From assembly GCA_964639595.1 (NCBI GenBank), contig CAZXEC010000001.1, positions 254,498 through 318,497 of the forward strand: a stretch of 64,000 nt of DNA, read 5' to 3'. This document shows positions 1 through 64,000 of this stretch, piece after piece (position 1 is the stretch's first letter; every line of letters starts with the position of its first letter). The notes below the pieces were generated by a model, which was not told where the DNA came from, did not search any database, and saw nothing but the letters and a program-made list of their open reading frames with translations. Source of the stretch: an uncultured Gammaproteobacteria bacterium (GTDB taxonomy: Bacteria > Patescibacteriota > Microgenomatia > CAZXEC01). A program made the position numbers and the translations under genes.

Positions 1-3
1 GCC

Positions 4-399
4 ATGTTGGCATATCTGCTTTTTCTAAGTGCTGCCAAAAACCCCAATTTAAACCCGCCCAACAGGCAACTATCAAGAACACAGCAAATAGTTTTCTCAA
101 TCATTGAAGAAGTACAAAATTCTCGCTTTAATTTCGCCTTAATTTCTCGCAATAATTACGATGCTGCTTATCAGTATTATTTGGAGCTTGCCGGACATCA
201 GCCGGTTGCCATTGATGCCCAGGATACTAAAAATAGTATTACCGATCAGTTGATTGTGGTGTGTGAGGATCCGATCTGCCAACCGGTGGGGCATCCCAAA
301 TTTGAAATTGCCGGATTCGGCTGGTCAAAAATTGATAAAGAATGGCAAGTGATGGGGACAAAGCTTTTTAAACTGGGACACTATATCCCCACCAACTAA
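4..399 (+). CDS. Hypothetical protein, probably the C-terminal fragment of a gene that starts upstream of the window
   Basis: The ORF is in frame from base 1, so it likely continues upstream. No recognisable motif. Confidence 0.3.
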   Translation: MLAYLLFLSAAKNPNLNPPNRQLSRTQQIVFSIIEEVQNSRFNFALISRNNYDAAYQYYLELAGHQPVAIDAQDTKNSITDQLIVVCEDPICQPVGHPKFEIAGFGWSKIDKEWQVMGTKLFKLGHYIPTN

Positions 400-408
400 A
401 AATTAATT

Positions 409-1959
409 ATGGATAAAAAAGATTCATCTTCCAGTAATTTAAAATTTTTCCAATATTTAAGCGATGAGATGTTAAATCATAAGCTAATTTACCTCTTACT
501 GCTGATCACTTTTTACTTTGGCACTTGGGTGAGGACTGCTAATTTGGATAAGTTGCTGGGATTTTACTATGATCAGGGACGTGATTTTTTAACTGTGGCC
601 AAAATTCTGTCCGGCAAATTAACCCTGATCGGTCCCACTACCGGCATCGAAGGCGTTTTCCATGGGCCGCTTTATTATTATTTGCTGGCTCCCATGTTTG
701 CCATAACCGGCGGTGATCCGGCTCAAATGGCGACTATGATGGGAATTTTCAACAGCCTGGCAATTTTATTAATATTTATTGCCGGCAGTCTGTTTTTTAA
801 TAGGGCTTGCGGCTTGCTGGCAGCATTTATGTTTGCCATATCCTTAGAACTGGTCAATTTTTCCCGCTGGTTTTCCAATCCTTCTCCGCAAATGGTTTTT
901 ACGCTGCTGGCTCTAATTTCCTTATGGATGATAGCGCAGAAAAAACGTTGGGGCCTGCCGCTATTGGCATTTGCCGCCTCTTTTGGCTTCCAGTTTGAGG
1001 CGGTTTCTTTAATTACCATTATTCCTGCTTGTCTGGTTCTTTTTATCTGGCAAAGAAATATTTGGTTGTCATTTGATCGCAGGTCGCAAGTGCTGTCGGT
1101 TTTAATCATTTTAATAGGACTCTCTCCGTATATTCTTTTTGAATTAAGGCATAATTTTTTAATGACTAATGCGGCTGCCCAGCTTATTGCTGGCAATTCC
1201 AGTTTTAAATTAAATTTTGCCGATGTAATTTGGCAAAGGATAAATTTTTATCTGGAGGTTTATAATAATTTACTTATGCGCGACCGACCCATCACAATAT
1301 TCTTGCTAGTTGCCAGCTTTGTTATTGGCATTATCAATCTAAAGCGTCAGACACTATCAACCAACATTAAAATTTTGTTGATTTGGACAGCGTCGCCATT
1401 GGCTACACTGCTTTTTTATCATGGTAATTACGGTTATGTCTGGGGATATTATCTTTCGCCCACCCTGCCGTCGGTAATTTTATTAGTTTCGTTCTCTGCG
1501 TACTTTTTATGGCAAAATTATTGGTTGAAAATTGTAGTAGCGATTTTTTTCATTTTGTTCATTCGGGGCAACCAGCCGCTCTCGGCCAATTTCACCAGTC
1601 CAGATATATCCTATGGTCGTGAGACGATTGCTTTAGGCAATCAACTGCAAGCCATTGACTGGATTTATCAGGATGCAAAAGGCCAAGCCTTTAATGCTGA
1701 TGTTTATGTCCCTCCGGTTGTTCCGTATGCTTATGACTATCTAATTGGTTGGTATGGGCGGAAAAATTACCATCAAGAGCCCTTGGATAAGCAGGTTCAG
1801 CTCCTGTATACTCTCTATGAGGTTGATCCGCCACACCCAGAGAGGTTAGCAGCGTGGCTGTCACGTCAAAAAGGCATAGCCCCTGTTATTGTGAGGCAAG
1901 CTAGTTTTGGAGGGATTACTGTTGAGAGAAGACAACGCTTAATGATAAAGGATAAATGA
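409..1959 (+). CDS. Polytopic membrane protein, putative GT-C-fold glycosyltransferase
   Basis: 516 aa with about 12 predicted hydrophobic helices and aromatic-rich loops. It sits in an operon with a GT2 and a PMT-like gene. Confidence 0.5.
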   Translation: MDKKDSSSSNLKFFQYLSDEMLNHKLIYLLLLITFYFGTWVRTANLDKLLGFYYDQGRDFLTVAKILSGKLTLIGPTTGIEGVFHGPLYYYLLAPMFAITGGDPAQMATMMGIFNSLAILLIFIAGSLFFNRACGLLAAFMFAISLELVNFSRWFSNPSPQMVFTLLALISLWMIAQKKRWGLPLLAFAASFGFQFEAVSLITIIPACLVLFIWQRNIWLSFDRRSQVLSVLIILIGLSPYILFELRHNFLMTNAAAQLIAGNSSFKLNFADVIWQRINFYLEVYNNLLMRDRPITIFLLVASFVIGIINLKRQTLSTNIKILLIWTASPLATLLFYHGNYGYVWGYYLSPTLPSVILLVSFSAYFLWQNYWLKIVVAIFFILFIRGNQPLSANFTSPDISYGRETIALGNQLQAIDWIYQDAKGQAFNADVYVPPVVPYAYDYLIGWYGRKNYHQEPLDKQVQLLYTLYEVDPPHPERLAAWLSRQKGIAPVIVRQASFGGITVERRQRLMIKDK

Positions 1960-2732
1960 TTAATATGAACAACCAGAAGGATTTATCGATTGTTATTCCC
2001 AGCTACAACGAAAGCGAAAATTTGAAGAAGGGGAGCTTGGCAAAAATTGCCGATTACTTAGGAAATAAAAACCTAGCCTGGGAGGTGTTGATAATTGATG
2101 ACGGGTCTAGTGATAATAGTTGTGAATTAGTCGAGCAATTTACCAAGAACCATTCTAATTTCAAATTGGTTAAAAACCTGCATCAAGGTAAAGCAGCTAC
2201 AGTCTTATCTGGCCTGGGGATGGCGCAAGGGGAAATTGTTGTTTTTACAGATATGGATCAAGCCACACCAGTGAGTGAATTTGATAAGTTTTCCACTTAT
2301 TTTAATCAAGGTTATGATATTGTCATTGGATCAAGAGCTACCAACCGTCAGGGCGCGCCACTCTTAAGGCAAATTATGGCCACAGGATTTGCCATTATCA
2401 GAACAATGATTTTAGGCCTTAACCTGACTGATACTCAATGCGGCTTTAAGGCTTTTACCAACAAAGCAGCCCATACTATTTCAGAATTGCTGTTGTCTCG
2501 CTGGCAAAAAGTAATCAGAGGAGCGGCAGTTAATGCCGGTTTTGACGTGGAACTGCTATTTATGGCGCAAAAGCTAGGTTTCAAAATTGCCGAGGTGCCG
2601 GTTGCGTGGCATTATGTCGGGACCAAAAGAATCAGTCCCATTAAAGATTCAATTCAGGCCGTGGCAGACATGCTGCGAATAAAGATTGAAGATGTTCAAG
2701 GTGTTTATGATCAATATACTAGCAAAATATAA
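1956..2732 (+). CDS. GT2 glycosyltransferase (Dpm1/polyprenol-phosphate sugar synthase-like)
   Basis: N-terminal LSIVIPSYNESENL ... IIDDGSSDNS and a DxD-type motif (FTDMDQ). Its start overlaps the upstream stop by 4 nt. Confidence 0.85.
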   Translation: MINMNNQKDLSIVIPSYNESENLKKGSLAKIADYLGNKNLAWEVLIIDDGSSDNSCELVEQFTKNHSNFKLVKNLHQGKAATVLSGLGMAQGEIVVFTDMDQATPVSEFDKFSTYFNQGYDIVIGSRATNRQGAPLLRQIMATGFAIIRTMILGLNLTDTQCGFKAFTNKAAHTISELLLSRWQKVIRGAAVNAGFDVELLFMAQKLGFKIAEVPVAWHYVGTKRISPIKDSIQAVADMLRIKIEDVQGVYDQYTSKI

Positions 2733-4263
2733 GTACCCCTTGATTCTTGGTATGTTGCTGACCTTAGCATTTGGTGCAACCAGGCTAGCAAACTTAACCA
2801 TTCTGCCGGTTTTTGTCGATGAGGCAATTTATATCCGCTGGTCGCAAGTGATGCGTGATCCGGCCTGGAGATTTATACCTCTCACAGATGGTAAACAACC
2901 TCTTTTTATGTGGTTGTCATCACCATTGGTTAATCTCTGGTCTGATCCCTTGTTTGCCAGTCGCTTAATCTCTGTCATAGCCGGCTTTTTCGGTATGATC
3001 GGAATTTTCTTATTGAGCAGGGAATTATTTAGCAAAAAAATAGGTAGCATTGCCGCCTTTTTTTATGTTTTAGTGCCCTTTTTTGTGTTTTATGATCGCC
3101 TGGCAGTGCCAGATGGACTGTTGACAGTTTTGGGTATTTGGGCAATGTTTTTGTCTGTGGTTTTAGCAAGGACTGTCAGACTGGATGTGGCATTAATTTT
3201 GGGCATGGTTATAGGTGCTGCGACTCTAACTAAATCTCCCGGGTTTTTCTATTTATTGCTGGTTCCCAGCGGAATTCTGGTGTTTAATTTCTCCAGGCAG
3301 GCTTTACCAAAACTGGTTAAGTTGGCTCTTTTATGGATACTGGTGGCCCTAATGGCACTGGTGATTTATAACATTTTAAGACTGTCTCCTTATTTTTACC
3401 TGATTGGGCAAAGAACTTATGATTTTATATTGACTCCGGCGGAGTTTCTACAAAACGGCCCGTTCTGGTGGCTATTGTGCAGGGGGGCTTCATTTACCTG
3501 GGGCTGTGGCAGAATCTTTGAAAGCTTTGATTGGCTAGTATCATATTTTACTTGGCCAATATTTGCCGCGGCTTTTGCTGGCATGTTATTCTTATTTAGA
3601 AAAAACTGGAGAGTAGCCTTGTTTATTACTGCCTGGTCAACCTGTCCCCTGTTGGTAGAAAATGCTATCGCCAAAGGATTTACCGCCAGATATATTATTT
3701 TTGCCACCTTCCCTTTTCTGGTAACTGCAGCTTATTTTGCAGATCTGGCGATTGCCAAGCTTAAGCAAATTCATTATTTGGCGCCTTGGGGGTTGCTGGT
3801 ATTATTGATGCCGGCTGTAGTTTTTGATTGGTATCTTTTAACCAACCCCTCACAAGCTGCCATTCCTGCCAAAGAAAGAGAAGGCTATGTTGAAGAATGG
3901 TCAGCCGGCTATGGGATTGTGGAAATTGCTCAATTCTTGAAGGGAAAAGCCACAGATCAGCGGCCAATTTTGGTTGGTACAGAAGGAACTTTCGGCACTT
4001 TGCCGGATGGCCTGCAGATTTATGTTCGTGATATTCCCAATCTAACGGTGGTTGGCATGGGTCAGAATGCTGATATTTATAATATCCCCAAAGATCTAGT
4101 TGATTTTGCCAATCGCGGGAATTTGGCTTATCTGGTGGTCAATAAAACCAGACTGCATCCTGCCAATGACCCGCATCTTAAACTGATTGCCTCATATCCT
4201 AAACCGGCAGGTCGATCAAAGCAAGAAGAATTATTATTTTTTCAAATTATTAAGCTAAAATAA
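2686..4263 (+). CDS. PMT/ArnT-like (GT39-type) membrane glycosyltransferase
   Basis: A conserved DE motif in the first loop (VFVDEAIYIRW) and more than 10 TM helices. The true start is probably the downstream Met near 2751, since the annotated ORF start overlaps the GT2 gene. Confidence 0.7.
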   Translation: MKMFKVFMINILAKYKYPLILGMLLTLAFGATRLANLTILPVFVDEAIYIRWSQVMRDPAWRFIPLTDGKQPLFMWLSSPLVNLWSDPLFASRLISVIAGFFGMIGIFLLSRELFSKKIGSIAAFFYVLVPFFVFYDRLAVPDGLLTVLGIWAMFLSVVLARTVRLDVALILGMVIGAATLTKSPGFFYLLLVPSGILVFNFSRQALPKLVKLALLWILVALMALVIYNILRLSPYFYLIGQRTYDFILTPAEFLQNGPFWWLLCRGASFTWGCGRIFESFDWLVSYFTWPIFAAAFAGMLFLFRKNWRVALFITAWSTCPLLVENAIAKGFTARYIIFATFPFLVTAAYFADLAIAKLKQIHYLAPWGLLVLLMPAVVFDWYLLTNPSQAAIPAKEREGYVEEWSAGYGIVEIAQFLKGKATDQRPILVGTEGTFGTLPDGLQIYVRDIPNLTVVGMGQNADIYNIPKDLVDFANRGNLAYLVVNKTRLHPANDPHLKLIASYPKPAGRSKQEELLFFQIIKLK

Positions 4264-4268
4264 CCAAC

Positions 4269-5957
4269 ATGAATAAGTTTTTCCTGGTTATCGTGCTTGT
4301 CCTATCCGGATTTTTAACTTACAAGGAGTTGATCTTCAAAGGTTATTTTCCCATGCATGATGACCTGCAGGTCATGAGAATTTTTGAAATGAGTAAATGT
4401 TTTGCCGATGGCCAGATCCCTTGCCGGTGGGTACCGGATATGGGTTATGAATATGGGTATCCGCTGTTTAATTATTACCCGCCGTTTGCATATTACATCG
4501 GAACAGCCATCCACTCATTTGGCGTAGGGCTTTTTGATTCGGTCAAAATTCTATTTTTCCTGCAATTTACCATCTCCGGTGTGTTAATGTATTTTTTTGC
4601 CAGGCGATTTTGGGGTTCTGGAGGTGGATTTTTATCCGCACTTTTTTACATGTATGCGCCATACCGGGCGGTTGATGTTTACGTCAGGGGAGCCATGGCA
4701 GAATCATGGGCCCTGGCTTTTGCGCCGGGCATTTTTTGGATGATAGACAAGATTATCACAGAAAAAAAATGGCGGGATGTTTTTTGGCTGGGCTTTTTCT
4801 ACGCCGGCGTTTTGTTATCGCATAATTTAATGACTCTGTTGTTTGTGCCATTAACGTTTTTGTGGATTATTTTGCGCTTGGTGCAAGAGAGAGCTTTTTG
4901 GCAAATACCAAAAATTGTGGCAGGGGGCCTGTATGGTGGAGCCCTGGCAGCCTTTTTTACGGTAGTGGTGCTTCTTGAGACAAAGTATGTCCATGTCGAA
5001 ACTTTGTTTATGGGCTATTTTAATTATCTGGCGCATTTTGTAGATATTAACCAACTATTCTTTTCTGATTTTTGGGGCTACGGGGGGTCGGTGTGGGGTC
5101 CGGAAGATAGTTTGTCTTTTTCCGTAGGATACCTGCACTGGATATTGGTGGTTTTTTCATTTTTTACAAGCATTATTTTACTGAAACAAAAACAATTCAA
5201 AACAGCCATCATTATTTTATTTTTCTTTATTGTTTTTTGGTTATCGACTTTCCTGATGCACTATAAAGCGGCTCCTATTTGGGAAATGTTGACTTTCTTA
5301 CAGAATTTACAATTTCCCTGGAGAATTTTGTCGGTGACTATTTTTGTAGCGTCATTTTTAGCAGGCAGCATCTTTAGCCTGAAGCCTTATGTTAGCACCA
5401 AGATTTTGAGAACTTTTTTGGTCGTTGCTGCCTTAGGGGTGATTATCCTAAATTATCAGTATTTCAAGCCGGCAACAAGATTTTATGTTGATGACAATGA
5501 GAGATTATCGGGAGAACTGTGGAGATTCGCCATTACTTCTGGGATTTTTGATTACTTGCCCAAAGATGCTAAATTCCCTCCTGCTGCTGCTCCAAGTGAG
5601 CAAGTTGAGGTATTATCAGGCGATGTGCGCGTTGAGAATTATGCCAGCGGTTCGGCCTCCGTTCGCTTCTTAACAAAATCAAATCAAGGAGCTCGGGTGA
5701 GGATGGCCCTTTATGAATTCCCCACCTGGGATGTGAAGATTGATGGGAAAAATACCAGTCATGGACCTGGCGGCGATTTAGGTCGTATAACATTTAATAT
5801 TCCACCAGGGGATCACTCCGTTTCCATAAAATTAATCGATACTCCTGTCAGGACTATCACTAATCTGGTTTCTTTGGCAGCTTGGCTGACTTTTGTTGGT
5901 TTCTTGATTGCTCTTTTTAAGAAACCAAAATTTTTGGACAAAATCCATGACTGGTGA
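4269..5957 (+). CDS. Polytopic membrane protein (putative GT-C / YfhO-like) with a C-terminal beta-rich extracytoplasmic domain
   Basis: 562 aa. It has an N-terminal MHDD motif, many TM helices and a hydrophilic C-terminal region of about 150 aa. Confidence 0.5.
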   Translation: MNKFFLVIVLVLSGFLTYKELIFKGYFPMHDDLQVMRIFEMSKCFADGQIPCRWVPDMGYEYGYPLFNYYPPFAYYIGTAIHSFGVGLFDSVKILFFLQFTISGVLMYFFARRFWGSGGGFLSALFYMYAPYRAVDVYVRGAMAESWALAFAPGIFWMIDKIITEKKWRDVFWLGFFYAGVLLSHNLMTLLFVPLTFLWIILRLVQERAFWQIPKIVAGGLYGGALAAFFTVVVLLETKYVHVETLFMGYFNYLAHFVDINQLFFSDFWGYGGSVWGPEDSLSFSVGYLHWILVVFSFFTSIILLKQKQFKTAIIILFFFIVFWLSTFLMHYKAAPIWEMLTFLQNLQFPWRILSVTIFVASFLAGSIFSLKPYVSTKILRTFLVVAALGVIILNYQYFKPATRFYVDDNERLSGELWRFAITSGIFDYLPKDAKFPPAAAPSEQVEVLSGDVRVENYASGSASVRFLTKSNQGARVRMALYEFPTWDVKIDGKNTSHGPGGDLGRITFNIPPGDHSVSIKLIDTPVRTITNLVSLAAWLTFVGFLIALFKKPKFLDKIHDW

Positions 5958-7380
5958 AATTGATTTTGCAACCATCAAAAAACGGACAGTATCTGGCATT
6001 TTTACCCTAACTTTTAGGAGAATTGCTCTTCAGGCCATCAGTTTTGCTTCCATAAATTTGATACTGGCGCGGATTTTGCCGGTGGAAACAATTGGGATTT
6101 TTAATATTGGCACTTCCTTAATTGCTTTTTTCGCGTTTTTTTCCGATATCGGGTTGGCGGCGTCTTTGATACAAAAAAAAGATAATATCACCCGCCAGGA
6201 TTTGACTACGACTTTTACCATCCAGCAGATTTTAATAGGTGTGATTACCCTAGTTATCATTGCCCTGGCTCCATTGCTGGCCCAAATTTATCAACTGGGT
6301 GATGATGGGGTATGGTTGATACGTGCTTTGTCAATTGGTTTTTTCCTATCATCTTTGAAAGTAGTGCCGGCAGTAGTATTGGAAAGAGAGTTAAAATTTA
6401 CTCCCCTGGTGACTGTAGAAATTGTCGAGACATTGATTTTTAATGCGATTCTGGTGACATTAGCCTTTTTAAATTATGGTTTGACAAGTTTTTCTTTAGC
6501 TACCATTGCTCGGGGTGTTTCCGGGACTTTATTGATTTATGTCATTGCCCCTTGGAAGGTGGGCTTAGGTATTTCTCGACAGTCAGCAACTTTGCTGTTA
6601 CATTTTGGTATTCCATATCAAGCCAATGCCTTGCTAGCTTTGGTAAAAGATCGGGTAGTACCCTTGGTGGTTGCTAAAATGGTTGGTGCAGTTGGTATTG
6701 GCTACATTACCTGGGCTCAAGCTCTGGCTTTTTTACCGTTGGAATTTATGAATATTATCATCCGGGTCACTTTTCCGACCTTTTCCCGGTTGCAGGACCA
6801 ACAAGACCAATTAAAAGGCGCCATTGAAAAATCTTTATATGTTACCACCTTGGTGCTGTATCCGACTCTGGCAGGAATTTTGGCATTGTCACCTAGCTTA
6901 GTTGGTCAGATAGTCTCTAGTAAATGGCAACCGGCCCTGCCCTTGATTTATTTATTTGCCTGCTCCACCTTTTGGGCATCAATTTCCACTACTTATACCA
7001 ACGCCCTAACTGCCATTGGCCATGTCAAAACAGTTTTGAAACTGATGGTGATGTGGACAGTCCTAACCTGGATTTTAACGCCTTTGTTAGTGTGGCAGTT
7101 TGGTTTTATCGGCGTGGCCTATACGGCGGCAGTCATCTCATTTTCCTCGGTGGTGACGATTGTGGTCCTGCATCGCCACGTCAAGATTGATTTATGGTCT
7201 AATATTAATAAACAACTGGTAGTCTCCTTACTGATGGGTGTTGCACTTTATATTCTATCTCCAGTGATGGTTGTAGATTGGCTGACTCTGATGGTGGCTG
7301 TTCTACTGGGCGGACTATTTTATGGCTTGTTGATGCTGATTTTTGACCGGAGCAGGCTATCTGCGCTTTTGAAACTGTAA
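5908..7380 (+). CDS. Wzx-like oligosaccharide/polysaccharide flippase (MOP superfamily)
   Basis: About 14 TM helices and the typical polysaccharide-biosynthesis-protein architecture. An alternative in-frame start at 5947 avoids overlap with the upstream gene. Confidence 0.7.
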   Translation: MLFLRNQNFWTKSMTGEIDFATIKKRTVSGIFTLTFRRIALQAISFASINLILARILPVETIGIFNIGTSLIAFFAFFSDIGLAASLIQKKDNITRQDLTTTFTIQQILIGVITLVIIALAPLLAQIYQLGDDGVWLIRALSIGFFLSSLKVVPAVVLERELKFTPLVTVEIVETLIFNAILVTLAFLNYGLTSFSLATIARGVSGTLLIYVIAPWKVGLGISRQSATLLLHFGIPYQANALLALVKDRVVPLVVAKMVGAVGIGYITWAQALAFLPLEFMNIIIRVTFPTFSRLQDQQDQLKGAIEKSLYVTTLVLYPTLAGILALSPSLVGQIVSSKWQPALPLIYLFACSTFWASISTTYTNALTAIGHVKTVLKLMVMWTVLTWILTPLLVWQFGFIGVAYTAAVISFSSVVTIVVLHRHVKIDLWSNINKQLVVSLLMGVALYILSPVMVVDWLTLMVAVLLGGLFYGLLMLIFDRSRLSALLKL

Positions 7381-7418
7381 AATTGCCTCAAAGGTGACTC
7401 TTTCGTATAATTAGACTA

Positions 7419-10400
7419 ATGAAAAAAATTATAGCCGGTTTGGTTTTGGCCATATTGGCAGGTATATCTCCGGTCGTTACTTTTGCTCAAAATAACTCCT
7501 TTGTGACCATCATCAACCCGGTCAGAGGAGCAGAATTTTGGGAAAAGGGCCGGTCCGACAGTCCGCTCACCTCCCTTCAAGGTGAATATCAGGTAATATC
7601 CCAAAACAGCCTGGCAGCCAGCTGGCTGTTGCGGTTTGATGCTTTGGCAAATAGTCAGATTACTTCATTGTTAAAAGGCCAGCCCCATCAAGAGCCAGGT
7701 CTTTTTTTAGAGGTGATTCCCTCTTTGGCCAAAAGCGCCCAAGTTCAATATAATAATAGCCCTTCCTGGCATTTTGCCGAAAGCGTACTTTTGACCGGTT
7801 ACACACCTGGCAACCGCCAAAAATTGATTGACAGGCAATTTGATAAGTTTAAAGAAGTGTTTGGCTACTTCCCCAAAACAGTGGGGGCCTGGTGGATAGA
7901 TGCCGGCTCTCTTTCCTACATGAAAGAGAAGTACCAGATAGCAGTTGCTCTGGTTGTGGCCGACCAATACACCACTGATAATTATCAGGTTTGGGGTCAA
8001 TATTGGGGCTATCCCTATTATCCCTCTAGGGCCAATACCCAATCTCCTGCCCAATCTGCTGATGCCAAGATTGGGGTGGTTGTGATGCAATGGGCTAGCC
8101 GCGATCCTTTCAATGGCTACGGTAATGGGGTGGCGGAGTCGACCTTTAGCGTCCAGGCCAATGACTATGTGACTTATCACAAACTGAACACCGATTATTT
8201 TGGCAAATTAGTGGATATTTACACCAACACTAAATTCAATGGCTTTGGTCAGTTAACTATTGGTTTGGAGAATGATTATTCCTGGCAAAAGTATGGCCAT
8301 GAATACCAAAACCAAATCAAATTAATTGCTCAAAAACAACAAGCAGGCAACATCAGTGTTGTCACTGCATCAGAATTTGCATCTTGGTATCAAAAACAAT
8401 TTCCTACTATCTCACCAGTGATGGTACTGTCTGCCGATGATCCGCAAGGAGGAAACGGCAAGGTAGTTTGGTACATGTCACCATATTACAGGGCGGGATA
8501 TTTTTTCAACAACCAGGGGTCGATGATTCGGGATATGCGGCTCTATAATGATAGCCAAAAAGAGCTCTGCTACGACGTATCATGTCAAACTCTAAATTTA
8601 GCTACCACTGCCTCCAAAGCCCTGGATGAGGTGACCTTTGGCCAGCAAATCTTATTTGATGATGGTAAGATTACCGATTTTAAAGTAGAAAAACGACAAG
8701 ACCAAGTTACAATTTCGTATTCCAATCAAAGCGGCAAACAAAGAACCATTACCTTCTTACCCCAGGATATTAATTTAGATGGCAAAATTACTGCTGTTTC
8801 AGAAGCAATTATTAATGCCATTTCCCAAAAGCCCAGCCTCAAGTCGAAAGATCAATTGTACGACGGTAAACAGATCTTACCGGAAGTAAATTGGCAGAAA
8901 TTATTTTTAGGCTTGGTGTGGTTCTGGATGATTGCTGTTATGGCATTTTTTACCATCGGCAGGATTTGTGTAAAACAGCTGAAACTGCCGCTTGATCCGC
9001 TGGAAGAAAGAGTGATGTCTTGGGTTTTGGGAATAGTTATTTTTACCCTGATAAATTATCTCTTGGGTTGGCTCTCTGTCAGACCGCTTGTTCTCCCTCT
9101 GGTTTTACTGTCTGTACTATGGTATTTGAAAGAATTCGGTCTAAAAGATTTGTTGCCGAAATGGCCTAAAGATAATCTGGTTTTGGCAGTGATAGTTTTA
9201 TCAGGAGTGGCAGTTCAGAGTTTGGTGGTTGTAAAAAGCGGACTGGAATTTAATTATGGATTAGGCTTTTGGGGGCCCAATGGCCACGATGCCATTTGGC
9301 ATCTGGCTGTTATTCAAGAACTGTTACAAAACTTTCCTCCGCAAAACCCCAATTATGCTCACGAGCTTTTGAAAAATTATCACTATTTTTATGATTTATG
9401 GATGTCGTCTCTGGCGCGCCTGTCCAGCATCGATCTGTTAGACCTCTATTTTAGATTTACTCCACTGCTTATATCTGCTTTATACGGCATATCGGTCTAT
9501 ACTTTTACCAAAAGATTGTCTGGTCATAATCTGCCATCGCTGATAGCGGTTTTTTTGGCTTATTTTGCCGGATCGTTTGGTTGGATTTTATCTATAGTCA
9601 GAGGCGGAGATTTTTATGGCGGAGAATCAGCTTTCTGGGCCAACCAACCTTCTACCATGCTTTTGAATATGCCGTTTGCCCTCTCTGCTCCAATATTCTT
9701 TTGTGCGTTGCTTTCCCTGTTGTTATTTTTAGAACGCAAGCAGGGTTTTATGGTAGTGGCCATACTTTTTGGAGCCTTGATTGAATTTAAAGCGTATGGA
9801 GGATTATTACTTTTGAGCTCTCTGGCGTCCTTGGCGGGAGTTGATTTTATCAAAAATCGTTCTGTGGTGCTGATCAAACCGCTGTTGGTGGCAATTGTTA
9901 TTGCGCTGGTAGTGTTTTTGCCCAACAATTTTGGATCATCAGCGCTTTTTCAGTTTCAACCGCTGTGGTTTATCCACACCATGCTGCAATCGCCGGATCG
10001 GGTGTTTTGGCCAAGATTGGATCTGGCTATCATTTCCGGACAGGAAAATGCCAATTGGCTCAAATTCACTGCAGCATCTAGTTTGGGTATTTTGATTTTT
10101 ATAATTGGCAATTTAGGATTGAGGTCTTTGGGTATTATCACTTGGATAAAATGGATAATTTTTTCTGTCAGGAAAGAGACGGTTGATCCCAAAAACAACC
10201 TGCACTTTTTCTTGTTGATATTATCGGTGATGGCAATTATGGCGCCAATGTTGTTTGTCCAAAAAGGTAATCCTTGGAATGCTATCCAATTTTTCTATTA
10301 TGTTGTTTTAGTATTTAATGTTCTGGCGGCCATTTCCATTGCCAAGATATTATCTCCCTTTCCCACCACCATCCGCTCTCTGCTTTTGGCCATGTTGTTA

Positions 10401-10874
10401 ATATTGGCTGTTCCTACCACGATAGCTATTTTCTACACTTATCTGCCTGATCGAGCACCAGCCAGAATTTCCAAAGAAGAATATCAGGCGCTCAAGTTTT
10501 TACAAAACCAAGACCGTAGGGTGGTTTTGACTTATCCTTATCAACCGCGAGCCAAGGAAAAATTCCTAGAACCATTACCGCTTTTTGCTTACGATACCAC
10601 AGCTTATGTAACAGCCCTTTCCGGCCATCCTTCCTATCTTGATGATTTGATGAATAACCAAATTATGGATTATGATATAGCAGGCCGCCTATCCGGCCAA
10701 AAAGAATTTTTCCGCACCGGGGATTTTTATTGGGCTAAACAATTTTTAAAAGATAATAAAATAGGCTATATTTATGTCAGAGTCGATCAACCCTGGTCGC
10801 CTGACATGGGTAATTATAATATCAAAGAAATTTTTGCCAATGATCAGGTGAAGATTTACCGGACTTTGGAGTAA
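7419..10874 (+). CDS. Large (1151 aa) membrane protein with a signal peptide, a ~470-aa extracytoplasmic domain and a ~650-aa polytopic C-terminal domain
   Basis: N-terminal MKKIIAGLVLAILAGISPVVTFA signal peptide, a hydrophilic domain, then more than 15 hydrophobic helices. Function not recognisable; possibly a polymerase or GT-C-type enzyme. Confidence 0.5.
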   Translation: MKKIIAGLVLAILAGISPVVTFAQNNSFVTIINPVRGAEFWEKGRSDSPLTSLQGEYQVISQNSLAASWLLRFDALANSQITSLLKGQPHQEPGLFLEVIPSLAKSAQVQYNNSPSWHFAESVLLTGYTPGNRQKLIDRQFDKFKEVFGYFPKTVGAWWIDAGSLSYMKEKYQIAVALVVADQYTTDNYQVWGQYWGYPYYPSRANTQSPAQSADAKIGVVVMQWASRDPFNGYGNGVAESTFSVQANDYVTYHKLNTDYFGKLVDIYTNTKFNGFGQLTIGLENDYSWQKYGHEYQNQIKLIAQKQQAGNISVVTASEFASWYQKQFPTISPVMVLSADDPQGGNGKVVWYMSPYYRAGYFFNNQGSMIRDMRLYNDSQKELCYDVSCQTLNLATTASKALDEVTFGQQILFDDGKITDFKVEKRQDQVTISYSNQSGKQRTITFLPQDINLDGKITAVSEAIINAISQKPSLKSKDQLYDGKQILPEVNWQKLFLGLVWFWMIAVMAFFTIGRICVKQLKLPLDPLEERVMSWVLGIVIFTLINYLLGWLSVRPLVLPLVLLSVLWYLKEFGLKDLLPKWPKDNLVLAVIVLSGVAVQSLVVVKSGLEFNYGLGFWGPNGHDAIWHLAVIQELLQNFPPQNPNYAHELLKNYHYFYDLWMSSLARLSSIDLLDLYFRFTPLLISALYGISVYTFTKRLSGHNLPSLIAVFLAYFAGSFGWILSIVRGGDFYGGESAFWANQPSTMLLNMPFALSAPIFFCALLSLLLFLERKQGFMVVAILFGALIEFKAYGGLLLLSSLASLAGVDFIKNRSVVLIKPLLVAIVIALVVFLPNNFGSSALFQFQPLWFIHTMLQSPDRVFWPRLDLAIISGQENANWLKFTAASSLGILIFIIGNLGLRSLGIITWIKWIIFSVRKETVDPKNNLHFFLLILSVMAIMAPMLFVQKGNPWNAIQFFYYVVLVFNVLAAISIAKILSPFPTTIRSLLLAMLLILAVPTTIAIFYTYLPDRAPARISKEEYQALKFLQNQDRRVVLTYPYQPRAKEKFLEPLPLFAYDTTAYVTALSGHPSYLDDLMNNQIMDYDIAGRLSGQKEFFRTGDFYWAKQFLKDNKIGYIYVRVDQPWSPDMGNYNIKEIFANDQVKIYRTLE

Positions 10875-10884
10875 GATATATCGT

Positions 10885-11757
10885 ATGAAGATATCGGCAG
10901 TTGTAAATACCCTCAACGAAGAAAAAAATATTGCCAGGTGCTTGGAGTCGGTTAAATGGGCGGATGAGATTGTGGTAGTGGATGATGGTTCAACTGACAA
11001 GACGGTGGCAATTGCTCAAAAATACACCGATAAGATTTATCATCATCAAAGTGTCGGCTATGTGGAACCAGCTCGTGTTTTTGCAATGGATAAAGCCAGT
11101 TACGATTGGATTTTTTTAATTGATGCTGACGAGGAGGCGCCGAAAGAGTTGGCTGATATTCTTCAATCCACAGACTATGGTAAAGAAGACATCGCCCATG
11201 TGCAGATTCCCCGCAAAAATTTAATTTTTGGTCAATGGATCAAACATACTGGTTGGTGGCCCGATTATCAGGTGAGATTTTTCCAAAAGGGAACAGTCAT
11301 TTGGCCGAATGCTATTCATTTAAAACCACAAACATTTGGTAGAGAACTAAGACTTGAGGCCAGAGAAGACTTGGCAATAGTCAACCAGAATTATGATACA
11401 GTGTCCCAATTTATTAATCGGATGAATCGCTATACTGACATTGAGGCTCAAGAAAAAATTAATCAAGGGTATAAATTTGTTTGGCCAGATTTAATATTGA
11501 AACCAACAGAGGAATTTATGCGACGTTTTTTTGCCTGGGAAGGATACAAAGATGGATTACACGGATTGGCCTTATCACTGCTACAGGCCTTTTCATTATT
11601 AGTATTTTATATAAAAATTTGGGAAAAGCAAGGATTTAGACAAGAAGATATAGACATCAAACAAATTACTCAAGAGTCAAAACAAATCAACAGCCATTTC
11701 AATTATTGGACTAGACAAGCCTTGGGTAAGAAGAGTTGGTGGAAACGCTTCTTGTGA
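10885..11757 (+). CDS. GT2 glycosyltransferase (WaaE/KdtX-like)
   Basis: ISAVVNTLNEEKNI ... EIVVVDDGSTDKT and FLIDADEE. Paralogous to the genes at 14036 and 40553. Confidence 0.8.
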   Translation: MKISAVVNTLNEEKNIARCLESVKWADEIVVVDDGSTDKTVAIAQKYTDKIYHHQSVGYVEPARVFAMDKASYDWIFLIDADEEAPKELADILQSTDYGKEDIAHVQIPRKNLIFGQWIKHTGWWPDYQVRFFQKGTVIWPNAIHLKPQTFGRELRLEAREDLAIVNQNYDTVSQFINRMNRYTDIEAQEKINQGYKFVWPDLILKPTEEFMRRFFAWEGYKDGLHGLALSLLQAFSLLVFYIKIWEKQGFRQEDIDIKQITQESKQINSHFNYWTRQALGKKSWWKRFL

Positions 11758-12626
11758 AGATTATGTCAAAAGTCTTCGTGATTGTTCTAAATTTTAATTT
11801 AAAAAAAGATATTTTGGATTGCCTGTCTTCTCTGAACAAGTTGTCAGTTGTCAGTTGTCAGTTGTCAGTCGTTGTCGTCGACAATGCTTCTGCCGATGGT
11901 TCGCCACAGGCTATAAAAGAACAATTTCCCAAGGTGGCGCTAATAGAAAACAAGCAAAATTTAGGTTTTTCCGGCGGCAATAATGTGGGCATAAAATATG
12001 CTCTGGAACAGGGGGCAGATTTTGTTTTAATCTTAAATCCTGATACGGTAGTGGATGAGAATTTAGTAGACGAGTTGCAGGCAGCTACCCGGCGACATCA
12101 TAAGGTGGGAATTTTTGGCCCCAAGATTTATTTTTACATTCCCGATATCCAAATTTGGTATGCCGGCGGCCAGCTTGACTGGGATAATATCTTGGCGTCA
12201 CATGTGGGAGTAGACCAAATTGACAAAGGCCAGTTTAGCAAGGAGCAGGCAACTGATTTTGTATCAGGAGCTGCCATGTTTGTCAGACGTGAAGTATTTG
12301 ACAAAGTGGGTTTGTTCGATGAAAGGTATTTTTTGTATTATGAGGACTCGGATTTATGTATCAGAGCTCAACAAGCCGGTTTTGATCTCATTTTTGCCCC
12401 CCGAGCCTTTTTATGGCACAAGAATGCCGCCGCCACCGGCCTTGGTTCACCTTTGCAGGATTATTATATCACCAGAAACAGGTTGCTTTTTGCCCAGAAG
12501 TTTGCCCGTTTTCGGGCTCGTTTTGCTCTGTTTCGCGAAAGCCTAAAATTTTTATTTGGTACGAACTCCACCAAACGCCGAGCAGTGGTTGATTATTATT
12601 TGGGTAGATTTGGCAAAGGCATCTAA
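11736..12626 (+). CDS. GT2 glycosyltransferase (rhamnosyltransferase-like)
   Basis: VVVDNASADGS, GFSGGNN and YYEDSDLCIRA motifs. It contains the (GTTGTCA)x4 repeat. Confidence 0.85.
   Translation: MVETLLVKIMSKVFVIVLNFNLKKDILDCLSSLNKLSVVSCQLSVVVVDNASADGSPQAIKEQFPKVALIENKQNLGFSGGNNVGIKYALEQGADFVLILNPDTVVDENLVDELQAATRRHHKVGIFGPKIYFYIPDIQIWYAGGQLDWDNILASHVGVDQIDKGQFSKEQATDFVSGAAMFVRREVFDKVGLFDERYFLYYEDSDLCIRAQQAGFDLIFAPRAFLWHKNAAATGLGSPLQDYYITRNRLLFAQKFARFRARFALFRESLKFLFGTNSTKRRAVVDYYLGRFGKGI
11840..11867 (+). repeat. Perfect heptanucleotide tandem repeat (GTTGTCA)x4 inside a GT2 coding sequence
   Basis: Directly read: gttgtcagttgtcagttgtcagttgtca, followed by the degenerate gtcgttgtcgtcg. It encodes LSVVSCQLSVVVV. 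Confidence 0.9.
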
Positions 12627-12959
12627 TCTGGTTGACTTTTATGACCGATTGTTTTATAAGGGTAGTGTATGCCAAAAACTGAAAGCGATATTGGTAAAGA
12701 TTCTCAAGAAACAAAACCACGATATTGGGGCGTGACTGTTTGATCGTTAACGTATATGGTTTACACAGAGAATGGTGAGGAAGCCCTTAATTTAACTCTT
12801 CAAACTCTTGGTGTATCCAGAAATGACAATCGAGTTCCGTCTTTTTATCATCCATTGGATAAACAGCTTCAACAAGATTTAACAGGAAAATTTGGCACAG
12901 ATAAACGAGCAGTAAGAACGATTCCTTTTACTTCCGATCCTTGGCCACAAGCGAGTTAG

Positions 12960-14012
12960 CTATTTGGCAGCTCCGGTTAAAGTTTTTATGCCGTCAGCAG
13001 TTACCAATACTTCATCTTCCAGCCTGACTCCGCCCCAACCAGCCAGATAAATACCCGGTTCAACCGTCACTACCATACCTGGCGCGAATTTTTCTTTTGA
13101 GCGAACAGAAATATTGGGCATTTCATGAACCTCCAGGCCAATGCCGTGTCCCAGCGAATGTTTATAAATTTCACTCTCGGAAAATCCTCTATTTTGCAAA
13201 AATTGCCGCACTTTTTGATCAACTGCGGCCACTTTCACCCCGGGTTTTATCAACGTTTTGGCATATTCTTGCGCCTCAAGCACTGCTTGGTAGATAATTT
13301 TTGCCCGCCTGTCTGGGGTGCCGAAAAACATTACCCGTGACATATCAGAGCAAAAGCTCGCTACCGTGCATCCAAAATCCAGCTGGACAAAATCACCTTT
13401 GGTCAGTTTTCTTTTTCCCGGAGGATGATGAGGCGAGGCGGAATTTGACCCGATGGCCACCACCAGTGGCTGCCAAGCCAGACTGCCGGCGCCCAACTCT
13501 TTTAATATTTTTTCTATAACCCAGGCAATCTGCTGTTCGGTCATGCCCAATTTTATCTTCTTTTTTAATTTACTGTAGGCTTTATCGGTTATTTGTTGGG
13601 CTTGCAGGAGCAGTTTTTGCTCCCCGTCATCCTTTTGCTGCCTGATTTCTTCTACTAAATATTTAGAGGCCACCAGCTTGATGTTGTGGTCTTTCAACTG
13701 TTTGACTTGGGCAAACGGTACCAGGTGTGATTCGAAGGCGATTCTTTTGCCTTTGACTCTTTTGGCAAATTGTTGCCACCACTCTTTAAACGAGCTAACC
13801 TCATGCACTTCAAATTCCCCAGCCTGCCTGCTGGCTTGGATAGTATATCTGGAGTCAACTGCCAGGAGTTGTTCGCGACCAGTAACGACCACCCATCCGC
13901 TGGTTCCGGAAAAACCGGTTAAAAACTGACGATTGGGCCAGCTGGCTACCAGTAATCCGTCCAGGTGACGATGTTTGAGCTTTTGTCTTAATCTGACAAT
14001 CCGATCGGCCAT
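12960..14012 (-). CDS. M24-family Xaa-Pro aminopeptidase / prolidase
   Basis: HGIGLEVHE and VVTVEPGIY motifs, with a creatinase-like N-terminal domain. Confidence 0.85.
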   Translation of the reverse strand: MADRIVRLRQKLKHRHLDGLLVASWPNRQFLTGFSGTSGWVVVTGREQLLAVDSRYTIQASRQAGEFEVHEVSSFKEWWQQFAKRVKGKRIAFESHLVPFAQVKQLKDHNIKLVASKYLVEEIRQQKDDGEQKLLLQAQQITDKAYSKLKKKIKLGMTEQQIAWVIEKILKELGAGSLAWQPLVVAIGSNSASPHHPPGKRKLTKGDFVQLDFGCTVASFCSDMSRVMFFGTPDRRAKIIYQAVLEAQEYAKTLIKPGVKVAAVDQKVRQFLQNRGFSESEIYKHSLGHGIGLEVHEMPNISVRSKEKFAPGMVVTVEPGIYLAGWGGVRLEDEVLVTADGIKTLTGAAK

Positions 14013-14035
14013 ATTTGTTGTGCTAATTTACCACT

Positions 14036-14884
14036 TTGGCCCCAATTATGCTACACTCAATGGTAATGTTGAGCGTAATTGTGCTGACCCATAATGAGGC
14101 TAGCTTGATTGATACCTGCCTCAAATCGGTTGTGGGTTTGGCGGACGAGATTGTCGTGGTTGATGATGCGTCCGGCGATAATACAGTCGAGATTGCCAGG
14201 CAATATACCCCTTATGTATATATTGAACCAATGCAGAGTTTTTCCCATCAAAGGAACTTTGGTTTATTAAAAGTGAGTGGTGATTGGGTTTTCTATCTGG
14301 ATGCTGACGAGAGGGTAAGTGCGGGCTTGGCTGATGAAATTAAACACACCATGGCGTCAGACACCCCACGGTTTGGTGCTTGGGCTATTCCCAGAGCCAA
14401 TATTTTGTTGGGGAAACTACAACAATCTGGCTGGTGGCCGGATTATCAAATTAGGCTGTTTTGCAAACAGGCTCTTTTGGAATGGCGGGGCCGGCTGCAT
14501 GAAACTCCCCATTTTGCAGGAAAACTGGGTCATCTCAAAACCCCTCTAATACACCTGTCGCACCGAGATATCTACTCCATGATGCAAAAATCAAAATTAT
14601 TTACTGACCAAGAAGCCAAATTAAGACTGGAAGCTGCGCATCCGACAATTTCTTGGTGGAGACTATTAAGGGTTTGTGCCAGTGAATTTTTACAACAAAT
14701 AAAACTGGGCCGATGGAAAAACGGTACCGAAGGCTGGATTGAGGTTTTGTTCCAAACCTTTAATATGTTTATCATTTATGTTCGACTGTGGGAATTGCAA
14801 CGCGAGGAATCTCTCCCAGATAGATATAAAAACATAGATCAAAAACTTATCAAAGAACAATTTGATTTTTCCATTAAATCATGA
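14036..14884 (+). CDS. GT2 glycosyltransferase (WaaE/KdtX-like)
   Basis: LSVIVLTHNEASLI ... EIVVVDDASGDNT and YLDADER. Confidence 0.8.
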   Translation: MAPIMLHSMVMLSVIVLTHNEASLIDTCLKSVVGLADEIVVVDDASGDNTVEIARQYTPYVYIEPMQSFSHQRNFGLLKVSGDWVFYLDADERVSAGLADEIKHTMASDTPRFGAWAIPRANILLGKLQQSGWWPDYQIRLFCKQALLEWRGRLHETPHFAGKLGHLKTPLIHLSHRDIYSMMQKSKLFTDQEAKLRLEAAHPTISWWRLLRVCASEFLQQIKLGRWKNGTEGWIEVLFQTFNMFIIYVRLWELQREESLPDRYKNIDQKLIKEQFDFSIKS

Positions 14885-15945
14885 AGATTGCCCTGTACAG
14901 CCCTTATCTTGATACTTTTGGTGGTGGAGAACGCTATTTCTGGACAGTTGGGAGCCATTGGGCAAGCAAAGGACACCAAGTCGATGTGTTACTAGATAAA
15001 CATTTACAGACTCTTGACTGTGAAAGTATTAGGCAAACTTCTCAAGACAGATTTGGCCTGGATTTGTCAAACATCAATTTTGTCAAAGCCCCTTTCGGAC
15101 AAGGGGCCAATGATCTGGCTAGAGTTCTTTTTTTATGCCGGTATCAAGCCGTGTTCTATTTATCAGATGGCAGTATTTTTTTCTCGCCAGCTGGCAAAAG
15201 CATTTTGCATTTTCAAGTACCTTTTGGTAAATCACAAGCCACAGATTTTTTTGGTAAAATAAAATTAGCCAGCTGGAAACAGGTAGTAGTTAACTCCAAC
15301 TTTACCAAAAATATAATTGATCTGGTTTGGGGGGTTAAGTCGAAAGTTATTTATCCGCCGGTGACGCAACAATCTCAAATTCACCAGAAAAACAAGATTA
15401 TTTTATCAATTGGCAGGTTTACCAATTTATTAAATAGTAAAAAGCAAGATATATTGGTTGATGTTTTTATCAAAATGTGTCAATCTGGATTTAGTGGTTG
15501 GAAGTTACAAGTGGCTGGCGCCAAGCAAGACGAACATTTCCTGCAAGAATTGAAAAGAAAAAGCCAAGGGTTTCCGGTAGAATTTTTTGTTGATATTAGT
15601 CAACAAGAACTGGTCAGCTTGAAAAACAAGGCAACTATTTTTTGGCATGCTGCCGGTTTTGGTGAAACTTCGCCAGAGAGGCAGGAGCATTTTGGTATTG
15701 CCGTTGCCGAGGCGATGGCCGCCGGATGCATACCTATCGTATATAAAGGTGGAGGAGTGCCGGAAATTATCGACCATGGACAAAACGGATTTTTATGGCA
15801 AGATACTGAAGAATTATCAAATTATACACGAATGATAACAAGTGATCACGCGTTAGCAGAAAAAATATCACAAGCGGCATCTGAAAAGGTAAGAATTTTT
15901 TCTCAAAATAGATTTGAAAGAGAAATTGATGAACTCATTACATAA
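14881..15945 (+). CDS. GT4 (group 1) glycosyltransferase
   Basis: C-terminal EHFGIAVAEAMAAGCIPIV motif. Confidence 0.8.
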   Translation: MKIALYSPYLDTFGGGERYFWTVGSHWASKGHQVDVLLDKHLQTLDCESIRQTSQDRFGLDLSNINFVKAPFGQGANDLARVLFLCRYQAVFYLSDGSIFFSPAGKSILHFQVPFGKSQATDFFGKIKLASWKQVVVNSNFTKNIIDLVWGVKSKVIYPPVTQQSQIHQKNKIILSIGRFTNLLNSKKQDILVDVFIKMCQSGFSGWKLQVAGAKQDEHFLQELKRKSQGFPVEFFVDISQQELVSLKNKATIFWHAAGFGETSPERQEHFGIAVAEAMAAGCIPIVYKGGGVPEIIDHGQNGFLWQDTEELSNYTRMITSDHALAEKISQAASEKVRIFSQNRFEREIDELIT

Positions 15946-17188
15946 AGTTTTGACCAGCTGGTATTTTCCGTTTATTCTAATAGGCATTGCCCTCAAACTG
16001 GCACTTGCCGCCATCACCTCACACACTGATCTTTTCGGCCTATCATTGTCAGCGCATCAATTATCCAATGGCGTGGTTAATATTTATGATTTTATGGCCA
16101 GCCTTAATCCTGATCATCCCATTGCTGCCAATATTGGTACCACCGAAGTGTTTATTTATCCGCCTCTGGCCTACTTTGCATTGGGGGCTTTCATGTTTGT
16201 TCTAAATCCTTTTTATGATCCATCATTTTTTGATACAGCCGCCAGACTAGTGACTGCCGCCGCCGGTGATCCGGGATTGTTTCGGTATCTGTTGCTTTTC
16301 AAATTGCCATATCTGGCCTTTGATCTGGCAATGGCCTGGCTGTTGGTAAAACTTTTAGAGAGCGACAAAGAGAAAAAAATCGGCTTTTTATTTTGGCTCT
16401 TTAATCCGGTTGTTGTGTACGCTACTTATATGATTGGCAGTTTTGATATCATTCCCACTTTTCTGGTGGTGTTGGCAATATATCTGGCACAAAAGCATCA
16501 GGCTTTGGCCACCGTGATGTTAGGCTTGGGAGCAGGCTTTAAGACTTTCCCACTGCTGGTGCTTTTACCAATGGTGGCAGTGATACAGGCGACCTGGAAG
16601 AAGCGCTTAGTCTTAATTTTGGCAGGAATTCTACCTTTTGTGTTTGTGGTTTTACCATATTGGAATTCTTGGGCATTTAAAAATTTTGTCTTATTTAACC
16701 CTAAATCTCAAAAATTCTTGTTTAGTCAGTTGTTGGTTTCTGGAGGAGAGGCCCTTTACCCTTTTGTTGTTGTTTTAGTTTTAATTACCATTTTTGCCGT
16801 TTTAAATCTAGCTGGTAAAACTAAAGAGCTATGGGCAGTAGTTTTGGCGGTTATATTATCGCTGTTATCATTGACCCATTACCATCCGCAATGGTTAGTA
16901 TGGGCTGTGCCATTTTTGACGATCTTGTTTGCCAAACATGATTGGTCCAGAGGACTGGTAGTGACATTATTTATTTGTTGGCTTGTGCAGGTGTTATTGT
17001 TTGACCCAACTTTATCAATCAGGCTTTTTGCGCCTTTGAACCCCGCGTTATTGCAATCACCGGGACTATCTGACATTTTGGCAACTAAATTTGATTTGTT
17101 CCAGCTCAAAAGCCTGGCTCAAAGTGTTTTTGCGGCAGTGTCGTTTTTTATCATCATTAAACTGTTTGGCGACATATCCAAGAGGTAG
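15914..17188 (+). CDS. Polytopic membrane protein, putative GT-C glycosyltransferase (DUF2029/GT87-like)
   Basis: 424 aa, more than 10 TM helices, and a LPYLAFDLAMAWLL-type loop. Confidence 0.45.
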   Translation: MKEKLMNSLHKVLTSWYFPFILIGIALKLALAAITSHTDLFGLSLSAHQLSNGVVNIYDFMASLNPDHPIAANIGTTEVFIYPPLAYFALGAFMFVLNPFYDPSFFDTAARLVTAAAGDPGLFRYLLLFKLPYLAFDLAMAWLLVKLLESDKEKKIGFLFWLFNPVVVYATYMIGSFDIIPTFLVVLAIYLAQKHQALATVMLGLGAGFKTFPLLVLLPMVAVIQATWKKRLVLILAGILPFVFVVLPYWNSWAFKNFVLFNPKSQKFLFSQLLVSGGEALYPFVVVLVLITIFAVLNLAGKTKELWAVVLAVILSLLSLTHYHPQWLVWAVPFLTILFAKHDWSRGLVVTLFICWLVQVLLFDPTLSIRLFAPLNPALLQSPGLSDILATKFDLFQLKSLAQSVFAAVSFFIIIKLFGDISKR

Positions 17189-17191
17189 AAT

Positions 17192-19528
17192 GTGGCAAAA
17201 TTTTGGCCTTGGGCATTGTTTACTGCTTTAATTGTTGTTTTTTTCTATCCATATTTTTTTCAGGGTTTAGTTCCTATTCCTGCTGATATTATCGTGGGAC
17301 TTTATTTCCCCTGGCTCGATTATCACTGGGCAGGCCTTGCGACCCAGACTCCGGTCAAAAACGCTTTAGTATCAGATATTGTGTCAGTACTCTATCCTTT
17401 TAAAATGCTGGGGGTGGATCAACTATTAGGAGGCAGTTTGCCTTTTTGGAACCCATCAATTTTTAACGGCACACCGCTGCTGGCAAATTTCCAATCTGCT
17501 TTTTTTTACCCGTTAACTTTACTCTATTTTGTTTTACCGAAAGTTGATGCCTGGTCGCTCTCTGTAGTAGCCCAGCCATTTTTGGCAATGGTTTTTACCT
17601 TTCTTCTGTTAAGGGCTGTTGGATTGTCGAGAATTTCCTCAAGCCTGGGAGCCATTATCTACTCCTTTGCCGGCTTTAATATTATTTGGCTGGGGTACAA
17701 CGCTCACGGACATACGGCAGCCCTGATACCGCTGATACTGCTGGTCACTTTCAAATTTTTCAATACTTGCAAGTTAAGATGGCTGACGCTTTTATCGTTG
17801 GCAGTCACCTTACAAGTTTTTGCCGGATATCCGCAGCTTGCTATTTATACATTAATTTTATCTTTTGCTTGGTCGGTGTTTCTGATCATATCAAAAAAAT
17901 TATCTGTAGTGAAACTGGCGGCATGGTGCTTTTTTATCCTGGTGGGAATAGTATTGGCATCGGTGCAGATTTTTCCCTCCTTTGAACTTTATCAACTATC
18001 TCAAAGGTCGCAGGAAGGAATTCCCGGCGGCCAGTCTTTGGCGTTTTTACCGTGGCAAAATTTGATTACCTTAATTGCACCTGATTTTTTTGGCAGTCCG
18101 GCCACCGGTAATTTTTGGGGAGTTGGCGATTATACCAACACGGTAGCTTATGTCGGGCTGGTCGGTTTGGTTTTAGTAATTCTTGCCCTACTTCATTCAC
18201 AGAAAAATCCATACGTGAATTTTTGGGTGGTTACAACTGTTGTTATATTACTCTTGTCTCTGCCTACTCCTTTGGCCCAAACTGCCAGAAACCTACCTTT
18301 TGTAGGCGGAGGGGCGGCAGCTACCAGGATGCTGGCACTGTTTAATTTGTCTACTGCTATTCTGGCTGCTTTTGGCATGGAAGTTTTAATTTATAAAAAA
18401 TTAAAACTGCGGCAGATCTTGGCGTCGGTTATCTATCCTTGGGCAGCTCTTGTCGGAATTTTTATAGCCATGGGCTTATCAATTGTGATTGTAGGCTATC
18501 AAGACAAAATAGTCAGCGTCGCTGTCAGAAATATAATTTTACCGACTGTCATGATGATTGTCTTGACTACGATCCTGATTAGTTATCGGCCAAAATGGGC
18601 CAGTTTTTCTGCTTGGTTGATTTTAGTGCTGCTGATCTTTGAATTATTTAGGTTTGGCCAAAAATACACCTCGTTTTCTCAAAAAGTTTTTCTATATCCA
18701 CCAACTCCCATTACCGATTTTTTGAGTAAAAACGCCTCTTTTTCTCGGGTTTATACCGGAGAGGTGATTCCCAAGAATTTGTGGACGCCATATGGTTTGG
18801 AAGCTACCCAAGGATATGATGCCATTTATCCGGAAAGAAATGCCAGATTCTTAGGAGCGATTAATACTAAAAATGCGGCTTCTCCCACCGGACGGTATGG
18901 CGATATAACTAACGTGTTTAGCCCCTTATTTGATTTGGCCGGCAATAAATACCTGTTGGCTCTCAAAAGAAATGCCCAAAGTATCCCTGATGCCAATGGA
19001 ACAGTATTGGAGTTTTATCTTCAGCCGCCTTTTGTGCCGGTTTTTTCCGACGGACGAGTTCAGGTACTGGAGAATACCAAAGCCGCTCCCAGGACTTTTA
19101 TGGTTTATGATTATGTAGTGGGCGCGGGTGACGAGGAAATCATTAACCAGATGCATCAGTTAAATCTGTTGCAAACAGCAGTTTTAGAGAAAGATCCGAT
19201 CACAAAATATAATTCTGGCAGTTTTGAAACTAAAATACTGACAAAAACTCCAGGTAGCATTCGATTATCCGTCAAAACCGACCAAACAGGACTGTTAATT
19301 TTGACTGATTCCTACTATCCTGGATGGAAAGCCTATGTTGATGGCAAGATGAAAGAGATCTGGCGAGCAGATTTTGTTTTTCGGGCAGTAGAAATTCCCC
19401 AAGGCGAACATCCAGTTGAATTTGTCTACCAATCTGATATATTTGCCTGGGGGCTGTTTTCAACTTGTGTAGCAGCCGCCTTTTTGTTATTGACGAGTCT
19501 ATGGTCGATAAAAACCAAAGTATGGTAA
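17192..19528 (+). CDS. YfhO-family membrane protein
   Basis: 778 aa, a multi-TM N-terminal region, and the C-terminal YYPGWKAYVDG ... FRAVEIPQGEHPVEF motif characteristic of YfhO proteins. Confidence 0.65.
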   Translation: MAKFWPWALFTALIVVFFYPYFFQGLVPIPADIIVGLYFPWLDYHWAGLATQTPVKNALVSDIVSVLYPFKMLGVDQLLGGSLPFWNPSIFNGTPLLANFQSAFFYPLTLLYFVLPKVDAWSLSVVAQPFLAMVFTFLLLRAVGLSRISSSLGAIIYSFAGFNIIWLGYNAHGHTAALIPLILLVTFKFFNTCKLRWLTLLSLAVTLQVFAGYPQLAIYTLILSFAWSVFLIISKKLSVVKLAAWCFFILVGIVLASVQIFPSFELYQLSQRSQEGIPGGQSLAFLPWQNLITLIAPDFFGSPATGNFWGVGDYTNTVAYVGLVGLVLVILALLHSQKNPYVNFWVVTTVVILLLSLPTPLAQTARNLPFVGGGAAATRMLALFNLSTAILAAFGMEVLIYKKLKLRQILASVIYPWAALVGIFIAMGLSIVIVGYQDKIVSVAVRNIILPTVMMIVLTTILISYRPKWASFSAWLILVLLIFELFRFGQKYTSFSQKVFLYPPTPITDFLSKNASFSRVYTGEVIPKNLWTPYGLEATQGYDAIYPERNARFLGAINTKNAASPTGRYGDITNVFSPLFDLAGNKYLLALKRNAQSIPDANGTVLEFYLQPPFVPVFSDGRVQVLENTKAAPRTFMVYDYVVGAGDEEIINQMHQLNLLQTAVLEKDPITKYNSGSFETKILTKTPGSIRLSVKTDQTGLLILTDSYYPGWKAYVDGKMKEIWRADFVFRAVEIPQGEHPVEFVYQSDIFAWGLFSTCVAAAFLLLTSLWSIKTKVW

Positions 19529-20169
19529 AATCCACAGCCTATCACCTGCATGAAAATATCCCCCCCGGATATTATCGTCAAGGCATTAGAAGAAACCTTT
19601 TGCAAAAAATTTGGCACACCAACAGATTTGGCGCCGTATCAGATTTTGTCATGCCCACTAGGGGTGAGATTTTAGATATTGGCTGTGCTGACGGTACATT
19701 TTCCCAGGTGATATTGGAAAAAACCGGAGCGGAAAAGCTGGTGGGGATTGATGTCGTTGACCATTTAATAGCAGATGATCAGCAGTATTTTAAAAATAAC
19801 GGGAAAATGGAGTTTTTGGTGGCTGATGCCCACAATTTACCCTTTGCAGATGGCACTTTTGATGCGGTTTTTGCCTTGGAAGTATTGGAACATGTGGAAA
19901 ACCCCAGGCAAGTCTTGTCAGAGGTAAAGAGAGTGTTAAAACCTGATGGCTACATAGTAATTTTAGTGCCCAATGAAACGCTGCTTTTTAAGATTGAATG
20001 GTGGTTATTTAGAACTTTTGGCCCCGCCAAAATTTGGAATGATACTCATATTCAGGAATATAGTAAAAATACACTGTTGAAAATGGTTACCCAAGCCGGA
20101 TTTGCGGTTGTCAGACAAAAAAGATTTAATTTAGGAACATTAGAAATTATCCAAGCCAAGCCATTTTAA
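19465..20169 (+). CDS. Class I SAM-dependent methyltransferase
   Basis: ILDIGCADGTF (motif I) and FALEVLEHVENP. The likely true start is the ATG at 19522, which overlaps the upstream stop (ATGGTAA). Confidence 0.8.
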   Translation: MCSSRLFVIDESMVDKNQSMVKSTAYHLHENIPPGYYRQGIRRNLLQKIWHTNRFGAVSDFVMPTRGEILDIGCADGTFSQVILEKTGAEKLVGIDVVDHLIADDQQYFKNNGKMEFLVADAHNLPFADGTFDAVFALEVLEHVENPRQVLSEVKRVLKPDGYIVILVPNETLLFKIEWWLFRTFGPAKIWNDTHIQEYSKNTLLKMVTQAGFAVVRQKRFNLGTLEIIQAKPF

Positions 20170-20172
20170 AAG

Positions 20173-22110
20173 ATGTTAAGAGCCATCAGGAAATATTGGG
20201 TCGGGTCGCTTTTGGTAGCTACCTCATTTGCTTATTATTTTCCGGCGCTGGCTTCTTTTGACGTTCTGGTCTCTCGAGGAGGCGACCTGCAAGAATTTTT
20301 CTATCCCTTAGTCTTCTTTGCCAAAGAACAAATTCTTCAGGGGACATTCCCCTTATGGCAAAATATCTTCTTGTCGGGCGCTCCCTTAGTGGCTGATCCG
20401 CAGGCACCAATTTTTTACCTACCGAACATTATTTTCTTGGTCTTGCCCATAGATTATGCATTTATTATGTCGTTTGTCCTGCATACATTTCTGGCAGGAC
20501 TTTTTATGTACTGGTACGCCAAACATGGCTTTGGTGTTTACACTGCCGGCTCTTTATTGGCAGCTATTATTTATATGGCAACTCCCAGACTGGCAGCATA
20601 TTTAGATGCCGGTCATGTCGGTCTTATCTATGCGTCTGCCTGGCTGCCCCTGATAGGACTGTCAATTCAAAAGCTCTTACATCGACCGCAATTATCCTAC
20701 TGCTTCCTGATGTCCCTGTCTTTGGCAGCGGTTTTTTATACGCATCTGGTAACTTTTGCCCTAGTGTTACCATTTGCGGCGCTGGCCTTTTTAGCACAGT
20801 GGCTGCTGCTTGGTAAAAAATTAAAAAGTTTAAATCTATTTTTCCTAGCAATTGTTTTGGCATTTGGTTTGTCTGCTGTGGCTCTTTTGCCGCAACTGGC
20901 GCAGATGAATCAGACAACTCGGGTCTTAGCGCTAAATAATAAAGAAGTTTTTCCCATCTGGCAAGTGAGCGAATTTATCCAGATGGTCATCTGGCCATAC
21001 TCGGGGGAAATACAAACTGTTGATACTGAAAAAGTTATTTATCTCGGTGTTGTCCCTTTGGTCCTGGCATTATTTGGTTTTTGGAAATTGACCAATAAGT
21101 ATAAGTTGCTAATACTGTCCTTACTGCTGCCGGCTCTGTTACTGGCTCTTAATAATCGTTCACCGGTTTTGACTATTCTGGACAAGATAGACTGGTATTA
21201 TTTTTTAAGGGTTACCACCAGAGTTTGGTTTGTGCCGATCTTAGCGGTATCCTTGCTGGCCGGATGGTCAACCAGGTATTTTTCTAGAAATAGAATTTTA
21301 TTATGGTCAATTTTTCTGCTGACTGTAATTGATTTATTTGTTTTTGCCAACCTGAAAATTTATAACTCTAAACAAAATATTTCAGATGTGCCGCCGGCCC
21401 TCTATCAATTTTTAGATGCTGATAAAGAGCGCTTTCGGGTCACCTGTCTGACTCATTGCCTGTCCCAAAAAGAAATTGCCAAAATCGGCAAAGAGTTGGT
21501 AGACGGTTATAATACTTTGCAGTTAAGAAATTATTATGAGCACTCCATCCAGTTATATGATGTTTGGTTTTTCAACCGCTATACCTTAGTCATTCCGCCA
21601 TTTGAAATTTTCCAAACCCGCCAAATTTATCCCAATGGATGGCGTTTGGGTTTAATCAATACTAAATATATTGTCAGTCCATACCCATTGGATAACAATG
21701 CCATTCGTCACCTTACCCGAGTTGCTCAATTTGGCAGATATCTGCTTTACAAAAATAATGATTTTTTACCCAGAAGTTATTTTGCACAAGATGGACATTT
21801 TATAAAAGATGCTAAAATTATTTCTTATTCTCCCAATGAAATTATCATCGATACTGCCAATGCTGCCTCTGATCTGCTGGTTCTGGCAGAAGTTGCAACA
21901 CCGGGATGGCAAGCCTTGGCCAATGGCACAACCAAAAAACCAATCCGCAGTGATTTCGAAATTTTTCGGACTGTGAAGATTGATCCAAGTGTTAAATTTG
22001 TTTCTTTTGTTTACCGGCCGGCGGAGTTTTTCCAAGGGTTGGCCGCAACCTTGTTGACGCTTTTTATTATGGCGCAAGTTATTAAATACACCAAAGGAAA
22101 ATGGCAGTAA
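20173..22110 (+). CDS. YfhO-like polytopic membrane protein
   Basis: 645 aa, multi-TM, with a C-terminal PGWQALANG ... FRTVKIDPSVKFVSFVY region resembling the YfhO C-terminus. Confidence 0.55.
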   Translation: MLRAIRKYWVGSLLVATSFAYYFPALASFDVLVSRGGDLQEFFYPLVFFAKEQILQGTFPLWQNIFLSGAPLVADPQAPIFYLPNIIFLVLPIDYAFIMSFVLHTFLAGLFMYWYAKHGFGVYTAGSLLAAIIYMATPRLAAYLDAGHVGLIYASAWLPLIGLSIQKLLHRPQLSYCFLMSLSLAAVFYTHLVTFALVLPFAALAFLAQWLLLGKKLKSLNLFFLAIVLAFGLSAVALLPQLAQMNQTTRVLALNNKEVFPIWQVSEFIQMVIWPYSGEIQTVDTEKVIYLGVVPLVLALFGFWKLTNKYKLLILSLLLPALLLALNNRSPVLTILDKIDWYYFLRVTTRVWFVPILAVSLLAGWSTRYFSRNRILLWSIFLLTVIDLFVFANLKIYNSKQNISDVPPALYQFLDADKERFRVTCLTHCLSQKEIAKIGKELVDGYNTLQLRNYYEHSIQLYDVWFFNRYTLVIPPFEIFQTRQIYPNGWRLGLINTKYIVSPYPLDNNAIRHLTRVAQFGRYLLYKNNDFLPRSYFAQDGHFIKDAKIISYSPNEIIIDTANAASDLLVLAEVATPGWQALANGTTKKPIRSDFEIFRTVKIDPSVKFVSFVYRPAEFFQGLAATLLTLFIMAQVIKYTKGKWQ

Positions 22111-23510
22111 CTATAAATTATCTGATTAAAAATCGTTTGATCTGGTTATTCGCGACAGTTTCATTTCTGGCTCATGCGCCTCTGTTATCAAAATATCTAG
22201 AAGATTGGGATTCAGTTCAATTTGCCCTAGCCTTAAGCCATTACTCTTTGCCCGATCACTTGCCTCATCCTCCCGGCTATCCCCTGTATGTCATGATAGG
22301 CAAAATAGTTGATGTATTTTTGCAAAATCCCGCCCAATCTTTGGCTTTTGTGAGTTTGATATCCGGCTCTTTATCTTTGGTGATGATCTTTTTCTTAACC
22401 AAAAAAATGTTTGATGCAACTGCCGCTTGGGTTACCGTGGCGATTGTTGCCATTTTGCCGGTTGTTAATATGATGTCGATTGTGGGATTGTCCAATATGC
22501 CGGGGCAATTGTTCTTACTCACTTTCGTCTTACTTATTTTTAATTTCCAAAAAAGCACTGCCAAAATCCCCTATGTGGCACTTTTTGCGGGATTAATTTT
22601 AGGGGTCAGGGTTACAGAGTTACCAATCATTGTTTCGATTTTGGGCCTGGTTCTGGTTAAAAATTGGCAGATCAAATTATTTGTAAAAACTGCCTTAGCG
22701 TTTTGTGCCGGAGTGGCAATTTGGTTGCTGCCCCTTGTCCTCTATACCGGTATTGACAAGTTTATTCAAAGTTACACCTGGACGGCAAATTATATTTTTA
22801 CTCACGATACGCTGCAGGGCGCTGCTGCTTTTGGCATTGACTCGCAACTAGTCAGATTATCAAAGCTTGCCAACCTTTCCAGTGCCGCCTTTGGTAATTT
22901 TTTGCCAGGGGTTTTTATAGCCGCTGGTATTTGGTTACTTTTCAAAAAATGTTGGCAAGATGACAGGTATCAATTTTTGGCAACTTGGTTTTTGTCGTAT
23001 TTTTTTGTCCAGGTCACCTTTTACAATTTAGAAGTTACCAGATACTTGCTGCCGCTGGCTGTCCCCGGGGCAATTGTTGTTTCAACCTTACCAATTTGGC
23101 GCCAGAAAAAATATTTTTTGTTGTTGGTGGCCGCGCTGATAAGTTTTGGTTTGACTTTTAATCAGACCGTTTCTCAACTTACCAGATTTGCTCAAACTAT
23201 CCCTCCCACCATCGCCCCAGTCTTGTATGTCAAAGACCATTACCAGCCTGCCAACACCATGCTTATTACCACTTTTACCTATCGCCAGTTTCAATATTAT
23301 GCCCCGGAGTTTGTCAATTATTACCAAAAAATACCGCCGGACTTAAAATTTGATACGTCTGCTATTGTTATCATAGATTTTTGGGGATTAAAGGACCAAA
23401 TTAGCCAGTTGTCTCATTTTTTAGTGGTGGATAGCCTGGAATTTAGAGGTGATTGGGACATTTTCCCTAGGATATCCGAGGTTGATTTGTATGTGCTCAA
23501 GAAAAGGTGA
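22101..23510 (+). CDS. Polytopic membrane protein, DUF2723/TMEM260-like putative glycosyltransferase
   Basis: N-terminal ...DSVQFALA ... HPPGYPLY motif typical of this family. Confidence 0.45.
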   Translation: MAVTINYLIKNRLIWLFATVSFLAHAPLLSKYLEDWDSVQFALALSHYSLPDHLPHPPGYPLYVMIGKIVDVFLQNPAQSLAFVSLISGSLSLVMIFFLTKKMFDATAAWVTVAIVAILPVVNMMSIVGLSNMPGQLFLLTFVLLIFNFQKSTAKIPYVALFAGLILGVRVTELPIIVSILGLVLVKNWQIKLFVKTALAFCAGVAIWLLPLVLYTGIDKFIQSYTWTANYIFTHDTLQGAAAFGIDSQLVRLSKLANLSSAAFGNFLPGVFIAAGIWLLFKKCWQDDRYQFLATWFLSYFFVQVTFYNLEVTRYLLPLAVPGAIVVSTLPIWRQKKYFLLLVAALISFGLTFNQTVSQLTRFAQTIPPTIAPVLYVKDHYQPANTMLITTFTYRQFQYYAPEFVNYYQKIPPDLKFDTSAIVIIDFWGLKDQISQLSHFLVVDSLEFRGDWDIFPRISEVDLYVLKKR

Positions 23511-23558
23511 CAGGGTGTGAAGCTTTACCTAAATTAGGTATAATTAACCTCAAGTAAG

Positions 23559-24431
23559 ATGACAACCTCAATTGTGATTCCGAATTGGAACGGCCGGAGC
23601 CTGCTTAAGGCTAACTTAGCGGCAGTATTGGCAGCCGGGGCAGGTGAGGTGATTGTGGTTGATGATGGATCAACCGATCAAAGCGTAGCTTTGGTAAGGG
23701 CCAATTTTCCTCAAATTAAACTGGTTATCCACAAGCAGAATATGGGCTTTTCCCAGTCAGTCAATGATGGAGTCCAAACTGCCAGCGGGCAAATAGCAGT
23801 GTTGCTAAATTCTGACGTTGCGCCTCATGCAAACTTTTTACCACCACTAGTAAAACATTTTACAGACGATCAGGTTTTTGCCGTATCAGCTCATGAACCG
23901 CAAGCATCCTGGGCCAAAGGAATGTGGCAGAACGGTTTTTTTGAACACCAGCCAGGACAAAAGACGGATCAATTGCATATTTCTTTTTGGGCCTCTGGAG
24001 GATCTGCGGCTTTTTCCAAAGATAAATTTTTACAACTTGGCGGTATGGATCTGTTATATAAACCGTTTTATTTTGAGGACATTGATTTATCATATCGGGC
24101 GGCCAAAAGAGGTTGGAAAATTTTGTGGGAGCCGGCAAGTTTAGTTGATCATCAACATGAGGGGACCATTGGTAAATATTTTTCTCGTTCCTATATTGAT
24201 TTTGTCAGCCAGAGGAATCAGTTGATTTTTATCTGGAAAAATATTGCAGACAAAAAAATGTTTAAAGAACATAAGACGGCTTTGGTTAGACGATTAGTTA
24301 GACCAGGTTACTGGTGGCCATTTCTATCAGCGCTTTTAAAACTGTCGCAGATTGGCAAGCTTAGGCAAAAGGAAATTGCCGAGCAGATAGTTTCCGACGA
24401 GGAAATTTTTGCCAGGTTTGTCAAGTTATGA
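23559..24431 (+). CDS. GT2 glycosyltransferase
   Basis: TSIVIPNWNGRSLL ... VIVVDDGSTDQS and YFEDIDLSYRA. Confidence 0.8.
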   Translation: MTTSIVIPNWNGRSLLKANLAAVLAAGAGEVIVVDDGSTDQSVALVRANFPQIKLVIHKQNMGFSQSVNDGVQTASGQIAVLLNSDVAPHANFLPPLVKHFTDDQVFAVSAHEPQASWAKGMWQNGFFEHQPGQKTDQLHISFWASGGSAAFSKDKFLQLGGMDLLYKPFYFEDIDLSYRAAKRGWKILWEPASLVDHQHEGTIGKYFSRSYIDFVSQRNQLIFIWKNIADKKMFKEHKTALVRRLVRPGYWWPFLSALLKLSQIGKLRQKEIAEQIVSDEEIFARFVKL

Positions 24432-25681
24432 TCAGATTAATGCTTGCCATTTTGTTTTTGGCGCTAATTTTCAGAATCGCGATTGCCGCTCCTTATTACA
24501 GCGGCGATGTGAACAATCACATTGCTTGGGGCAAAGGTATGGTGGAAGGCGGAACAGCTGATTTTTATTCCCGTCAATTTACCGGCCAGACCCCGCCTAA
24601 TTATCCACCTGTGCCGCTGTATCTGTTTGCCGCCTCTTATTGGAAGTATCAAAAAATCCAACAACTTACTACAACTACTAATATCTTACTACCAATTTTC
24701 CCGTCCAATCTGGTACCTTTTTTGGAAACTATCAACGCCCAGGCCGTGTTTTTGAAATTTCCGGCGATCTTTTTTGATCTGCTTTCCGGCTTATTTATCT
24801 TCAAAATTGCCGGTCTGCTCACCCACTCTCAAAAACTGCCTGTTGGCTTATCCAGCGCCTATCTTTTTAACCCGGCCGTTTTTTATAACAGCGCCAATTG
24901 GGGGCAGATTGAATCAATCCCGATTGCCCTGATGTTAGGTTCGGTTTATTATTTGATGAAAAATAAGCCGTATTATTTTACTCTTCTTGCCGTATTGTCA
25001 TTATTATCCAAACAAACAATAGTAGTGGTCATGCCGGCCTTATTTATTGCCTATGTTAAGAAATTTGGCACCAAAGTCTTGCTTTTTTCACTGGTAGTTG
25101 GTTTGGTTACCAGCTTCATATTATACTGGCCATTACTTGCCGAATCGTTGAGTTTTATACCCGTGTATATCAAACATCTCTCTGGAGTTTCCAATTATGT
25201 TTCCGACAATGCCTTTAATCTCTGGGGGCTCATCTTTGGCCCCAACTCCCACTTGCCTGATCAAAATTATTTTGGGATACTTACTCTTCAAATTTGGGGA
25301 TATGTCATATTTTCTATTTTTCTTTTGCCGGTTTTGTACGTATTATGGAAGAATTTTTCCTGGAGAAATTTACTTTTTGCTCTGACCATATTATCATTTT
25401 CCTCATTTTTATTTTTAACCAGGATTCATGAAAGGCATTTGGCATCTGTCTTACCGCTACTTTTACTTTTAACTATTTTTAATTCCAGATTAATGGTGGT
25501 TTATGCTGCTGTTTCCCTGGCGCATTTTATCAACCTTTATCATGGTTTTTGGCAGCCCAATCTGGAGGCGCTCAATTATTTTTTAAAGATTTTGTCAGGT
25601 GCTGGCATTACCGCTGCTGTTTTGATAGTTGCCTTTGCCATCATTTATCTGGAATTTTTCCGGACTAAGGGAAAGGTTTGA
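24428..25681 (+). CDS. Polytopic membrane protein, putative GT-C mannosyltransferase-like
   Basis: 417 aa, more than 10 TM helices. Family assignment is uncertain. Confidence 0.4.
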   Translation: MIRLMLAILFLALIFRIAIAAPYYSGDVNNHIAWGKGMVEGGTADFYSRQFTGQTPPNYPPVPLYLFAASYWKYQKIQQLTTTTNILLPIFPSNLVPFLETINAQAVFLKFPAIFFDLLSGLFIFKIAGLLTHSQKLPVGLSSAYLFNPAVFYNSANWGQIESIPIALMLGSVYYLMKNKPYYFTLLAVLSLLSKQTIVVVMPALFIAYVKKFGTKVLLFSLVVGLVTSFILYWPLLAESLSFIPVYIKHLSGVSNYVSDNAFNLWGLIFGPNSHLPDQNYFGILTLQIWGYVIFSIFLLPVLYVLWKNFSWRNLLFALTILSFSSFLFLTRIHERHLASVLPLLLLLTIFNSRLMVVYAAVSLAHFINLYHGFWQPNLEALNYFLKILSGAGITAAVLIVAFAIIYLEFFRTKGKV

Positions 25682-26487
25682 TGGAAATATCTATTATCAT
25701 TGTTTCTTACAATACCAAAGATAAGTTATCTAGCCTGTTGCGATCACTTACTGATGCGGGAATTGGACTGGACTGGCAGGTAATTGTGGTTGATAATGCC
25801 TCAACCGATGGCACAGTTAAGATGCTGGAGCAGCAATTTCCTGACGTCATCCTGGTCAAAAATAACCGGAATTTAGGCTTTGCCAGGGCTTGTAATATTG
25901 GTTTTGCCAAATCAAATGGCCGGTTCTTGTTTTTTTTGAATCCCGACACAGAAATAAAACCGCAGGTGGTGGAAAAATTAGTCGAATTTGCCAGTTATCA
26001 TGCTGATTGTGGCATAGTGGCGCCTCAACTATTAAATGGTGATGGCTCGCCTCAAGCTTCGGTCAGAAACTTGCCCACCCTGTGGCGGGCCATCCGTCAG
26101 TATTGGCTGGGCCAGTTGGGAGTTTATGATTTTTACCTGCCAGGCGGAGCTGCAGTATCGGTAGAGAGTGTGACCGGAGCGGCCATGCTCATTCACCGAA
26201 ATATTTTTGAAAAAGTTGGCGGTTTTGATGAGAGATATTTTATGTATTTTGAAGATTTAGAGTTATGCCGCCAAGTTATCTCCCTGGGCTATAAAATATA
26301 TTACTTACCGCAACTGACCATTGTTCACCACAAAGGCGCCAGCGCCCAAACCATAGGTGGTAAAGCATTCCAGATGCTTAAGATAAGTAGTAAAATATAT
26401 CATGGATGGGCGCAAGCGTTCTTGATTGATGTGGTGATTAGAAGTGGGCGAATATGCAAGAAATTATTAGGTCGAAATACAAAATAG
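25678..26487 (+). CDS. GT2 glycosyltransferase
   Basis: ISIIIVSYNTKDKL, VVDNASTDGT and YFEDLELC motifs. Confidence 0.85.
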   Translation: MMEISIIIVSYNTKDKLSSLLRSLTDAGIGLDWQVIVVDNASTDGTVKMLEQQFPDVILVKNNRNLGFARACNIGFAKSNGRFLFFLNPDTEIKPQVVEKLVEFASYHADCGIVAPQLLNGDGSPQASVRNLPTLWRAIRQYWLGQLGVYDFYLPGGAAVSVESVTGAAMLIHRNIFEKVGGFDERYFMYFEDLELCRQVISLGYKIYYLPQLTIVHHKGASAQTIGGKAFQMLKISSKIYHGWAQAFLIDVVIRSGRICKKLLGRNTK

Positions 26488-28157
26488 CGGTCGTCGTTAT
26501 CCTGGTTTTTGCCGCCTTTATCCGTTTTTTTGGCCTTGATAAAATTCCGCCGGAACTGTTTGGGGATGAGTTGGATGTTGGCTATCAGGCCTATTCCATC
26601 CTCACAACCGGCAAGGATTACCTGGGACATGCCTGGCCGCTTTATTTCCAATCATTTGCCGAAGCCCGGGCGCCGTTGTTTTTATATTCGGCTGTGCCGC
26701 CGGTGGCCGCATTTGGCTTAAACGAATTGGGAATTCGCGCTGCGGCGGCCTTTTTCGGGGTGGTCGGACTGGCGCTGTTGTATTTTGTGACCAAAAAGAT
26801 GTTTGCCGACAAGCCACCGGTGGCCATCCTGGCGCTTATTTTGGGGGCCATTTCTCCCTGGCACTTACAGTATTCCCGAGCCGCTTTTGAAGTCACGCTA
26901 CTGCTATCACTTTTCCTGGCAGGATTGCTGGCCTTCCTGCTGGCTTCTAAAAAACCTGTTTGGCTAATAGTTACTGCCATCACCTGGGCCTTGATGCCGT
27001 ATACTTATAACACGGCCAGTTTATTCTTACCGTTATTCTTACTTATCATAATAATCATCTATTTTGTGGAAATTAAAAGCTGGATCAAGCTGCCTGTTTT
27101 TTGGGCTGCGGCGGTGCTGTTTATGCTGTTGCTCTTGCCTATTATTGGCGAGCAATTTGCCAAAGGGGCAGAAAGATTTGGCAATATTAATATCACCACC
27201 GATGGTTCACAGCAGCTAGAGATTAATCTCAAAAGACAACAGGATGTCAACCTATCGTCGCAGCTGTCGGCCATTTACCACAATAAACCCTTGGCTTGGT
27301 CTTATCTGGCTGCTAAAAATTATGTTACTTCGCTGTCTCCCCAGTTTTTGTTTACCGAAGGCGATCCCAGGATGAGGCATAGTGTTGGTGAGATGGGGGA
27401 GTTTTATTGGTTTCAACTGCCGCTGCTCATTTTAGGTTTGATAACTTTGGCAAAAACAGATCTAAAAGTCAGAGTCTTGCTAATTGCCTGGATATTGCTG
27501 GCGCCGGTGCCTGCCGCCCTGACTCGTGATGGCGGGCATCACGCCACCCGCTTATTTTTGCTGCTGCCGCCCCTGTTGATTATTATGGCATTGGGAGCCA
27601 GCTTTCTTTTTGATTTAGCTAAGAAAAATCTGTCATGGAAGCTTATTGCTTACAGCTTATTGCTTACAGCTGCCTTGAACATAGCTTTTTTTGCCCACCG
27701 TTATTCCGTTCATTATCCCCAGGAATCATGGCGCTGGTGGCAGGTGGGATATAGAGAGGCTTTTGGCGAAATTAAAAAAGTAGCAGGCCAGTATGACCGG
27801 ATTGTCATTAATAATACTTACGAACCGGCCCTGATCCGCTTTTTAGTCTACAACCAATACGATCCGGCGCTTTTCCAGCAGCAATTTGTTCTCGACCAGT
27901 CAATCAAAAATGTCTTGCCGGGCATTGATGGATTTTCTTTGGGCAAATATTATTTTGGCACCTTATCCGGTGATATCAGGCAGAATGGCGGCTTTTCCAA
28001 AGCCATCGCTGATGGCATGCTTTATCTGGCTTCCCAAAGGGACGAAGTGCCTGGAGATCTTAATCTGTCTAAACAACCGCCGGATAATGTTAAAGTCTTG
28101 CAAAAAATCAACAATCCATTTGGTGAGGTGATCTTTTATTTGTTGACCAAAAGATAA
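26454..28157 (+). CDS. PMT/ArnT-like (GT39-type) membrane glycosyltransferase, paralog 1 of 5
   Basis: DELDVGYQAYSIL loop motif and ISPWH motif. Same architecture as 28158, 29807, 31536 and 38850. Confidence 0.7.
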   Translation: MQEIIRSKYKIAVVVILVFAAFIRFFGLDKIPPELFGDELDVGYQAYSILTTGKDYLGHAWPLYFQSFAEARAPLFLYSAVPPVAAFGLNELGIRAAAAFFGVVGLALLYFVTKKMFADKPPVAILALILGAISPWHLQYSRAAFEVTLLLSLFLAGLLAFLLASKKPVWLIVTAITWALMPYTYNTASLFLPLFLLIIIIIYFVEIKSWIKLPVFWAAAVLFMLLLLPIIGEQFAKGAERFGNINITTDGSQQLEINLKRQQDVNLSSQLSAIYHNKPLAWSYLAAKNYVTSLSPQFLFTEGDPRMRHSVGEMGEFYWFQLPLLILGLITLAKTDLKVRVLLIAWILLAPVPAALTRDGGHHATRLFLLLPPLLIIMALGASFLFDLAKKNLSWKLIAYSLLLTAALNIAFFAHRYSVHYPQESWRWWQVGYREAFGEIKKVAGQYDRIVINNTYEPALIRFLVYNQYDPALFQQQFVLDQSIKNVLPGIDGFSLGKYYFGTLSGDIRQNGGFSKAIADGMLYLASQRDEVPGDLNLSKQPPDNVKVLQKINNPFGEVIFYLLTKR

Positions 28158-29810
28158 ATGCCTAAAACATACCTAATATTAATTTTGGTTTTGGCGGCAG
28201 TCTTGAGACTGTCTTTCTTGGGACAATTTCCCGCCGGCTTTTCAGCGGATGAGGCCAATTTCGGCTATACTGCCTATTCAATTTTAAAAACCGGACATGA
28301 CGAGTGGGGAGAGCCGTTGCCTGTTTTCCCCAGGACTTTTGGTGATTTTAAGTCGCCCATTTATATCTACTTAACAGTTCCGGCAATTGCCATTTTCGGC
28401 CTCACAGAATTTGCGGTGCGCCTGCCGGCCGCATTGCTGGGAATATTGTCAGTTGTAATTGTCTATTTTCTGGTTGGAGTTTTATTTAAAGATAATAAAA
28501 GTCAACTGTCAACTGTTAACTGTCAACTGTTGGCCAGTTTCTTGCTGGCCATCTCCCCCTGGCATTGGCCCTTATCCCGGGTGGGCATTGAGACTTCTTT
28601 AATTTCTTTTTTTACTTCGCTGGTTCTTTACAGTTTTATCAAAGCCCAAGCAAACGCCAGATGGTTGGTTGCGGCTCTGGCAGTCGCCTCGTTGGGAGTT
28701 TATTCCACCAATTCCGCCAAATTATTTTTGCCATTGATATCGGCTTTCATGTTAGCGTTTGGCTGGAAGCATTATTGGGCCAATAAAAAAATCCTTTTGA
28801 CCGGTTTGGTTGTATCAGCAGCAATCCTCTTGCCGGCCATCATTCACAGTTCGGCTTTTTCCAGGCGGGCTGCCGATGTATCAATTTTTAATCCGACTGC
28901 CGGCTGGGAAGAGGTGTCCAAAAGACAATTTGAAAGCAACCTGCCCAGAGCCCTGGAGAGAATCTTTACCAATAAATTAACCTATACCCTGGGTGAAGTT
29001 TTCAAAAATTATGTGGGCTATTATTCGCCGCAGTTTTTGTTTACCAACGGCCCGTCCGAGCCGACTTACGGCATGATTCCGGGCCGGGGAGTCTTATATA
29101 TTTTTGAACTGCCGCTGGTCGTTTTGGGCTGGGTATTTTTGTTTGTTGGCAAGCATAAATATCGCTATCTGCTCTTGTTTTGGCTGCTTAGTGCTGCTTT
29201 GCCGGCCGCCCTGTCCAAAACAGCCGAGCATGCCAGTCGGGCAGCCACCTTCCTGCCGTTATGGTCGGTAATTTCTGCTTACGGTTTTTATGAAATTTGG
29301 CAGAGATGGCAGCGCTTGAGATCCTCACGTCTGCTTCAGGCAGCCCTGACACTGGTGCTGGTGTTTTCTGTTGCTTCTTTTGCCAACGACTATTTTTTCC
29401 ATGCTCCCAAAAGATTGGCCCGGTTTATGCATTATGGCGCCAAAGAAACAGTGGCATATTTAAAATCTCAAGAAGCCGCCTACCGCTTGATTATCATGGG
29501 CCAGCCATTTTCCGAAGCCCAAGTGTTTACGGCTTTTTATCAGCCGATTGAGCCGAGAGAATATCAGAAATATGCGCCGCAATTATTAAAATACGAGCAG
29601 GGCGGTCGAACTTTTTTGGACCAGTTGCCAGTTTATACGATCGGCAAGTATGAATATCGGGGTCTTAACTGGAATGATGACAAGACCCTCAAAGGAATGT
29701 TGCTGGTGGGCAAAGCGGCTGATTTTCCGGAAAAAGTTAATGCCCAAAAAATTATTTATGATCCGGCTGGTGAGCCGCTTTATAAAATTGTTGATCCGGA
29801 AAAGTTATGA
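28158..29810 (+). CDS. PMT/ArnT-like membrane glycosyltransferase, paralog 2
   Basis: DEANFGYTAYSIL and ISPWHW motifs. It carries the (GTCAACT)x4 insert. Confidence 0.7.
   Translation: MPKTYLILILVLAAVLRLSFLGQFPAGFSADEANFGYTAYSILKTGHDEWGEPLPVFPRTFGDFKSPIYIYLTVPAIAIFGLTEFAVRLPAALLGILSVVIVYFLVGVLFKDNKSQLSTVNCQLLASFLLAISPWHWPLSRVGIETSLISFFTSLVLYSFIKAQANARWLVAALAVASLGVYSTNSAKLFLPLISAFMLAFGWKHYWANKKILLTGLVVSAAILLPAIIHSSAFSRRAADVSIFNPTAGWEEVSKRQFESNLPRALERIFTNKLTYTLGEVFKNYVGYYSPQFLFTNGPSEPTYGMIPGRGVLYIFELPLVVLGWVFLFVGKHKYRYLLLFWLLSAALPAALSKTAEHASRAATFLPLWSVISAYGFYEIWQRWQRLRSSRLLQAALTLVLVFSVASFANDYFFHAPKRLARFMHYGAKETVAYLKSQEAAYRLIIMGQPFSEAQVFTAFYQPIEPREYQKYAPQLLKYEQGGRTFLDQLPVYTIGKYEYRGLNWNDDKTLKGMLLVGKAADFPEKVNAQKIIYDPAGEPLYKIVDPEKL
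28501..28528 (+). repeat. Heptanucleotide tandem repeat (GTCAACT)x4 with one C>T variant, inside the paralog-2 coding sequence
   Basis: Directly read: gtcaactgtcaactgttaactgtcaact. It encodes SQLSTVNCQ, an insertion relative to paralogs 1 and 3. Confidence 0.85.
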
Positions 29811-31462
29811 TCAAAAAAATTATCTTAATACTGGTAATTGTTCTGGCTGCCCTGCTGCGTTTCTGGCAGCTGTCCGATTACCCGCCGCATGCCAATTGGG
29901 ACGAGGCTTCCCTGGGGTATAACGCCTATTCAATTTTAACTACCGGACGTGACGAGTGGGGGCAGTTTTTGCCTTTGACCTTTCGGGCTTTTGGCGATTA
30001 CAAATTGCCCGGTTATATCTACACTTCCGTGCCGTTTGTGGCCGCTTTTGGCTTAAACGAATTTTCCATCCGTTTTGCCTCGGCTTTTTTTGGCACACTG
30101 ACAGTCCTGCTGGTCTTTTTGTTAGCCAGGCTTTTGACCCGGAAATATTCTCTGGCAACAATTGCGGCCTTCTTGCTGGCCATTTCTCCCTGGCATGTCT
30201 TTTTATCCCGGATTGCCCTGGAAGCCAATCTGGCCCTGTTTTTCCTGGTCTTGGGAATTTTCCTTTTTGTCAAATTTATTACACAGTTTGAGAACAGGAT
30301 AGCACCCCAGCTTATTTTGCTTATCGCTTGCCCCTTGTCCCTTGTTGCTGCTTTATATACTTACAACAGCGCCAGAGTGGTGGTACCATTGTTGGTTTTA
30401 TTACTGGCTGCCAATTATTACTCCCTGCTGAAAAAATTAAAAAAACAGTTGGTACTGATGCTGGTACTTTTGGTGGTTTTATCTGTGCCGGCTTTTTCTC
30501 TGGCCATCAAGCAGGATTCCAGCGCCCGCTATCGTTGGACTGCTATTTTAGACGAGGGGGCAACCAACTTCATCAATGAATCGCGCCGGACCTCTGCCTA
30601 CCCCACACCCCTCAAAGAGCTTGTTTATAACAAAATCACTTATACCCTGCCAAGAGTAGTGGCTGGGTATCTGTCGCATTTTAGCCCGGACTTTTTATAT
30701 TTTAAGGGCGGCAGTAATTTTCAATTTAATATTCCCGGGTTTGGATTGTTTTACCCTCTGGAAATGCCGTTTCTGGTTTTGGGGGTGATGGTGGCTTTCT
30801 GGCAAAAAAGCCCCTGGAGATGGCTGCTTATAGGTTGGATGTTGACCGGCCCCATTCCGGCTGCCATTACCCGTGATGCGCCTCATGCTCTGCGGTCGCT
30901 TTTTATGATGCCCGCCCCGCAGATTTTAGAAGCCTTTGGCCTGTTGTGGTTTTTGGATTCTTTGAAAAAGCCGGTCTTGGAAAGAGCCCTGGCTGTTGGC
31001 TTTGGACTGATTTTTGTGGTCGCCAGTTTTTTCTATTGGCAACTTTATACCAATCTTTACACCAGAGATTATTCCTGGTCCTGGCAATACGGTTATAAAC
31101 AAGCCATTGCTTATGTTGAAAAAAACCAGGACAAATATCAACAGATTATCGTGACCAAAAAATACGGGGAGCCGCATATTTTCCTGTTGTTTTACACTCA
31201 CTATCCGCCGGACCAGTATAGAAACGATCCGCAGCTGAAACGTTACTTTCAAACCGATTGGTACTGGGTAGATAGTTTTTATAAATATCAATTCATCAAT
31301 GACTGGGATATCAAACAAAAGGGGAGAGAAATTCAGATTAAAAAGGGCGGCCAACCAACTCTGCTTGTTGCCAGCCCCGGCAATTATCCGGTTGATGCCA
31401 AATTGGTGGAGAGTATCTATTTCCTGGACGGCAAAAAAGCCTTTGATCTGGTGGAGTTGTAG
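29807..31462 (+). CDS. PMT/ArnT-like membrane glycosyltransferase, paralog 3
   Basis: DEASLGYNAYSIL and ISPWHVF motifs. Confidence 0.7.
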   Translation: MIKKIILILVIVLAALLRFWQLSDYPPHANWDEASLGYNAYSILTTGRDEWGQFLPLTFRAFGDYKLPGYIYTSVPFVAAFGLNEFSIRFASAFFGTLTVLLVFLLARLLTRKYSLATIAAFLLAISPWHVFLSRIALEANLALFFLVLGIFLFVKFITQFENRIAPQLILLIACPLSLVAALYTYNSARVVVPLLVLLLAANYYSLLKKLKKQLVLMLVLLVVLSVPAFSLAIKQDSSARYRWTAILDEGATNFINESRRTSAYPTPLKELVYNKITYTLPRVVAGYLSHFSPDFLYFKGGSNFQFNIPGFGLFYPLEMPFLVLGVMVAFWQKSPWRWLLIGWMLTGPIPAAITRDAPHALRSLFMMPAPQILEAFGLLWFLDSLKKPVLERALAVGFGLIFVVASFFYWQLYTNLYTRDYSWSWQYGYKQAIAYVEKNQDKYQQIIVTKKYGEPHIFLLFYTHYPPDQYRNDPQLKRYFQTDWYWVDSFYKYQFINDWDIKQKGREIQIKKGGQPTLLVASPGNYPVDAKLVESIYFLDGKKAFDLVEL

Positions 31463-31535
31463 ATAAATTAAGAATTGATAATTTACTCCACTTCGTCCGT
31501 CAGCCAACGGACTACGATGGGCACAGCAATTTACA

Positions 31536-33263
31536 ATGACGAGCAAAATATTATTTGCAACTATTTTATTGATTGCCTTTGTGTTGCGGTTCTGGCAACT
31601 GGGCCAGTCTCCCAGCCTGTATTGGGACGAGCCGGCCATCGGCTACAATGCCTATTCCATTCTGACCACCGGCCGTGACGAGTATGGCAATGTCTTCCCC
31701 TTCACCTTCCGCTCATTTGATGACTATAAAGCTCCCGGCTATATTTATCTGACAGTCCCGTCTGTTGCTATTTTTGGCCTCACAGAATTTGCCGTTCGCT
31801 TCCCCTCGGCCCTGCTGGGAGTGTTAACCGTGGCGCTAGTTTATTTCTTAGTGGGAGAGCTACTTAAATTAGGTCGCAGTCAGCAGTCCAGCAGTCAGCG
31901 GTTTGCTGTTTGCTGTCAGCTGTTATCTATGGCCTCGCTGGCCATCTCCCCCTGGCACATCCATGTTTCTCGGATTGGCTTTGAAGCCAACGCCGCCGTA
32001 TTTTTCCTGACTCTGGGCATATTTCTATTCGTCAAGTTTATTGACGAATCCAAGAGTCAAGCCCCGCGAAGTCCGTCGGCTGACGGACGAAGTAGGGCTA
32101 CGTCTACCTTCTTGCTTATCGCTTTCCCCTTGCCCCTTATCGCTTCTTTATATACTTATCACAGCTCCAGATTATTAATACCGCTTCTTCTTACGGTATA
32201 TTTGATATTTTTCTGGAAAAAGTTCAATAAACAACTTCTGGTTAAGTTGGCGCTGGTGGTGTTAGTTTTATTAATCCCGCTTGCTCTTGTGATGCTGCGT
32301 CCGGAAACTCAAAACAGGGTGATTTGGTCCAGTCTTTTTTCCTACCAGCGGCCACCTGAAGAAATTAACCGGTTGGCTCAAATTGATCAGGCCCAAAGGC
32401 AAGATTTATCTTTTGGCCTATTGCATTCGGAGCCGGAATATTTTACCAAGGGTTTCCTGTCGCGCATGACCAATCATCTCTCGCCGATATTTTTATTCCT
32501 GAAAGGCGATGATAATCAGCGGTTGGGATTTGGCACCGTCGGTATTTATTATCTGTTTGAACTGCCGTTTTTTATACTGGGTGTCGTCTTTTTAACAAAG
32601 CATAAAACCACGGCTGTAATTTTATTACCTTGGTTTTTATTGGGAATTTTGCCGGCGGCACTGACCCGCGACCAAACTAACCTGCTCCGATCCCTCAACG
32701 CTTATGTGGCGGGAAATATCATCATCGGTTTGGGCGCGGCTTCGTTTTACCAGTACCTAACAGCCGGAAAAGTATTGGTCAGATCAGTAATTTTTATTCC
32801 CATGGCCGGTCTGATCTTGTGGAATGTGGGGTTTTTCCTGGATAATTATTTCGTCCATTACGCCAACAGAACCGCCCCATATTGGCAATATGGCTATAAG
32901 CAGGTAGTATCCAAGGTTTCAGCTTTGCAAGATAAATATGACAAGATTTACGTCTCCACCGACTACGGCCAGCCTTATATTTATTTCTTGTTTTACCAAA
33001 AATATCCGCCGGCCAAATATCAGCCGCAAGCCAGGCTTGTCAAAGACCCCCACAGCGTTGATGTGGGTGAAGGTGCCGGATATGATAAATTTGAGTTTCG
33101 CAAACTTTACTGGCCGGCTGATCGGGGTTTGAGAAAGAGTTTGTTTGTCGGCTCGCCGGAACAGCTGCCGGAAAAAGACATTGACCCCAAAGAGGCCCGC
33201 ATCATTGACCGTGTGTATTTCCCCAACGGCCCGGAGGCCTTTAGAATAGTGGAGACGTTATAA
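31536..33263 (+). CDS. PMT/ArnT-like membrane glycosyltransferase, paralog 4
   Basis: DEPAIGYNAYSIL and ISPWHIH motifs. It contains two low-complexity inserts (31877-31920 and 32065-32095). Confidence 0.7.
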   Translation: MTSKILFATILLIAFVLRFWQLGQSPSLYWDEPAIGYNAYSILTTGRDEYGNVFPFTFRSFDDYKAPGYIYLTVPSVAIFGLTEFAVRFPSALLGVLTVALVYFLVGELLKLGRSQQSSSQRFAVCCQLLSMASLAISPWHIHVSRIGFEANAAVFFLTLGIFLFVKFIDESKSQAPRSPSADGRSRATSTFLLIAFPLPLIASLYTYHSSRLLIPLLLTVYLIFFWKKFNKQLLVKLALVVLVLLIPLALVMLRPETQNRVIWSSLFSYQRPPEEINRLAQIDQAQRQDLSFGLLHSEPEYFTKGFLSRMTNHLSPIFLFLKGDDNQRLGFGTVGIYYLFELPFFILGVVFLTKHKTTAVILLPWFLLGILPAALTRDQTNLLRSLNAYVAGNIIIGLGAASFYQYLTAGKVLVRSVIFIPMAGLILWNVGFFLDNYFVHYANRTAPYWQYGYKQVVSKVSALQDKYDKIYVSTDYGQPYIYFLFYQKYPPAKYQPQARLVKDPHSVDVGEGAGYDKFEFRKLYWPADRGLRKSLFVGSPEQLPEKDIDPKEARIIDRVYFPNGPEAFRIVETL

Positions 33264-33265
33264 TT

Positions 33266-33733
33266 ATGGGAGATATCCGTGAACTAGTTAAACAAGTTTT
33301 AGAGAAAGGCTATCTGATCAGTCTGGCCACAGTTGATGATGATGGCGTATGGGTGGCAGATGTGATTTATGTTTTTGATGAGACCTTTGATATTTATTGG
33401 ATGTCGCAAGAAAACGCTCGGCATTCTCAAGCTCTCCTAAAAAACAGTCAGGTAGCAGGAGCAATTACTGTAACCACCAAACCACAAGAAGACGATATCG
33501 GATTGCAGCTGGAAGGCAGAGCGGAGAAGATCGAGGGTGATATCTGGGAAATTGCCATCAAACATCGACTCAAAAGAGGCAAGCCAGCTCCCATCAAAGA
33601 GGGCGAGGCTCTTGATGCAGGAGAATCATGGTATAAATTAAAGCCTGCCAGAATTGAATTGATCTATCAGTCTAAATTTGGCTTTGAGAGAAAAAGTTTG
33701 AGTTTAGTTACCTATCACACCCTTAGGGTGTGA
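33266..33733 (+). CDS. Pyridoxamine-5'-phosphate-oxidase-like FMN-binding protein (general stress protein 26 family)
   Basis: Small split-barrel fold pattern (LISLATVDDDGVWVADVIYVFDE ... YWMS). It lies 3 nt downstream of paralog 4. Confidence 0.65.
   Translation: MGDIRELVKQVLEKGYLISLATVDDDGVWVADVIYVFDETFDIYWMSQENARHSQALLKNSQVAGAITVTTKPQEDDIGLQLEGRAEKIEGDIWEIAIKHRLKRGKPAPIKEGEALDAGESWYKLKPARIELIYQSKFGFERKSLSLVTYHTLRV
33716..33732 (+). terminator. Palindromic hairpin CACACCC-TTA-GGGTGTG overlapping the stop codon, followed by a second TTAGGGTGTG copy at 33738-33747
   Basis: Read directly. A related palindrome occurs at 38765-38779 on the other side of the CRISPR-Cas cassette. Confidence 0.35.
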
Positions 33734-33752
33734 TAGATTAGGGTGTGCAAGT

Positions 33753-34244
33753 GTGCTCAATTCATTCGAACCTGGGGAAATCCGGCTTAAAAAATTATTA
33801 AATACAATGCCTGTCGAACATGGTCTATCTCTGCCGGAAACAGAACTGGATAAACTGCGTCATCTAAAAGAGCGGTTAGTGGGAGAAGACCGCTTAAAAT
33901 TCAACATTGGCAGGCTATGCTTATCTTATGTCCGATTCCGAGTCTATGTGGAAGCAATCACCAGTGCCGAGGCATCTTTGCCAGAACGGGCGTGCCAATC
34001 CATAGAATTTGTGGATGGGATACTCAAGCATTGCCTTGCCAATACTTTCACTTCTATACTGCGGACGGAAAATCCAGACCTGATAGGTTACGCCACACTA
34101 TTATTGGAGCAACAGCGAGGTTTTCTTAACGGCGATCTTGACTATTTGACTTTTCCCATTCCATTCAGTCATGGCATGGACATTCAGGGTCTGCTGTGGA
34201 GTAATCCTGAAGCGGAAACCCGCAAACCGGAGAGCTGGCGGTGA
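33753..34244 (+). CDS. Hypothetical protein (163 aa, GTG start) immediately upstream of the CRISPR array
   Basis: ORF only, with no recognisable motif. It ends 18 nt before repeat 1. Confidence 0.35.
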   Translation: MLNSFEPGEIRLKKLLNTMPVEHGLSLPETELDKLRHLKERLVGEDRLKFNIGRLCLSYVRFRVYVEAITSAEASLPERACQSIEFVDGILKHCLANTFTSILRTENPDLIGYATLLLEQQRGFLNGDLDYLTFPIPFSHGMDIQGLLWSNPEAETRKPESWR

Positions 34245-34262
34245 AAGAGAAACTAATAGACA

Positions 34263-34811
34263 GTTGCATTCCTTAATTCTTCTTAAGAGGTTCTGCAGGC
34301 TGTTTATACAAATCGAGTTCTATCTCCATACTTAGTTGCATTCCTTAATTCTTCTTAAGAGGTTCTGCAGGGCGTCAAAACGAGCTGGTTAAGTTGAAGT
34401 CTTAACGGTTGCATTCCTTAATTCTTCTTAAGAGGTTCTGCAGGCAAAAAGGGACGCATAACTGCATCCCGTAATTTAAGTTGCATTCCTTAATTCTTCT
34501 TAAGAGGTTCTGCAGGTTCTGATATATAATAGTTAAAAGAAGCCCGAAGTTGAAGTTGCATTCCTTAATTCTTCTTAAGAGGTTCTGCAGGTTCTAATAA
34601 TAACTGCTTAAACCCTCGTTTACTTCCAAAGTTGCATTCCTTAATTCTTCTTAAGAGGTTCTGCAGGTTAAATGCAGCTATGAAATATCATGGAGAATTT
34701 GGTTGCATTCCTTAATTCTTCTTAAGAGGTTCTGCAGGGGTGATGGCACCGCCAAAACAGGTGTTGAAGATATAGTTGCATTCCTTAATTCTTCTTAAGA
34801 GGTTCTGCAGG
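34263..34811 (-). CRISPR. CRISPR array of 8 identical 37-bp repeats (plus strand GTTGCATTCCTTAATTCTTCTTAAGAGGTTCTGCAGG) and 7 spacers of 34-39 bp
   Basis: Repeats start at 34263, 34335, 34408, 34480, 34555, 34631, 34702 and 34775. An internal CTTAA/TTAAG stem is present. The minus-strand transcription call is inferred from the cas gene orientation and from the repeat reverse complement ending in AAGGAATGCAAC (see findings). Confidence 0.95.
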
Positions 34812-35095
34812 AGCTCTGAATTTGAGGCTAAGAATTGACCTTTTAACCCCCAAATTTTTAGTGAACCCCTTTTCTGCATAAAATATGTCAAGGTTCGCAG
34901 ATTCTCTGTAAAACCCAAAGAGAAGAACTAAAAATTGTAGTGTTCAGTCCACTTTAGTCCTAAGGGGCTAAAGTTTTCCTATTGCTTTTGAACGGTAACG
35001 AGGACCTAAAGCAAGCCCACTCTACTGCTGTGCAACACAGCCCTTGCATAATTCTCAAGCATATAGCTGAGAACTCGTCGTTAAAAACGATAATA
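34812..35095. ncRNA. Non-coding region between the array and the effector gene; candidate leader and tracrRNA locus
   Basis: 284 bp without a plausible ORF. It contains repeat-like fragments: TCAAGGTTCGCAGATTCTC (34888-34906) and CTTGCATAATTCTCAAGC (35043-35060, resembling the repeat 5' half with two short deletions), plus a GCTGTG-CAA-CACAGC hairpin (35026-35040). Confidence 0.3.
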
Positions 35096-36853
35096 TCAGA
35101 TTTTTATCTCTTTGTAAAGCGCATTTGCGATATTGATTGCGGCATTTAGATCGGCATTCATATTATGGCCACATTCTCGATTAACACATCTAAAAAAACC
35201 TTTGTTTCTGTCACCAGTCTTATGACACATTGAACATATTTGCGATGTATACTCTGGATTTATAAATCTTATCGGTATTCCGGCTTTCAAGGCTTTGTAT
35301 TCAATGAGTTTTTGTAGTTTACCATAAGAAAAATTTGATAGCATAAATCTTATTTTTCTTTCTTGTAATGCAGTTCCTTTCTTGATTCTTTTTTCTCCTT
35401 GGGTAATTTTTAGCTTTTCCATTGCAATCACGATTGGTTTTAATTCTTTGGCCTGATTAACAATTTGTCTTGAAAAGTTATGGAGCATATAATCTGAAAT
35501 TCTAGCTACTTTTTTCCCAAACTGCGCCCGACGTTTATTCACACCTTTTGTCCCCGTAAACTTTTTCCTAATGAGCTGGTACTTTGTCTTTTGGGCCATT
35601 AATCCGTGGCCAGGATAAAATTTGATGAAGCAAGGTTTACCATTGGGTTTATCGACCACAGCCGTAACAGCCGTCTGATTAACGCCTCTATCTATACCCA
35701 TAATTTTAGTCTTGCTATCTATTTTCGGTTCCTCAAATTCTTGAACTAGAGGATAGCTGAGGTAAAAATTGCCCCGTTTTCTTAGCAATAGAGGATATTT
35801 AAGCTCTCCCTCTTTAATTTTTCTTATGATATCCAGAAACCAACTCTTATTTTTTTCTGATTTTATAGTATTAACGATCAGAGTAAATTTCTCTTGTTTG
35901 CCATCAATACTCAATTTCACAAATTGCTCGTTAATATCTTTTACAGATGTGTTTTGTAAATCGACAATATTCCCCTTGAAAAGTACTTTTGTTTCTTTGA
36001 GTCTTTTTTGAAGCTTTTCAATGGTTTTATTTAACGCTTCTATGGTCCCTCGTATTGTAGATTCCGTTTTACCTCTTGATGGATTCTCCTTAAAAAGAAT
36101 ATGTTTATAGCGATCAACTCTTTGGTTTTGCTGACGAGGTAATGTAAATCTACTTGTAGTGTTTTTTTGTTTTATTTCATCTTTTAATCGATTTAAAACA
36201 TCTAACACTCCTGCGTTATTTTTGTAACGTTCTAACCATTTTTTGAGAGTAGTTGATGCGATCTTGTCATTATCTAAAACTTCTTGCCATTCAATTGCTC
36301 GACGTTGCGTTATAAAAATAGTTGAGTACACATTATTTAATTGTTTTTTGTATGAATTCAGCGTATCGTTTGCGCGTTTAAAAGCTAACGCATACTCTGT
36401 GCCGGGCAATTTGACAGCATCTCTCACATCTCCATATTGGCTACGTTTTCTATTGCCTGTTGCATATAAAATCTTTCTAATTGAGAATTCTTTATTCCAA
36501 CATTTGCCACAAACTAATTCTATGCCGTCCTTCTTTTTGCGGATTATTAATGATTTCTGCCCACAAGTCTTACATATTTTATTACGGTCGTTCCTGTTCT
36601 TACCTTCTGGTTTGTGCCCTTTGCAGGATACATAACTTTTTAAGCAATAAGAGCACTTTCCATTCAATCCTTGGCTGCCACCTGTGTCCTTTTTAATAAA
36701 CTCATAATTGTTTCGTTGACCCTCTTCTACTATTTGAATTTTTTTCGCAAAAAAGTTGACAGCCTTACTAAATCTACTAAAGTATGACTCTAAAAAATCT
36801 TCCTGTGTTAAAGTAGGAACAAACTTAAAACTATATGAGGTAGTAAGTTTCAT
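35096..36853 (-). CDS. Compact type V effector, TnpB-like Cas12f/Cas14-like nuclease (585 aa)
   Basis: RuvC-I (IMGIDRGVNQTAV), RuvC-II (IVIAMEKLK) and RuvC-III (NADLNAAINIANALY) motifs. A CxxC...CxxC zinc finger (YTSQICSMCHK ... CVNRECGH) sits between RuvC-II and RuvC-III. There is an extra N-terminal Cys-rich zinc ribbon (CSYC ... CKTCGQ ... CGKCW). It is located between cas4 and the array. Confidence 0.85.
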   Translation of the reverse strand: MKLTTSYSFKFVPTLTQEDFLESYFSRFSKAVNFFAKKIQIVEEGQRNNYEFIKKDTGGSQGLNGKCSYCLKSYVSCKGHKPEGKNRNDRNKICKTCGQKSLIIRKKKDGIELVCGKCWNKEFSIRKILYATGNRKRSQYGDVRDAVKLPGTEYALAFKRANDTLNSYKKQLNNVYSTIFITQRRAIEWQEVLDNDKIASTTLKKWLERYKNNAGVLDVLNRLKDEIKQKNTTSRFTLPRQQNQRVDRYKHILFKENPSRGKTESTIRGTIEALNKTIEKLQKRLKETKVLFKGNIVDLQNTSVKDINEQFVKLSIDGKQEKFTLIVNTIKSEKNKSWFLDIIRKIKEGELKYPLLLRKRGNFYLSYPLVQEFEEPKIDSKTKIMGIDRGVNQTAVTAVVDKPNGKPCFIKFYPGHGLMAQKTKYQLIRKKFTGTKGVNKRRAQFGKKVARISDYMLHNFSRQIVNQAKELKPIVIAMEKLKITQGEKRIKKGTALQERKIRFMLSNFSYGKLQKLIEYKALKAGIPIRFINPEYTSQICSMCHKTGDRNKGFFRCVNRECGHNMNADLNAAINIANALYKEIKI

Positions 36854-36855
36854 CG

Positions 36856-37452
36856 TTAGTTAATATTCTTATAACAATTATCAATTGCTTTTCTCTTATT
36901 CCTTGTCCCCTTTGGTAATCTTTCTGATTGTATTATACTCTCAATCTCGTTAAAAATCTTTAATAATTCATCTTTTAGTGCTTTTGTAATCCTTACCCTT
37001 ATAAAGTCCCCTGATTTTAGAAACTTAACAAAACCAAACGGCACTTTATATCCTAACCTCTCTTCTATTAATAAAGCCTCCATGATAACCTGAAATTTTT
37101 GTGACAGATACAAAAATTTAGGTTTTGAACTATATTTTACTTGAATAGGATAAGCTTCATGTAGTTTTTTGTTAATTGCAACACAATCTACCTTTGTAGA
37201 GATTTTATACTTACTAGATGTCAAGTATACGTCATATATTTTAGCTAAAAACGGCAACTCTTTGATTACCTTATTTCTTCTTGACTTTCTAGAGAATTCG
37301 ACATATTTTTGCCTACCCTCGATTTCCTTAATTGTTGTAGCTTGGGGAATTTTGAGGACGTGAATGTAATATATAATTCTAGGATCATAAAGGTAATTCA
37401 TTAAGTCGGTGGCTGTTAAATAATTTTGCATCGGTTTAAATAAATATAACAT
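36856..37452 (-). CDS. cas4: Cas4-like PD-(D/E)xK nuclease-fold protein lacking the Fe-S cysteine cluster
   Basis: The N-terminus YLTATDLMNYLYDPRIIYY matches the Cas4 hTGTDhxxYxYCPR signature with Cys replaced by Asp. There is a central VDCVAI ... PIQVKY motif and a QKFQVIMEALLIEE motif (QhxxY-like). Only one C-terminal Cys is present instead of the usual three. It overlaps cas2 by 17 nt. Confidence 0.6.
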   Translation of the reverse strand: MLYLFKPMQNYLTATDLMNYLYDPRIIYYIHVLKIPQATTIKEIEGRQKYVEFSRKSRRNKVIKELPFLAKIYDVYLTSSKYKISTKVDCVAINKKLHEAYPIQVKYSSKPKFLYLSQKFQVIMEALLIEERLGYKVPFGFVKFLKSGDFIRVRITKALKDELLKIFNEIESIIQSERLPKGTRNKRKAIDNCYKNIN

Positions 37453-37720
37453 CTCTATTTTTTATTAAAAACTCATTGGCCGGCCCGAATGCAATCCTCT
37501 TTGAAAACTCCTCCTCACTTGATGGGAAGATGAGAACCTTGTCATTTTTTGATTTCATTATCTTTTTAATCTCTAAACTTAGCATTTCTGCCTTATTTCT
37601 AGTCAAATTTCCTGAAAAGGCACTTTTTTGTATCCGTTTTAACCCGTAATCCTTACAGAGATTGGATACTTTACTCCGAATATTATTTTTGGAAATATCG
37701 TAGATAACCCAATAGACCAT
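37436..37720 (-). CDS. cas2: Cas2 (94 aa)
   Basis: MVYWVIYDIS ... N-terminus with the catalytic Asp, typical length, and position between cas1 and cas4. Confidence 0.85.
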   Translation of the reverse strand: MVYWVIYDISKNNIRSKVSNLCKDYGLKRIQKSAFSGNLTRNKAEMLSLEIKKIMKSKNDKVLIFPSSEEEFSKRIAFGPANEFLIKNRDVIFI

Positions 37721-37724
37721 AGTC

Positions 37725-38714
37725 CTACTTATAAATATAAGGTGAAAAATCTCTTTTATTACCTAATAGATATGCAGAAATTTCCCTAGTCTGTGCAAGT
37801 ATGATATCTCTCAAAATTAATTTCTTACCTTTGTAAGTAAGTTTGGTATTTAGTCTGTTGATTACAGCTTGAATTAGTTTTCTTTTACCTTTTTGTGATA
37901 GTGTGAGATCACCGGTTTTATCAAAATCCTTACCATTAATCTGTTTCCTATTAAACAATGTGACTATCGCTCTGTCCGAAATAGCTACTCTAAATAACTC
38001 TGTGACGTCTAAGACCAGTGACGGTTTACCGTATCTATCTGTATGATAGAAGCCCAAGTATGGGTCAAGTCCAGCTATAATGCAGGCTCTCTCAACTTCA
38101 GAATAGAGCATGCCATATGCATAATTTAGGCAGACATTAAACATGTCTTCACCGTTTTTATTTCTTTTGGTAAATCCTGTTATAAGCCCCAGGCCCCTGA
38201 AGTATTTTGCTGCAGTTGCCCCCTCCACTCCTAAAAGTGTGCTTCTTAGTTTATCAATAGGATTACTAGTAATGAGCTTGCTTTTTGGGAATTTTGTTTT
38301 GCTTAACTGATTTAATTGTGTATTAGTTTTTCTGTCTTTTGACAGAGATTTCAAATAATTAATCTGACTTCTAATTTTGCCTTCAACGAATTTAACAATT
38401 AGATGCTTCCCCTTTTTTGATAAATATGCCTCAAGTTGTTTTCTACGAGTTAAGGTCGTTCCACCCATATATGGACTATACGTTCTGGCGAAGGGTTTCC
38501 CTTTCCAATCTAGATAAACAATATCAATATGCTTTTCAATGGCTAACTTTACAGCTTCTGTGGAGATACTGGCAGGGGCGGTAAATAACACTTGTCTGAT
38601 TGTATCAGCTGAATATTCACTTTTTTTACCTTTATTATTTACTATCAGCCTATTACCAGACTTAGTTAGGTAAGTTCCAACTTCTTCTATTGCAAGAACA
38701 GAGTTATTAATCAT
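37725..38714 (-). CDS. cas1: Cas1 integrase (329 aa)
   Basis: Typical Cas1 layout with a conserved acidic/His cluster (NYAYGMLYSEVERA ... GFYHTDRYGKPSLVLDVTELFR). It is the first gene of the minus-strand cas1-cas2-cas4-cas12 operon. Confidence 0.9.
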   Translation of the reverse strand: MINNSVLAIEEVGTYLTKSGNRLIVNNKGKKSEYSADTIRQVLFTAPASISTEAVKLAIEKHIDIVYLDWKGKPFARTYSPYMGGTTLTRRKQLEAYLSKKGKHLIVKFVEGKIRSQINYLKSLSKDRKTNTQLNQLSKTKFPKSKLITSNPIDKLRSTLLGVEGATAAKYFRGLGLITGFTKRNKNGEDMFNVCLNYAYGMLYSEVERACIIAGLDPYLGFYHTDRYGKPSLVLDVTELFRVAISDRAIVTLFNRKQINGKDFDKTGDLTLSQKGKRKLIQAVINRLNTKLTYKGKKLILRDIILAQTREISAYLLGNKRDFSPYIYK

Positions 38715-38722
38715 AGGTAGAT

Positions 38723-38751
38723 ATTATAGGACTAAGTGAGTAATATTTCAA
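38723..38751 (-). promoter_or_regulatory. Candidate sigma70 promoter for the cas operon (minus strand TTGAAA-17 nt-TATAAT); the -10 element ends 8 nt before the cas1 ATG, implying a leaderless or near-leaderless transcript
   Basis: The reverse complement of 38715-38751 reads TTGAAATATTACTCACTTAGTCCTATAATATCTACCT followed by ATG. Confidence 0.4.
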
Positions 38752-38764
38752 GCCTATACATGGT

Positions 38765-38779
38765 ACACCCTTGGGGTGT
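38765..38779. repeat. Palindrome ACACCC-TTG-GGGTGT, related to the 33716-33732 palindrome
   Basis: Read directly. It lies in the divergent intergenic region between cas1 and paralog 5. Confidence 0.3.
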
Positions 38780-38849
38780 GAAATTTGTGCAAAAGTTTAA
38801 GTTGGCAAAGCCGGGCAGTTTTAGCGAGAATTTGCTAGAATCTTAAGTA

Positions 38850-40556
38850 ATGGATAAAAAGGGGCTGGTAAACTGGCTGTTTGTGGCTGTGGTGGCACTG
38901 GCTGTGGTCTTGCGGTTGTATAACCTGACCCAATATCCGCCGGGGTTTACGGCTGATGAGGCGGCCATTGGCTATAATGCCTATTCGCTGCTGCAGACCG
39001 GCCGTGATGAATACGGCACGCCCTGGCCTCTGGTGTTCCGCTCCTTTGATGACTATAAACCCCCGTTATATTTCTATTTAGTGCTGCCGTTTATGGCCGT
39101 GTTGGGGCCAACCGAGCTGGCAGTGCGGCTGCCGTCGGCCTTGTTGGGGATTGGAACAGTTGTTTTGGTATATTTTCTGGCAAAGAGACTTGCTTACAGC
39201 CGACAGCAGATAGCCGACAGCTATATGCCACTGGCAGCCAGTTTCCTGCTGGCAATCAACCCCTGGCATCTGCACTATTCACGCGGCGGCTGGGAAGCCA
39301 ACGCCGGCACCTTCTTTTTGACCCTTGGCATATTTCTATTCGTCAAGTTTCTTGCAGATTCCCAATTAGCCACGCAAGGCGTCCCCTTGCGAAGCTATAG
39401 TAGCAGGGGGCCGTTATTGTTACTGATTGCTTCTGTCTTGTCTCTGATTGCCGCTTTCTACACTTATCACAGCATCAGGGTGGTGGCGCCGGTGCTGTTT
39501 GCCCTCTATGCAATACTTTTTTGGCGACAGCTCTGGCCGGCAAAAAAGGCGGTCATTTGGGCAGTGATGGCAGGAGGAGCGTTGCTTATTCCCCTGGCTC
39601 TGCAGTTTGTGTCAGGCAGTGGGGCAGCCCGCTTTGCCGGAGTGGGCATCTTTGCCGATAGCGGACCCTTTTGGCAGGTTAATCAGGCCCGGGGGGAACA
39701 TGCCAACCTAACAGGTATTGATGCCCGACTGTTCCATAATAAAGTAGCCGCCTACACCTTAAGTTTTGCCGGGCATTACCTGGATCATTTCACTGGCCAG
39801 TTCCTGTTTTTTGGCGGTGATGCCATTGGCCGCAATAACGTGCCGGAGATGGGCCAGCTGTATGTCTGGGAAATATTGACTTTAATAATTGGCTTGTGGC
39901 TGGCGGCCAGACAAGGTGGGCTACCAGCTAAAATAGTTTTGCCCTGGCTGCTTATTGCCCCGCTGGCAGCCTCACTGACCTTCCAGACGCCCCATGCTCT
40001 GCGGGCTGCCAACATGGCCGTGCCCCTGGCAATAATCTCCGGCTATGGCCTGTCTGTCCTCTTGGCCTGGATTTGGCAAATTCGCCGGGCAGCTGCGCGC
40101 TATTTGTTACTGCTGCTTACTGCCAGCTGTCTGCTGTTGGCTTTTGTTAAGTATCTGCACCAGTATTATGTCCATATTTCCCAGGAGCGGGCCCTGGAAT
40201 GGCAGTATGGTTTTGACCAATTGGTGCCGTTTGTGCTTGCCAAGCAAGATCAGTATAATAAGGTGGTCATAACCGATCGGTACGACCAGCCCTACATTCT
40301 CATGTTATTCTATTCAAAGTACGATCCCGCCCAATACCAACCCCAGGCCCAACTCTCCAGCCGCGACCGGTTTGGTTTTGGCACGGTGCGGGCTTTTGAC
40401 AAATATGAATTTAGACACATCACTCCCGATGAAGTAGAAAAGGCCACAAATACCCTGTTTGTCTTATCCGGTGATGAAGTTTATGAAGGAGTTAGTGTGC
40501 AAAAGACCATTGCCTTCCCCAATGGGAAGGTGGCTTTTGCCATGGTGGAAAAATGA
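38850..40556 (+). CDS. PMT/ArnT-like membrane glycosyltransferase, paralog 5
   Basis: DEAAIGYNAYSLL and INPWHLH motifs. It shares an identical 24-nt stretch (GGCATATTTCTATTCGTCAAGTTT) with paralog 4 (32018 vs 39320). Confidence 0.7.
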   Translation: MDKKGLVNWLFVAVVALAVVLRLYNLTQYPPGFTADEAAIGYNAYSLLQTGRDEYGTPWPLVFRSFDDYKPPLYFYLVLPFMAVLGPTELAVRLPSALLGIGTVVLVYFLAKRLAYSRQQIADSYMPLAASFLLAINPWHLHYSRGGWEANAGTFFLTLGIFLFVKFLADSQLATQGVPLRSYSSRGPLLLLIASVLSLIAAFYTYHSIRVVAPVLFALYAILFWRQLWPAKKAVIWAVMAGGALLIPLALQFVSGSGAARFAGVGIFADSGPFWQVNQARGEHANLTGIDARLFHNKVAAYTLSFAGHYLDHFTGQFLFFGGDAIGRNNVPEMGQLYVWEILTLIIGLWLAARQGGLPAKIVLPWLLIAPLAASLTFQTPHALRAANMAVPLAIISGYGLSVLLAWIWQIRRAAARYLLLLLTASCLLLAFVKYLHQYYVHISQERALEWQYGFDQLVPFVLAKQDQYNKVVITDRYDQPYILMLFYSKYDPAQYQPQAQLSSRDRFGFGTVRAFDKYEFRHITPDEVEKATNTLFVLSGDEVYEGVSVQKTIAFPNGKVAFAMVEK

Positions 40557-41353
40557 ACAGAGTTTCTGTGGCCATTGCCACTTTTAACGAAGAGAAAAAT
40601 ATTGTGGACTGTCTGGAGTCGGTCCGCCAGCTGGCGGATGAAATTGTTGTGGTGGACGGATCATCATCTGATCAGACAGTGGAGTTGGCGCGGCGCTTTA
40701 CCGATAAAATAATTATCAAAGACAACCCCCAGATGTTTCACATCAACAAAAATGCGGCCATTGATTACTGTAGCGGCGATTGGATTTTACAGCTGGATGC
40801 AGACGAACGGGTCAGCGCAGCCCTAGCGGCAGAAATTAAAAAAATTGCCCAAGAAGGGTCTGTATACGATGGATTTTGGATTAAGCGCAGAAACTTTTTT
40901 TTGGGTCGATGGATGAGAAAGACCGGCATGTATCCGGACCCGGTGATTAGGCTTTTCAAAAACGGCACAGGCAGACTGCCGGAAAAAAGTGTCCATGAAC
41001 AAATAGAAATTGCCGGCAAAGTCAGCGCTCTTACCAATGATTTGATTCATTTGGCAGATCCCAATTTTTCCCGCTACCTGTTGCGCTCCAACCGATATAC
41101 CACGCTGACTGCCCGGGAATTTTTACAGCAGGAGGTGGGAACAGGAGTCTGGCCGATTATCAAATACCTGTTTTTCTTGCCAGCGGCGCGGTTTTTACAG
41201 CTGTATGTCAGACACAAAGGTTTTGCCGACGGTTTTGCCGGTTTGGTGTTCTCATTTTTTTCCGGACTGCATATCGCAACTGCATATATTAAGTATTGGG
41301 AGGCAAAACATGAAGGTGGCGCTGGACACATCTCCCTTGACGAGTGGGCATAG
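40553..41353 (+). CDS. GT2 glycosyltransferase (WaaE/KdtX-like)
   Basis: VSVAIATFNEEKNI ... EIVVVDGSSSDQT and LQLDADER. Confidence 0.8.
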   Translation: MNRVSVAIATFNEEKNIVDCLESVRQLADEIVVVDGSSSDQTVELARRFTDKIIIKDNPQMFHINKNAAIDYCSGDWILQLDADERVSAALAAEIKKIAQEGSVYDGFWIKRRNFFLGRWMRKTGMYPDPVIRLFKNGTGRLPEKSVHEQIEIAGKVSALTNDLIHLADPNFSRYLLRSNRYTTLTAREFLQQEVGTGVWPIIKYLFFLPAARFLQLYVRHKGFADGFAGLVFSFFSGLHIATAYIKYWEAKHEGGAGHISLDEWA

Positions 41354-42338
41354 GGTCAGAGGAATTGGCACCTATACTAAAAATTTAGCCCAAGCCCTAG
41401 TCAAAATTGCTGGTCTGGAACTGGTGACTTTTCAGGGAGGGAAAATTCCCGATTGTGATATAGTGCATTATCCTTACTTTGATTTATTTTTCCAAAGCTT
41501 ACCAATTTTCAAAAATAAACCGACCGTGGTCACAATCCATGATGTGGTGCCCTTGCGCTTTCCCCAACATTTTCCATCAGGCATCAGAGGACAACTTAAA
41601 TTTTTGCTGCAAAAGTTATCCTTGCAGTCAGCGCGGGCTGTTGTGACCGATTCTGACGCGTCCAAGAGTGATATTGTTAAATTTTTGAAAGTTGCCCCGC
41701 AGAAAATTTTTTCCATCCATCTGGCGCCTTCACCAATTTTTAGCAGAATTTCCGATCAGTCACAACTTGACGCGGCCAGACAAAAATATCAATTGCCGGC
41801 TAGTTATATTTTATACGTGGGTGATGTGTCATATAATAAAAATTTACCACGACTGCTGGAGGCAATTGCCGACCTTGATGTTAACCTGGTGATGGTGGGG
41901 CAGGCTGTGGCGGATGAGACAGTGGCGGAAACTAAAGAGCTGATGACAAAAATTAACCAGCTGGGTCTTAAAGAGAGAGTTTGGCGCTTGGGTTTTGTGG
42001 CAGATGAAGATTTGGTCGCGATTTATAATTTAGCCGGCTGTCTGGTACTACCATCTTTGGCAGAAGGGTTTGGACTGCCGGTTTTGGAGGCGATGGCAAC
42101 AGGTTGTCCGGTGGTGACATCTAATATTTCTTCTATGGCAGAGATTGCGGGGGCGGCGGCAATTTTAGTGGATCCAAACGATACAAAAAATATTAGCTGG
42201 GGAATTAGGGAAGTATTAGATAGGGATAAGGGAGAAGCGTTAAGGGAAAAGGGAGCAGAGCAAGTCAAAAAATTTTCCTGGGACAAAACTGCTCAAGCAA
42301 CTGTCAAAGTCTACCGCCAGGTTTTAGGCCATGAATAA
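41205..42338 (+). CDS. GT4 (group 1) glycosyltransferase
   Basis: EGFGLPVLEAMATGCPVV motif. The probable true start is the ATG at 41310 (MKVALDTSPL), which is preceded by GGGAGG. Confidence 0.8.
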   Translation: MSDTKVLPTVLPVWCSHFFPDCISQLHILSIGRQNMKVALDTSPLTSGHRVRGIGTYTKNLAQALVKIAGLELVTFQGGKIPDCDIVHYPYFDLFFQSLPIFKNKPTVVTIHDVVPLRFPQHFPSGIRGQLKFLLQKLSLQSARAVVTDSDASKSDIVKFLKVAPQKIFSIHLAPSPIFSRISDQSQLDAARQKYQLPASYILYVGDVSYNKNLPRLLEAIADLDVNLVMVGQAVADETVAETKELMTKINQLGLKERVWRLGFVADEDLVAIYNLAGCLVLPSLAEGFGLPVLEAMATGCPVVTSNISSMAEIAGAAAILVDPNDTKNISWGIREVLDRDKGEALREKGAEQVKKFSWDKTAQATVKVYRQVLGHE

Positions 42339-43446
42339 TTTTATCATCAAATCATTTTTTGCCTGGAGAATTGCCCTATTTATTTTAGGAATAGCGGCTT
42401 TTTACTTAATTAAATTTTCCTGGAGCTTTCCTTATGTGGAGGCCAGGCTAATCTCCACCGGTTATCCGGAATGGTTGTGGAATTGGGGCAACTTTGACGG
42501 AGTCCACTATCTGTCAATTGTTCAAGAAGGCTATCGGCAATTTCAACAGGCTTTTTTCCCGCTGTATCCGGGACTGATTTGGCTGGCTGGCAAGATGCTG
42601 GCAGAAAATTATTTCCTATCCGGCTTAATTGTGTCTAACGGGGCATATTTGGCGGGACTGTTTATTTTTTATAAACTACTCAAGCTTGATTTTTCCGATG
42701 ACCTGGCCAAAAAAACAGTCATTCTCCTGTTGTGTCTGCCGTTTGCCTTTTTCTTCGGCGCCATCTACACCGAAGGGTTATTTTTCGCCGAAATTGTAGC
42801 CTGCTTTTTTCTGGCTCGTAACAACCACTGGTGGTGGGCAGGACTGGTGGGGGGACTAGCGGTATCTACCCGCTTTGTGGGAATTTTTCTGCTACCGGCT
42901 TTGTTTATTTTTTGGTACATAAGAAGCGAGAGGCAACTATCAGAACTGTTACCATTATTATTAATTCCCGCCGCCTTGGTTTTCTACATGATTTACCTGC
43001 AGATAAATTATGGCGACCCTCTGTATTTTTTGCATGCCCAGACATTTTTTGGAGCCCAGAGGAGCGGTGAGAAAATCATCCTGTTGCCGCAGGTACTGTG
43101 GCGGTATGGCAAAATTTTGACCAGCGTTTCTGTCCAAACCCTAACATTTTGGAATGCTGTTGTCGAACTGGTAGTGACTTTTGCGGTATTGGCCTTGATT
43201 ATCAAATCTATTAAAAAATTACCGGTTTATTATGTATTATTTGCCTTCTTGTGCTGGTTGACCCCCACTTTTACCGGATCATTATCATCGATGACCCGTT
43301 ATGTCCTGCCGATTTTCCCGGTTTGGATGATGCTGGCAATGCTTATTGGCAATAGACAAAAGTTGTTTTATGGCGTTATAGTAGTGTTTGTTATTATGCA
43401 GGCATTTTTCGCCTCTCTATTTTTGAGAGGCTATTTTGTGGGCTAA
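42331..43446 (+). CDS. Polytopic membrane protein, PIG-V/GPI-mannosyltransferase-2-like GT-C enzyme
   Basis: NFDGVHYLSIVQEGY ... AFFPLYPGLIW motif typical of the Mannosyl_trans2-type family. Confidence 0.5.
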   Translation: MNNFIIKSFFAWRIALFILGIAAFYLIKFSWSFPYVEARLISTGYPEWLWNWGNFDGVHYLSIVQEGYRQFQQAFFPLYPGLIWLAGKMLAENYFLSGLIVSNGAYLAGLFIFYKLLKLDFSDDLAKKTVILLLCLPFAFFFGAIYTEGLFFAEIVACFFLARNNHWWWAGLVGGLAVSTRFVGIFLLPALFIFWYIRSERQLSELLPLLLIPAALVFYMIYLQINYGDPLYFLHAQTFFGAQRSGEKIILLPQVLWRYGKILTSVSVQTLTFWNAVVELVVTFAVLALIIKSIKKLPVYYVLFAFLCWLTPTFTGSLSSMTRYVLPIFPVWMMLAMLIGNRQKLFYGVIVVFVIMQAFFASLFLRGYFVG

Positions 43447-43469
43447 TTCTCAAGTTTGAGAATTAGCCC
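43440..43469 (+). terminator. Perfect 14-bp-stem hairpin GGGCTAATTCTCAA-GT-TTGAGAATTAGCCC overlapping the stop codon, followed by a second palindrome CGGCGC-TGATG-GCGCCG (43474-43490) and a third GGGCTAATT copy just before the next ATG
   Basis: Read directly. There is no U-tract after the hairpin, so it may be an attenuator or protein-binding element rather than a classic intrinsic terminator. Confidence 0.4.
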
Positions 43470-43505
43470 TGAGCGGCGCTGATGGCGCCGTCGAAGGGCT
43501 AATTT

Positions 43506-44768
43506 ATGCAGAGAGCTCAAGCAATTCTTTCAGATAAATTTATCTCCGGCAATTTTTTGATGTTTTTCGGAGCCATGTTTTTAAACGCCGGCGGCTACAT
43601 CTATCATTTTTTAATGATCCGTTTTTTAGGACCGCAGGATTATGGAGCACTGGCTGCCCTGTTTTCTATCCTGTATATTTTGATTGCCCCGGCCATGGTA
43701 TTAAACGCGGTGGTAGTGCGCTTTGTGGCTCAGGCTTTTGGCCGGGATGATATAGATTTTATTGCCTCGTTTTTTAGCCAGTTAACCAGGTATATCTTTT
43801 TAATCGGCGGCACCATCACTCTTGTTTTTATCGCTGCTTCGGCGCAGATTGGGCATTTTTTGAATATTGCCAACACCGGCTCGGTGATGATTGTGGGAGC
43901 TACCTCGCTATTTTTGTTTGCCACCATGTTTAACCGGAGTATTTTTCAGGGTCTGACCAGATTTGGAATCTTTACACTTAGCGGTATTATGGAAACGGTT
44001 TTGAAAGTGGTACTGGCTTTAACTTTTGTAGCAATTGGTTTTTCGGTATTTGGAGCCATTGGCGGAATTTTGATTGCCGATGCGGCAGTTTTTATCACCA
44101 CTTTTGTGCTACTCAAAATACACTTTGCCCAAAACAACACCCAGTTAAAACTTCCCTTCGGCGAAATCATCCGCTTTACCATTCCGGTATTTTTTAGTTT
44201 GGTGGCGATGACCAGTTTTTATAGCACTGATATTATTTTGGTCAAACACTTTTTCTCGCCGCTGGAGGCTGGTTATTATGCTTTTTTGGCTCTGGCCGGA
44301 AAAATTATTTTCTTTGTGTCATCTTCAGTGGTAATGGTGATGTTTCCGATGGTAGCCCAAAAGAAAGAACGAGGAGAAAAATATACCAAATATTTCCTCT
44401 TAACCTTGCTGTCGATTTTGGTTATTTCCGGCTCGGCCATTTTGATTTATTTCTTCTTTCCCGAGTTGATAGTATTTTTATTCCAAAGAAGCGAATATCT
44501 GGCGGTTGCCCCCCTGTTGGGTATTTTTGGAGTGTTTATTTTGCTGTTTGCCCTATGTTGGGCTGCTGTTAATTTCTTCCTGTCCATTGGTCTGGTCAAA
44601 ATCTCAATTTTGCCGATCATCTTTGCGGTTTTGCAGGTTATAGGTATTTGGTTTTTCCATGGTTCACTACTGGAAGTGATTAAAGTTTCCATCATCAGCC
44701 TTTCTTTACTTCTTTCGTGCCTGTTGTTATACTTTGCCCATGCCAAAACCTACAACAAAATCCACTAG
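43506..44768 (+). CDS. Wzx-like/MOP-family flippase (polysaccharide biosynthesis protein)
   Basis: 420 aa and about 12-14 TM helices. Confidence 0.6.
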   Translation: MQRAQAILSDKFISGNFLMFFGAMFLNAGGYIYHFLMIRFLGPQDYGALAALFSILYILIAPAMVLNAVVVRFVAQAFGRDDIDFIASFFSQLTRYIFLIGGTITLVFIAASAQIGHFLNIANTGSVMIVGATSLFLFATMFNRSIFQGLTRFGIFTLSGIMETVLKVVLALTFVAIGFSVFGAIGGILIADAAVFITTFVLLKIHFAQNNTQLKLPFGEIIRFTIPVFFSLVAMTSFYSTDIILVKHFFSPLEAGYYAFLALAGKIIFFVSSSVVMVMFPMVAQKKERGEKYTKYFLLTLLSILVISGSAILIYFFFPELIVFLFQRSEYLAVAPLLGIFGVFILLFALCWAAVNFFLSIGLVKISILPIIFAVLQVIGIWFFHGSLLEVIKVSIISLSLLLSCLLLYFAHAKTYNKIH

Positions 44769-45555
44769 AAGACTTTTGCTATCTGTGGTTATTCCGGCTT
44801 ATCGTCAAGAACGCACTATTACAGCTGACGTAAGGCGAATCTTGCAGACTTTAGAGGAGGGCTTATTCCAATATGATTACGAGATTATTGTGGTGGTGGA
44901 TGGCCAGGCGGACAAAACTCTAGAGCACGCCAAAAAAGTTAAATCCGCCAAAATTAAGGTGATTGGCTATGATAAAAACCACGGTAAGGGTTATGCGGTG
45001 CGTTATGGTATGGCCAGAGCCAAGGGGGATCTGGTGGCTTTTATTGACGCCGGGCAGGACATCTCTCCCAAGGGGATTATGATGCTGTTGGCTCATATGG
45101 AATGGTATGATGCCGATATTATTGTAGGGTCAAAACGCCACCCAGTATCGCAAGTGAACTATCCTCTCAGACGCAAGATGATCAGTTTTCTGTCCCAGGT
45201 GTTGATAAAAGCGCTGTTTAATCTTAATGTCCGTGATACCCAAAGCGGCCTGAAAATTTTCAAAAGGAAGGTGTTGGAGGACGTACTGCCAAGACTGTTG
45301 GTTAAAAAATATGCCATGGATATTGAAATTTTAGCAGTGGCCAAGTCTTTGGGTTACCGGCGCATTTATGAAGCCCCCATTGAAGTGCACTTTGACCGGG
45401 CTACCAGTTCAGTTGGTTTGCAAACAATCTTCTATACTTTAATTGATACGCTGGCTATCTTTTACAGACTGATGATTTTGCGCTACTATTCAAATAGTAA
45501 TAAAAGAAAGTGGATCTACGATCCTGATTTAAATTTTAGAATTAATGTTGGATAA
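44734..45555 (+). CDS. GT2 glycosyltransferase (Dpm1-like)
   Basis: LSVVIPAYRQER ... IIVVVDGQADKT and FIDAGQD. Confidence 0.8.
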   Translation: MPMPKPTTKSTRRLLLSVVIPAYRQERTITADVRRILQTLEEGLFQYDYEIIVVVDGQADKTLEHAKKVKSAKIKVIGYDKNHGKGYAVRYGMARAKGDLVAFIDAGQDISPKGIMMLLAHMEWYDADIIVGSKRHPVSQVNYPLRRKMISFLSQVLIKALFNLNVRDTQSGLKIFKRKVLEDVLPRLLVKKYAMDIEILAVAKSLGYRRIYEAPIEVHFDRATSSVGLQTIFYTLIDTLAIFYRLMILRYYSNSNKRKWIYDPDLNFRINVG

Positions 45556-45560
45556 TACCC

Positions 45561-46034
45561 ATGCTGCCTGAAGTTAATTTTTTCGGCATTACAACTGGTT
45601 TGATATTCCATCTGACAGCTCATTATTTATTAGCTGTCTCGATCGCCATTTTTTTCTGGATTGCCACCCGCCGTTTTTGGGCTTCAGTGCTGGTTGTGTT
45701 AGTGGGGGTGTTTATTGATTTGGACCACCTCTTTGATTATTTTTATGCCTATGGGTGGTCCTGGTCTCCTGGATTATTTTTTAAACATGCCTTTACAGCA
45801 GTTTCCGGAAAAGCTTTTCTGCCTCTTCATGGATGGGATTTGGTTGCCATACTGCTGGTGATTGGTTGGAAATCGAAAAATATTATAGTCAGCGCAGTGG
45901 CGGTGGGCATGTTTGCCCATTTGATGATGGATCAATATTTAGTTGCCAATCACCCCTTTGCCTACTTTTTATTTTATCGCCTCATTAACAACTTCTCGGT
46001 TGATGCGTTTAGCATGCCAGGCTGGCCATTATGA
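45561..46034 (+). CDS. Small 4-TM membrane protein (DUF457/YdjM-like membrane hydrolase fold?)
   Basis: 157 aa and hydrophobic, with conserved His/Asp residues (LDHLFDYF ... HLMMDQ). Confidence 0.35.
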   Translation: MLPEVNFFGITTGLIFHLTAHYLLAVSIAIFFWIATRRFWASVLVVLVGVFIDLDHLFDYFYAYGWSWSPGLFFKHAFTAVSGKAFLPLHGWDLVAILLVIGWKSKNIIVSAVAVGMFAHLMMDQYLVANHPFAYFLFYRLINNFSVDAFSMPGWPL

Positions 46035-47125
46035 AGATCTTAATTTTTAATTGGCGCGATATTAAAAACCCCAAGAGCGGCGGCGCCGAGATTTTGACTC
46101 ACGAGATGGCCAAAAGGTGGGTGAAAAATGGCCATCAAGTTGTCCAGCTTGCCTCAAAGTTTGCCGGAGGAGAAAATAATGAGGAGATAGATGGGGTTGA
46201 AATCATCAGACGAGGTGGACCGGTCACCGTATATTTTTGGGCCTGGTGGCTATATTCTAGGCAATTTTGCGGTCGGTTTGATGTGGTAATTGACGAAGTC
46301 CATGGTCTGCCCTTTTTTACTCCACTTTATGTCAAAGAAAAAAAAGTAGTGTTAATTTGTGAAGTGGCTCGCGAAATTTGGTTTTATATGTACCCTTGGC
46401 CGGTGGCATTATTGGGGAGGACCTTAGAATTTTTATATTTTAAGTTATATAAAAAAACACAGTTTTTAACTATCTCTCCATCAACCAAGAAAGATCTAAT
46501 TAACCAGAGCGTTGATGCTGATGCTATTACAATTTTACCAATGGGCTTGAATCTACCTGTCACTTTGCCGAACGAGGAAAAAGAAAAAAAGCTGACATTA
46601 ATTATTGTGGGCAGGCTGGCGCAGATGAAGGGGATAGACCAGGCGATTGTGGCGTTTTCTAAAATTTGCCAACAATATCCGGACGCGGTTTTTTGGATTG
46701 TGGGCAGAGGCGAAGACGCATATGTTAAAAAACTCAAAGAGTTAGTTGTCAAACTTGATTTGGCAAAGCAAGTAAAATTTTGGGGATTTGTTGCGGAAGA
46801 AGAAAAATTTTCTTTGATGGCCGGAGCCCATATCTTAGTATCTTGTTCAACACGAGAAGGTTGGGGGCTGACTGTGCCGGAAGCAGCCATGGTCAAAACA
46901 CCGTCAGTGGTTTATGATTCACCCGGTTTAAGAGATATTATTGTTTCTGGCAGGACCGGCATTATCTTGAGTAAAAATACTCCGGATGAGTTGGCTGGGG
47001 AAGTTATAAATTTGTATAGCAATCACAGATTGTATCAACAAATTCAGCAGGCTGCCTTTGGGCAAGCTGAAAAAACGACTTGGGACAAAACAGCAGCAGT
47101 TGGACTTGAGGTTCTGTTGAAATAA
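46031..47125 (+). CDS. GT4 (group 1) glycosyltransferase
   Basis: EGWGLTVPEAAMVKTPSVVYD motif. Confidence 0.8.
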   Translation: MKILIFNWRDIKNPKSGGAEILTHEMAKRWVKNGHQVVQLASKFAGGENNEEIDGVEIIRRGGPVTVYFWAWWLYSRQFCGRFDVVIDEVHGLPFFTPLYVKEKKVVLICEVAREIWFYMYPWPVALLGRTLEFLYFKLYKKTQFLTISPSTKKDLINQSVDADAITILPMGLNLPVTLPNEEKEKKLTLIIVGRLAQMKGIDQAIVAFSKICQQYPDAVFWIVGRGEDAYVKKLKELVVKLDLAKQVKFWGFVAEEEKFSLMAGAHILVSCSTREGWGLTVPEAAMVKTPSVVYDSPGLRDIIVSGRTGIILSKNTPDELAGEVINLYSNHRLYQQIQQAAFGQAEKTTWDKTAAVGLEVLLK

Positions 47126-47136
47126 CCGCTTTCAGG

Positions 47137-47165
47137 TTGACATCAGGCGGGTAATAATTTACAAT
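47137..47165 (+). promoter_or_regulatory. Candidate sigma70 promoter TTGACA-17 nt-TACAAT; the -10 element ends 8 nt before the ATG of 47174
   Basis: Read directly: ttgacatcaggcgggtaataatttacaat. Confidence 0.4.
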
Positions 47166-47173
47166 CAGGCCAC

Positions 47174-47746
47174 ATGAGCAAAATTTTAGGCTGCTTGTTT
47201 TTAACATTGCTGTTATCTGTCATTACAATTTATCCGGCTCTAGCCCAAATCCCGAAAGCCACCTCTACCCAGACGATATCACCAGTTAAAATTAACTCTT
47301 ACGAATTATTTTATCCAATTGTAGCCGGCATCACCGAAGGCGATTTTTGGTATAATTTAAAGCTGTTAAGAGAAGCCATTGCCGAAAAATTAACTTTTGG
47401 AGATATCAAAAAAGCCGATTATCATCTGATCTTATCAAAAAAACGTTTAGTTGAAGCGGAAAAACTATTACTGGTTAAAAAAGATTTGGCAAATGCTAAA
47501 AAAACTTTAGAAAAATCAACTCGAGAGCTAAAAACTGCCCTATCTTTGGCACAAACAGCTCAAGAGAAGGGTAAGAAAGTCAAAGACCTTTACCAGGCAA
47601 TTTCCAGTGAGGCATCAAAAGAAGTGTTATTCCTAGCCTCCCTTAAAGCCCAACTGCAACCGGATTGGCAAGACCCAGTGCAGAAAGCCCAAGAAGCGGC
47701 CGGCTCGGTAATTGCCGAGATCCAGGTAATTAACATTAACCAGTAA
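47174..47746 (+). CDS. Secreted coiled-coil protein (signal peptide), function unknown
   Basis: MSKILGCLFLTLLLSVITIYPALA signal peptide, then a Lys/Glu/Ala-rich helical region. Confidence 0.5.
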   Translation: MSKILGCLFLTLLLSVITIYPALAQIPKATSTQTISPVKINSYELFYPIVAGITEGDFWYNLKLLREAIAEKLTFGDIKKADYHLILSKKRLVEAEKLLLVKKDLANAKKTLEKSTRELKTALSLAQTAQEKGKKVKDLYQAISSEASKEVLFLASLKAQLQPDWQDPVQKAQEAAGSVIAEIQVININQ

Positions 47747-47796
47747 TACTTATTTCAGCTTCATTTAGTTTTCTTAAGAGAATTATTCCAAGATGT

Positions 47797-48693
47797 ATGC
47801 TTTTTAAATTCGCCAGGCTTTTATTAATTTGTGCTTCTTTTGCTTTCCTTTTTCTTAATCTGCTTAGTAATTGGCAACAGGCCAAACTAACACTGACTAC
47901 GATCGACAGCTGGTATTTACTATTATCGTTTATGTCAATTTTCCCGGTGTTTGTGTTGGCTGGGGTGTCTTGGCATCTAGTAATCAGGCAGCTGGGAGGA
48001 ATAAGTGTACTTCACGACAATTTACCAATCTGGATTCAAGCTAATCTAACTCGATATGTTCCCGGTGCAATTTGGCAATATCTAAGTAAGTTTTATGTAT
48101 CTGTTCAGTCTGGTCTATCTAGAGCCGTAGCACTGGCTGCGCTGGTTTTGGAGATTGTTTTCGTGATAATTGCCGCCGGTTTATTATCAATTCTTTTTGT
48201 TCCGTGGCAAGAGATGGGAATTGATGCAGGAATTATTTGGATTTTGGCGCCGTTGGCGGTTTTACCAATTTTTTCCCAGCCAATTTTTAGTGTGGTGGTA
48301 AATTTAATTAAAAAAGTTCTTCGAATTGATATTTCAGGAAAAATTAATTGGCCATGGGAAGCATCTTTAAAAATCTTGCCTTTATATATCCTCAATTTCC
48401 TCTTGAATGGATTATCACTGGTTTTCCTTATATACGCTTTTGGCTATTTGTCGGAAATTTCATTTTGGCAGGTGGTGGGAATTTTTAGCCTGTCTTGGCT
48501 GATTGGTTATTTAACTGTTTTTGCTCCGGCAGGTTTGGGAGTGACAGAGGTATCGCTGGCGTATTTATTGTCGTTTTTTATACCTTTTCCCTCTGCTGTT
48601 TTAATATCAATTATTTTTAGATTGCTTTTGATTGTGGCAGAGGTGAGCACTTTTATGTTAGTCTTTGCCGCAAGGAGCTGGAAGTTGTTTTAA
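47797..48693 (+). CDS. Membrane protein with a lysylphosphatidylglycerol-synthase-TM-like (UPF0104, flippase-like) domain
   Basis: 298 aa and about 8 TM helices. It sits next to a GT2 gene, as is common for this family. Confidence 0.45.
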   Translation: MLFKFARLLLICASFAFLFLNLLSNWQQAKLTLTTIDSWYLLLSFMSIFPVFVLAGVSWHLVIRQLGGISVLHDNLPIWIQANLTRYVPGAIWQYLSKFYVSVQSGLSRAVALAALVLEIVFVIIAAGLLSILFVPWQEMGIDAGIIWILAPLAVLPIFSQPIFSVVVNLIKKVLRIDISGKINWPWEASLKILPLYILNFLLNGLSLVFLIYAFGYLSEISFWQVVGIFSLSWLIGYLTVFAPAGLGVTEVSLAYLLSFFIPFPSAVLISIIFRLLLIVAEVSTFMLVFAARSWKLF

Positions 48694-49364
48694 TGCATAA
48701 AGGGCTAACCATCTCGATAGTAATTCCTTGTTTTAATGAGGAAAAGGGAATAGCCGGTGTTCTCAAATCGATCCCTAGGCAAGTAGATGAAATTATAGTA
48801 GTTGATAATAATTCTACAGATGCTACTGCTCAAGTTGCCAGGGAACATGGCGCCAAAGTTATCAAAGAAACCAAACAGGGTTATGGGGCAGCCATCAAAG
48901 CGGGTTTGGCTCGGGTAAAAACAGACCTGGTAGTGGCAGTGGATGGTGATGCCACTTATCCTATTGACCAGACAGTTGCGATTGTTAATTTTATGTTAAA
49001 GAATAAGGCTGATTTTGTTTCCTGTGACCGCTTCTCCAAACCCGCCAATTCCATGAACTGGAAAAATTGGTTGGGAAATAAGATTCTGACCCTGGCAACG
49101 CGGATGTTATTTGGCTTTCCAGTCCAGGATTCTCAATCAGGGATGTGGATTTTCCGAAATGCCGTGGTGCCTTTTATGAGGCTGACTTCCGACGGCATGA
49201 GCTTGTCGGAAGAGATAAAACTGGAAGCTTTCAGGCATCCGCAAATCAGTTTTCTGGAATACCCGATTGACTATTATGCCAGAGTAGGCAGTAGTAAACT
49301 GAATCTCTGGAGAGATGGGTTTGGCAATTTGCTGTTTCTTTTTACCAAAAAGCTGTCTTTTTGA
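48693..49364 (+). CDS. GT2 glycosyltransferase (Dpm1-like)
   Basis: LTISIVIPCFNEEKGI ... IIVVDNNSTDAT and AVDGD. Confidence 0.8.
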   Translation: MHKGLTISIVIPCFNEEKGIAGVLKSIPRQVDEIIVVDNNSTDATAQVAREHGAKVIKETKQGYGAAIKAGLARVKTDLVVAVDGDATYPIDQTVAIVNFMLKNKADFVSCDRFSKPANSMNWKNWLGNKILTLATRMLFGFPVQDSQSGMWIFRNAVVPFMRLTSDGMSLSEEIKLEAFRHPQISFLEYPIDYYARVGSSKLNLWRDGFGNLLFLFTKKLSF

Positions 49365-49403
49365 GCGCTCTTGTAGTTTCTAGACAGTGTTTTCAGATAT
49401 ACT

Positions 49404-51557
49404 ATGAATATTAAAATGGCCTCGCTTGTTGCTGAATTACGGGCTCGGTATATCTGGATTATTCCAGCTATTTTTTTGGCCGTCGGCTTTTACACTAATA
49501 GCCACTATGGCATCAATTGGGATGAATCACAACATTTTGCCAGAGGATCAGCCTATTTACACCTGTTTTTAACTGGCAAGACCGACTACGGCAACTTGCC
49601 GTATACGCCGCCGCCTAAAGGTCCATCGGAATACGGTAATATAAGGGGAGCTCAACAGCTGCAGGAAAAACTGCAAAAAAATCCTCAGTTGACCACTAAT
49701 AATTTTAGGCGCAGTTATTATCAGCACGACTCCTGGAACGGTAAATATTATTTGGAAAATGATAGCGGCCATCCGCCGCTGAACGGTATTTTGGCAGCCT
49801 TGACCAATTATATCTTCTATCAAAAATTAGGTATTATATCTGATCTGGATGCCTATCACATGTTCGGCATAATTTTGGCATCATCGCTAGTACTGGCGGT
49901 GGGATTATTCACTAGGCATTTTTTTGGGATCTTTGCCGGGATTATTGCTCAAATCTCGCTTAGTTTATATCCGGTTTTTTTAGGCGAGCTGCATTTTAAC
50001 ATTAAAGATCCGCCTGAAGCTGCTTTCTATGCCTTCTGTGTGATGTCATTCGCGATGGGGATGACTAAAAAAAGCTGGAGGTGGATTATTTTATCGGCAA
50101 TTTTTTTTGGAATGGCGCTGGGGACAAAATTTAATATCCTGTTTGCGCCATTGATCATAATTCCTTGGCTGGCAATTTTCTTGTTCGAACCTTTAGGGTC
50201 ATCGATTAGTAAATGGTGGATTTCGATATGGAGTAAGATTAATGGGAAAATTGTGTTGGCGTTTTTAGCATATCCGGTGATTGTTTTGGCGATATTTTTT
50301 GGCACTTGGCCGTTTTTGTGGCAATCGCCAATGGAAAATTTTGCCAAAATTGTCCAATATTACATCATTGAAGGAACAACAGCTGTTTATCAGCCGGCTT
50401 TTGTACTGGCTAATGGTTGGAACAGTTATGCTATCAAGTATATTATTTGGACGACGCCACTGGCCATTTTATTTTTAGCCTCCTTGGGTATTACCAGATC
50501 ATTGTATTTGATTTGGAGGGATAAAAGTCATATTTCGCTACTGGTGCTTTTGTGGCTGGCGGTACCAATTTTAAGAGTGTCTTATCCCCATACCACGATC
50601 TATGGCGGAATTAGGCATATCATGGAATATATTCCGGCCTTGGTGATTTTGGCCGGCTTGGGCGCTTCAGTTCTCTTACAATTTGCCCATTGTATCATGG
50701 CCAAACTTAACATATTAGAGCCTGTCAAGTTAAACAAAGTTTTCTATGCGGTTATCATTGTTGCTTTTGTTCCAACTCTTGTCACCATGATTAGTATCCA
50801 TCCCAATGAGAATGTTTACTTTAATTCCATAATCGGCTTGAAAGGGGCATATCAGAAGGATATCCCCGGATGGGGCAGTAGTTATGGCAATACTTATCAG
50901 CAGGGTGTTGATTGGTTGAATAAATATGCTCCTGTCAATTCACGGGTAGGTTTGGTAACCGGAACCATGGTTAACGTGCCAAGAATTAGATTTCGTTCCG
51001 ATATAGAATTTAATAATTTATCATGGAGTGGACCTTTTCAAAAAGGTGAATATATGATGGATATGTATTACTATCAATTTCCGATCCGCTCTTATGCTTT
51101 GGAGTTTTTAGAGAAATATTTGACTCCTGTATATGAGGTAAAAGTAGATGGCGTGACCATTTTTAAGATCTGGAAAAACGATCGGCAACACACTAGGGCA
51201 GAATATCTGAAAAAAACCGTTGAGTATCCGGCTCAAGTATCCAAACAGGACGACAACTTACTCTTAACTTTAACAGAACCGATTCCGCTGACTAAAATTG
51301 ACCTGGCATTTAGTAATCAATTTTGTGAAAAGTTGGCAAACGGGACTGTGTATATATCCCCAGATGGTGTCAAATGGGAAAGTCAAGCAGAGCCCACATC
51401 AGAATTGCAAGTAACCATGGATATTGAACCTAAAGACAGAAGACTGGTTTATTTATTTGCGTCAAAAAATGCCAAGTATATCAAAGTTGATCCGCGTAAC
51501 AAAAATTCTTGCCTTTTCACCATCAATCAAGTCCGTGTTTTTGGCTTTGAAAAGTAA
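49404..51557 (+). CDS. GT-C-type polytopic membrane glycosyltransferase with a C-terminal beta-sandwich (discoidin-like?) domain
   Basis: 717 aa with an N-terminal multi-TM region. The C-terminal ~150 aa are hydrophilic and end in ...CLFTINQVRVFGFEK. Confidence 0.45.
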   Translation: MNIKMASLVAELRARYIWIIPAIFLAVGFYTNSHYGINWDESQHFARGSAYLHLFLTGKTDYGNLPYTPPPKGPSEYGNIRGAQQLQEKLQKNPQLTTNNFRRSYYQHDSWNGKYYLENDSGHPPLNGILAALTNYIFYQKLGIISDLDAYHMFGIILASSLVLAVGLFTRHFFGIFAGIIAQISLSLYPVFLGELHFNIKDPPEAAFYAFCVMSFAMGMTKKSWRWIILSAIFFGMALGTKFNILFAPLIIIPWLAIFLFEPLGSSISKWWISIWSKINGKIVLAFLAYPVIVLAIFFGTWPFLWQSPMENFAKIVQYYIIEGTTAVYQPAFVLANGWNSYAIKYIIWTTPLAILFLASLGITRSLYLIWRDKSHISLLVLLWLAVPILRVSYPHTTIYGGIRHIMEYIPALVILAGLGASVLLQFAHCIMAKLNILEPVKLNKVFYAVIIVAFVPTLVTMISIHPNENVYFNSIIGLKGAYQKDIPGWGSSYGNTYQQGVDWLNKYAPVNSRVGLVTGTMVNVPRIRFRSDIEFNNLSWSGPFQKGEYMMDMYYYQFPIRSYALEFLEKYLTPVYEVKVDGVTIFKIWKNDRQHTRAEYLKKTVEYPAQVSKQDDNLLLTLTEPIPLTKIDLAFSNQFCEKLANGTVYISPDGVKWESQAEPTSELQVTMDIEPKDRRLVYLFASKNAKYIKVDPRNKNSCLFTINQVRVFGFEK

Positions 51558-51563
51558 CATATC

Positions 51564-53150
51564 ATGACAGTATTTCAAAAAAACGCCGCCATTGGTCTTT
51601 TCTTGCTCTCTTTGTTTTATCATTTGTTAATTTTATTAAATTCCCAGATTACTTTCTTTTCCGATGATGCTATTTATGCCACCATTGCTCAATATGCAAT
51701 TAGTGGGCACTGGGATCGGGTGATTCACCCTTTCTGGCCCCCGTTTTATCCTTTGCTTTCCGGCGTTGCTTATTATTTTTTAGGCAATTGGGAAAATTCT
51801 TTACGAATAATATCAGTTGCATCTGCTATTTTTTCAATAATTCCCATCGTCTATCTGGCAGCCAAGACTATGTCTTTCTGGCATGGATATTTATTAGGGA
51901 TATTCTTATCTGTCTCCTCACCCCTTTTAGGATTGTCGCTTTTACCGCTGTCTGACCCTTTGGCAGCTTTATTTATCACTTGGGCCCTAGTGCTGATATT
52001 TTTCGCATTTGCAAATCAGCGCCCAATATTATTTGTCACAGCATCAGCTTCCTTGGGCTTGGCTTATTTGACCAGGTCAGAGGGAATGATGTTTTTTATT
52101 TTATCTCTTGCGGGTTTGCTGATTGTTTCTGCCTGGCAGTTTTTTTCCAAACAACAAGCTTGGAGGTTAATTTCTTTAAACGTTTTGGGATTGACTATTC
52201 CATTTCTGTTGATTATTGCTCCCTATGTGCTGGCAGTCTCACATCAGATGCAACAATTGTCCTTTTCCGCCAAACTATCTGCCCAAGTTCAAATGGGACA
52301 TGCCTTTCAGATTCGTGATAATGGTCGAGTTTGGGCGCAGGAGATTTGGTCGGTTGAGCCAAATTATTCATCGGAATACTTTCATGGCGGCCAAGATTTT
52401 TTGCTGGAAAATATTGATTATTTTTGGTGGTGGGCAGGTCAAAAGATATCCTCCTTGGTGGTTTTGCTGAATCAATATTTCTCGCCGGCATTTGGGGTGA
52501 TGGTCGCTTTGGCCATCTTGACCACACTCACCTTGAGATGTTTTGTCATCAGTCATTTAGTCTTATTGCTGACATTATTTTCAGCTGCTGCCACAACAGC
52601 CTTCTTTACTCCAATTATTGAAGCGAGGTATTTATTATGGCTTTTCCCATTTGTGTCTTTTTATATAGTTTTAGGTATCCATAACTTAAGCGCAATGCTT
52701 ACTGGCAGGAACTCCCCAAAAATAGGAATTGTTTTATCTGCCATAATTTTGGCTTTATTACCGGTGATGGATTGGCATAATATTCTGAATCCTATTTCAC
52801 AAGTAGCTGCCAAAGTTGAAAAAGAGCGCTATCATCCGGAAATTAGCGATGCTGCTTGGTGGATTAGGCAACAATCTTTTGCCAATACTCCAATTGTGAT
52901 GATGAGGCACGAGAATGTGGCTTATTATTCGGGTTCTAAACTGGTCTATTTGCCACAGGTTGATTTGGAGCAGGCTGTCAATTATGCCAAGAGGCATCAT
53001 GTCAATTTTATTATTGCTTGGAACGCGGAAATAGAAGGTGATCCCAAGTTATCTGTTCTGCTTGACCCCCAACAGGTAGAAGGCAGTTTGAAATTAGAAA
53101 AGAGTTGGGACTATCCCACTGGTAAAGTCAGAATTTATTCCATCAATTAG
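51564..53150 (+). CDS. GT-C-type polytopic membrane glycosyltransferase (PMT/ArnT-like)
   Basis: 528 aa with a FFSDDAIYATIAQ DD-loop motif and multiple TM helices. Confidence 0.45.
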   Translation: MTVFQKNAAIGLFLLSLFYHLLILLNSQITFFSDDAIYATIAQYAISGHWDRVIHPFWPPFYPLLSGVAYYFLGNWENSLRIISVASAIFSIIPIVYLAAKTMSFWHGYLLGIFLSVSSPLLGLSLLPLSDPLAALFITWALVLIFFAFANQRPILFVTASASLGLAYLTRSEGMMFFILSLAGLLIVSAWQFFSKQQAWRLISLNVLGLTIPFLLIIAPYVLAVSHQMQQLSFSAKLSAQVQMGHAFQIRDNGRVWAQEIWSVEPNYSSEYFHGGQDFLLENIDYFWWWAGQKISSLVVLLNQYFSPAFGVMVALAILTTLTLRCFVISHLVLLLTLFSAAATTAFFTPIIEARYLLWLFPFVSFYIVLGIHNLSAMLTGRNSPKIGIVLSAIILALLPVMDWHNILNPISQVAAKVEKERYHPEISDAAWWIRQQSFANTPIVMMRHENVAYYSGSKLVYLPQVDLEQAVNYAKRHHVNFIIAWNAEIEGDPKLSVLLDPQQVEGSLKLEKSWDYPTGKVRIYSIN

Positions 53151-53154
53151 ATTA

Positions 53155-54186
53155 TTAGTTTGCCTCTTTGATGGAGTATTCCTGGTCATGTCGACGGTTG
53201 GAGTGAATGACTATTTCTGCCAGCAGTCCGGTCAGTATTAATTGGATGCCTCCTAGTACCAGCAGGCCGCCTAAAAACAATAGCGGATAGCGATATTCGA
53301 TGGTGCCGGTAGTCAGGCGTAGATAAGTAATATAAAGACCGATGGCAAACCCTATTGAAAATATCACCAAACCTATCCTGCCAAAAAATTGACCAGGCTT
53401 ATTGACGAATCCTGATAGAAAAAGGACTGTCAGGAAATCAAGAAAGCCAACCAGCATTCTGCCCCAACCGTATTTTGATTTACCGAATTGTCTGTGGCGG
53501 TGATTGATTTCCACTTCAGCAATGGAAAAACCTTTTTGGTGAGCCAAAACCGGAATAAACCGGTGAAGTTCGCCATAAACCTGGATGGATTTTACTACTT
53601 CTCGCCTGTAGGCTTTGAACCCGCAATTAAAATCATGCAGTTTGATGCCGGTCAGGCCGGAGGTGATTTTATTAAATATCCAGGACGGTAGAGTTTTTGA
53701 TATGGGATCATGACGCCTTTTTTTCCAGCCAGATACCAGATCAGAACCGGCTTTGATCTTATCCAGAAATAGCGGTAATGAGGCCGGGTCGTCTTGTAGG
53801 TCCCCATCCATGGTGATCACAGTATTTCCCCAGGCCTGGGAAAACCCGGCCGACAGGGCCGCTGATTTACCGAAATTACGACGAAAGGTGATTATTTTAA
53901 TGATGTCAGGCTGCTCGGCATGTAGTTGCTTTAGAGTCAGAGGCGTATTATCACTTGACCCGTCATCAATGAAGACTATCTCATAGTTTTTATGAACATT
54001 TGAGGCTGATTTTGCTATTTCATCCACCAACTGCCGGAGAGATTGGGCTTCGTTCAAAACCGGGATTATAAACGATAAGTCCAGATCACTATTGCTTGAT
54101 TTTTGCTTGTTCATAGGGTATACCTGATATGGTCCATTTATACCTTTTTTAAGGCTAAAAAACAACCTGGACTTACCCGACCTCAT
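53155..54186 (-). CDS. GT2 polyprenol-phosphate glycosyltransferase with a C-terminal TM anchor (GtrB/ArnC-like)
   Basis: LSFIIPVLNEAQSL ... IVFIDDGSSDNT and TMDGDLQDD, plus 2-3 C-terminal TM helices. The likely true start is the Met at 54114 (MNKQKSS...). Confidence 0.8.
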   Translation of the reverse strand: MRSGKSRLFFSLKKGINGPYQVYPMNKQKSSNSDLDLSFIIPVLNEAQSLRQLVDEIAKSASNVHKNYEIVFIDDGSSDNTPLTLKQLHAEQPDIIKIITFRRNFGKSAALSAGFSQAWGNTVITMDGDLQDDPASLPLFLDKIKAGSDLVSGWKKRRHDPISKTLPSWIFNKITSGLTGIKLHDFNCGFKAYRREVVKSIQVYGELHRFIPVLAHQKGFSIAEVEINHRHRQFGKSKYGWGRMLVGFLDFLTVLFLSGFVNKPGQFFGRIGLVIFSIGFAIGLYITYLRLTTGTIEYRYPLLFLGGLLVLGGIQLILTGLLAEIVIHSNRRHDQEYSIKEAN

Positions 54187-54278
54187 TAAATCAGTTTTTG
54201 ACTAAACTTTAAGATTAAAGGATTGACACTTTGATTTGACTCAGTGTTAATCCTGAACCAACAAAGAGAGTCGAAGGA

Positions 54279-54307
54279 TTGACAATAAGCGGCAGGTAGG
54301 CTATATT
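54279..54307 (+). promoter_or_regulatory. Near-consensus sigma70 promoter TTGACA-17 nt-TATATT upstream of the epimerase gene. An 11-nt direct repeat AAGGATTGACA is present twice (54218-54228 and 54274-54284)
   Basis: Read directly in the divergent intergenic region 54187-54336. Confidence 0.45.
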
Positions 54308-54336
54308 TTGGCTCAAGCTAAAAGAAGATATCTAAT

Positions 54337-55491
54337 ATGGAACAGCCGATCAGAAAACGAGTTGTTATAACAGGCGGTGCAGGACTGGTGGGTACGGAAT
54401 GTTGCAGGTTATTTGCAGACAGGGACTGGGAAGTAATTTCTGTAGATAACTACTTAAGAGGCCATTTTTTCGGCGAAGAAGGATCCACCCGTGATAACAT
54501 TGACGATACCCTGAAAGTCTATCCTAATATCCGTCACATAGAGGGTGATATCAGGGATAATTTTTTGATGACTGAAGTAATCCGCGGTTGTGATGCGGTT
54601 ATCCACACGGCATCTCAACCATCTCATCCCCGCTCTATTGAAATTCCACTGGAGGATTTTTCCGTTAATGCCAGTGGCACGCTTAACCTGCTGGAAATTA
54701 CCAGACAGCAGGCGCCGCGGGCGGTTTTTATATTTTGCTCATCAGATAAAGTGTATGGAGAGAATTCCAACCTGCCGGTAGTCGAAAAAGCCACCAGGTA
54801 TGACTACATTGATCGTGATGGGATCGATGAAACAATGACTATTGACCAAACTATTCATACCCCTTTTGGCGTTTCTAAAGTCGCCGGTGATTTATATACC
54901 CAGGAATATGCTAAATTGTATGGGTTGACTGCCGGTGTTTTTAGAATGGGTTGTATTACCGGCGCTAGTGCCAAAGCAGTAGAGTTGCATAATTGGGAAC
55001 CGCATTTTATCAAGAAAAATATGAGTGGAGAAACTCTTAATATTTTTGGTTTTGGCGGTAAACAGGTCAGAGATGTAATTCACGCCAGAGACCTGGCGCT
55101 ATTATTTTGGGAATTTGTCCAGAGTCCCAGAAGAGGAGAAGTTTATAATGTGGGCGGAGGAAGAAAAAATTCCATATCACTGCTGGAGTCTTTTGATCTA
55201 ATTGAGAGTATTACCGGCAAGAAAATGAAATGGCAACTAAAAGAAGCCAGGGAAGGCGACCATCAGGTTTATATTAGTGATATTTCCAAAGTTAAGAGCC
55301 ATTATCCCAATTGGGATATTAGAATTGGCCTGCCAGAAATTTTCCGTGATATCTATAATGCTTTACTCAAAAAACAGGCAGACCATCAAATGCCTACCAC
55401 CCAACAAAACGGCCAAATTAAACCAGAAGGCGGTACTGTCAACATCACTATCCACCTTAATGGCCTCAAGCCTGAAATCTCTGTCCATTAA
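54337..55491 (+). CDS. NAD-dependent sugar-nucleotide epimerase/dehydratase (SDR family)
   Basis: VVITGGAGLVGTEC Rossmann motif and a catalytic S ... YxxxK region (SSDKVYG ... YGVSKVAGD). Confidence 0.85.
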   Translation: MEQPIRKRVVITGGAGLVGTECCRLFADRDWEVISVDNYLRGHFFGEEGSTRDNIDDTLKVYPNIRHIEGDIRDNFLMTEVIRGCDAVIHTASQPSHPRSIEIPLEDFSVNASGTLNLLEITRQQAPRAVFIFCSSDKVYGENSNLPVVEKATRYDYIDRDGIDETMTIDQTIHTPFGVSKVAGDLYTQEYAKLYGLTAGVFRMGCITGASAKAVELHNWEPHFIKKNMSGETLNIFGFGGKQVRDVIHARDLALLFWEFVQSPRRGEVYNVGGGRKNSISLLESFDLIESITGKKMKWQLKEAREGDHQVYISDISKVKSHYPNWDIRIGLPEIFRDIYNALLKKQADHQMPTTQQNGQIKPEGGTVNITIHLNGLKPEISVH

Positions 55492-55506
55492 ATTCAGCAG
55501 ATAGTT

Positions 55507-58500
55507 ATGGTAAAAAATAAACCAGCCAGCATTCATCGGGCCAATGCCGTCAAAACCCACTTTGATGCCACAGCTGCAGAGTATGACTATTGGAAAAAAA
55601 AGGCCCGCTACTATTATTCATTCGTCAAAAATATTTATAAGAGCTATATTCCCCCAGGCCGCGATGTTTTAGAAATAGGCTGCGGCACCGGTGAGATTTT
55701 AGCCAGTGTTTCTCCCGGCCTTGGCGTCGGCATTGACAACTCTCTCCTGATGATTAAGCAAGCTCGCCGAAAATTTCCCCAGTATAAGTTTTTAGTTGAT
55801 GATGCTCAGGCCATTTCTAAAATTAAGCAGCAATTCAGTTATATTATCATGTCCGATCTGGTAGAACATGTTTACGATGTGCAGACAATTTTGGAGCAGG
55901 CCAGAAAATTGTTAAAGCCGCAAGGCCAGATAATTTTAACCTGCATCAATCCTTTATGGAGTCCGATTTTTGATCTGGCGGAAAAATTGAAATTGAAAGC
56001 TGCCGAAGGGCCGCATAAGTGGGTTAGCTCTCTGCATCTTAAAAATATGCTCGAGCAAGCCGGTTACCGGATCAAAGAATCAGGCCATACTTTTATTATC
56101 CCCAAGAAAATTCCCCTTCTTTCAGACCTGATCAACCGGATCTTACCCAAATTACCGGTTTTAAGGCAGTTGTGCATTATCCAATATTTTGTGGCAGAAG
56201 CTGCCCCTTTTCCCCAACAGGTCGCCTATTCGATCAGTGTGGTGATACCCTGTTTCAACGAAGAAGATAATGTTCAGGATTGTATCAGGCAAGTTCCCTC
56301 AATGGGTAAATTTACCGAAATTATTGTGGTTGATGACGGATCAGGCGACCAAACTGCCATCCGCGCCCGCGCTTTAATAAGCAAATATCCTAATTTGAAA
56401 GTTATCTCTTACAAACCCAATAGAGGTAAAGTATGGGCGGTTAAGGAAGGCCTTGATCAGGCTAAAGGAGATATTGTCATGATTTGGGATGCGGATCGGA
56501 CAGTCCCGGCCGAGGAATTGCCCAGATTTTATGATGTGATTGCCCATGGCCAGGGGAGCTTTGTCAACGGTACCAGAATGGTTTATCCCATGGAGAGGCA
56601 AGCCATGAAGACTCTTAATGTTTTAGGCAACACGTTTTTTGGCTGGCTATACAGTTGGATTTTATCGACCACCATCACCGATACCCTGTGCGGGACTAAA
56701 GCACTGCTTAAAAAAGATTACCTAAATATTAAGATGGGCACAGAGCCCTGGGGAGATTTTGACCTGCTGTTTGGAGCCGGCAGGCTGGGTTTGACAATCA
56801 GAGAAGCCCCTGTCCATTATAAAATGAGAGTGGCCGGCCAGTCTAAAATGCGCACTTTAAGATATGGCATGGTAGTTGCCAAAATGTCCCTGATCGGAAT
56901 TTGGCGGTTTAAAATTAAAGGCTTTTTCAAAAAAAAAATCTCTGCAGTTTCCCGGCTGATTAATAATAATTATTTATTGTGGTTAATTTTTTTGCTGGCT
57001 CTTGTTTTGAGAATAATGGGGGTTTTCCCCAACCTGCTGGGCCATCCGGATGAGGCGCATACCCAAAATTATTCCCGGGCGCTGGTAGCCAATATCTTAA
57101 CTAAGGGTGATTTTGACCCTCATACTTACAAGTACGGATCGTTTATTTTTTATTTGCAAGCCGCGGTAGCTATCCCAATTTTAACAGTCCCCTATTTTTA
57201 TGAGCAATTTGTTGATATTGGCAAAAATCCGATTTCTGTTTTGGTGCCATTCTCTGAATATATATCAGACATCGGACCTCATATTCACAGGGAAGCCATA
57301 TTAAGTGCCGGCCGCGGTGCCACAGCTGTCGTGGGAGCATTAACTATTTTTTTGGTCTATCAAATTGCCAAAAAACTATTTGGCAAGCCGGTGGGGTTAA
57401 TATCTGCCTTGATTTTGGCAGTACTGCCTTTTCATGTCAGAGAATCTCATTACATCACCACTGATATACCGGCTCTATTTTTTATCTTGCTGGCGGTAAA
57501 CTGGATGGTTAATTTATGGCAGACTAATAAATTAAGATGGTATATTTTATCAGGACTGGCCATCGGTTATTCATCAAGTGTCAGGTATTTCCCAATTGCT
57601 CTGTTGGTCTTGCCACTGGCCTGCCTGTTTGTGGCCCAAAAAGATAAGGCTTGGGTCTTGAAAGTCATGATCGGTTTAGTTATGGTAGCGGTGGGACTGT
57701 TTTTGGGAGTGCCGTTTCTGCCGTTTAATGATGTCAACAGAGCTATTTTTAAATATGAAATGGAGAATATTGTATTGCCGTTTTACTCGACAACCATCTC
57801 CACATATTTTACCTCTTGGGCAGCATATATCACCTCCGCAGGCAGCTTGCCGCTGCCATCATTAGATAGCCTATTGCCGCAAAAATTTTCCCCTTTTCAT
57901 GCCGGTTTTCTGTTTAACCACGGCCTCACTCCGGCCTTAACTCTAACATCGTTATTAGGCGCGCTGATTGGCGTATTTAGTTCTTTTAAGAAGACTATTT
58001 TTCTGTTGGCTATACCGGCGGCTACTTTTGTTTATGCCTCTTTTTATTTAAGGAGCATTTATGAAAGAACCACTCTGCCGGTAACTGCTTTTGTTGCCAT
58101 TTTTGCCGGCTACTATCTTTATTTTATTTGGCAGAAAATCACCCAGCATCAGTTGGGTTGGCCTGGCAAAATTATGTTCCTGGTTCTGGCAGGAGTTATC
58201 TTGTGGCTGCCGTTTTATTCATCTTTATCCTCCAGTTGGGCCTGCTCCCAGCCAACCATTATTCAAGAAGGCCAAACCTGGATTGATCAAAATATATCGG
58301 TGGATGATAAAATTGCCTACCAGCAGGCCGGTATTTCTTTTCCAGTCAAACCTTTTAAGTTTTTAGAAGAGCTGCATCCACGTAAGGATTTCTCTTTGGA
58401 AGAAATCAGAGCAGCCGGCAATGATTATGCCTTTATTCATGGCGGGGCTTTGGGCTACTATACTTATCCCTATATTAATGATTTTTTTATTACCCCTGTT

Positions 58501-59148
58501 GAGCTGTATGATAATTCCTATATTCCTTTGGTTCTGAAAGAATATCAGACAAGGGCTGCCTTATTAAAAAAAGTCGCCAGACCTTTTATGTGTACGGCGG
58601 CAGAATTATTCTTTTTTAGGCTGCCGCCGCCAATTCCCCAACAACCCAATCTGGCCAAAGAGTTTAATTTCAACAACGTCAATGATTTAGATTTTTGGCA
58701 GATTCAGAATTTTGGAAGAATAACTAATAAGATTGAGATGATCCATAACCTGCAAGAAGGAATAGGCAAAAAAGGGGTTTTAGAGTATCGCTGGAGCAGC
58801 ATTTCTTATACAGCGCCGCGGTTCGTTTCCAGGCCGATTCCTGTTTTGTCTGGTAAGAAATATACAATAGAAGGATGGATTAAATCCAGCAATAATTTAG
58901 AACCAGACCAAAGAGATGGATTTTTGAGAGTTGATTTTTACAAAGAGATGAATTTTAACTCATTGCTGCCCGGTGATGTGGTGGCCCTAACTCCCAGAAT
59001 TTATGGTCCATCAGGTTGGAAGTTTGTTACAGTTTCTGCCCAAGCCCCTGAAAAAGTAGTCTATCTGACCATTTCCTTCCAAATATCCGGATCACAAACT
59101 ACCGGTTCGTTTTTTGTTGATGATATTAAAATCTGGCAAGAGGAGTAG
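55507..59148 (+). CDS. Tri-functional fusion (1213 aa): class I SAM methyltransferase + GT2 glycosyltransferase + PMT/ArnT-like GT-C membrane domain + C-terminal carbohydrate-binding-like beta domain
   Basis: Methyltransferase motif I VLEIGCGTGEIL (aa ~55-66). GT2 motifs ISVVIPCFNEEDNV, IIVVDDGSGDQT and MIWDADR (aa ~240-340). Multi-TM region with a GHPDEAHTQNY loop. Hydrophilic C-terminal ~250 aa. Confidence 0.7.
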   Translation: MVKNKPASIHRANAVKTHFDATAAEYDYWKKKARYYYSFVKNIYKSYIPPGRDVLEIGCGTGEILASVSPGLGVGIDNSLLMIKQARRKFPQYKFLVDDAQAISKIKQQFSYIIMSDLVEHVYDVQTILEQARKLLKPQGQIILTCINPLWSPIFDLAEKLKLKAAEGPHKWVSSLHLKNMLEQAGYRIKESGHTFIIPKKIPLLSDLINRILPKLPVLRQLCIIQYFVAEAAPFPQQVAYSISVVIPCFNEEDNVQDCIRQVPSMGKFTEIIVVDDGSGDQTAIRARALISKYPNLKVISYKPNRGKVWAVKEGLDQAKGDIVMIWDADRTVPAEELPRFYDVIAHGQGSFVNGTRMVYPMERQAMKTLNVLGNTFFGWLYSWILSTTITDTLCGTKALLKKDYLNIKMGTEPWGDFDLLFGAGRLGLTIREAPVHYKMRVAGQSKMRTLRYGMVVAKMSLIGIWRFKIKGFFKKKISAVSRLINNNYLLWLIFLLALVLRIMGVFPNLLGHPDEAHTQNYSRALVANILTKGDFDPHTYKYGSFIFYLQAAVAIPILTVPYFYEQFVDIGKNPISVLVPFSEYISDIGPHIHREAILSAGRGATAVVGALTIFLVYQIAKKLFGKPVGLISALILAVLPFHVRESHYITTDIPALFFILLAVNWMVNLWQTNKLRWYILSGLAIGYSSSVRYFPIALLVLPLACLFVAQKDKAWVLKVMIGLVMVAVGLFLGVPFLPFNDVNRAIFKYEMENIVLPFYSTTISTYFTSWAAYITSAGSLPLPSLDSLLPQKFSPFHAGFLFNHGLTPALTLTSLLGALIGVFSSFKKTIFLLAIPAATFVYASFYLRSIYERTTLPVTAFVAIFAGYYLYFIWQKITQHQLGWPGKIMFLVLAGVILWLPFYSSLSSSWACSQPTIIQEGQTWIDQNISVDDKIAYQQAGISFPVKPFKFLEELHPRKDFSLEEIRAAGNDYAFIHGGALGYYTYPYINDFFITPVELYDNSYIPLVLKEYQTRAALLKKVARPFMCTAAELFFFRLPPPIPQQPNLAKEFNFNNVNDLDFWQIQNFGRITNKIEMIHNLQEGIGKKGVLEYRWSSISYTAPRFVSRPIPVLSGKKYTIEGWIKSSNNLEPDQRDGFLRVDFYKEMNFNSLLPGDVVALTPRIYGPSGWKFVTVSAQAPEKVVYLTISFQISGSQTTGSFFVDDIKIWQEE

Positions 59149-59315
59149 CAATCCTGTTTTGTGCGGAACTATTGCGGCTCGTCTCTGTCTTCGCGTGAAG
59201 GCTACAGTACAATAATCCAAGGCTAGATGTTTGGTGTTTAAGTAACCTTCGCGCTTGACAAGAGGTGGCTAGTGTGAGAATCTAGGTTGAAAATATATAC
59301 CCGTTTAACTCCAGT

Positions 59316-60212
59316 TTGCTCGCCTTGCTGAAGGGCTTTCGGCGAAGCTGGCAACTTCCATTAAACGATTATGTATCCAAAATAATTTTTTATAGTTACA
59401 AAGCGGAGCATTTTGGATATAACAAATTTACTATGTTAACAACTAGATCACCGCGTAAACGCTTAAGTATTATGGTGCCGGCACTCAATGAGCAGGGGAA
59501 CTTAGCAGCAACCATCAAGGAAATATTGGCAGGTTTGAAAGGCAGTCCGATTGCGGATTACGAGATCATAATTTTTGACGACGGCTCAACCGATGGGACA
59601 GGACGAATAGCCGATAAACTAGCCAGACAGAACAAGAAAATCAGAGTTGTCCATAATAGGCCCAACCGAGGCATTGGCTATTGTTATCATAAAGGAGTAA
59701 AGATGGCCAAATTTGAATATTATCTCTATATCCCCGGCGATAATCAATATCCGGCTAAAGCTTTTCGCGATTCACTTAACTTAATAGGCAAAGCTGATAT
59801 AGTCATACCCTTTGTCACTAACATGCAGATAAGACCAATTTCTAGAAGATTAGTATCATATCTGTTCACAGAAATTCTCAACTTTCTGTTCAACCTTAAA
59901 ATTACGTATTATAATAGTGCCGTGATACATCAATCTAGAATCTTAAAACTAATGCCTCTGGATTTAACTAGTCGGTTTTCATACCAGGCATTGATTTTAG
60001 TGAGACTGGTAAAAGGGGGCGCCAGTTATATTGAATTCGGTTACAAGATGTATGAAAGGCGGAGCGGAGTTACCACGGCTTTTAGATTAGATAGTATCGC
60101 CAATGTAGTTCGGTCGCTATTGTCGTTATTCTTTGAATTACAAATATTAAAAAAAGCTCCTGTGCCGTTAAAAATAACTAAAATGCTTACGCAGAAAAAA
60201 GTGGTCAGGTGA
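59316..60212 (+). CDS. GT2 glycosyltransferase
   Basis: LSIMVPALNEQGNL ... IIIFDDGSTDGT. The probable true start is the downstream Met near 59433. Confidence 0.7.
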   Translation: MLALLKGFRRSWQLPLNDYVSKIIFYSYKAEHFGYNKFTMLTTRSPRKRLSIMVPALNEQGNLAATIKEILAGLKGSPIADYEIIIFDDGSTDGTGRIADKLARQNKKIRVVHNRPNRGIGYCYHKGVKMAKFEYYLYIPGDNQYPAKAFRDSLNLIGKADIVIPFVTNMQIRPISRRLVSYLFTEILNFLFNLKITYYNSAVIHQSRILKLMPLDLTSRFSYQALILVRLVKGGASYIEFGYKMYERRSGVTTAFRLDSIANVVRSLLSLFFELQILKKAPVPLKITKMLTQKKVVR

Positions 60213-60221
60213 AGTATTAAT

Positions 60222-60902
60222 ATGGCGAAAAAAAGTTTTAAACTGGGTAGAGAGGTTAACTTGCTTGATGCCTATCCGTCTGCCAAAAGGTCTTTTGATG
60301 ACAGGTTCTCAAGCATTACTGTAGCAGACAGGATAGCTGCCCGCTACTTTGGCAGAGAATATTTTGACGGCACCAGAAATCAGGGTTACGGCGGGTATTC
60401 TTATCATCCTCGCTTTTGGCAACCGGTTGTCAAGAGGCTGCAGGCATATTACAGATTGTCTGCCAAAAGTCGGGTTTTAGACGTTGGTTGCGGTAAAGGG
60501 TTTTTACTGCATGATTTAAAAGAACTGATTCCGCAAATTACGGTGGCCGGGGTAGATATTTCAGAATATGCTATAAATTCTGCCTTAGATGACGTTAAAC
60601 CGTTTATCCAAATTGGTAATGCCAAAAAACTTCCTTTTGCAGATGGGACTTTTGATCTAGTTTTGTCTATTAATACCATCCACAATTTACCGATAGAAGA
60701 TTGCCTGCCGGCTTTATCTGAAATAGAACGGGTTTCCCAAAAACACAAGTTTATTGTAGTGGATGCATGGAGAACTGAAGAGGAAAAACAGCGGATGGCA
60801 AAATGGGTGATAACCGGCATAACTTGTCTGTCCACCAAGGATTGGAAGGAACTGTTCAAGTTAGCTGGGTATAGTGGCGATTTTTATTGGTTTATCGTTT
60901 AA
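60222..60902 (+). CDS. Class I SAM-dependent methyltransferase
   Basis: VLDVGCGKGFLL motif I and FADGTFDLVLSINTIHNLP. Confidence 0.8.
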   Translation: MAKKSFKLGREVNLLDAYPSAKRSFDDRFSSITVADRIAARYFGREYFDGTRNQGYGGYSYHPRFWQPVVKRLQAYYRLSAKSRVLDVGCGKGFLLHDLKELIPQITVAGVDISEYAINSALDDVKPFIQIGNAKKLPFADGTFDLVLSINTIHNLPIEDCLPALSEIERVSQKHKFIVVDAWRTEEEKQRMAKWVITGITCLSTKDWKELFKLAGYSGDFYWFIV

Positions 60903-61807
60903 ATTTGATGATGAAAGATATAAGAGTAGTTGTGATCGGCCATACCGGATTTATCGGACAGGAAATTTTTAGGCAGTTAGTAAATAAAGTTAGTGATCTT
61001 GAAGGTTATTCCACTGCTGATTTTGACTTGTCAGATTCTACCAGTATTATCCAATTAGGTCCTAGACTAACTACTGATACCATCCTGATTGTGGCAGCAG
61101 CTCTCAACAGAGAAAAAGGCGATACTATAGAGATTATGCAAAAACATATTGGCATGATCGCCAATTTAGCCAAGGTGCTCGAGCTGTATCCGTCTACCAA
61201 GTGTGTTTATTTATCATCTGCAGATGTGTATGGCAGACCAGAGGAGTTGCCTATTACCGAGAAAACGCCTGTTAATCCGCAATCATTTTACGGCATTGCT
61301 AAGTTTACCTGCGAAAAAATTTTACAAAAAGTAGCCAATGATAAAAAATTCTCACTTTTAATTTTAAGGTACAATGGGATATTTGGGCCTGGGCAGAAAA
61401 ATACCGGGTATGGTCCCAATAATTTCATCAAGTCCGCCATCCAAGAAGGAAAGGTTAGAATCTGGGGTGATGGCAGTGAAAAAAGAGATGCGGTTTATGT
61501 GTTTGATTTAGCCAGGCTGATTGTTGATTTATCACTGGGACAGGCTGAAGGTATTTTTAATGTAGCCACCGGTAAAAGTGTCAGTTTTGAAGATATAGTA
61601 AATACGTTAGGGAAAATTTCCCATGGTCCATTTCAGGTGATAGTCAAAGAACGGACCAGCCCTGCTCTTGACCAGAAATTTAAAATTACTAAGTTGAAAA
61701 AATACCTGCCACGTTTGAGATTTACTCCTTTTGAAAAAGCTCTGAAGGCAACCTACCAATTTTATAAAGAAAAGGCAGAGCAGGGCGAGTTATTTGTCTA
61801 CTTATGA
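60887..61807 (+). CDS. NAD(P)-dependent sugar epimerase/reductase (SDR; dTDP-4-dehydrorhamnose-reductase / GDP-fucose-synthase-like)
   Basis: VVVIGHTGFIGQEIF Rossmann motif and YGIAK catalytic motif. Confidence 0.8.
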   Translation: MVYRLNLMMKDIRVVVIGHTGFIGQEIFRQLVNKVSDLEGYSTADFDLSDSTSIIQLGPRLTTDTILIVAAALNREKGDTIEIMQKHIGMIANLAKVLELYPSTKCVYLSSADVYGRPEELPITEKTPVNPQSFYGIAKFTCEKILQKVANDKKFSLLILRYNGIFGPGQKNTGYGPNNFIKSAIQEGKVRIWGDGSEKRDAVYVFDLARLIVDLSLGQAEGIFNVATGKSVSFEDIVNTLGKISHGPFQVIVKERTSPALDQKFKITKLKKYLPRLRFTPFEKALKATYQFYKEKAEQGELFVYL

Positions 61808-61819
61808 ACAGGTACATTA

Positions 61820-63013
61820 TTAGTAACTAAAAAGGTACCAAAACCGTGCATTGGTATGCTTCCATTTGTTATAAACCTGATGAGCTAGTATAGGTGCCAT
61901 TCCCAAGATGACCTGATCTCCCCTTTTTAAGATATCTGGATGTTTGATGGAAACACCTAAATGTTGTTTCCCTATCTTCCAAGGAGACTCGTCAACAAAA
62001 AAATCAATCTTATTATCAACAAGCCCTGCTATCCAAGTACCAGCTTCTGCTGTGCCAAAAATTATTAGTGGATGCTTGTTATTTGCTTGCCGCACCAACC
62101 GTTCAAATGCCGATATAAATTTTACATTTTTTCTAGCTAGACTGCGTAAAAAAATACCGAATTTTAATTCTCCTGCGTAGCTTTGATCTCCTATCCTGGC
62201 TACATATGTCAACTCTTTGGGCACAGTAGATGTGCTTTTTATTACCACTTTAAATCCCGCATTTATCATTATTTGTTCAAGTGTTTCTGGAGAAAAATGA
62301 GACATATGCTCAAACACCAGGATATCAAATGGATTTAGGGAATAATTTGGCACTTGAACAAGTAGCAGTCCATTCGGAAGGAGAAGTTTCCTTACCTTTT
62401 TAAGAAACTCCTTTGGATTATTAATATGCTCTAGCGTATGCACGATTGTGATGAGATTGAATTTTTCTTTTATCCTGCCGAGATCCCCGTTATAGAATCC
62501 AGCAAATTTAGGAATTTTTCTAAGGTGCTCTTCATAAGAGTCGGCAATCTCATACCCAAACAGCCTCCATCCCGGAAATTTTTTGGAAAATTTAGCAAGA
62601 AGGAGTCCTTTATTGCATCCTATATCTAGAATTTTCCCGGAATTTGACAGACGAGCGCTAGTAGCTAACATCGCAATCAGTAGATCTGTTCTGGATTGAG
62701 GGGGCTTTTCTGGGATAAAAATTGCCTGATCCTGCTCATCTTGATCTTCAAAAAGTTGATAGCTGCGATAAATCTTAGTCAGTTCCTTTTTATCTGGTTT
62801 TTTAAAAACATAACCGCATTTTCTACATTGAAATACTACCACTCCCTTTGGCCAGATTCGCAGATCTGAAGTAATAGAAAGAGGTGTTTGTGAGCTAAAT
62901 ATAAGCAGATTATTTTTAGCACCGCAGATGTTGCATTTATGGGACTTAATTATTTTCAAAAATTCTTTTCTTTTTGGCATAAATTTGTTTAATGGTTTTT
63001 TTAATATCTCCAA
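61820..63013 (-). CDS. SAM-dependent methyltransferase with an N-terminal zinc ribbon (sugar C-methyltransferase-like)
   Basis: CNICGAKNN ... CRKCGYVF zinc ribbon, followed by ILDIGCNKGLL motif I. Confidence 0.7.
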   Translation of the reverse strand: MEILKKPLNKFMPKRKEFLKIIKSHKCNICGAKNNLLIFSSQTPLSITSDLRIWPKGVVVFQCRKCGYVFKKPDKKELTKIYRSYQLFEDQDEQDQAIFIPEKPPQSRTDLLIAMLATSARLSNSGKILDIGCNKGLLLAKFSKKFPGWRLFGYEIADSYEEHLRKIPKFAGFYNGDLGRIKEKFNLITIVHTLEHINNPKEFLKKVRKLLLPNGLLLVQVPNYSLNPFDILVFEHMSHFSPETLEQIMINAGFKVVIKSTSTVPKELTYVARIGDQSYAGELKFGIFLRSLARKNVKFISAFERLVRQANNKHPLIIFGTAEAGTWIAGLVDNKIDFFVDESPWKIGKQHLGVSIKHPDILKRGDQVILGMAPILAHQVYNKWKHTNARFWYLFSY

Positions 63014-63953
63014 TAGAAAATCCCAGTGTGTCCAAAATCTCCGTTTGTTTGCCGTAATTGGTCAAAAACTCATCTTTTAAGGCAATACCGGCAATGGGGA
63101 TGTTCAGCTGGTATCTTGCCATCACTTCCACTATTGCAGAATAAATTCCGCCAATGATGGAATGTTCCTCTATTGTTACTAAAGCTCGAGTTCTTTTAAT
63201 AGTCTCTACTACTTTGCGTTCATCGAGGGGTTTTAATGTATGCATATTAATTACCTCGACACTAATCCCTTGTTTTTCCAGCTCATCTGCCGCCGCCAGC
63301 GCTCGAGCAAGGATGGGTCCATAACCAATGATTGCCACGTCTTTTCCCCTTTTCATTGTGACTGCTTTGCCTATTTTAAATTGATAATCTTTTTTATAAA
63401 GTACTGGATCGCCAGTTCTGGCCAAACGTACATAAACCGGGCCTTTATAGTCAATAATTGCATCAGCAGTCTTTATTGCCTCCATCGGGTCTGCCGGCGA
63501 AATTACTGTCATGTTTGGTAAAGCTCGCATCATTGAAATATCTTCTAGGGCTGTATGAGTTCCACCCAGGGTTGAATAAACAATTCCGCCCCCGATTCCT
63601 ATAATTTTGACATTAACATTTTGATAGCAAACATCATCCCTGACCTGCTCATAACAGCGCATGACAACAAAAGGGATGATGCTATAAGTAATGGGGATTT
63701 TACCGGATAGGGCCAGTCCTGCCGCCATGCCGGTCATATTGGCTTCCGCTAATCCGGCATTGATGAATCTAGATGGAAGTTTTTCCTTGAACTCCAGAAA
63801 GGCAGGCGTTGGGGCGTCGTTGGTGATAATAATGATGTTGTTATTCTTAGCCGCTATCTCGCATAATCTCTTAGTGAAGGCGTTTCTCATATCTGCGAAA
63901 GTTCTTTCATGGCTTTTTGATACTCTTCTTGAGTCGGAGCCCGATAATGCCAA
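62946..63953 (-). CDS. Transketolase C-terminal subunit (pyrimidine-binding + C-terminal domains of a split transketolase)
   Basis: [30 protein letters not shown] ... [10 protein letters not shown], typical of the transketolase/DXS/E1-beta Pyr domain. About 310-aa size class. The N-terminal subunit presumably lies beyond the window end. Confidence 0.85.
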
Positions 63954-64000
63954 ACTGGACTATTTTCCATAAAAGAAACTCCTTTGCCTTTGACGGTATG

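Follow-up and report, generated by a model that had tools for sequence, protein, structure and literature searches.

The minus-strand cassette at 34263-38751 of the window (the whole 64,000-nt stretch of DNA that was analysed) raises the question of whether a miniature RuvC nuclease, a set of adaptation genes and a repeat array form a known CRISPR-Cas system, a new one, or a chance neighbourhood. The operon runs in the order cas1-cas2-cas4-effector and is followed by a tracrRNA region, a leader and the array. The cas1 gene (37725-38714, 329 aa) encodes the spacer integrase (Pfam Cas_Cas1, 239 bits; TIGR00287, 269 bits), cas2 (37436-37720, 94 aa; Pfam CRISPR_Cas2, 73 bits; TIGR01573, 55 bits) begins 4 nt past cas1, cas4 (36856-37452, 198 aa) overlaps cas2 by 17 nt, and the effector gene (35096-36853, 585 aa) begins 2 nt past cas4. 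Genes, gaps, overlap and array thus lie where the first-pass annotation had placed them. The identities of Cas1, Cas2 and Cas4 agree with Pfam, NCBIfam and PADLOC profile searches, and each product exceeds its curated family cut-off; an adaptation module is present in the locus. A consensus scan revealed a promoter-like site (TTGAAA-17-TATAAT, 11/12 matches, minus strand, 38723-38751) 9 nt ahead of the start codon of cas1, and from this consensus match only we infer that it acts as promoter of the cas operon. We propose, with a probability of about 0.88, that a Candidatus Daviesbacteria bacterium carries here, integrated in its chromosome, a type V-F2-like CRISPR-Cas system for adaptive immunity that is probably active. 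It is a divergent member of the known Cas12f family and not a new kind of system.

The array (34263-34811, minus strand) contains eight exact copies of a 37-nt repeat (GTTGCATTCCTTAATTCTTCTTAAGAGGTTCTGCAGG on the plus strand, CCTGCAGAACCTCTTAAGAAGAATTAAGGAATGCAAC in the crRNA sense), starting at 34263, 34335, 34408, 34480, 34555, 34631, 34702 and 34775, and seven spacers of 34-39 nt, each of them unique. This agrees with the 37-bp-repeat array with seven spacers described before and is far above chance expectation. An array next to the effector gene is also seen in relatives, where degenerate terminal repeats sit at the leader-distal end, which indicates the polarity of the array.

The best profile for the effector was NCBIfam Cas12f2 (NF049972), which covered nearly the whole protein with 364 bits, and the PADLOC Cas14b profile matched residues 5-584 with 229 bits. 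An AlphaFold2 model (pLDDT 83) found only Cas12f complexes among its top 17 PDB fold matches. The RuvC catalytic residues D388 (GIDRG), E479 (AME) and D568 (NADLNAA) are intact; the motifs aligned to them in AsCas12f and TnpB are GIDLG, MED and NADYNAA. The cysteines C540/C543/C556/C561 form the TNB zinc finger (Pfam Cas12f1-like_TNB, residues 510-575, 73 bits), and an N-terminal zinc-finger region comprises C67/C70/C77/H80 and C94/C97/C115/C118. The split RuvC, the CxxC zinc finger and the N-terminal Cys ribbon noticed in the first-pass annotation are therefore present, and these motifs are conserved across an alignment of 17 homologues; D568 is substituted in one of them (P0016), in which N replaces the RuvC-III aspartate. 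Profile search, structure prediction and alignment of the D/E/D residues had been suggested as checks on the effector, and judged by its sequence profiles and predicted fold it is a Cas12f. With 585 aa it also lies in the range of about 400-700 aa expected of a type V-F effector. Type V-F with an adaptation module thus stood, but the label Cas14a-like did not. Un1Cas12f1 (Cas14a1; PDB 7C7L, 7L48) shares the overall Cas12f fold, whereas its protein similarity is confined to the C-terminal RuvC/TNB half (residues 320-583 only, 29-33 bits), and membership of Cas14a/Cas12f1 over the whole length was rejected. Since the Cas12f2 profile is matched over nearly the full length and Cas14a1 only in the C-terminal half, the effector is by sequence Cas14b/Cas12f2-like (V-F2) rather than Cas14a-like.

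A RuvC and zinc-ribbon (TNB) core is also shared with TnpB of IS200/IS605 and IS607 elements, and the 585-aa protein could be such a transposon-associated TnpB beside an unrelated array. The generic TnpB family HMM NF040570 is indeed passed (134 bits, cut-off 100), and a 63%-identical relative is publicly annotated as 'RNA-guided endonuclease TnpB family protein'. However, the IS607 TnpB model NF038280 yielded 38 bits where 350 are required, and the N-terminal part of the effector is 210 residues larger. A transposon-borne TnpB would sit between element ends together with TnpA and take its guide RNA from the end of the element. No transposase ORF, TnpA included, was found over 32-41 kb of the window; instead of signs of a transposon the locus has cas1, cas2 and cas4, the latter 2 nt upstream of the effector gene, with tracrRNA and array downstream. 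The RNA encoded downstream base-pairs with the CRISPR repeat, and the order cas1-cas2-cas4-effector-tracr-array is kept in related loci, amid bacterial housekeeping genes and in differing genomic neighbourhoods. Locus context, profile scores and repeat pairing refute a transposon-borne TnpB in practice, and we regard this explanation as barely tenable.

Between the effector stop codon and the first repeat lie 284 nt (35095-34812), which the first-pass annotation had taken for about 280 bp of plain non-coding DNA. By comparative sequence analysis this gap encodes a predicted tracrRNA of ∼160-180 nt (34906-35083, minus strand), conserved and co-varying in 13 related loci. RNAalifold on these loci gave 39 base pairs, 27 of them with compensatory changes, and 94% of the alignment cells were paired; none of 500 shuffles reached the observed values, and slid controls had at most 12 compensatory pairs. 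Folded alone, the RNA has z = -1.7. Stem 1 (35074-35051) is followed by a hairpin bearing an invariant GUUGCA (35041-35027), by further stems at 35014-34982 and 34973-34952, and by an anti-repeat of ∼30 nt (34936-34906) that pairs with nearly the entire repeat. The repeat:anti-repeat duplex reaches -25.8 kcal/mol, and wherever complementarity is not perfect the two form a G:U pair, which holds only if both RNAs are read off the minus strand. In one related locus (L011) a diverged repeat pairs with its own anti-repeat at -29.3 kcal/mol, compared to -6.5 to -13.2 kcal/mol with those of others; repeat and anti-repeat co-evolve. In addition, the invariant GUUGCA loop has its complement in UGCAAC, the invariant sequence at the 3' end of the repeat.

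The tracrRNA would be transcribed from a predicted minus-strand promoter at 35090-35118 (TTTACA, 17 nt, TG-n-TATTAT; consensus scan, 10/12 matches plus the TG), whose -35 box lies inside the last cas12f codons and whose extended -10 TG is provided by the stop codon TGA. This arrangement over the effector stop codon recurs in the majority of the 13 related loci. Promoter prediction, another check that had been suggested, gave a candidate site for the tracrRNA, but the consensus scan gave no promoter-like site of its own for the array. The leader (34812-34905, minus strand), defined by conservation in the alignment of related loci, carries a hairpin-like element at 34898-34861 (GCGAACCTTGACA...GGGGTTCAC) and a conserved TTAGCCTCAAA motif at 34831-34820. 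Since the 4-bp stem of the hairpin shows zero compensatory changes, the role of this leader element is putative.

The guide RNA of Un1Cas12f1 provides a further comparison. Our 37-nt repeat and the repeat portion of the engineered ge3.0 guide scaffold agree in 27/37 positions; TGCAGAACC (5' side) and AAGGAATGCAAC (3' end) are common to both. The tracrRNA hairpin GGGCUG-UUGCA-CAGC, with a loop complementary to the repeat 3' end, is likewise similar, while overall tracrRNA similarity stays at the level of shuffled controls (28 vs 22 ± 4).

Cas4 is atypical. A canonical Cas4 has four cluster cysteines (Cx..CxxCx5C) and a D...ExK catalytic motif, whereas the protein encoded here keeps one of the four Fe–S cluster cysteines (C193, at the C-terminus) and is not a canonical 4Fe-4S Cas4. 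It reads YLYDPR where DPANN relatives read YCPR, and Q104 occupies the position of the canonical ExK glutamate, with PIQVK aligning to PVEYK of the Cas4 in PDB 8D3L. Despite the missing ligands it passes the Cas4 family HMM TIGR00372 (78 bits, cut-off 65), and it shares 45-53% identity with Cas4 proteins of DPANN archaea. Due to the lacking Fe–S ligands and the Q at ExK, spacer trimming may differ from canonical systems.

How far the system departs from established type V-F2 can be judged from the validated set Mi1Cas12f2/Cas14b4, Mi2Cas12f2/Cas14b17 and AuCas12f2/Cas14b18 (Karvelis et al. 2020, PMC7229846). The locus plan of cas1, cas2, cas4, miniature RuvC effector, tracrRNA and array is that of V-F2, and the tracrRNA sits in the position used for Cas12f2 in that study. 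Mi2Cas12f2 (RLG21245.1), a validated PAM-dependent dsDNA nuclease (PMC7229846), is 30% identical to our effector over residues 3-580 (E 7e-56), and an Aenigmarchaeota Cas12f2 (548 bits on NF049972) is 33% identical. The score of 364 bits is below the 450-bit cut-off at which NCBI assigns the curated name Cas12f2. Effectors of the CPR clade range from 343 to 401 bits on this HMM, compared to 502-574 bits for archaeal Cas12f2 proteins including Mi2Cas12f2, and in a neighbour-joining tree drawn without support values the CPR clade is monophyletic and adjoins the archaeal Cas12f2 proteins. An inserted N-terminal CxxC...C..H segment distinguishes most members of the clade, but is absent from P0016 and P0017. 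Together with the low identity to validated and archaeal Cas12f2 and the loss of three of four Cas4 cysteines, these features would fit a CPR-specific new type V subtype or V-F sub-subtype, in which the extra zinc site and the Fe–S-less Cas4 mark a functional departure. Yet Cas12f2 is by far the top-scoring family, the system matches V-F2 in the order of its genes, the place of the tracrRNA, the length and 3' end of the repeat and the size of the protein, and the Mi2Cas12f2 alignment spans N- to C-terminus with the zinc-finger region included. In Cas4, the replacement of E by Q also occurs in DPANN relatives, and some DPANN Cas4 proteins likewise lack C-terminal cysteines. The first-pass annotation had suggested a distinct subtype from protein size and N-terminal ribbon; this fails on both counts, as validated Cas12f2 proteins have 544, 586 and 603 aa, a range that includes our 585 aa, and Mi2Cas12f2 also has N-terminal CxxC pairs besides RuvC D/E/D and TNB zinc finger. 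A new subtype is therefore unlikely, and assignment to a divergent branch of V-F2-like systems is preferred.

Whether the locus still functions is a separate matter. No protospacer for any of the seven spacers was found in IMG/VR (24-26-nt exact seeds) or INPHARED, Cas4 is atypical, and some relatives are clearly decayed: L003 retains effector, tracrRNA and two degenerate repeats without cas1, cas2 and cas4, nothing but a truncated cas4 is left in L008 and L009, and P0016 has lost its RuvC-III aspartate. All this could indicate a decaying or silent remnant that looks intact but no longer acquires spacers or interferes. Against such decay, none of the four ORFs is broken and they are tightly coupled, 8/8 repeats are identical, and catalytic residues, tracrRNA structure and both predicted promoters are kept. 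The same effector and tracrRNA were also found in two other sequencing runs, where the contigs break at the first repeat. We consider a remnant quite improbable and a probably active system the better explanation.

Type V-F2 is characterized by RNA-guided dsDNA cleavage adjacent to a 5' T-rich PAM, with a cut at about protospacer position 21. As the searches above gave no target for any spacer, a PAM and cleavage activity are assigned to our system by analogy. In analogy to Mi1Cas12f2, Mi2Cas12f2, AuCas12f2 and Un1Cas12f1, the array would be transcribed off the minus strand, and each repeat would be paired by the tracrRNA, the duplex then being processed, presumably by RNase III. The effector, probably as a homodimer, would bind one tracrRNA:crRNA guide, find dsDNA beside a 5' T-rich PAM and cut it by a single RuvC site (D388/E479/D568). 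Cas1-Cas2 and the Fe–S-less Cas4 may add new spacers at the leader-proximal end.

A CPR-like bacterial host had been suspected from promoters and gene content. In agreement with this, the window's M24 peptidase has a counterpart with 100% identity in a protein named as Candidatus Daviesbacteria, located on the same 458-kb contig as the effector; by this sequence identity the host belongs to Candidatus Daviesbacteria, within the Candidate Phyla Radiation (CPR). The proposed glycosylation-island context was also recovered, with many PMT/PMT_2 genes, YfhO, GT2, GT4, a flippase and the M24 peptidase. Within it the locus is a low-GC island (31-35%, flanks 44-53%) between paralogous glycosyltransferase genes, and its nearest relatives outside CPR are found in DPANN archaea. 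The GC contrast and the likeness of Cas4 to DPANN Cas4 suggest that the module was probably acquired horizontally and that it and the Cas14-type systems found in DPANN archaea have a common origin. The effector clade has so far been seen only in CPR/Patescibacteria contexts. As a refinement of the first-pass annotation, a bacterial Cas12f2, AuCas12f2, is already published (PMC7229846), and close relatives in public Patescibacteria MAGs carry a TnpB label. The Microgenomates-group CPR lineage seldom encodes CRISPR-Cas, but CasY occurs there (Chen et al. 2019, PMC6509639). CRISPR-CasY (Cas12d) is thus likewise a type V system of Microgenomates-group CPR bacteria, while its effector belongs to an unrelated family and is with 1,153-1,287 aa far larger than the 585-aa protein described here.

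The effector of the window is a divergent Cas12f2/Cas14b-like (V-F2-like) protein, encoded in a packed minus-strand cassette with all adaptation genes. The genes cas1 (38714-37725, 329 aa; Cas1 match of 239 bits), cas2 (37720-37436, 94 aa; Cas2 match of 73 bits), cas4 (37452-36856, 198 aa) and the effector ORF (36853-35096, 585 aa) are separated by a 4-nt gap, a 17-nt overlap and a 2-nt gap, respectively; Pfam, NCBIfam and PADLOC support all three Cas assignments. A consensus scan placed a promoter-like site (TTGAAA-17-TATAAT) directly upstream of cas1. The effector stop codon lies 284 nt from the first repeat of the CRISPR array (34263-34811), which consists of eight exact 37-nt repeats and seven unique spacers of 34-39 nt each. 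This agrees throughout with the first-pass annotation, which had described a packed cas1-cas2-cas4-effector operon, a gap of ∼280 bp and a 37-bp-repeat array with 7 spacers. No signs of decay were seen in the window copy. The consensus scan found no sigma-70-like minus-strand promoter for the array, and a tRNA scan of the window returned zero tRNAs. An ORF of 163 aa (33753-34244, plus strand) stops 18 nt short of the array on its distal side and has no Pfam or NCBIfam match; since its GC content is like that of the host, it probably does not belong to the cassette.

The top NCBIfam family of the effector is Cas12f2 (NF049972, 364 bits), and the PADLOC Cas14b profile covers residues 5-584 (229 bits). 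The protein also passes the generic NCBIfam model for RNA-guided TnpB, and Pfam, NCBIfam and PADLOC all recognize a Cas12f-type TNB zinc ribbon at its C-terminus. An IS607-specific TnpB was considered and rejected, the effector falling far short of the cut-off of that model. When solved structures were searched by sequence, matches (TnpB, AsCas12f and Un1Cas12f1) were confined to the RuvC/TNB half at the C-terminus. The earlier assignment as Cas14a-like had to be given up, since the Cas12f2/Cas14b profiles score best and Un1Cas12f1 reaches only 29-33 bits over this C-terminal half. Sequence and fold searches with the effector retrieved no Cas12f2 structure from the PDB copy searched.

When 1.84 billion cluster representatives were searched exhaustively with HMMER, only 38 clusters reached E < 1e-30. 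One of them holds RLG21245.1, listed as Mi2Cas12f2 (Cas14b17) and among the three Cas12f2 proteins shown to cut dsDNA beside a 5' T-rich PAM (Karvelis et al. 2020, PMC7229846). Pairwise, the effector aligns with Mi2Cas12f2 from residue 3 to 580 (30% identity, E 7e-56) and shares 33% identity with an Aenigmarchaeota protein. The NF049972 cut-off of 450 bits is exceeded by Mi2Cas12f2 as well as by two archaeal relatives (502-574 bits), while the window protein, its close relatives P0015 and P0017 and the nearby clusters P0020 and P0024 reach 343-401 bits. In a neighbour-joining tree without support values this clade is monophyletic and stands beside the archaeal Cas12f2 proteins. The 17 top PDB matches of the AlphaFold2 model of the effector (17 homologues; pLDDT 83) are all Cas12f complexes. 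All 17 homologues share D388, E479, R549 and the four TNB cysteines, and all but one keep D568. Thus profile searches, predicted fold, tree placement and RuvC catalytic residues all upheld the broader expectation of a Cas12f-type effector. The size and the N-terminal zinc ribbon of the protein, from which a distinct subtype had been suggested, do not set it apart: validated Cas12f2 proteins have 544, 586 and 603 aa, and Mi2Cas12f2 likewise carries N-terminal CxxC pairs. Specific to the clade is an extra CxxC...C..H segment (C67, C70, C77, H80), present in most members and adjoining the invariant C94/C97/C115/C118.

The gap between effector and array is a tracrRNA gene. It had been taken as plain non-coding DNA, a reading that did not survive the comparison with related loci, as it encodes a conserved, co-varying RNA that pairs with the repeat. 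DNA around effector homologues was gathered and yielded a tracrRNA alignment of 13 distinct loci, in which the stretch from effector to array is strongly conserved. RNAalifold predicted 39 base pairs, 27 of which have at least one sequence changed on both sides with the pair kept; 94% of the cells are paired, and none of 500 column shuffles reached the observed values. When the partners were slid by 1-3 columns, paired cells fell to 25-46% and pairs changed on both sides to at most 12. An anti-repeat of ∼30 nt (34936-34906) pairs with nearly the entire repeat (-25.8 kcal/mol), and all its deviations from full complementarity are C-to-T or A-to-G on the minus strand. Such changes result in G:U pairs only when the minus strand encodes both RNAs, which fixes the direction of transcription. 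In the related locus L011 the repeat has strongly diverged in its middle and the anti-repeat has changed alongside; the cognate duplex reaches -29.3 kcal/mol versus -6.5 to -13.2 kcal/mol for non-cognate ones. Furthermore, an invariant hairpin loop, GUUGCA (35036-35031), is complementary to the invariant 3' end of the repeat, UGCAAC. The published guide scaffold of Un1Cas12f1 contains a similar hairpin (GGGCUG-CUUGCA-UCAGCC), and 27 of 37 positions in the repeat part of this scaffold agree with the window repeat. In Cas12f1 structures this hairpin loop pairs with the repeat end. Overall sequence homology of the tracrRNA to that scaffold was no better than in shuffled controls, leaving one hairpin motif in common.

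The tracrRNA promoter is predicted by consensus scan at 35118-35090 on the minus strand (TTTACA-17-TG-n-TATTAT). Its -35 box lies inside the last codons of the effector (Leu-Tyr-Lys), and the stop codon TGA provides the TG. Most of the 13 loci show this arrangement, which in one of them falls within a longer ORF. A conserved element downstream of the anti-repeat (34898-34861) and the TTAGCCTCAAA motif near the first repeat (34831-34820) are taken as putative leader elements. Rfam matched no known RNA family in the gap and array, either at gathering thresholds over the whole window or at permissive E-values over 34100-35300. Three further candidates were dropped. A long-range GACGAG/CTCGTC helix from the single-sequence fold was 70% paired, not exceeding shuffles, and had no covariation support; pairing of the conserved AAGAGGUUC element with the 5' half of the repeat (GAACCUCUU) showed no co-variation across loci and was not adopted. 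A plus-strand "terminator-like" match of the consensus scan (34951-34974) is the complement of the co-varying tracrRNA stem CTTTAGCC...GGACTAAAG and therefore an element of RNA structure rather than a plus-strand terminator.

As to the mechanism, the analysis establishes which parts are present, that the RNA is structured and pairs with the repeat, in which direction transcription runs and that the catalytic residues are intact. By analogy to Cas12f2 and Cas12f1, the pre-crRNA:tracrRNA duplex would be processed, and an effector dimer would sit on one guide, recognize a 5' T-rich PAM and cut dsDNA by its RuvC domain, while Cas1-Cas2 together with Cas4 would insert spacers leader-proximally. In related arrays the terminal repeats on the far side are degenerate, in keeping with this polarity.

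The Cas4 protein is atypical. In the alignment of Cas4 relatives (P0351-P0409), the Cas4 proteins of the Candidate Phyla Radiation (CPR) clade, i.e. of the systems whose effectors group with the window protein, read YLYDPR where DPANN relatives read YCPR, and have one cysteine in place of the RCxDCCYxxxC of the latter. Therefore, three of the four Fe–S ligands are lost in CPR-clade Cas4; within the clade only the Cas4 of L011 (5408-6004) keeps all four cysteines. The ExK glutamate is replaced by glutamine (PIQVK, aligned to PVEYK in the Cas4 of PDB 8D3L), and this glutamine is common to most DPANN relatives. The window protein nonetheless scores above the cut-off of the Cas4 family model TIGR00372 (78 versus 65 bits). 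C-terminal cysteines are likewise missing from three of the aligned DPANN-type relatives, of which one is named Pacearchaeota and another Nanoarchaeota. An Fe–S-less Cas4 offers a natural test of the share of cluster and nuclease site in spacer acquisition.

A CPR-like bacterial host, as suggested by the first-pass annotation, was confirmed by the M24 peptidase at 12960-14012, which shares the contig with the effector and matches an NCBI protein of "Candidatus Daviesbacteria bacterium" with 100% identity. One relative is named Patescibacteria group bacterium and another belongs to Candidatus Woykebacteria RBG_13_40_15. The genes next to related cassettes are bacterial (ribosomal-protein genes, groEL, mreB and pheST), and the neighbourhood differs from cassette to cassette. 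A scan of JGI metagenomes found only two clade loci, neither of them new, and three distant relatives, and a scan of GTDB genomes gave one further clade locus, from Candidatus Woykebacteria. The cassette has a GC content of 31-35% compared to 44-53% in its flanks, and is placed between paralogous PMT-family glycosyltransferase genes in a long run of glycosylation genes. Cas4 proteins from Aenigmarchaeota, Nanoarchaeia, Diapherotrites, Woesearchaeota and further DPANN archaea share 45-53% identity with the window Cas4, which suggests a shared descent with Cas14-type systems of DPANN and probable horizontal transfer. Since the closest relatives outside the CPR are found in DPANN archaea, the data point to an exchange of defence cassettes between CPR and DPANN, both ultra-small cells.

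CRISPR-Cas is rare in CPR bacteria (PMC6509639), and the window adds to the few known cases a complete system of 4.6 kb whose nuclease has 585 aa. The exact window sequence is already public and a bacterial Cas12f2, AuCas12f2, has been published; our literature search found no paper on V-F systems in Patescibacteria. In public annotation one close relative is called only "TnpB family protein" and the others are unnamed, therefore V-F systems of this sort are probably under-counted. Beyond the first reading, the analysis mainly contributes a model of the tracrRNA, the placement of the effector with Cas14b and not Cas14a, the identification of the host and the atypical Cas4. Only three Cas12f2 proteins were tested by Karvelis et al. 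(PMC7229846); the clade provides 17 natural variants and a well-defined tracrRNA model, useful for guide design and the engineering of miniature editors. The window system is a member of a divergent V-F2-like clade. We consider it unlikely that the CPR clade forms a functionally distinct V-F lineage, in which an Fe–S-less Cas4 (probably not a nuclease, with only a PAM-reading or structural role in adaptation) could combine with a second N-terminal zinc site of the effector and a tracrRNA promoter in the last effector codons, possibly with tracrRNA, leader and array on one transcript. If true, this would make it a self-contained 4.6-kb immunity cassette moving between DPANN archaea and CPR bacteria.

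The spacers gave no hint to their targets: all seven as exact seeds of 24-26 nt had zero targets in IMG/VR, and blastn against INPHARED found zero for the seven full spacers and for 17 spacers from related arrays. No self-matches occurred in the window with up to 9 mismatches allowed, and no effector relatives were found on viral contigs.

Degraded relatives exist, some without cas1 and cas2 and one with N at the RuvC-III aspartate. The latter, P0016 (locus L021, 1498-3147), is the exception at D568 and reads ANLNAA for ADLNAA; its locus retains cas2, cas4, the tracrRNA and one repeat, and the protein could be a nuclease-dead natural variant or reflect a sequencing error. Locus L003 of Candidatus Woykebacteria (6001-7900) has effector, tracrRNA and two degenerate repeats without cas1, cas2 and cas4, and L008 (5623-8200) and L009 keep of these three genes only a truncated cas4 (109-129 aa), next to effector, tracrRNA and a short array. 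In L006 a lone repeat copy (∼8134) lies 282 nt past the end of a 12-repeat array; the interval holds a small ORF on the reverse strand. Four fetched loci carry a PDDEXK_3 (PF13366) nuclease-fold gene directly upstream of cas1 (L006 2726-3193, L007 172-639, L012 1054-1518, L019 1207-1665), representing three distinct cassettes, since the one in L006 is also that of L007. The window lacks this gene, which may have an accessory role in the cassette.

The 64 kb also hold at least nine PMT/PMT_2 (GT-C) paralogues (409-1959, 26454-33263, 38850-40556, 49404-53150, 55507-59148), four of them in tandem right beside the CRISPR island and one a 1213-aa methyltransferase-GT2-PMT_2 fusion. Perfect or near-perfect heptamer tandem repeats in the glycosylation run, AGTTGTC x4.4 (11839-11869) and GTCAACT x4.3 (28501-28530), could allow phase variation by slipped-strand mispairing.

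Follow-up and report, generated by a model that had tools for sequence, protein, structure and literature searches.

The CRISPR array in the 64,000-nt stretch of DNA analysed here (the window) raises the question of which of its strands is transcribed and to which kind of system it belongs. All downstream use of the array depends on the strand that is transcribed, since this determines the guide sequences, the chronology of spacer acquisition and on which side to look for a PAM. An earlier note had proposed, from a likeness of the repeat to that of Un1Cas12f1 (Cas14a1), that the array is read on the minus strand, in the same direction as the cas genes. We consider it highly probable that the window holds a complete minus-strand type V-F locus, in which the array is read co-directionally with the cas genes from a leader at its high-coordinate end and together with a tracrRNA. 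The system is of the miniature-Cas12f kind (type V-F), intact though ordinary, and its host is a candidate-phyla-radiation (CPR) bacterium, a member of Candidatus Daviesbacteria. A search of the literature for previous descriptions of Cas14/Cas12f from CPR bacteria was uninformative; the Roizmanbacteria paper does not describe Cas14.

The array, its repeat and its strand

The array is real and lies where the earlier note had located it (34263-34811, minus strand), with eight identical 37-nt repeats and seven unique spacers of 34-39 nt. The repeat copies read GTTGCATTCCTTAATTCTTCTTAAGAGGTTCTGCAGG on the plus strand, starting at 34263, 34335, 34408, 34480, 34555, 34631, 34702 and 34775, and CCTGCAGAACCTCTTAAGAAGAATTAAGGAATGCAAC on the minus strand, which is exactly the reverse complement that had been reported. 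The trailer-end repeat (34263-34299) is not degenerate in the window, and because all eight repeats are identical the array is silent on its own polarity.

The minus-strand reading is supported by the homology of the repeat to that of an experimentally oriented system. The single-guide RNA of Un1Cas12f1 ends in ...GAAA-GUUGCAGAACCCGAAUAGACGAAUGAAGGAAUGCAAC-spacer (Karvelis 2020 supplement, PMC7229846), and the native Cas14a1 locus (L023), whose effector matches PDB 7l48/7c7l with 1193 bits, has this 37-mer as its repeat. Both sources agree with the length and the 3' end that the earlier note had given for the Cas14a1 repeat. A full-text literature search with the repeat string gave nothing useful, and from the literature the Un1 repeat sequence came from the supplement only. 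Read on the minus strand, the window repeat is identical to the Un1 repeat at 28 of 37 positions (ungapped, hand count), including 12 contiguous bases at the 3' end. Two blocks are common to both repeats in this reading: GCAGAACC and the 3' block AAGGAAUGCAAC, on whose presence in the published repeat the proposal had been made to depend.

A transcript of the plus strand, starting from the low-coordinate end and yielding GUUGCAUUCC... handles, would reduce the likeness to Cas14a1 to an effect of near-palindromic repeat ends. The plus reading does start with GTTGCA like the Un1 repeat, and 18/37 positions are alike (ungapped), because both repeats are near-palindromic at their ends (GTTGCA...TGCAAC); this is set against the 28/37 of the other orientation. 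The identical terminal repeats of the window would allow this direction as well, and a terminator-like plus-strand hairpin (34951-34974) would lie downstream of the array, as is likewise flagged in the related loci L005 and L029. However, the T runs of this hairpin are weak in all three loci, and the number of terminator-like matches is not above shuffle expectation. At the low-coordinate end just 18 nt separate the array from a plus-strand ORF without a family match (33753-34244), and among relatives conservation is seen in the flank on the cas side and not in this one. In addition, in L003, L029, L023 (Un1) and L014 (Mi2Cas12f2) degeneracy is confined to the cas-distal repeat and there to its 3' end, and it is the cas strand that carries the predicted tracrRNA described below, together with its promoter and both of its anti-repeat elements. 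Taken with this evidence, transcription of the plus strand is extremely unlikely.

Locus order further supports the reading of the array on the minus strand. Every protein relative of the window effector is encoded in a cas1-cas2-cas4-cas12f series, after which the same repeat comes on the cas strand. The native Cas14a1 locus is likewise laid out on a single strand, with cas1...cas14a1 (5493-7166), a tracrRNA (7245-7405) that is 100% identical to the published sequence, and an array from 7508 onwards. The predicted leader of the window array (34812-34904, minus strand) carries a conserved block, GCGAACC-TTGACA-...-GGTTCAC, at 34898-34861. The distance from TTGACA to the first repeat is fixed at 75 nt in all relatives, and the motif TTTAGCCTCAAA, near the repeat, is conserved too. 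No convincing sigma-70 promoter for the array was detected in the window leader within the limits of the scan; a candidate pre-crRNA promoter on the minus strand consists of TTTACA (34912-34907) and CATATT (34887-34882) with a 19-nt spacer, which is 17 nt long in L029.

The conservation of the leader, and the terminal repeats of the relatives, indicate that the repeat at 34775-34811 is the leader-proximal one. The spacer next to it (34739-34774, 36 nt, TATATCTTCAACACCTGTTTTGGCGGTGCCATCACC), which had been put forward as the first of the array, is accordingly leader-proximal in this polarity, and it would be the newest, since new spacers are expected to enter at the leader end. No match to the whole array was found among GenBank phages (blastn), nor to 22-mers from all seven spacers in IMG/VR, and the spacers had no self-matches in the window or in the fetched loci.

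Effector and adaptation genes

Four cas genes precede the array on the minus strand: cas1 (37725-38714), cas2 (37436-37720) and cas4 (36856-37452), each with Pfam/NCBIfam matches above cutoff, and a gene for a Cas12f-like effector of 585 aa (35096-36853). The order on this one strand is cas1-cas2-cas4-cas12f-tracrRNA-array, so that the adaptation module adjoins the effector, as in the Cas14 branch of V-F, and Cas1 has 44-45% identity to the Cas1 proteins of the Cas14a1 and Mi2Cas12f2 loci. Type V-F comprises miniature Cas12 proteins of about 400-700 aa with a C-terminal RuvC and a zinc-ribbon (TNB) domain, and the window effector fits this description. It matches Pfam PF07282 (Cas12f1-like_TNB) with 73 bits (cutoff 26.3) and NCBIfam guided_TnpB with 133.6 bits (cutoff 100), as well as Cas12f and TnpB chains in the PDB. 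Its RuvC triad is intact, D388/E479/D568 aligning with D326/E422/D510 of Un1Cas12f1 (BLASTP); D326A and D510A constructs of the latter are listed in Karvelis 2020 (PMC7229846).

The likeness of the repeat to that of Cas14a1 does not extend to the effector. The alignment with Cas14a1 covers residues 320-583, the RuvC half, only (25% identity, 55 bits; phmmer E 2.6e-7), whereas that with Mi2Cas12f2/Cas14b17 extends over the full length (30% identity, 614 columns, 186 bits). The latter value is comparable to the divergence inside the Cas12f2 group, where the L014 and L013 effectors have 27% identity. Against the Cas12f2 model NCBIfam NF049972, the window effector scores 364.4 bits in two stretches, which is under the cutoff of 450, as compared with 501.5 for Mi2Cas12f2 (L014) and 633.4 for L013. 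Judged by these alignments, the effector is not Cas14a1-like; it is remote kin of Cas14a1 and closer to the Cas14b/Cas12f2 lineage. The repeat is also not diagnostic of effector subtype, since near-identical Cas14a1-type repeats flank a Cas12f2-type effector in L013, and its likeness to the Cas14a1 repeat does not make the window system Cas14a1-type.

A predicted tracrRNA between cas12f and the array

The 284-nt interval between cas12f and the array is predicted to encode a tracrRNA with both anti-repeat elements. Its body of about 178 nt (34905-35082, minus strand, both ends predicted) would comprise stem 1 (35075-35050), a stem-3 analogue GCUGUGUUGCACAGC (35027-35041), a long-range helix (35020-35017 with 34940-34937), hairpin A (35014-34982) and hairpin B (34974-34951), followed by an anti-repeat, AR:R2 (ACAAUUUUUAGUUCUUCUCUUUGGGUUUUACAGA, 34905-34938), that pairs with nucleotides 1-34 of the repeat. 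In the Cas12f guide, AR:R1 denotes the anti-repeat in a hairpin loop and AR:R2 the one at the 3' end (PMC8053092). Upstream of the body lies a sigma-70-like promoter (35090-35118, minus strand; TTTACA, 17 nt, TG-n-TATTAT) with 10/12 matches and an extended -10, which overlaps the stop codon of cas12f. It is found at the same site in L003 and L005, and its -10 positions are invariant in seven loci.

Among loci with effectors of 48-85% identity, the interval retains 74-89% identity. In its comparative fold 95% of the cells are paired, and 14 of the 38 pairs show compensatory changes, compared with 6.7 +/- 1.7 in shuffles (0/500 shuffles reach 14) and with 1-4 after sliding of the partners. In 6/6 sequences the fold of the cas strand is better than that of its complement, with a consensus energy of -34.2 versus -30.0. 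A tracrRNA on the plus strand, which had been a first impression by eye, was dropped after the comparative alignment.

Both anti-repeat elements recur among the relatives. The stem-3 analogue displays GUUGCA (35036-35031), which is complementary to the 3' end of the repeat, UGCAAC, is invariant in seven loci and is found in L013 and L014 too. The equivalent stem-3 loop of Un1 contains UUGCAU, which forms AR:R1; in the guide of Un1Cas12f1, the AR:R1/pseudoknot element is the counterpart of the stem-3 analogue (Xiao 2021, PMC8053092; PMC10097598). An anti-repeat of about 30 nt lies at the homologous position in seven loci (26-32 pairs, dG -26 to -40) and changes in step with the repeat in L031, L029 and L032. 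This pairing is cognate-specific: the L031 repeat gives -39.9 with its own anti-repeat and -13 to -18 with those of other loci. The AR:R2 duplex of the window has 26 pairs (5 G:U) with a dG of -25.8 kcal/mol. Taken by itself it is unremarkable, with z = -2.05 relative to shuffles and with an RNAduplex score that is surpassed elsewhere in the window, and the claim of an anti-repeat therefore rests on the comparative data. The asymmetry of duplex energy between strands (G:U versus A:C) favours the cas strand in 7/7 family loci, but it is weak evidence for the strand because it is wrong on the Un1 positive control (-15.6 versus -24.9).

The interval might instead be leader or regulatory DNA only, the array being oriented as proposed and the nuclease using the crRNA alone. 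Cas12a processes and uses its crRNA in this manner. Besides the unexceptional complementarity in the window alone, such a reading can draw on the lack of sequence similarity to the Un1 tracrRNA, with local alignments within the shuffle range on both strands and no BLAST match (the stem-3/AR:R1 motif being the only part in common), and on the absence of any Rfam match in the locus and in the rest of the window. However, it would leave aside the 14 compensatory pairs of a conserved multi-hairpin fold, the invariance of a GUUGCA loop complementary to an equally invariant repeat end, the co-variation of anti-repeat and repeat in the three loci named above and the presence of a dedicated promoter. 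Moreover, all characterised Cas14-family Cas12f nucleases use a tracrRNA encoded at that place, in the interval from nuclease gene to array (PMC7229846; PMC8053092). We thus regard a system without a tracrRNA as very unlikely.

Within the family, L032 is the closest relative of the window effector and tracrRNA (85% amino-acid and 89% nucleotide identity). The window repeat differs from the L003 type at its first two bases only. The fit of the window tracrRNA to the repeat of a sister locus, which is better than that to its own, hints at exchange inside the family.

It could also be that the orientation is correct and that the locus is impaired or recently rearranged, the array, or its repeat, having been replaced by that of a related locus, which would leave tracrRNA and repeat partly mismatched. 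The window anti-repeat reaches -33 on the L032/L029-type repeat as compared with -25.8 on its own, the repeat is L003-type yet effector and tracrRNA are closest to L032, and the searches of GenBank phages and IMG/VR gave no spacer target. On the other hand, the four cas ORFs are intact with their catalytic residues present, eight identical repeats with unique spacers are typical of an active array, the 26 base pairs of AR:R2 remain and the AR:R1 element is perfect. The same locus also occurs at 100% identity in two independent samples (SRR4343435, SRR12113424). Altogether we find an impaired or rearranged locus unlikely.

For the intact, co-directional locus that we favour, the following mechanism can be proposed. 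The promoter over the cas12f stop codon would drive a structured tracrRNA of about 180 nt, and the array would be transcribed in the same direction from the leader. The first ~30 nt of the repeat would pair with the 3' anti-repeat (AR:R2), and its last six nucleotides, UGCAAC, with the GUUGCA loop (AR:R1), forming a guide-positioning pseudoknot. The long duplex would then be processed, presumably by the RNase III of this bacterium, into a crRNA with a repeat-derived 5' handle ending in GGAAUGCAAC and followed by the spacer; homology supports this form of the crRNA, which the earlier note had also predicted. With this dual guide the nuclease, probably as a dimer on one guide RNA, would cut DNA beside a 5' PAM, which is T-rich in the Cas14 branch, and new spacers would be added at the leader end.

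Place among Cas14-family systems

The locus provides a complete Cas14-family V-F set from a CPR bacterium, with an adaptation module, a 585-aa nuclease, a predicted tracrRNA whose anti-repeat elements are mapped, and an array, and together with its relatives it offers enough comparative data for the design of a single-guide RNA in an uncharacterised clade. One and the same repeat type, ...GCAGAACC...AAGGAAUGCAAC, accompanies the Cas1 module in archaea as well as bacteria and occurs beside highly divergent Cas12f effectors, so that an effector subtype should not be named from a match of the repeat alone. We tentatively propose, with somewhat less than even confidence, that the window and roughly 17 relatives make up a separate sub-clade of Cas14-family V-F in bacteria (CPR/Patescibacteria), with a tracrRNA architecture of its own and with a repeat and Cas1 module in common with the DPANN archaeal Cas14a/Cas14b systems. 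This architecture may include an AR:R2 of ~30 bp, the GUUGCA pseudoknot loop and an inverted-repeat/TTGACA leader element 75 nt from the first repeat. If true, such a sub-clade would point to modular exchange of the array and adaptation unit independent of the effector.

The Un1Cas12f1/Cas14a1 locus, type V-F1, belongs to an uncultured DPANN archaeon and was recovered here as L023. It resembles the window locus in its 37-nt repeat with both shared blocks, in the cas1-cas2-cas4-effector-tracrRNA-array order on one strand and in its Cas1 (44% identical). The Un1 guide and the one predicted for the window follow one logic, in which the end of the repeat is bound by a hairpin loop (UUGCAU in Un1, GUUGCA in the window) and its upstream part by a 3' anti-repeat. 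The two loci differ in that the effectors are alike in the RuvC half only, the tracrRNAs have no detectable sequence similarity and the anti-repeat duplex has 26-32 pairs in the window family as compared with 18 in Un1. A strong intrinsic terminator lies between tracrRNA and leader in Un1 and none in the window, and the Un1 host is archaeal whereas that of the window is bacterial.

The nearest characterised effector is Mi2Cas12f2/Cas14b17, type V-F2, from Candidatus Micrarchaeota (scaffold QMVG01000004.1, L014), with 586 aa as compared with 585. Its repeat, ATTGCAGAACCCAAAGTAATAGGTCAAGGAATGCAAC, has both terminal blocks of the window repeat, and between nuclease gene and array its locus likewise has a GUUGCA hairpin and an anti-repeat, both on the cas strand. 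The last repeat of its array is degenerate. Unlike in the window, cas1 lies downstream of the array and not upstream of the nuclease, and the host is archaeal. Expressed from the same minimal locus layout, Mi2Cas12f2 cuts dsDNA with a 5' T-rich PAM (PMC7229846). A Cas14-family Cas12f2 is already known from a bacterium as well: AuCas12f2/Cas14b18, from a Candidatus Aureabacteria bacterium, the PAM of which is likewise 5' T-rich (PMC7229846).

Array and its probable orientation on the cas strand

The CRISPR array (34263-34811) consists of eight identical repeats, GTTGCATTCCTTAATTCTTCTTAAGAGGTTCTGCAGG in the plus-strand reading, starting at 34263, 34335, 34408, 34480, 34555, 34631, 34702 and 34775, and of seven unique spacers of 34-39 nt. 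On the minus strand the repeat reads CCTGCAGAACCTCTTAAGAAGAATTAAGGAATGCAAC, and this reverse complement matches exactly the string in which the earlier note had seen a likeness to the Cas14a1 repeat. What that note stated of the Cas14a1 repeat (37 nt, a named 5' segment, a 3' end next to the spacer) also agrees with the published guide and with the native locus. The sgRNA of Un1Cas12f1 (Cas14a1) is composed of a 161-nt tracrRNA, a GAAA linker, GUUGCAGAACCCGAAUAGACGAAUGAAGGAAUGCAAC and the spacer (Karvelis et al. 2020 supplement, PMC7229846), and from this layout it follows that the Un1 repeat is 37 nt long, with GCAGAACC near its 5' end and GAAUGAAGGAAUGCAAC abutting the 5' side of the spacer. 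Scanning metagenome contigs for GCAGAACC-N14-AAGGAATGCAAC yielded the native Cas14a1 locus (L023), in which 7245-7405 is the published Un1 tracrRNA (100% identity over 161 nt), an ORF matches Cas14a.1 (PDB 7l48/7c7l) with approximately 1193 bits, and 18 repeats of the published Un1 37-mer begin at 7508, with all elements on one strand. Ungapped and counted by hand, the window repeat is identical to the Un1 repeat at 28/37 positions in the minus reading vs 18/37 in the plus reading; the near-palindromic ends (GTTGCA...TGCAAC) of both repeats explain why the plus value is not low.

On the minus strand, cas1 (38714-37725), cas2 (37720-37436), cas4 (37452-36856) and a gene for a 585-aa Cas12f-like effector (36853-35096), which matches a Cas12f1-like TNB domain and the guided-TnpB model, are separated from the array by a non-coding interval of 284 nt. 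All relatives carry cas1-cas2-cas4-cas12f and then the same repeat family on the cas strand. The cas12f-array interval is 74-89% identical among loci with effectors 48-85% identical, whereas the opposite array flank is different in each locus. Where a single repeat deviates, it is the cas-distal one, with the changes at its 3' end, in the related loci L003 (5 changes) and L029 (1) as well as in those of Un1 (L023; 1) and Mi2Cas12f2 (L014; 2). Since the eight repeats in the window are identical, the polarity based on repeat degeneracy comes from the relatives. The spacers had no match in GenBank phages or IMG/VR, nor elsewhere in the window or in the loci compared with it.

On the minus strand, each of the spacers S1-S7 (34300-34774) has a pyrimidine as its first base (five T, two C), and T is also the first base of the trailer. 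This pyrimidine start is absent in L003 and L005, and it may be due to chance in the window.

Predicted tracrRNA, leader and proposed mechanism

RNAalifold predicted a multi-hairpin fold on the cas strand for six loci, with 95.2% of cells paired. Two-sided changes were found in 14 of the 38 pairs, vs 6.7 +/- 1.7 in shuffles (0/500 reaching the observed value) and 1-4 pairs in a partner-sliding control. The cas strand was more stable than the opposite strand in all six sequences, and the consensus energy was -34.2 (covariation term 4.5) vs -30.0 (1.2). Within this predicted tracrRNA, the hairpin GCUGUGUUGCACAGC (35041-35027, cas strand) would hold in its loop the anti-repeat that forms a pseudoknot (AR:R1). 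Its hexamer GUUGCA does not vary across seven loci, recurs in the Cas12f2 loci L013 and L014, and is the complement of the invariant UGCAAC that ends the repeat. Stem 3 of Un1Cas12f1 (5 bp, nt 72-88, GGCUGCUUGCAUCAGCC) supplies its loop, UUGCAU at nt 78-83, for AR:R1 (PMC8053092), and Cas12 guides and the TnpB omega RNA have this guide-pseudoknot-stem arrangement in common as a conserved feature (PMC10097598).

The putative 3' anti-repeat (AR:R2), ACAAUUUUUAGUUCUUCUCUUUGGGUUUUACAGA (34938-34905, cas strand), is predicted to pair with repeat nt 1-34 through 26 pairs (-25.8 kcal/mol). At the homologous site, the relatives are predicted to form 26-32 pairs with energies of -30 to -40 kcal/mol, and the pairing is cognate-specific where repeats diverge, as in the related locus L031, whose repeat CTGACAGAACCTAAAATAACAAATATAGGAATGCAAC scores -39.9 with its own anti-repeat vs -13 to -18 with the others of the family. 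In the window alone the duplex is unexceptional (z = -2.05 vs dinucleotide shuffles), with duplex scores of up to -28.1 in other 300-nt tiles. The case for a predicted anti-repeat is thus comparative and rests on the relatives. By a G:U-based energy asymmetry, the cas strand is preferred in 7/7 family loci; this measure is wrong for the experimentally oriented Un1 control (-15.6 vs -24.9), and for this reason we treat it as weak evidence.

A candidate sigma-70-like promoter on the cas strand (35118-35090; TTTACA, 17 nt, TG-n-TATTAT, 10/12 matches) overlaps the cas12f stop codon, occupies the same site in L003 and L005, and has its TAnnAT positions invariant in seven loci. Repeat homology, locus layout, conserved flank, terminal repeats, structured RNA, AR:R1/AR:R2 and this promoter all point, at the level of sequence, to an array co-directional with the cas genes on the minus strand, as the earlier note had proposed. 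Given this polarity, the newest spacer would be the one at 34739-34774.

A scan of the window leader gave no convincing sigma-70 promoter for the array; one candidate is TTTACA (34912-34907) with CATATT (34887-34882), spaced by 19 nt in the window and 17 nt in L029. A strongly conserved block, GCGAACC-TTGACA-...-GGTTCAC (34898-34861, minus), keeps a constant distance of 75 nt to repeat 1 in eight loci. In it, the arms of an imperfect inverted repeat enclose a perfect -35-like hexamer that has no matching -10, and these arms pair a little better when read on the opposite strand. The block may act as an operator, an integration-host site or an RNA hairpin. Hairpin B of the predicted tracrRNA, read on the opposite strand, is flagged as terminator-like in three loci (window 34951-34974, L005 6828-6847, L029 4879-4894), with marginal or weak T runs and counts near shuffle expectation, and might stop antisense transcription through the array.

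In the mechanism that we propose, a tracrRNA of ~180 nt would be transcribed from the promoter at the cas12f end, and the array from the leader in the same direction. Each repeat would pair twice with the tracrRNA, through its first ~30 nt with AR:R2 and through its last 6 nt with AR:R1, and the long duplex would be cleaved, presumably by RNase III, to give a crRNA in which a handle from the 3' part of the repeat, ending in GGAAUGCAAC, precedes the spacer. The nuclease would then cut DNA with the tracrRNA-crRNA dual guide.

Possible exchange of repeats and genomic setting

The effector cannot be told from the type of repeat. The repeats of L013 (2144-5292; GTGGCAGAACC...) and of L023/Un1 (5493-8770; GTTGCAGAACC...) are one base apart, while the Cas12f2-type protein of L013 is ~26% identical to Cas14a1, in the RuvC half only, and the tracrRNA regions of both loci are unrelated. 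The window Cas1 is 44-45% identical to the Cas1 of the Cas14a1 and Mi2Cas12f2 loci. Considering these near-identical repeats beside divergent effectors, and the likeness of Cas1 to both loci, the repeat seems to go with the Cas1/adaptation module and the AR:R1 constraint, and not with the effector. L032/L029, sister loci of the window locus, have a repeat with which the window anti-repeat (34905-34938) scores -33 kcal/mol, vs -25.8 with its own; the window repeat is of the L003/L005 type save for its first two bases, and L032 is the closest locus in both effector and tracrRNA. These data suggest that the array was swapped or homogenised independently of the tracrRNA.

In the 13-repeat array of L005, repeats 12 and 13 are separated by a gap of 282 nt (7850-8131), in which a 79-aa gene without a family match is called; the gap may represent inserted DNA or a spacer of unusual length. 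In L031, a complete cas1-cas2-cas4-cas12f operon and its matching tracrRNA are accompanied by only one repeat (4885-4921), with no spacer, and L029 (2675-3004) has lost cas1 and cas2 and retains a truncated cas4 (109 aa) and four repeats. Lone family-type repeats without an array were found in L017 (2031-2067), adjacent to a tRNA and to the 3' end of a 16S rRNA gene, in L026 (4174-4210), where a window-type 5' half is joined to the exact 17-nt Un1 handle GAATGAAGGAATGCAAC, and in L025 (7950-7986).

The host is a CPR/Patescibacteria bacterium of the Microgenomates group; an aminopeptidase encoded in the window has 100% identity to a Candidatus Daviesbacteria protein in NCBI. Neither a tRNA nor an Rfam family was detected in the 64-kb window. 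The G+C content of the cas operon is 32-38% vs 45-47% in its flanks. Paralogous PMT_2/ArnT-like membrane glycosyltransferases and GT2/GT4 enzymes dominate the window, especially at 26454-33263 and 38850-47125. The position of the low-G+C cas island between two PMT-family paralogues suggests its insertion into a glycosylation gene cluster.

Affinity with known Cas12f systems

The effector aligns with Cas14a1 only over residues 320-583 (25% identity, 55 bits), which rules out a Cas14a1-like effector; its RuvC residues D388/E479/D568 align with D326/E422/D510 of Cas14a1. The top NCBIfam model is Cas12f2 (364 bits, under the 450-bit cutoff), the former Cas14b group (Karvelis 2020, PMC7229846). Mi2Cas12f2/Cas14b17 (586 aa) is encoded on scaffold QMVG01000004.1 (PMC7229846), which is L014, hence the Mi2Cas12f2 locus. 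Mi2Cas12f2 is 30% identical to the window effector over its full length, and the L013 protein 24%. Public data hold 17 closer relatives (48-100% identity), one annotated as Patescibacteria bacterium, and their loci are flanked by bacterial genes (GroEL/ES, MreB/MreC, penicillin-binding protein, IF3, L35). A non-exhaustive literature search found no earlier report of this CPR clade; AuCas12f2 is an earlier case of a bacterial Cas12f2 (PMC7229846).

The locus has the testable defining features of type V-F. Both protein and tracrRNA sequence place it outside Cas14a/V-F1, and Cas12f2/V-F2 is the closest group, though the effector falls below its curated cutoff. The Cas14a1 locus has the same layout as the window locus and its relatives, with the cas genes and then the array on one strand, and characterised Cas14-family relatives, expressed from this minimal layout, cleave dsDNA at 5' T-rich PAMs (PMC7229846). 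In its mode of action the window locus would follow the Cas14-family V-F systems.

What the first reader, a model, noticed from the sequence alone, without database searches (positions are those of the whole stretch)
34812..35095. Candidate tracrRNA / anti-repeat elements in the array-effector spacer region
Seen in sequence: the only sizeable non-coding region of the locus contains CTTGCATAATTCTCAAGC (35043-35060). This looks like the repeat 5' half (GTTGCATTCCTTAATTCTTCTTAAG) with two short deletions. As RNA from the plus strand it could pair with the crRNA 3' handle (AUGCAA / AGAAUU). Just upstream lies a GCUGUG-CAA-CACAGC hairpin, and TCAAGGTTCGCAGATTC (34888-34906) resembles the repeat 3' half.

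Established knowledge: type V-F effectors need a tracrRNA with a short, imperfect anti-repeat, and it is encoded adjacent to the effector.

Inference: a tracrRNA is encoded here. The alternative reading is that these fragments are decayed terminal repeats, but that would conflict with the inferred leader side.
Basis: inference. Interest (0 to 1): 0.65.

Follow-up and report, generated by a model that had tools for sequence, protein, structure and literature searches.

The report
Cas12f2-type tracrRNA, on the minus strand

Summary
The quoted strings are in the sequence. The locus reads cas1-cas2-cas4-cas12f(585 aa)-gap-array, all on the minus strand.

The specifics do not. In 14 homologous loci (effectors 48-85% identical) the gap is conserved and folds into a covarying structure. 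35 of 57 pairs carry compensatory changes, against 14.3 in shuffles. G-U pairs outnumber A-C 43 to 11, which puts the RNA on the minus strand. A conserved extended -10 promoter overlaps the cas12f stop codon. A covariance model built without the window hits 35083..34906 (minus) at 172 bits, E about 3e-40.

The true anti-repeats are two. One is an invariant GUUGCA hairpin loop (35036-35031), complementary to the repeat 3' end. The other is a roughly 30-nt anti-repeat (34937-34905) that covaries with the repeat in divergent loci. This mirrors the Un1Cas12f1 (Cas14a1) guide RNA.

AATTCT lies in one arm of a covarying hairpin, and the plus-strand duplex with the crRNA is no better than chance.

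Verdict: an uncatalogued but ordinary member of the type V-F tracrRNA kind. Expression and 3' end are untested.

The parts
37725..38714 (-). cas1
   Evidence: Pfam Cas_Cas1 E 7e-71; NCBIfam cas1.
37436..37720 (-). cas2
   Evidence: Pfam CRISPR_Cas2 E 2e-20.
36856..37452 (-). cas4
   Evidence: Pfam Cas_Cas4; NCBIfam cas4 E 7.5e-22.
35096..36853 (-). Cas12f2 (Cas14b)-like effector, 585 aa
   Evidence: Pfam Cas12f1-like TNB domain. PADLOC Cas14b model matched full length, E 2.4e-68. NCBIfam Cas12f2 scores 364 bits, below its cutoff of 450. 22% identical to the first 399 aa of Mi1Cas12f2/Cas14b4, E 3e-20. RuvC-position residues D388 and E479 are invariant and D568 nearly invariant in 17 homologs.
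35090..35118 (-). Predicted tracrRNA promoter: -35 TTTACA (35118-35113), 17-nt spacer, TG (35098-35097), -10 TATTAT (35095-35090). It overlaps the effector stop codon (35098-35096).
   Evidence: The promoter scan gives 10 of 12 matches with an upstream TG. The TGnTAnnAT box is conserved 6-8 nt upstream of the conserved RNA start in the homologous loci. TTTACA or TTGACT sits about 17 nt upstream in most, including L001 and L020, whose effector C-termini differ.
34905..35083 (-). tracrRNA core. The 5' end is inferred near 35083. The 3' end is not determined; it lies at or beyond 34905.
   Evidence: A covariance model built from 14 other loci hits 35083..34906 on the minus strand at 172.3 bits, E 3.4e-40, covering model positions 1-180 of 180. 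Covariation statistics support the fold.
35078..35083 (-). P0 5' strand (UAACGA). It pairs with 35001-34996 (UCGUUA) in the loop of P4, forming a pseudoknot.
   Evidence: All 6 pairs show changes on both sides; 88.8% of cells are paired (helix 1).
35050..35075 (-). P1 hairpin.
   Evidence: Helices 2 and 3: 7 of 9 pairs have compensatory changes and 93-98% of cells are paired.
35027..35043 (-). P2 hairpin GGGCUGUG-UUG-CACAGC. It presents the invariant GUUGCA (35036-35031), which is complementary to the last 6 nt of the repeat (UGCAAC).
   Evidence: GTTGCA is invariant in 15 loci. The stem covaries: 4 of 5 pairs (helix 4). It corresponds to the Stem 3 loop of Un1Cas12f1 that forms AR:R 1 (PMC8053092; sequence).
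34982..35014 (-). P4 hairpin (UUGCUU / AAGCAA). Its loop holds the P0 3' strand (35001-34996).
   Evidence: 6 of 6 pairs are compensatory and 96.7% of cells are paired (helix 6).
34949..34976 (-). P5 hairpin (AAACUUUAGCCCCUUAGGACUAAAGUGG)
   Evidence: Helices 8 and 9: 8 of 10 pairs are compensatory, with many U-G pairs that are possible only on the minus strand.
34937..35020 (-). P3 long-range helix GUGG (35020-35017) with CACUAC (34942-34937). It closes the P4/P5 domain.
   Evidence: 98.3% of cells are paired. The G-C to G-U changes are compatible only with the minus strand (helix 5).
34905..34937 (-). Long anti-repeat CAAUUUUUAGUUCUUCUCUUUGGGUUUUACAGA. It pairs with repeat nt about 2-33, with a 4x4 internal loop.
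   Evidence: The duplex is -25.8 kcal/mol, and 22 of 500 shuffles are as good. The homologous segment gives -25 to -40 kcal/mol in all 15 loci. It covaries with the repeat: L020 cognate -39.9 against -12.5 to -21.7 for non-cognate pairings.
34861..34898 (-). Invariant module of unknown role: GCGAACCUUGACAUAUUUUAUGCAGAAAAGGGGUUCAC.
   Evidence: The sequence is near-invariant in 15 loci. The putative stem is not supported by covariation (helix 11). There is no -10 box 16-19 nt after TTGACA. It is unique in the window.
34812..34860 (-). CRISPR leader. It is variable, with a conserved UUAGCCUCAAA motif at 34831-34821 next to the first repeat.
   Evidence: Alignment A2, columns 322-385.
34263..34811 (-). 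CRISPR array: 8 identical 37-nt repeats and 7 spacers of 34-39 nt. crRNA sense is CCUGCAGAACCUCUUAAGAAGAAUUAAGGAAUGCAAC followed by the spacer.
   Evidence: Orientation rests on two points. The repeat is 27/37 identical to the Un1Cas12f1 repeat, including AAGGAAUGCAAC before the spacer. The decayed repeats in L002 and L010 lie at the end far from the effector.

Best explanation
The gap encodes a tracrRNA of about 180 nt or more on the minus strand, the same strand as cas12f and the array.

Proposed mechanism, with the status of each step:
1. Transcription starts near 35083 from an extended -10 promoter that overlaps the cas12f stop codon. (Inferred from a conserved promoter.)
2. The RNA folds into hairpins P1, P2, P4 and P5. 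A long-range helix P3 closes the P4/P5 domain, and a pseudoknot P0 joins the 5' end to the P4 loop. (Shown by covariation.)
3. It pairs with pre-crRNA at two sites. The roughly 30-nt anti-repeat 34937-34905 pairs with repeat nt about 2-33. (Complementarity and covariation shown.) The invariant GUUGCA loop of P2 pairs with the repeat's last six bases, UGCAAC, next to the spacer. (Complementarity shown; pairing inferred by analogy with Un1Cas12f1 AR:R 1.)
4. The long duplex is probably cut by a host RNase such as RNase III. This would leave a crRNA carrying the 3' part of the repeat. (Inferred.)
5. The tracrRNA:crRNA pair loads the Cas12f2-like nuclease for PAM-dependent DNA cleavage. (Inferred from characterised Cas12f1 and Cas12f2.)
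For: - Locus architecture is cas1-cas2-cas4-cas12f-gap-array.
- The gap is conserved in 14 loci whose effectors are only 48-85% identical.
- RNAalifold predicts 35 pairs, 27 of them with compensatory changes.
- For the named structure, 91% of cells are paired against 45% or less when partners are slid. 35 pairs show double-sided change against 14.3 +/- 2.5 in shuffles, with 0 of 500 shuffles reaching the observed value.
- G-U cells outnumber A-C cells 43 to 11. Seven of the A-C cells sit at one loop-closing position.
- The minus-strand promoter TTTACA-17-TG-TATTAT is conserved across loci.
- The leave-one-out covariance model hits 35083..34906 on the minus strand at 172 bits, E 3.4e-40. The next hits are 19 bits or less and fall on the repeats.
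- Anti-repeat:repeat duplexes of -25 to -40 kcal/mol occur at the homologous place in every locus. Cognate specificity is clear in L020, and there are repeat-matched substitutions in L014, L002 and L013.
- The repeat is homologous to the Un1Cas12f1 repeat, and the GGGCUG-N-UUGCA-N-CAGC motif is shared with Un1 Stem 3.
- The literature places Cas12f tracrRNAs between the nuclease gene and the array (PMC7229846; bioRxiv 10.1101/2023.02.03.527072).
Against: - There are no expression data, so the transcript ends are inferred.
- No intrinsic terminator follows the anti-repeat on the minus strand, so the 3' end is open. The RNA may run on into the leader and array.
- In the window alone the anti-repeat duplex is only marginally better than shuffles (22 of 500). 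By DNA identity it is not above chance (212 of 1000).
- Single-sequence folding energy does not favour the minus strand: z is -0.93 for minus and -1.77 for plus.
- GUUGCA and UGCAAC are both invariant, so that pairing cannot be tested by covariation.
- The window's anti-repeat has an A-C mismatch against its own repeat at position 5. It fits the L002-type repeat better.
Confidence: 0.85

Rival explanations
1. A plus-strand tracrRNA whose anti-repeat is CUUGCAUAAUUCUCAAGC (35043-35060) pairs with AUGCAA and AGAAUU of a minus-strand crRNA.
For: The strings are present. UUGCAU is complementary to AUGCAA of the repeat.
Against: - The plus-strand gap against the crRNA repeat gives -17.1 kcal/mol, and 270 of 500 shuffles are as good. 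The best duplex is not at that segment.
- TTGCAT is not conserved in any of the 14 homologs.
- AATTCTCAAGC is the 3' arm of hairpin P1, which covaries with its 5' arm and not with the repeat.
- The G-U excess and the promoter point to the minus strand.
- The model hit is on the minus strand only.
Confidence: 0.03
2. The structured RNA is not a separate tracrRNA. It is the 5' part of one long transcript (cas operon or tracr promoter, then leader, then array). It would act in cis on the first repeat and in trans after processing.
For: - No terminator follows the anti-repeat on the minus strand, and no canonical promoter lies between it and the array (by eye).
- In L001 the conserved region runs straight into a truncated repeat.
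- L014 and L020 have a single repeat.
Against: The conserved dedicated promoter at the effector stop codon argues for a separate start. This rival concerns only how the RNA is made. After processing it would work the same way, so it overlaps the main explanation.
Confidence: 0.1
3. The repeat-like fragments are decayed repeats or leader DNA motifs with no RNA function.
For: Within the window alone, neither direct nor inverted similarity to the repeat exceeds chance. The module 34861-34898 is conserved as sequence without covariation (helix 11).
Against: Compensatory changes occur in 35 pairs across 15 loci. The anti-repeat tracks repeat changes in L020 and L014. Decay would not preserve either. 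This reading may still hold for 34812-34898 only.
Confidence: 0.02

Closest known systems
Un1Cas12f1 (Cas14a1, type V-F1) tracrRNA / sgRNA scaffold
   Same: - The RNA is encoded between the nuclease gene and the array.
- The repeat is 37 nt and 27/37 identical, with the same TGCAGAACC 5' part and AAGGAATGCAAC 3' end.
- A short hairpin (GGGCUG...CAGC) has a loop (UUGCAU in Un1, GUUGCA here) that pairs with the repeat 3' end. This is AR:R 1.
- A second, longer anti-repeat lies downstream and forms AR:R 2 (PMC8053092).
   Different: - Outside the Stem-3 motif there is no significant sequence similarity (local score 17; 118 of 500 shuffles do as well).
- The order and number of the other stems differ.
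- Here the 5' end forms a pseudoknot with the P4 loop.
- The effector is Cas12f2-like, bacterial (Patescibacteria relatives) and 585 aa, not the archaeal 529-aa Cas12f1.
Cas12f2 (Cas14b) systems: Mi1Cas12f2, Mi2Cas12f2, AuCas12f2
   Same: - The effector family is the closest match: PADLOC Cas14b matched full length and NCBIfam Cas12f2 is the best hit.
- The cas1-cas2-cas4 module is present.
[quoted passage not shown]
   Different: - Only 22% identity to Mi1Cas12f2 over the N-terminal 400 aa.
- The score is below NCBIfam's Cas12f2 cutoff.
- I found no published structure or boundaries for a Cas12f2 tracrRNA in the searched library, so no RNA-level comparison was possible.
TnpB omega-RNA (reRNA)
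   Same: A structured guide scaffold is encoded at and just beyond the 3' end of a TnpB-family gene, on the same strand. The protein matches the TnpB family model (NF040570). The placement of the omega-RNA is from my own knowledge.
   Different: Here the scaffold is separate from the guide and pairs with CRISPR repeats in trans. An adaptation module and an array are present.
Type II (Cas9) tracrRNA, Rfam RF02348
   Same: A trans-encoded RNA with an anti-repeat that forms a long duplex with each repeat.
   Different: No Rfam match at E up to 1. The fold, effector and crRNA polarity are different; here the repeat handle is 5' of the spacer.

Membership tests
type V-F tracrRNA | Encoded next to the Cas12f effector, between the effector gene and the CRISPR array | tested here: met
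   Conserved RNA at 35083-34905, between the effector stop (35096) and the first repeat (34811).
type V-F tracrRNA | Contains an anti-repeat complementary to the CRISPR repeat on the strand that can pair with the crRNA | tested here: met
   Minus-strand gap against minus-strand repeat gives -25.8 kcal/mol over repeat nt 2-33. The homologous segment gives -25 to -40 kcal/mol in all 15 loci.
type V-F tracrRNA | The anti-repeat co-evolves with the repeat | tested here: met
   L020 cognate pairing is -39.9 against -12.5 to -21.7 for non-cognate pairings. L014's TTCTTTTTA matches its own repeat's TAAAAAGAA. C opposite G23 appears only in loci whose repeat has G23.
type V-F tracrRNA | Conserved secondary structure (protein-binding scaffold) | tested here: met
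   35 of 57 pairs show double-sided changes and 0 of 500 shuffles reach that. 91% of cells are paired against 45% or less for slid controls.
type V-F tracrRNA | Hairpin loop that pairs with the 3' end of the repeat (AR:R 1 of Un1Cas12f1) | tested here: inconclusive
   GUUGCA in the P2 loop is a perfect complement of UGCAAC and invariant in 15 loci. Both partners are invariant, so covariation cannot confirm the pairing.
type V-F tracrRNA | Expressed as a stable small RNA and required for effector activity | not testable with these tools
   No RNA-seq or biochemistry is available. Only a conserved promoter is seen.
type V-F2 (Cas12f2 / Cas14b) CRISPR-Cas system | Effector belongs to the Cas12f2 family | tested here: inconclusive
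   PADLOC Cas14b model matched at residues 5-584, E 2.4e-68. NCBIfam Cas12f2 is the best hit, but at 364 bits it is below the 450 cutoff. 22% identity to Mi1Cas12f2.
type V-F2 (Cas12f2 / Cas14b) CRISPR-Cas system | Adaptation module cas1, cas2, cas4 and a CRISPR array in the same locus | tested here: met
type V-F2 (Cas12f2 / Cas14b) CRISPR-Cas system | Intact RuvC catalytic residues and C-terminal zinc-ribbon (TNB) domain | tested here: met
   D388 and E479 are invariant and D568 is nearly invariant. C540, C543, C556 and C561 are invariant in 17 homologs. The residues align to the RuvC motifs of solved TnpB/Cas12f chains. Pfam TNB domain, E 2e-20.
Rfam RNA families (any) | Match to a curated covariance model | tested here: not met
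   No match at E up to 1 in 34000-35400. None at gathering score in the whole window.

The most novel reading that the evidence does not exclude
The tracrRNA itself may not be the only functional element in the gap. The invariant 38-nt module just downstream of the anti-repeat (34861-34898) copies the repeat's 5' half (CUGCGAACCUU, UGCAGAA) together with its complement (AAGRGGUUC). It fits neither a promoter, a terminator, a covarying hairpin nor an anti-repeat. It could be an undescribed control element. One possibility is a cis decoy that holds the anti-repeat closed until pre-crRNA arrives. Others are a processing, termination or adaptation signal for Cas12f2-type loci. Together with the pseudoknotted scaffold, that would define a guide-RNA architecture not yet described for type V-F2.
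Probability: 0.15. Interest if true: 0.5.

Novelty: new member of a known kind. Interest (0 to 1): 0.3.

Why it matters
Cas12f nucleases are sought as very small genome editors, and their use depends on knowing the tracrRNA exactly. This analysis gives the strand, start, fold and both repeat-pairing sites of the tracrRNA for a clade of Cas12f2-like systems from Patescibacteria-type genomes. All of it rests on comparative evidence. That is enough to design a single-guide RNA and test the nuclease. It does not change the concept of how type V-F systems work. It also shows that short repeat look-alikes read from one sequence can point to the wrong strand.

Tried and rejected
- Rfam, on the region at E up to 1 and on the whole window at gathering score: no family matched.
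- Single-sequence folding of both strands: the z-scores (-0.93 minus, -1.77 plus) do not discriminate, so they were not used.
- Local alignment of the window RNA to the Un1Cas12f1 scaffold: only the Stem-3 motif aligns, and it is not significant alone.
- DNA-identity tests of repeat-like segments in the window: not above chance in either orientation.
- AAGGGGUUC (34870-34862) as an anti-repeat: rejected, because it does not follow the repeat changes in L020, L009 or L002 (by eye), unlike 34937-34905.
- GCGAACC/GGUUCAC as a hairpin or terminator: rejected as unsupported. One of nine pairs is compensatory, three loci break it, and the U-run is offset.
- TTGACA (34891-34886) as the array's -35 box: no -10-like hexamer at 16-19 nt in any locus.
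- Protospacer search, to confirm crRNA polarity through a PAM. 26 spacers against INPHARED phages gave no match. Five window spacers against IMG/VR gave no match.
- A tracrRNA motif search in IMG/VR found nothing.
- Organism name through the cluster look-up: no name on record. tRNA scan of the window: none found.
- The genome and metagenome scans added only 2 useful loci. Most loci came from exact-protein look-ups.

Full report
**What is in the sequence**

The window carries a complete class 2 CRISPR-Cas locus on the minus strand:
- cas1 at 38714..37725, cas2 at 37720..37436 and cas4 at 37452..36856.
- A 585-aa effector with a Cas12f/TnpB-type C-terminal domain at 36853..35096.
- A 284-nt gap at 35095..34812.
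- An array of eight identical 37-nt repeats at 34811..34263.

The effector's best family matches are the PADLOC Cas14b model (residues 5-584, E 2.4e-68) and NCBIfam Cas12f2 (364 bits, below the curated cutoff of 450). Its N-terminal 400 residues align collinearly with Mi1Cas12f2/Cas14b4 at 22% identity (E 3e-20). Solved Cas12f and TnpB chains match its RuvC/TNB half. I call it Cas12f2-like, but membership is not strict.

The one exception is the second string, which ends at 34904 rather than 34906.

Within this one window it is not.
- The best direct match of the gap to the repeat scores no better than 299 of 1000 shuffles.
- The best duplex between plus-strand gap RNA and the crRNA repeat is -17.1 kcal/mol. 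270 of 500 dinucleotide shuffles are as good, and the duplex does not involve 35043-35060.

**Comparative evidence**

A protein search found 16 relatives of the effector at 48-85% identity. I retrieved their loci. All have cas1-cas2-cas4-effector followed by a gap of about 300 nt and then the array. One is a Candidatus Woykebacteria genome. Another is annotated Patescibacteria group bacterium.

The gap is strongly conserved although the proteins have diverged (alignments A2 and A3). RNAalifold predicts 35 pairs, 27 of them with compensatory changes. I added a long-range helix seen by eye. For the resulting structure, on A3:
- 91% of cells are paired, against 45% or less when partners are slid by 1-3 columns.
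- 35 of 57 pairs have changes on both sides, against 14.3 +/- 2.5 in shuffles. None of 500 shuffles reaches the observed value.

**Strand**

In the core helices, G-U cells outnumber A-C cells 43 to 11. Seven of the A-C cells sit at a single loop-closing position. G-U pairs would be A-C mismatches on the other strand, so the RNA is read from the minus strand.

A sigma-70-type promoter with an extended -10 lies on that strand: TTTACA, 17 nt, TG-n-TATTAT, at 35118..35090, with 10 of 12 matches. It overlaps the effector stop codon. The TGnTAnnAT box sits 6-8 nt upstream of the conserved RNA start in the homologous loci. The -35 box is kept in most of them, including L001 and L020, whose effector C-termini differ.

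A covariance model built from the 14 other loci, without the window, finds 35083..34906 on the minus strand at 172.3 bits, E 3.4e-40, over its full length. Nothing comparable appears elsewhere in the 64 kb.

**Polarity of the crRNA**

The minus-strand repeat is CCTGCAGAACCTCTTAAGAAGAATTAAGGAATGCAAC. It is 27/37 identical to the Un1Cas12f1 repeat as printed in a published sgRNA scaffold. It shares TGCAGAACC at the 5' end and AAGGAATGCAAC immediately before the spacer. In L002 and L010 the decayed repeat is the one farthest from the effector. Effector, tracrRNA and crRNA are therefore all on the minus strand.

**Anatomy, in minus-strand coordinates**

- P0: 35083-35078 (UAACGA) pairs with 35001-34996 (UCGUUA) inside the loop of P4, forming a pseudoknot. 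All six pairs covary.
- P1: hairpin 35075-35050.
- P2: hairpin 35043-35027, which presents GUUGCA at 35036-35031.
- P3: 35020-35017 with 34942-34937. It closes a domain holding P4 (35014-35009 with 34987-34982) and P5 (34976-34949).
- Anti-repeat: 34937-34905.

**Pairing with the repeat**

The anti-repeat pairs with repeat nucleotides about 2-33 at -25.8 kcal/mol; 22 of 500 shuffles are as good. The homologous segment does the same in every locus, at -25 to -40 kcal/mol. It also follows the repeat when the repeat changes:
- L020 has a divergent repeat (…CCTAAAATAACAAATATAGG…). Its anti-repeat matches it at -39.9 kcal/mol. Non-cognate combinations give only -12.5 to -21.7.
- L014's anti-repeat carries TTCTTTTTA opposite its own TAAAAAGAA.
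- C opposite repeat position 23 occurs only where the repeat has G there.

GUUGCA is invariant in all 15 loci and is the exact complement of the invariant repeat end UGCAAC. This two-site arrangement is the one solved for Un1Cas12f1. [quoted passage not shown] The Un1 motif GGGCUGCUUGCAUCAGCC resembles the window's GGGCUGUGUUGCACAGC.

AATTCTCAAGC is the 3' arm of P1, which covaries with its own 5' arm. TTGCAT (35044-35049) is specific to the window: homologs have ATGAAA, TTGAAA, GTGGAA or ATGATCAA on the minus strand. The segment at 34888-34904 lies in an invariant module downstream of the anti-repeat.

**Likely mechanism**

Shown:
- A conserved, structured minus-strand RNA element.
- Two segments complementary to the repeat, one of which co-evolves with it.

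Inferred:
- Transcription from the conserved promoter near 35083.
- Pairing with pre-crRNA.
- Cleavage of the roughly 30-bp duplex by a host RNase.
- Retention of the repeat 3' end held by the GUUGCA loop.
- Loading of the Cas12f2-like nuclease. Its RuvC-position residues D388 and E479 are invariant and D568 nearly invariant in the family.
- PAM-dependent DNA cleavage, as shown for other Cas12f2 proteins expressed from minimal loci that included this intergenic region (PMC7229846).

**Open points**

- The 3' end is unknown. No intrinsic terminator follows the anti-repeat, and no canonical promoter precedes the array. The RNA may run into the leader and array.
- The module 34861-34898 (GCGAACCUUGACAUAUUUUAUGCAGAAAAGGGGUUCAC) is almost invariant. 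Yet its possible stem does not covary (helix 11). It does not track repeat changes. Its TTGACA has no -10 partner. It is unique in the window.
- Single-sequence folding energies do not discriminate the strands.
- Spacer searches gave no protospacers, so a PAM-based check of polarity was not possible.

**Comparison and novelty**

Rfam has no matching family. I found no paper in the searched library that defines a Cas12f2 tracrRNA. The position and role of Cas12f tracrRNAs are well established. This is therefore a new, well-supported member of a known kind. The proposed strand and anti-repeat are wrong.

Noticed in passing
window 34861-34898 (minus strand): A near-invariant 38-nt module lies between the anti-repeat and the leader: GCGAACCTTGACATATTTTATGCAGAAAAGGGGTTCAC. 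It contains a perfect TTGACA, two partial direct copies of the repeat 5' end, and one inverted copy. It fits neither a promoter, a terminator, a covarying hairpin nor an anti-repeat.
   Followed up: partly
L020 5885-5921; L014 3928-3964; L001 about 7845-7940: Three homologous loci keep cas1-cas2-cas4-effector-tracrRNA but have almost no array. L020 and L014 each have a single repeat. L001 has a 5'-truncated repeat fused directly after the conserved module, plus one full repeat.
   Followed up: partly
window 34905-34937 versus repeats 34263-34811: The window's anti-repeat pairs better with the CCTGTAG-type repeat of L002 (-33.8 kcal/mol) than with its own CCTGCAG repeat (-25.8). The cause is an A-C mismatch at repeat position 5, which suggests a recent change in the repeat.
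   Followed up: partly
window 29807-33263 and 38850-40556: The CRISPR-Cas locus is flanked on both sides by paralogous genes of about 550-575 aa with PMT-family (dolichyl-phosphate-mannose glycosyltransferase) hits. Two further ORFs of similar size lie upstream (26454-29810) and were not scanned.
   Followed up: no
L007 1054-1518; L009 1207-1665; L013 206-664; L017 1676-2143: A small PDDEXK_3 (PF13366) gene sits directly upstream of cas1 in several homologous loci. It is absent from the window's locus.
   Followed up: no
L017 6799-7082: A 282-nt interval separates repeats 12 and 13 of an otherwise regular array. It could be an insertion or strongly decayed repeats.
   Followed up: no
window 34951-34974 (plus strand): The terminator scan flags a plus-strand hairpin followed by a T-run. 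It is the reverse complement of the covarying P5 hairpin of the minus-strand RNA, so it is probably not a terminator in its own right.
   Followed up: yes

Follow-up and report, generated by a model that had tools for sequence, protein, structure and literature searches.

A Cas4-like protein from putative type V-F CRISPR-Cas loci of CPR bacteria lacks the iron-sulfur cluster cysteines and has a putatively rewired active site

The window, a stretch of 64,000 nucleotides, carries a putative type V-F (Cas12f2-like) CRISPR-Cas locus whose cas4-like gene encodes a Cas4 homologue without the four cysteines that hold the iron-sulfur cluster in this family. Three residues of the canonical nuclease site are also replaced. 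We favour, at a probability of about 0.55, a reading in which the protein would be cluster-free, rewired and still active as a PAM-trimming nuclease; it draws on sequence comparison and on analogy with other nucleases of the superfamily. In a survey of the family, all Cas4 members were described as having four cysteines and the catalytic motifs (Hudaiberdiev et al. 2017, PMC5704561). Judged from the sequences, the proteins described here clearly break, across a whole clade, two supposed Cas4 invariants, and the cluster was lost more than once, in the CPR as well as the DPANN lineages. Contrary to the survey, the Cas12f-linked clade has D...QxK...E in place of D...ExK...Y, and contrary to its four-cysteine rule at least two sub-lineages appear to have dropped the cluster (PMC5704561).

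In the window, the cas genes follow the order cas1-cas2-cas4-effector and then the array, all genes being on the minus strand (Table 1). Over the cas4-like interval, the plus-strand frame is full of stops in the ORF listing. The longest product of this gene reads MLYLFKPMQNYLTATDLMNYLYDPRIIYY...STKVDCVAI...AYPIQVKYSSKP...QKFQVIMEALLIEE...RNKRKAIDNCYKNIN, but translation probably starts at Met8, giving a CDS at 36856-37431 and a protein of 191 residues; the identical database entry P0001 begins at this residue (37431). The longest cas4 ORF overlaps the 3' end of cas2 by 17 nt. In the cas1 translation, the usual acidic and histidine catalytic positions are visible (GVEGATAAKYF; GFYHTD...LDVTELFR). 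The effector scored 364 bits against the Cas12f2 model NF049972, under its cutoff of 450 and over residues 230-583 only, and scored above the cutoffs of the TnpB family model NF040570 (133.6 bits) and of the TNB domain model PF07282 (73 bits). The CRISPR repeat, read on the plus strand, is GTTGCATTCCTTAATTCTTCTTAAGAGGTTCTGCAGG; by comparison with the Cas14a repeat, the array is presumably transcribed from the minus strand. A simple inverted-repeat scan gave no convincing anti-repeat and no tracrRNA was identified; Rfam gave no match in the window. An exact 24-mer scan of four of the seven spacers found no match among viral contigs, and no PAM was inferred.

Table 1. Features of the putative type V-F locus (coordinates are those of the window).
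Feature	Coordinates	Strand	Size or composition	Basis and remarks
cas4-like gene	36856..37452	-	longest ORF 198 aa	TIGR00372, PF01930, AF2/Foldseek; Fe-S cysteines absent, D89 / Q104-x-K106 / Q121-x3-E125
cas2	37436..37720	-	94 aa	PF09827 73.4 bits; TIGR01573 54.6 bits
cas1	37725..38714	-	329 aa	PF01867 239 bits; TIGR00287 269 bits
Cas12f2 (Cas14b)-like type V-F effector	35096..36853	-	585 aa	NF049972, NF040570, PF07282
CRISPR array	34263..34811	-	8 identical 37-nt repeats, 7 spacers of 34-39 nt	TRF period 72; exact repeat positions
Non-coding stretch between effector gene and array	34812..35095	-		presumed leader and/or tracrRNA region; position only

The locus has a GC content of 31-35% versus 42-53% in its flanks, and is inserted among paralogous genes for PMT-like glycosyltransferases. 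The host is a CPR bacterium, because one gene in the flanks encodes an M24 peptidase with 100% identity to a protein named as coming from Candidatus Daviesbacteria. The putative type V-F (Cas12f2-like) system is a low-GC island, probably acquired by this CPR bacterium (Candidatus Daviesbacteria). Wherever the contig of a relative covers the complete module, the same order cas1-cas2-cas4-effector was found (L001, L004, L006, L007, L115 and L116); in L005 and L114 the module is interrupted by the end of the contig, and one very short contig carries the cas4 gene and part of an upstream ORF only. Among the relative loci, a repeat search found arrays at L004 and L040 only. The contigs of L001 and L002, which come from other samples, end inside the first repeat and are uninformative on ongoing acquisition.

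Family models and the predicted structure both identify the protein as a true homologue of Cas4. It scored 78.0 bits against the curated cas4 model TIGR00372 (cutoff 65) and 35.9 bits against PF01930 (DUF83; cutoff 22.7), and a profile search of solved structures retrieved the type I-C Cas4 8d3l (E 6e-8) as well as the type I-G Cas4/Cas1 7mi4. An AF2 model built from 49 homologues reached a pLDDT of 86.7 and a pTM of 0.83, the last 18 residues being of low confidence (pLDDT 60-78); it predicts the RecB/PD-(D/E)xK fold of Cas4 with a small C-terminal domain. The original prediction had been made conditional on such a fold, and the top Foldseek matches of the model were indeed Cas4 chains: 8d3l_I was best (E 1e-10, TM 0.70), followed by 7mi5, 7mi4 and 4r5q, and then by Dna2 and the Cas4 4ic1 (SSO0001); RecE (3h4r) and lambda exonuclease (3sm4) were matched as well. 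The query is thus homologous in sequence model and fold to canonical Cas4 proteins (8D3L of Alkalihalobacillus halodurans type I-C, 7MI4 of Geobacter sulfurreducens type I-G, 4R5Q or Pcal_0546, 4IC1 or SSO0001). It resembles them in its equal size, in its cas1-cas2 neighbourhood, in the motif II Asp, the motif III Lys and the Gln of motif QhxxY, and in a conserved N-terminal helix, aligned with the residues that form the PAM pocket in type I-C Cas4. Unlike them, it lacks the four Fe-S cysteines and has Tyr for the motif I His, Gln for the motif III Glu and Glu for the Tyr of QhxxY.

To define the state of the cysteines, we compared 49 close homologues and 184-206 representatives of the family. 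The canonical state is Cys23 together with C-x2-C-x5-C at the C-terminus. In the minus-strand product of the window, as announced by the original prediction, a near-perfect N-terminal Cas4 signature (YLTATDLMNYLYDPR) has Asp23 at the position of the first cluster cysteine, and the C-terminus (KRKAIDNCYKNIN) has one cysteine in place of the triad. The four ligand positions are occupied by Asp23, Ala189, Asn192 and Asn198. The lone cysteine, Cys193, is at a fifth, non-ligand position: sister proteins read C-x-D-C-C-Y-x-x-x-C, and the counterpart of Cys193 there is the non-ligand second Cys of C-x-D-C-C-Y. The possibility that cysteines or a Glu-x-Lys motif were present but offset was raised with the original prediction and is rejected by alignment with characterised Cas4 proteins; no other Cys occurs in the last 30 residues, and three alignments agree on Gln104.

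The query and 34 relatives, with at least 64% identity, form a Cys-less clade in which Asp23 is present and the CxxCx5C triad absent in every member (35/35 for each). Position 189 is variable, 192 is Asn or Ser, 198 is variable or the terminal residue, and 11 of the 35 proteins have Val, Gly or Ser instead of Cys193. Fixed changes specific to the clade cluster around the former cluster site (Leu21, Asp23, Glu171, Leu179, Lys188 and Asn/Ser192). Because the four ligand cysteines are gone and the surviving Cys193 is both non-ligand and variable, no plausible Fe-S site remains. The comparison therefore supports the claim, made at the outset for the query and extended here to its relatives, of a cas4-like protein without an iron-sulfur cluster, and probably without a metal cluster of any kind. 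The gene is under purifying selection and is not decaying, which points to a working variant: dN/dS was 0.151 between the window and L113 (dS 0.43) and 0.114 between L004 and L033, dS being saturated or not computable for other pairs, and the ORF is full-length in about 35 relatives. A pseudogene or a chance ORF is rejected by these ratios, by the relatives and by the family-model scores.

Every member of the Cys-less clade with an informative contig lies in a CPR-like bacterial setting. The neighbours are IF3, L35 and a bacterial PheRS for L004, FtsK and AlaRS for L115, and MreB, MreC, PBP2 and GreA for L116; a PMT cluster is near L114, and the source names of P0030 and P0200 are 'Patescibacteria'. 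DPANN archaea (Aenigmatarchaeota, Woesearchaeota, Micrarchaeota, Pacearchaeota and Nanoarchaeota) account for nearly all of the nearest Cys-bearing relatives, which show 47-55% identity; one Hadarchaeales MAG also contributes. These relatives are Cas4 proteins of Cas12f/Cas14 loci (for example L008 from Hadarchaeales, L014 from Woesearchaeota, L009-L013; P0035-P0046), which share with the query the operon type, the N-terminal helix and the Gln104/Glu125 variant considered below. Unlike the query, they keep YCPR and CxDCCYxxxC, and hence four ligands, and their hosts are archaea rather than CPR bacteria. As to whether related V-F loci share the Cys-less state, a question raised with the original prediction, the CPR-bacterial loci do and the nearest DPANN-archaeal loci do not. 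One loss of the cluster appears to have occurred either while the gene passed from DPANN archaea to CPR bacteria or afterwards.

A second group lacking the triad, of Pacearchaeota/Woesearchaeota/Nanoarchaeota type (L018-L020, L022-L025, L027, L030 and P0063), keeps Cys23 in most members and has lost the C-terminal triad (KKRLVDNCYRRIY). It was monophyletic in 96 of 100 bootstrap NJ trees, was placed with the Cys-bearing L021 and L028 in 94 of them, and formed a clade with the CPR proteins in none (0/100). Since it never joins the CPR clade and sits with Cys-bearing proteins, at least two independent losses are indicated, one of them within DPANN; a single ancestral loss for all cluster-less Cas4 proteins is rejected. 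Both cluster-less clades converge on Asn or Ser at ligand position 192. In a third small group (P0047, P0048 and P0060, with P0064) the triad is also absent; this group may or may not share the loss of the CPR clade (bootstrap support 34-43 of 100).

Changes in the active site were then compared with the chemistry described for canonical Cas4, in which the metal is held by side chains of motif I (His), motif II (Asp) and motif III (Glu) together with a backbone carbonyl, and in which both residues of motif QhxxY are required, the Gln being near the bound metal and the Tyr critical for activity (PMC4176176). In type I-C Cas4 the corresponding residues include H47, D82, E108 and K110, and the substitution E108A abolishes PAM cleavage (bioRxiv 10.1101/2022.05.30.494039). 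The query reads PIQVKY at motif III, as had been pointed out, and has Gln104 where the (D/E)xK motif has its acid. Gln104 lies opposite the catalytic acid in three independent alignments: phmmer against the type I-C Cas4 8d3l (PVEYK), a profile search that aligned the query with 8d3l and with 7mi4, a type I-G Cas4/Cas1 (PVDYK), and MAFFT alignments of 184 and of 206 family members. In the MAFFT column of this acid, E was found 72 times, Q 67 times and D 44 times. Asp89, Lys106 and Gln121 are kept in the query and are conserved across the family (182/184, 184/184 and 184/184, respectively). The motif I His, a metal ligand that aligns with His47 of type I-C Cas4, is replaced by Tyr50, and the Tyr of QhxxY by Glu125, so that neither motif has its canonical form; these two changes had been overlooked in the original prediction.

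In the NJ tree, Gln104 is the mark of a single 97-leaf clade that holds the Cas12f-linked Cas4 proteins, most of which keep the four cysteines. By the tree, the Gln104 change is independent of cysteine loss and ancestral to the whole Cas12f-linked clade. The earlier suggestion of a catalytically altered protein thus stands as far as the site itself is concerned, but the change from Glu to Gln is not tied to the Cys-less protein, as it had been there. Gln104 was always paired with Glu125 (67/67 and 89/89), no sequence having the former without the latter. Sequences with Glu or Asp at 104 inside the clade mostly have Gln or His at 125 (P0057, P0059, P0066, P0070 and P0075), and four have Glu at both positions (P0047, P0048, P0060 and P0153); these four look like intermediates of a path in which a second Glu was gained before the first was lost. 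In the AF2 model, the helix 116-133 that carries Glu125 comes directly after the strand 99-106 that bears Gln104 and Lys106, and Glu125 is at i+4 from Gln121, one helical turn on.

The invariance of Asp89, Lys106 and Gln121 and the coupling of Gln104 to Glu125 argue for a relocation of the catalytic Glu and against a loss of catalysis. Inactivation is not the best reading, because Gln104 is ancestral to the Cas12f-linked clade and would be compensated by Glu125. The coupling goes back mainly to a single origin within one NJ clade and so represents few independent events. From the helix geometry and by analogy, we infer that Glu125 would come to lie beside Asp89 and Lys106 and that the active site would be rewired rather than dead. 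The analogy is with the restriction endonucleases Cfr10I and Bse634I, of 'PD-xxK-E' type. In the Cfr10I site, the catalytic Glu comes from the helix after the third core beta-strand, and Glu125 on helix 116-133 is predicted to be similarly placed relative to strand 99-106. Cfr10I and Bse634I come from unrelated families of the superfamily, and the likeness would be one of mechanism only.

In the reading that we favour, the protein would be derived from Cas4, would serve the Cas1-Cas2 machinery for spacer acquisition in the putative type V-F (Cas12f2-like) system as a subunit, and would dock on Cas1-Cas2 like other Cas4 proteins. Its N-terminal helix and C-terminal domain would recognise the PAM within the 3' overhang of the prespacer; Met18, Tyr22, Ile26 and Gln37, which correspond in the alignment to residues of the type I-C PAM pocket, vary little or not at all in Cys-bearing and Cys-free members alike. 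Glu125 would supply the metal-binding carboxylate as in enzymes of Cfr10I type, and the metal site made of Asp89, Glu125 and Lys106 may cut upstream of the PAM, so that the PAM overhang would be removed before Cas1 integrates the spacer. With its four cysteine ligands gone, the protein would rely on ordinary side-chain contacts, and not on an iron staple, to keep the C-terminal domain attached to the N-terminal helix. There is precedent on both sides for dispensing with the cluster. Cys mutants of Pcal_0546 and SSO1391 without a cluster still cleave DNA (PMC4176176), but the cluster cysteines of SSO0001 mattered for activity (cited in PMC4176176), and loss of the cluster could impair function since the Fe-S domain of type I-C Cas4 carries PAM-recognition residues (bioRxiv 10.1101/2022.05.30.494039). 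Against an active enzyme, two of the three canonical side-chain metal ligands are absent in the query (Tyr50 and Gln104), and the effect of E108A in type I-C Cas4 also speaks against it (bioRxiv 10.1101/2022.05.30.494039).

The main rival is a nuclease-dead protein that would dock on Cas1-Cas2, bind and shield the PAM overhang and set the orientation of the spacer while cutting nothing, trimming being left to host exonucleases or, in some loci, to a PDDEXK_3 nuclease encoded beside cas1. A structural, PAM-sensing role of this kind had been offered as an alternative in the original prediction, and we regard it as a possible but weaker reading. Tyr50 and Gln104 at the motif I His and motif III Glu positions are what such a nuclease-dead protein would show, the loss of cleavage in type I-C E108A fits it (bioRxiv 10.1101/2022.05.30.494039), and the conserved residues of the PAM pocket would be retained. 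Furthermore, a conserved PF13366 PD-(D/E)xK gene is found directly upstream of cas1 in L004, L033, L115 and L007, all of them Cys-less, and is absent from every Cys-bearing locus examined. The presence of this gene beside cas1 in four Cys-less loci would fit an outsourcing of the cut. However, the window, L114 and L116 are without it. Asp89, Lys106, Gln121 and Glu125 are invariant over about 90 diverged sequences, which would be unexpected for an idle centre, and Gln104 never occurs without Glu125. Known systems also need Cas4 to cut or to leave before integration of the PAM end (bioRxiv 10.1101/2022.05.30.494039). The conserved Asp89, Lys106 and Gln121 together with the coupling to Glu125 favour the relocated Glu. 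An adaptation split between a reader and a cutter, in which the Cas12f-linked Cas4 would be the nuclease-dead reader, the cut would be made by the PF13366 nuclease or by host exonucleases, and the CPR lineage would in addition be cluster-free, appears unlikely.

Two further readings are much less probable than the rewired nuclease. In the first, which we consider very doubtful, a metal centre, either a single metal ion or a cluster, would be kept with unconventional ligands such as Asp23, Asp191, Asn192 and Cys193. Asp can act as a ligand of Fe-S clusters in certain proteins; the clade has Asp23 without exception and the whole family Asp191, and position 192 is always Asn or Ser, convergently in the two cluster-less clades. 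Against such a centre, the one cysteine left does not occupy a ligand position and gives way to Val, Gly or Ser in 11 of 35 members, residues 189 and 198 vary, and no Fe-S site made from one optional Cys is known. The least probable, a cas4 remnant nearing loss or a gene exapted for a job unrelated to spacer acquisition, would account for the absence of hallmark residues in a reduced host genome and has a precedent in TP1 of TTV1, an inactivated Cas4 derivative without a cluster (PMC4625639), but is contradicted by dN/dS values of 0.11-0.15, by full-length ORFs in about 35 relatives, by a gene that cas2 and the effector gene always flank within an intact operon, with arrays in the window, L004 and L040, and by a confident model with the Cas4 fold.

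Nucleases with the same core fold and no Fe-S cluster exist, and both cluster-free RecB-fold nucleases and the migration of active sites are already known. Lambda exonuclease and RecE are of this kind; unlike the query, they are not linked to CRISPR and have the canonical D-ExK site. The TTV1 nucleocapsid protein TP1 resembles the query as a Cas4 derivative able to lose the cluster, but it is split, is without motif QhxxY, has Arg in place of the Glu and is a capsid protein (PMC4625639), whereas the query is full length, linked to an operon and constrained in its active site. TP1 was the only cluster-less Cas4 derivative in the literature that we found (PMC4625639), and our literature searches on Cas4 in Cas14, Cas12f and Cas14b loci turned up no Cys-less variant.

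The clade provides a natural experiment on the purpose of the 'iron staple' and on the plasticity of the RecB-type active site. An active protein would amount to a cofactor-free Cas4 insensitive to oxygen and could ease the heterologous reconstitution of PAM-faithful spacer acquisition for miniature Cas12f systems. If it is inactive, the reading of the PAM would be separated from its cutting in adaptation, and if the reader-plus-cutter arrangement holds, this would be a Cas4-dependent mode of adaptation not yet described. A paper on Roizmanbacteria mentions only a phage Cas4-like gene, and the relatives of the protein are annotated publicly as plain 'Cas4'.

The entire CRISPR-cas locus of the window forms a low-GC island (31-35% GC vs 42-53% in the flanks) that interrupts a series of PMT-like glycosyltransferase paralogues in a Candidatus Daviesbacteria genome. 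The closest Cas4 relatives that retain the Fe-S cysteines are hosted by DPANN archaea. Combined, the base composition of the island and the archaeal hosts of these relatives suggest that the Cas12f system was transferred from archaea to bacteria. The paralogues of the series are PMT/ArnT-like membrane glycosyltransferases of 550-575 aa, and at least five are present in tandem. At L114, the locus of a relative with a cysteine-free Cas4, PMT_2 genes adjoin cas1 in the same arrangement as in the window.

The cysteine-free cas1-cas2-cas4 module is found with effectors of different sizes. In the window and in the relatives' loci L004 and L116, the effectors are 549-585 aa long, whilst at L115 and L007 a module of the window type is linked to far larger effectors. 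The adaptation module seems to have been shuffled among effector types.

Four loci, all with a Cas4 lacking the Fe-S cysteines, carry a gene for a PD-(D/E)xK nuclease of 152-156 aa directly upstream of cas1. The product matches PF13366 PDDEXK_3 (78.9 bits) and contains the motif IPDLVVW...VIDLK; pairwise identity between the copies is 51-94%. The gene was not found by tblastn in the window or in the other fetched loci, including all the cysteine-bearing ones. It may encode an accessory adaptation nuclease.

Coordinates of the features at the window locus and at related loci
Feature	Location	Remark
CRISPR-cas locus	window:34200-38800	low-GC island
PMT/ArnT-like genes	window:26454-33263, 38850-40556	
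CRISPR array	window:34263-34811	
ORF, 163 aa	window:33753-34244	immediately adjoins distal array end
YhbP-like gene	window:33266-33733	neighbour of 163-aa ORF
PDDEXK_3 nuclease gene	L004:2726-3193	upstream of cas1
PDDEXK_3 nuclease gene	L033:624-1088	upstream of cas1
PDDEXK_3 nuclease gene	L115:6256-6726	upstream of cas1
PDDEXK_3 nuclease gene	L007:1039-1497	upstream of cas1
Large effector, 813 aa	L115:8591-11032	RuvC_1, weak TNB match
Large effector, 825 aa	L007:3369-5846	RuvC_1, weak TNB match
Partial match to cas4	L040:5590-5946	
L049	Ga0209542_10000107:5050-17575	reversed
L050	Ga0209542_10000107:190952-203477	

All eight repeats of the window array are identical, the terminal repeat showing no degeneration. 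Four of its seven spacers were scanned as exact 24-mers against a collection of viral contigs, and none was found there; the ORF next to the array had no match in Pfam or NCBIfam. Related repeats are present in about 12 copies at L004 and in 4 copies at L040.

Further Cas4 homologues lie on other contigs. At L040, a 69%-identical relative is matched over residues 80-198 of the query only, although 5.5 kb of contig lie upstream; this cas4 may be truncated or frameshifted beside its 4-repeat array. The metagenomic contig Ga0209542_10000107 (208,526 bp) carries a homologue near both ends (L049 and L050), with 38% identity, opposite orientations and identical match statistics. The contig may be a linear element that ends in long inverted repeats, or the pair may have arisen as an artefact of assembly.
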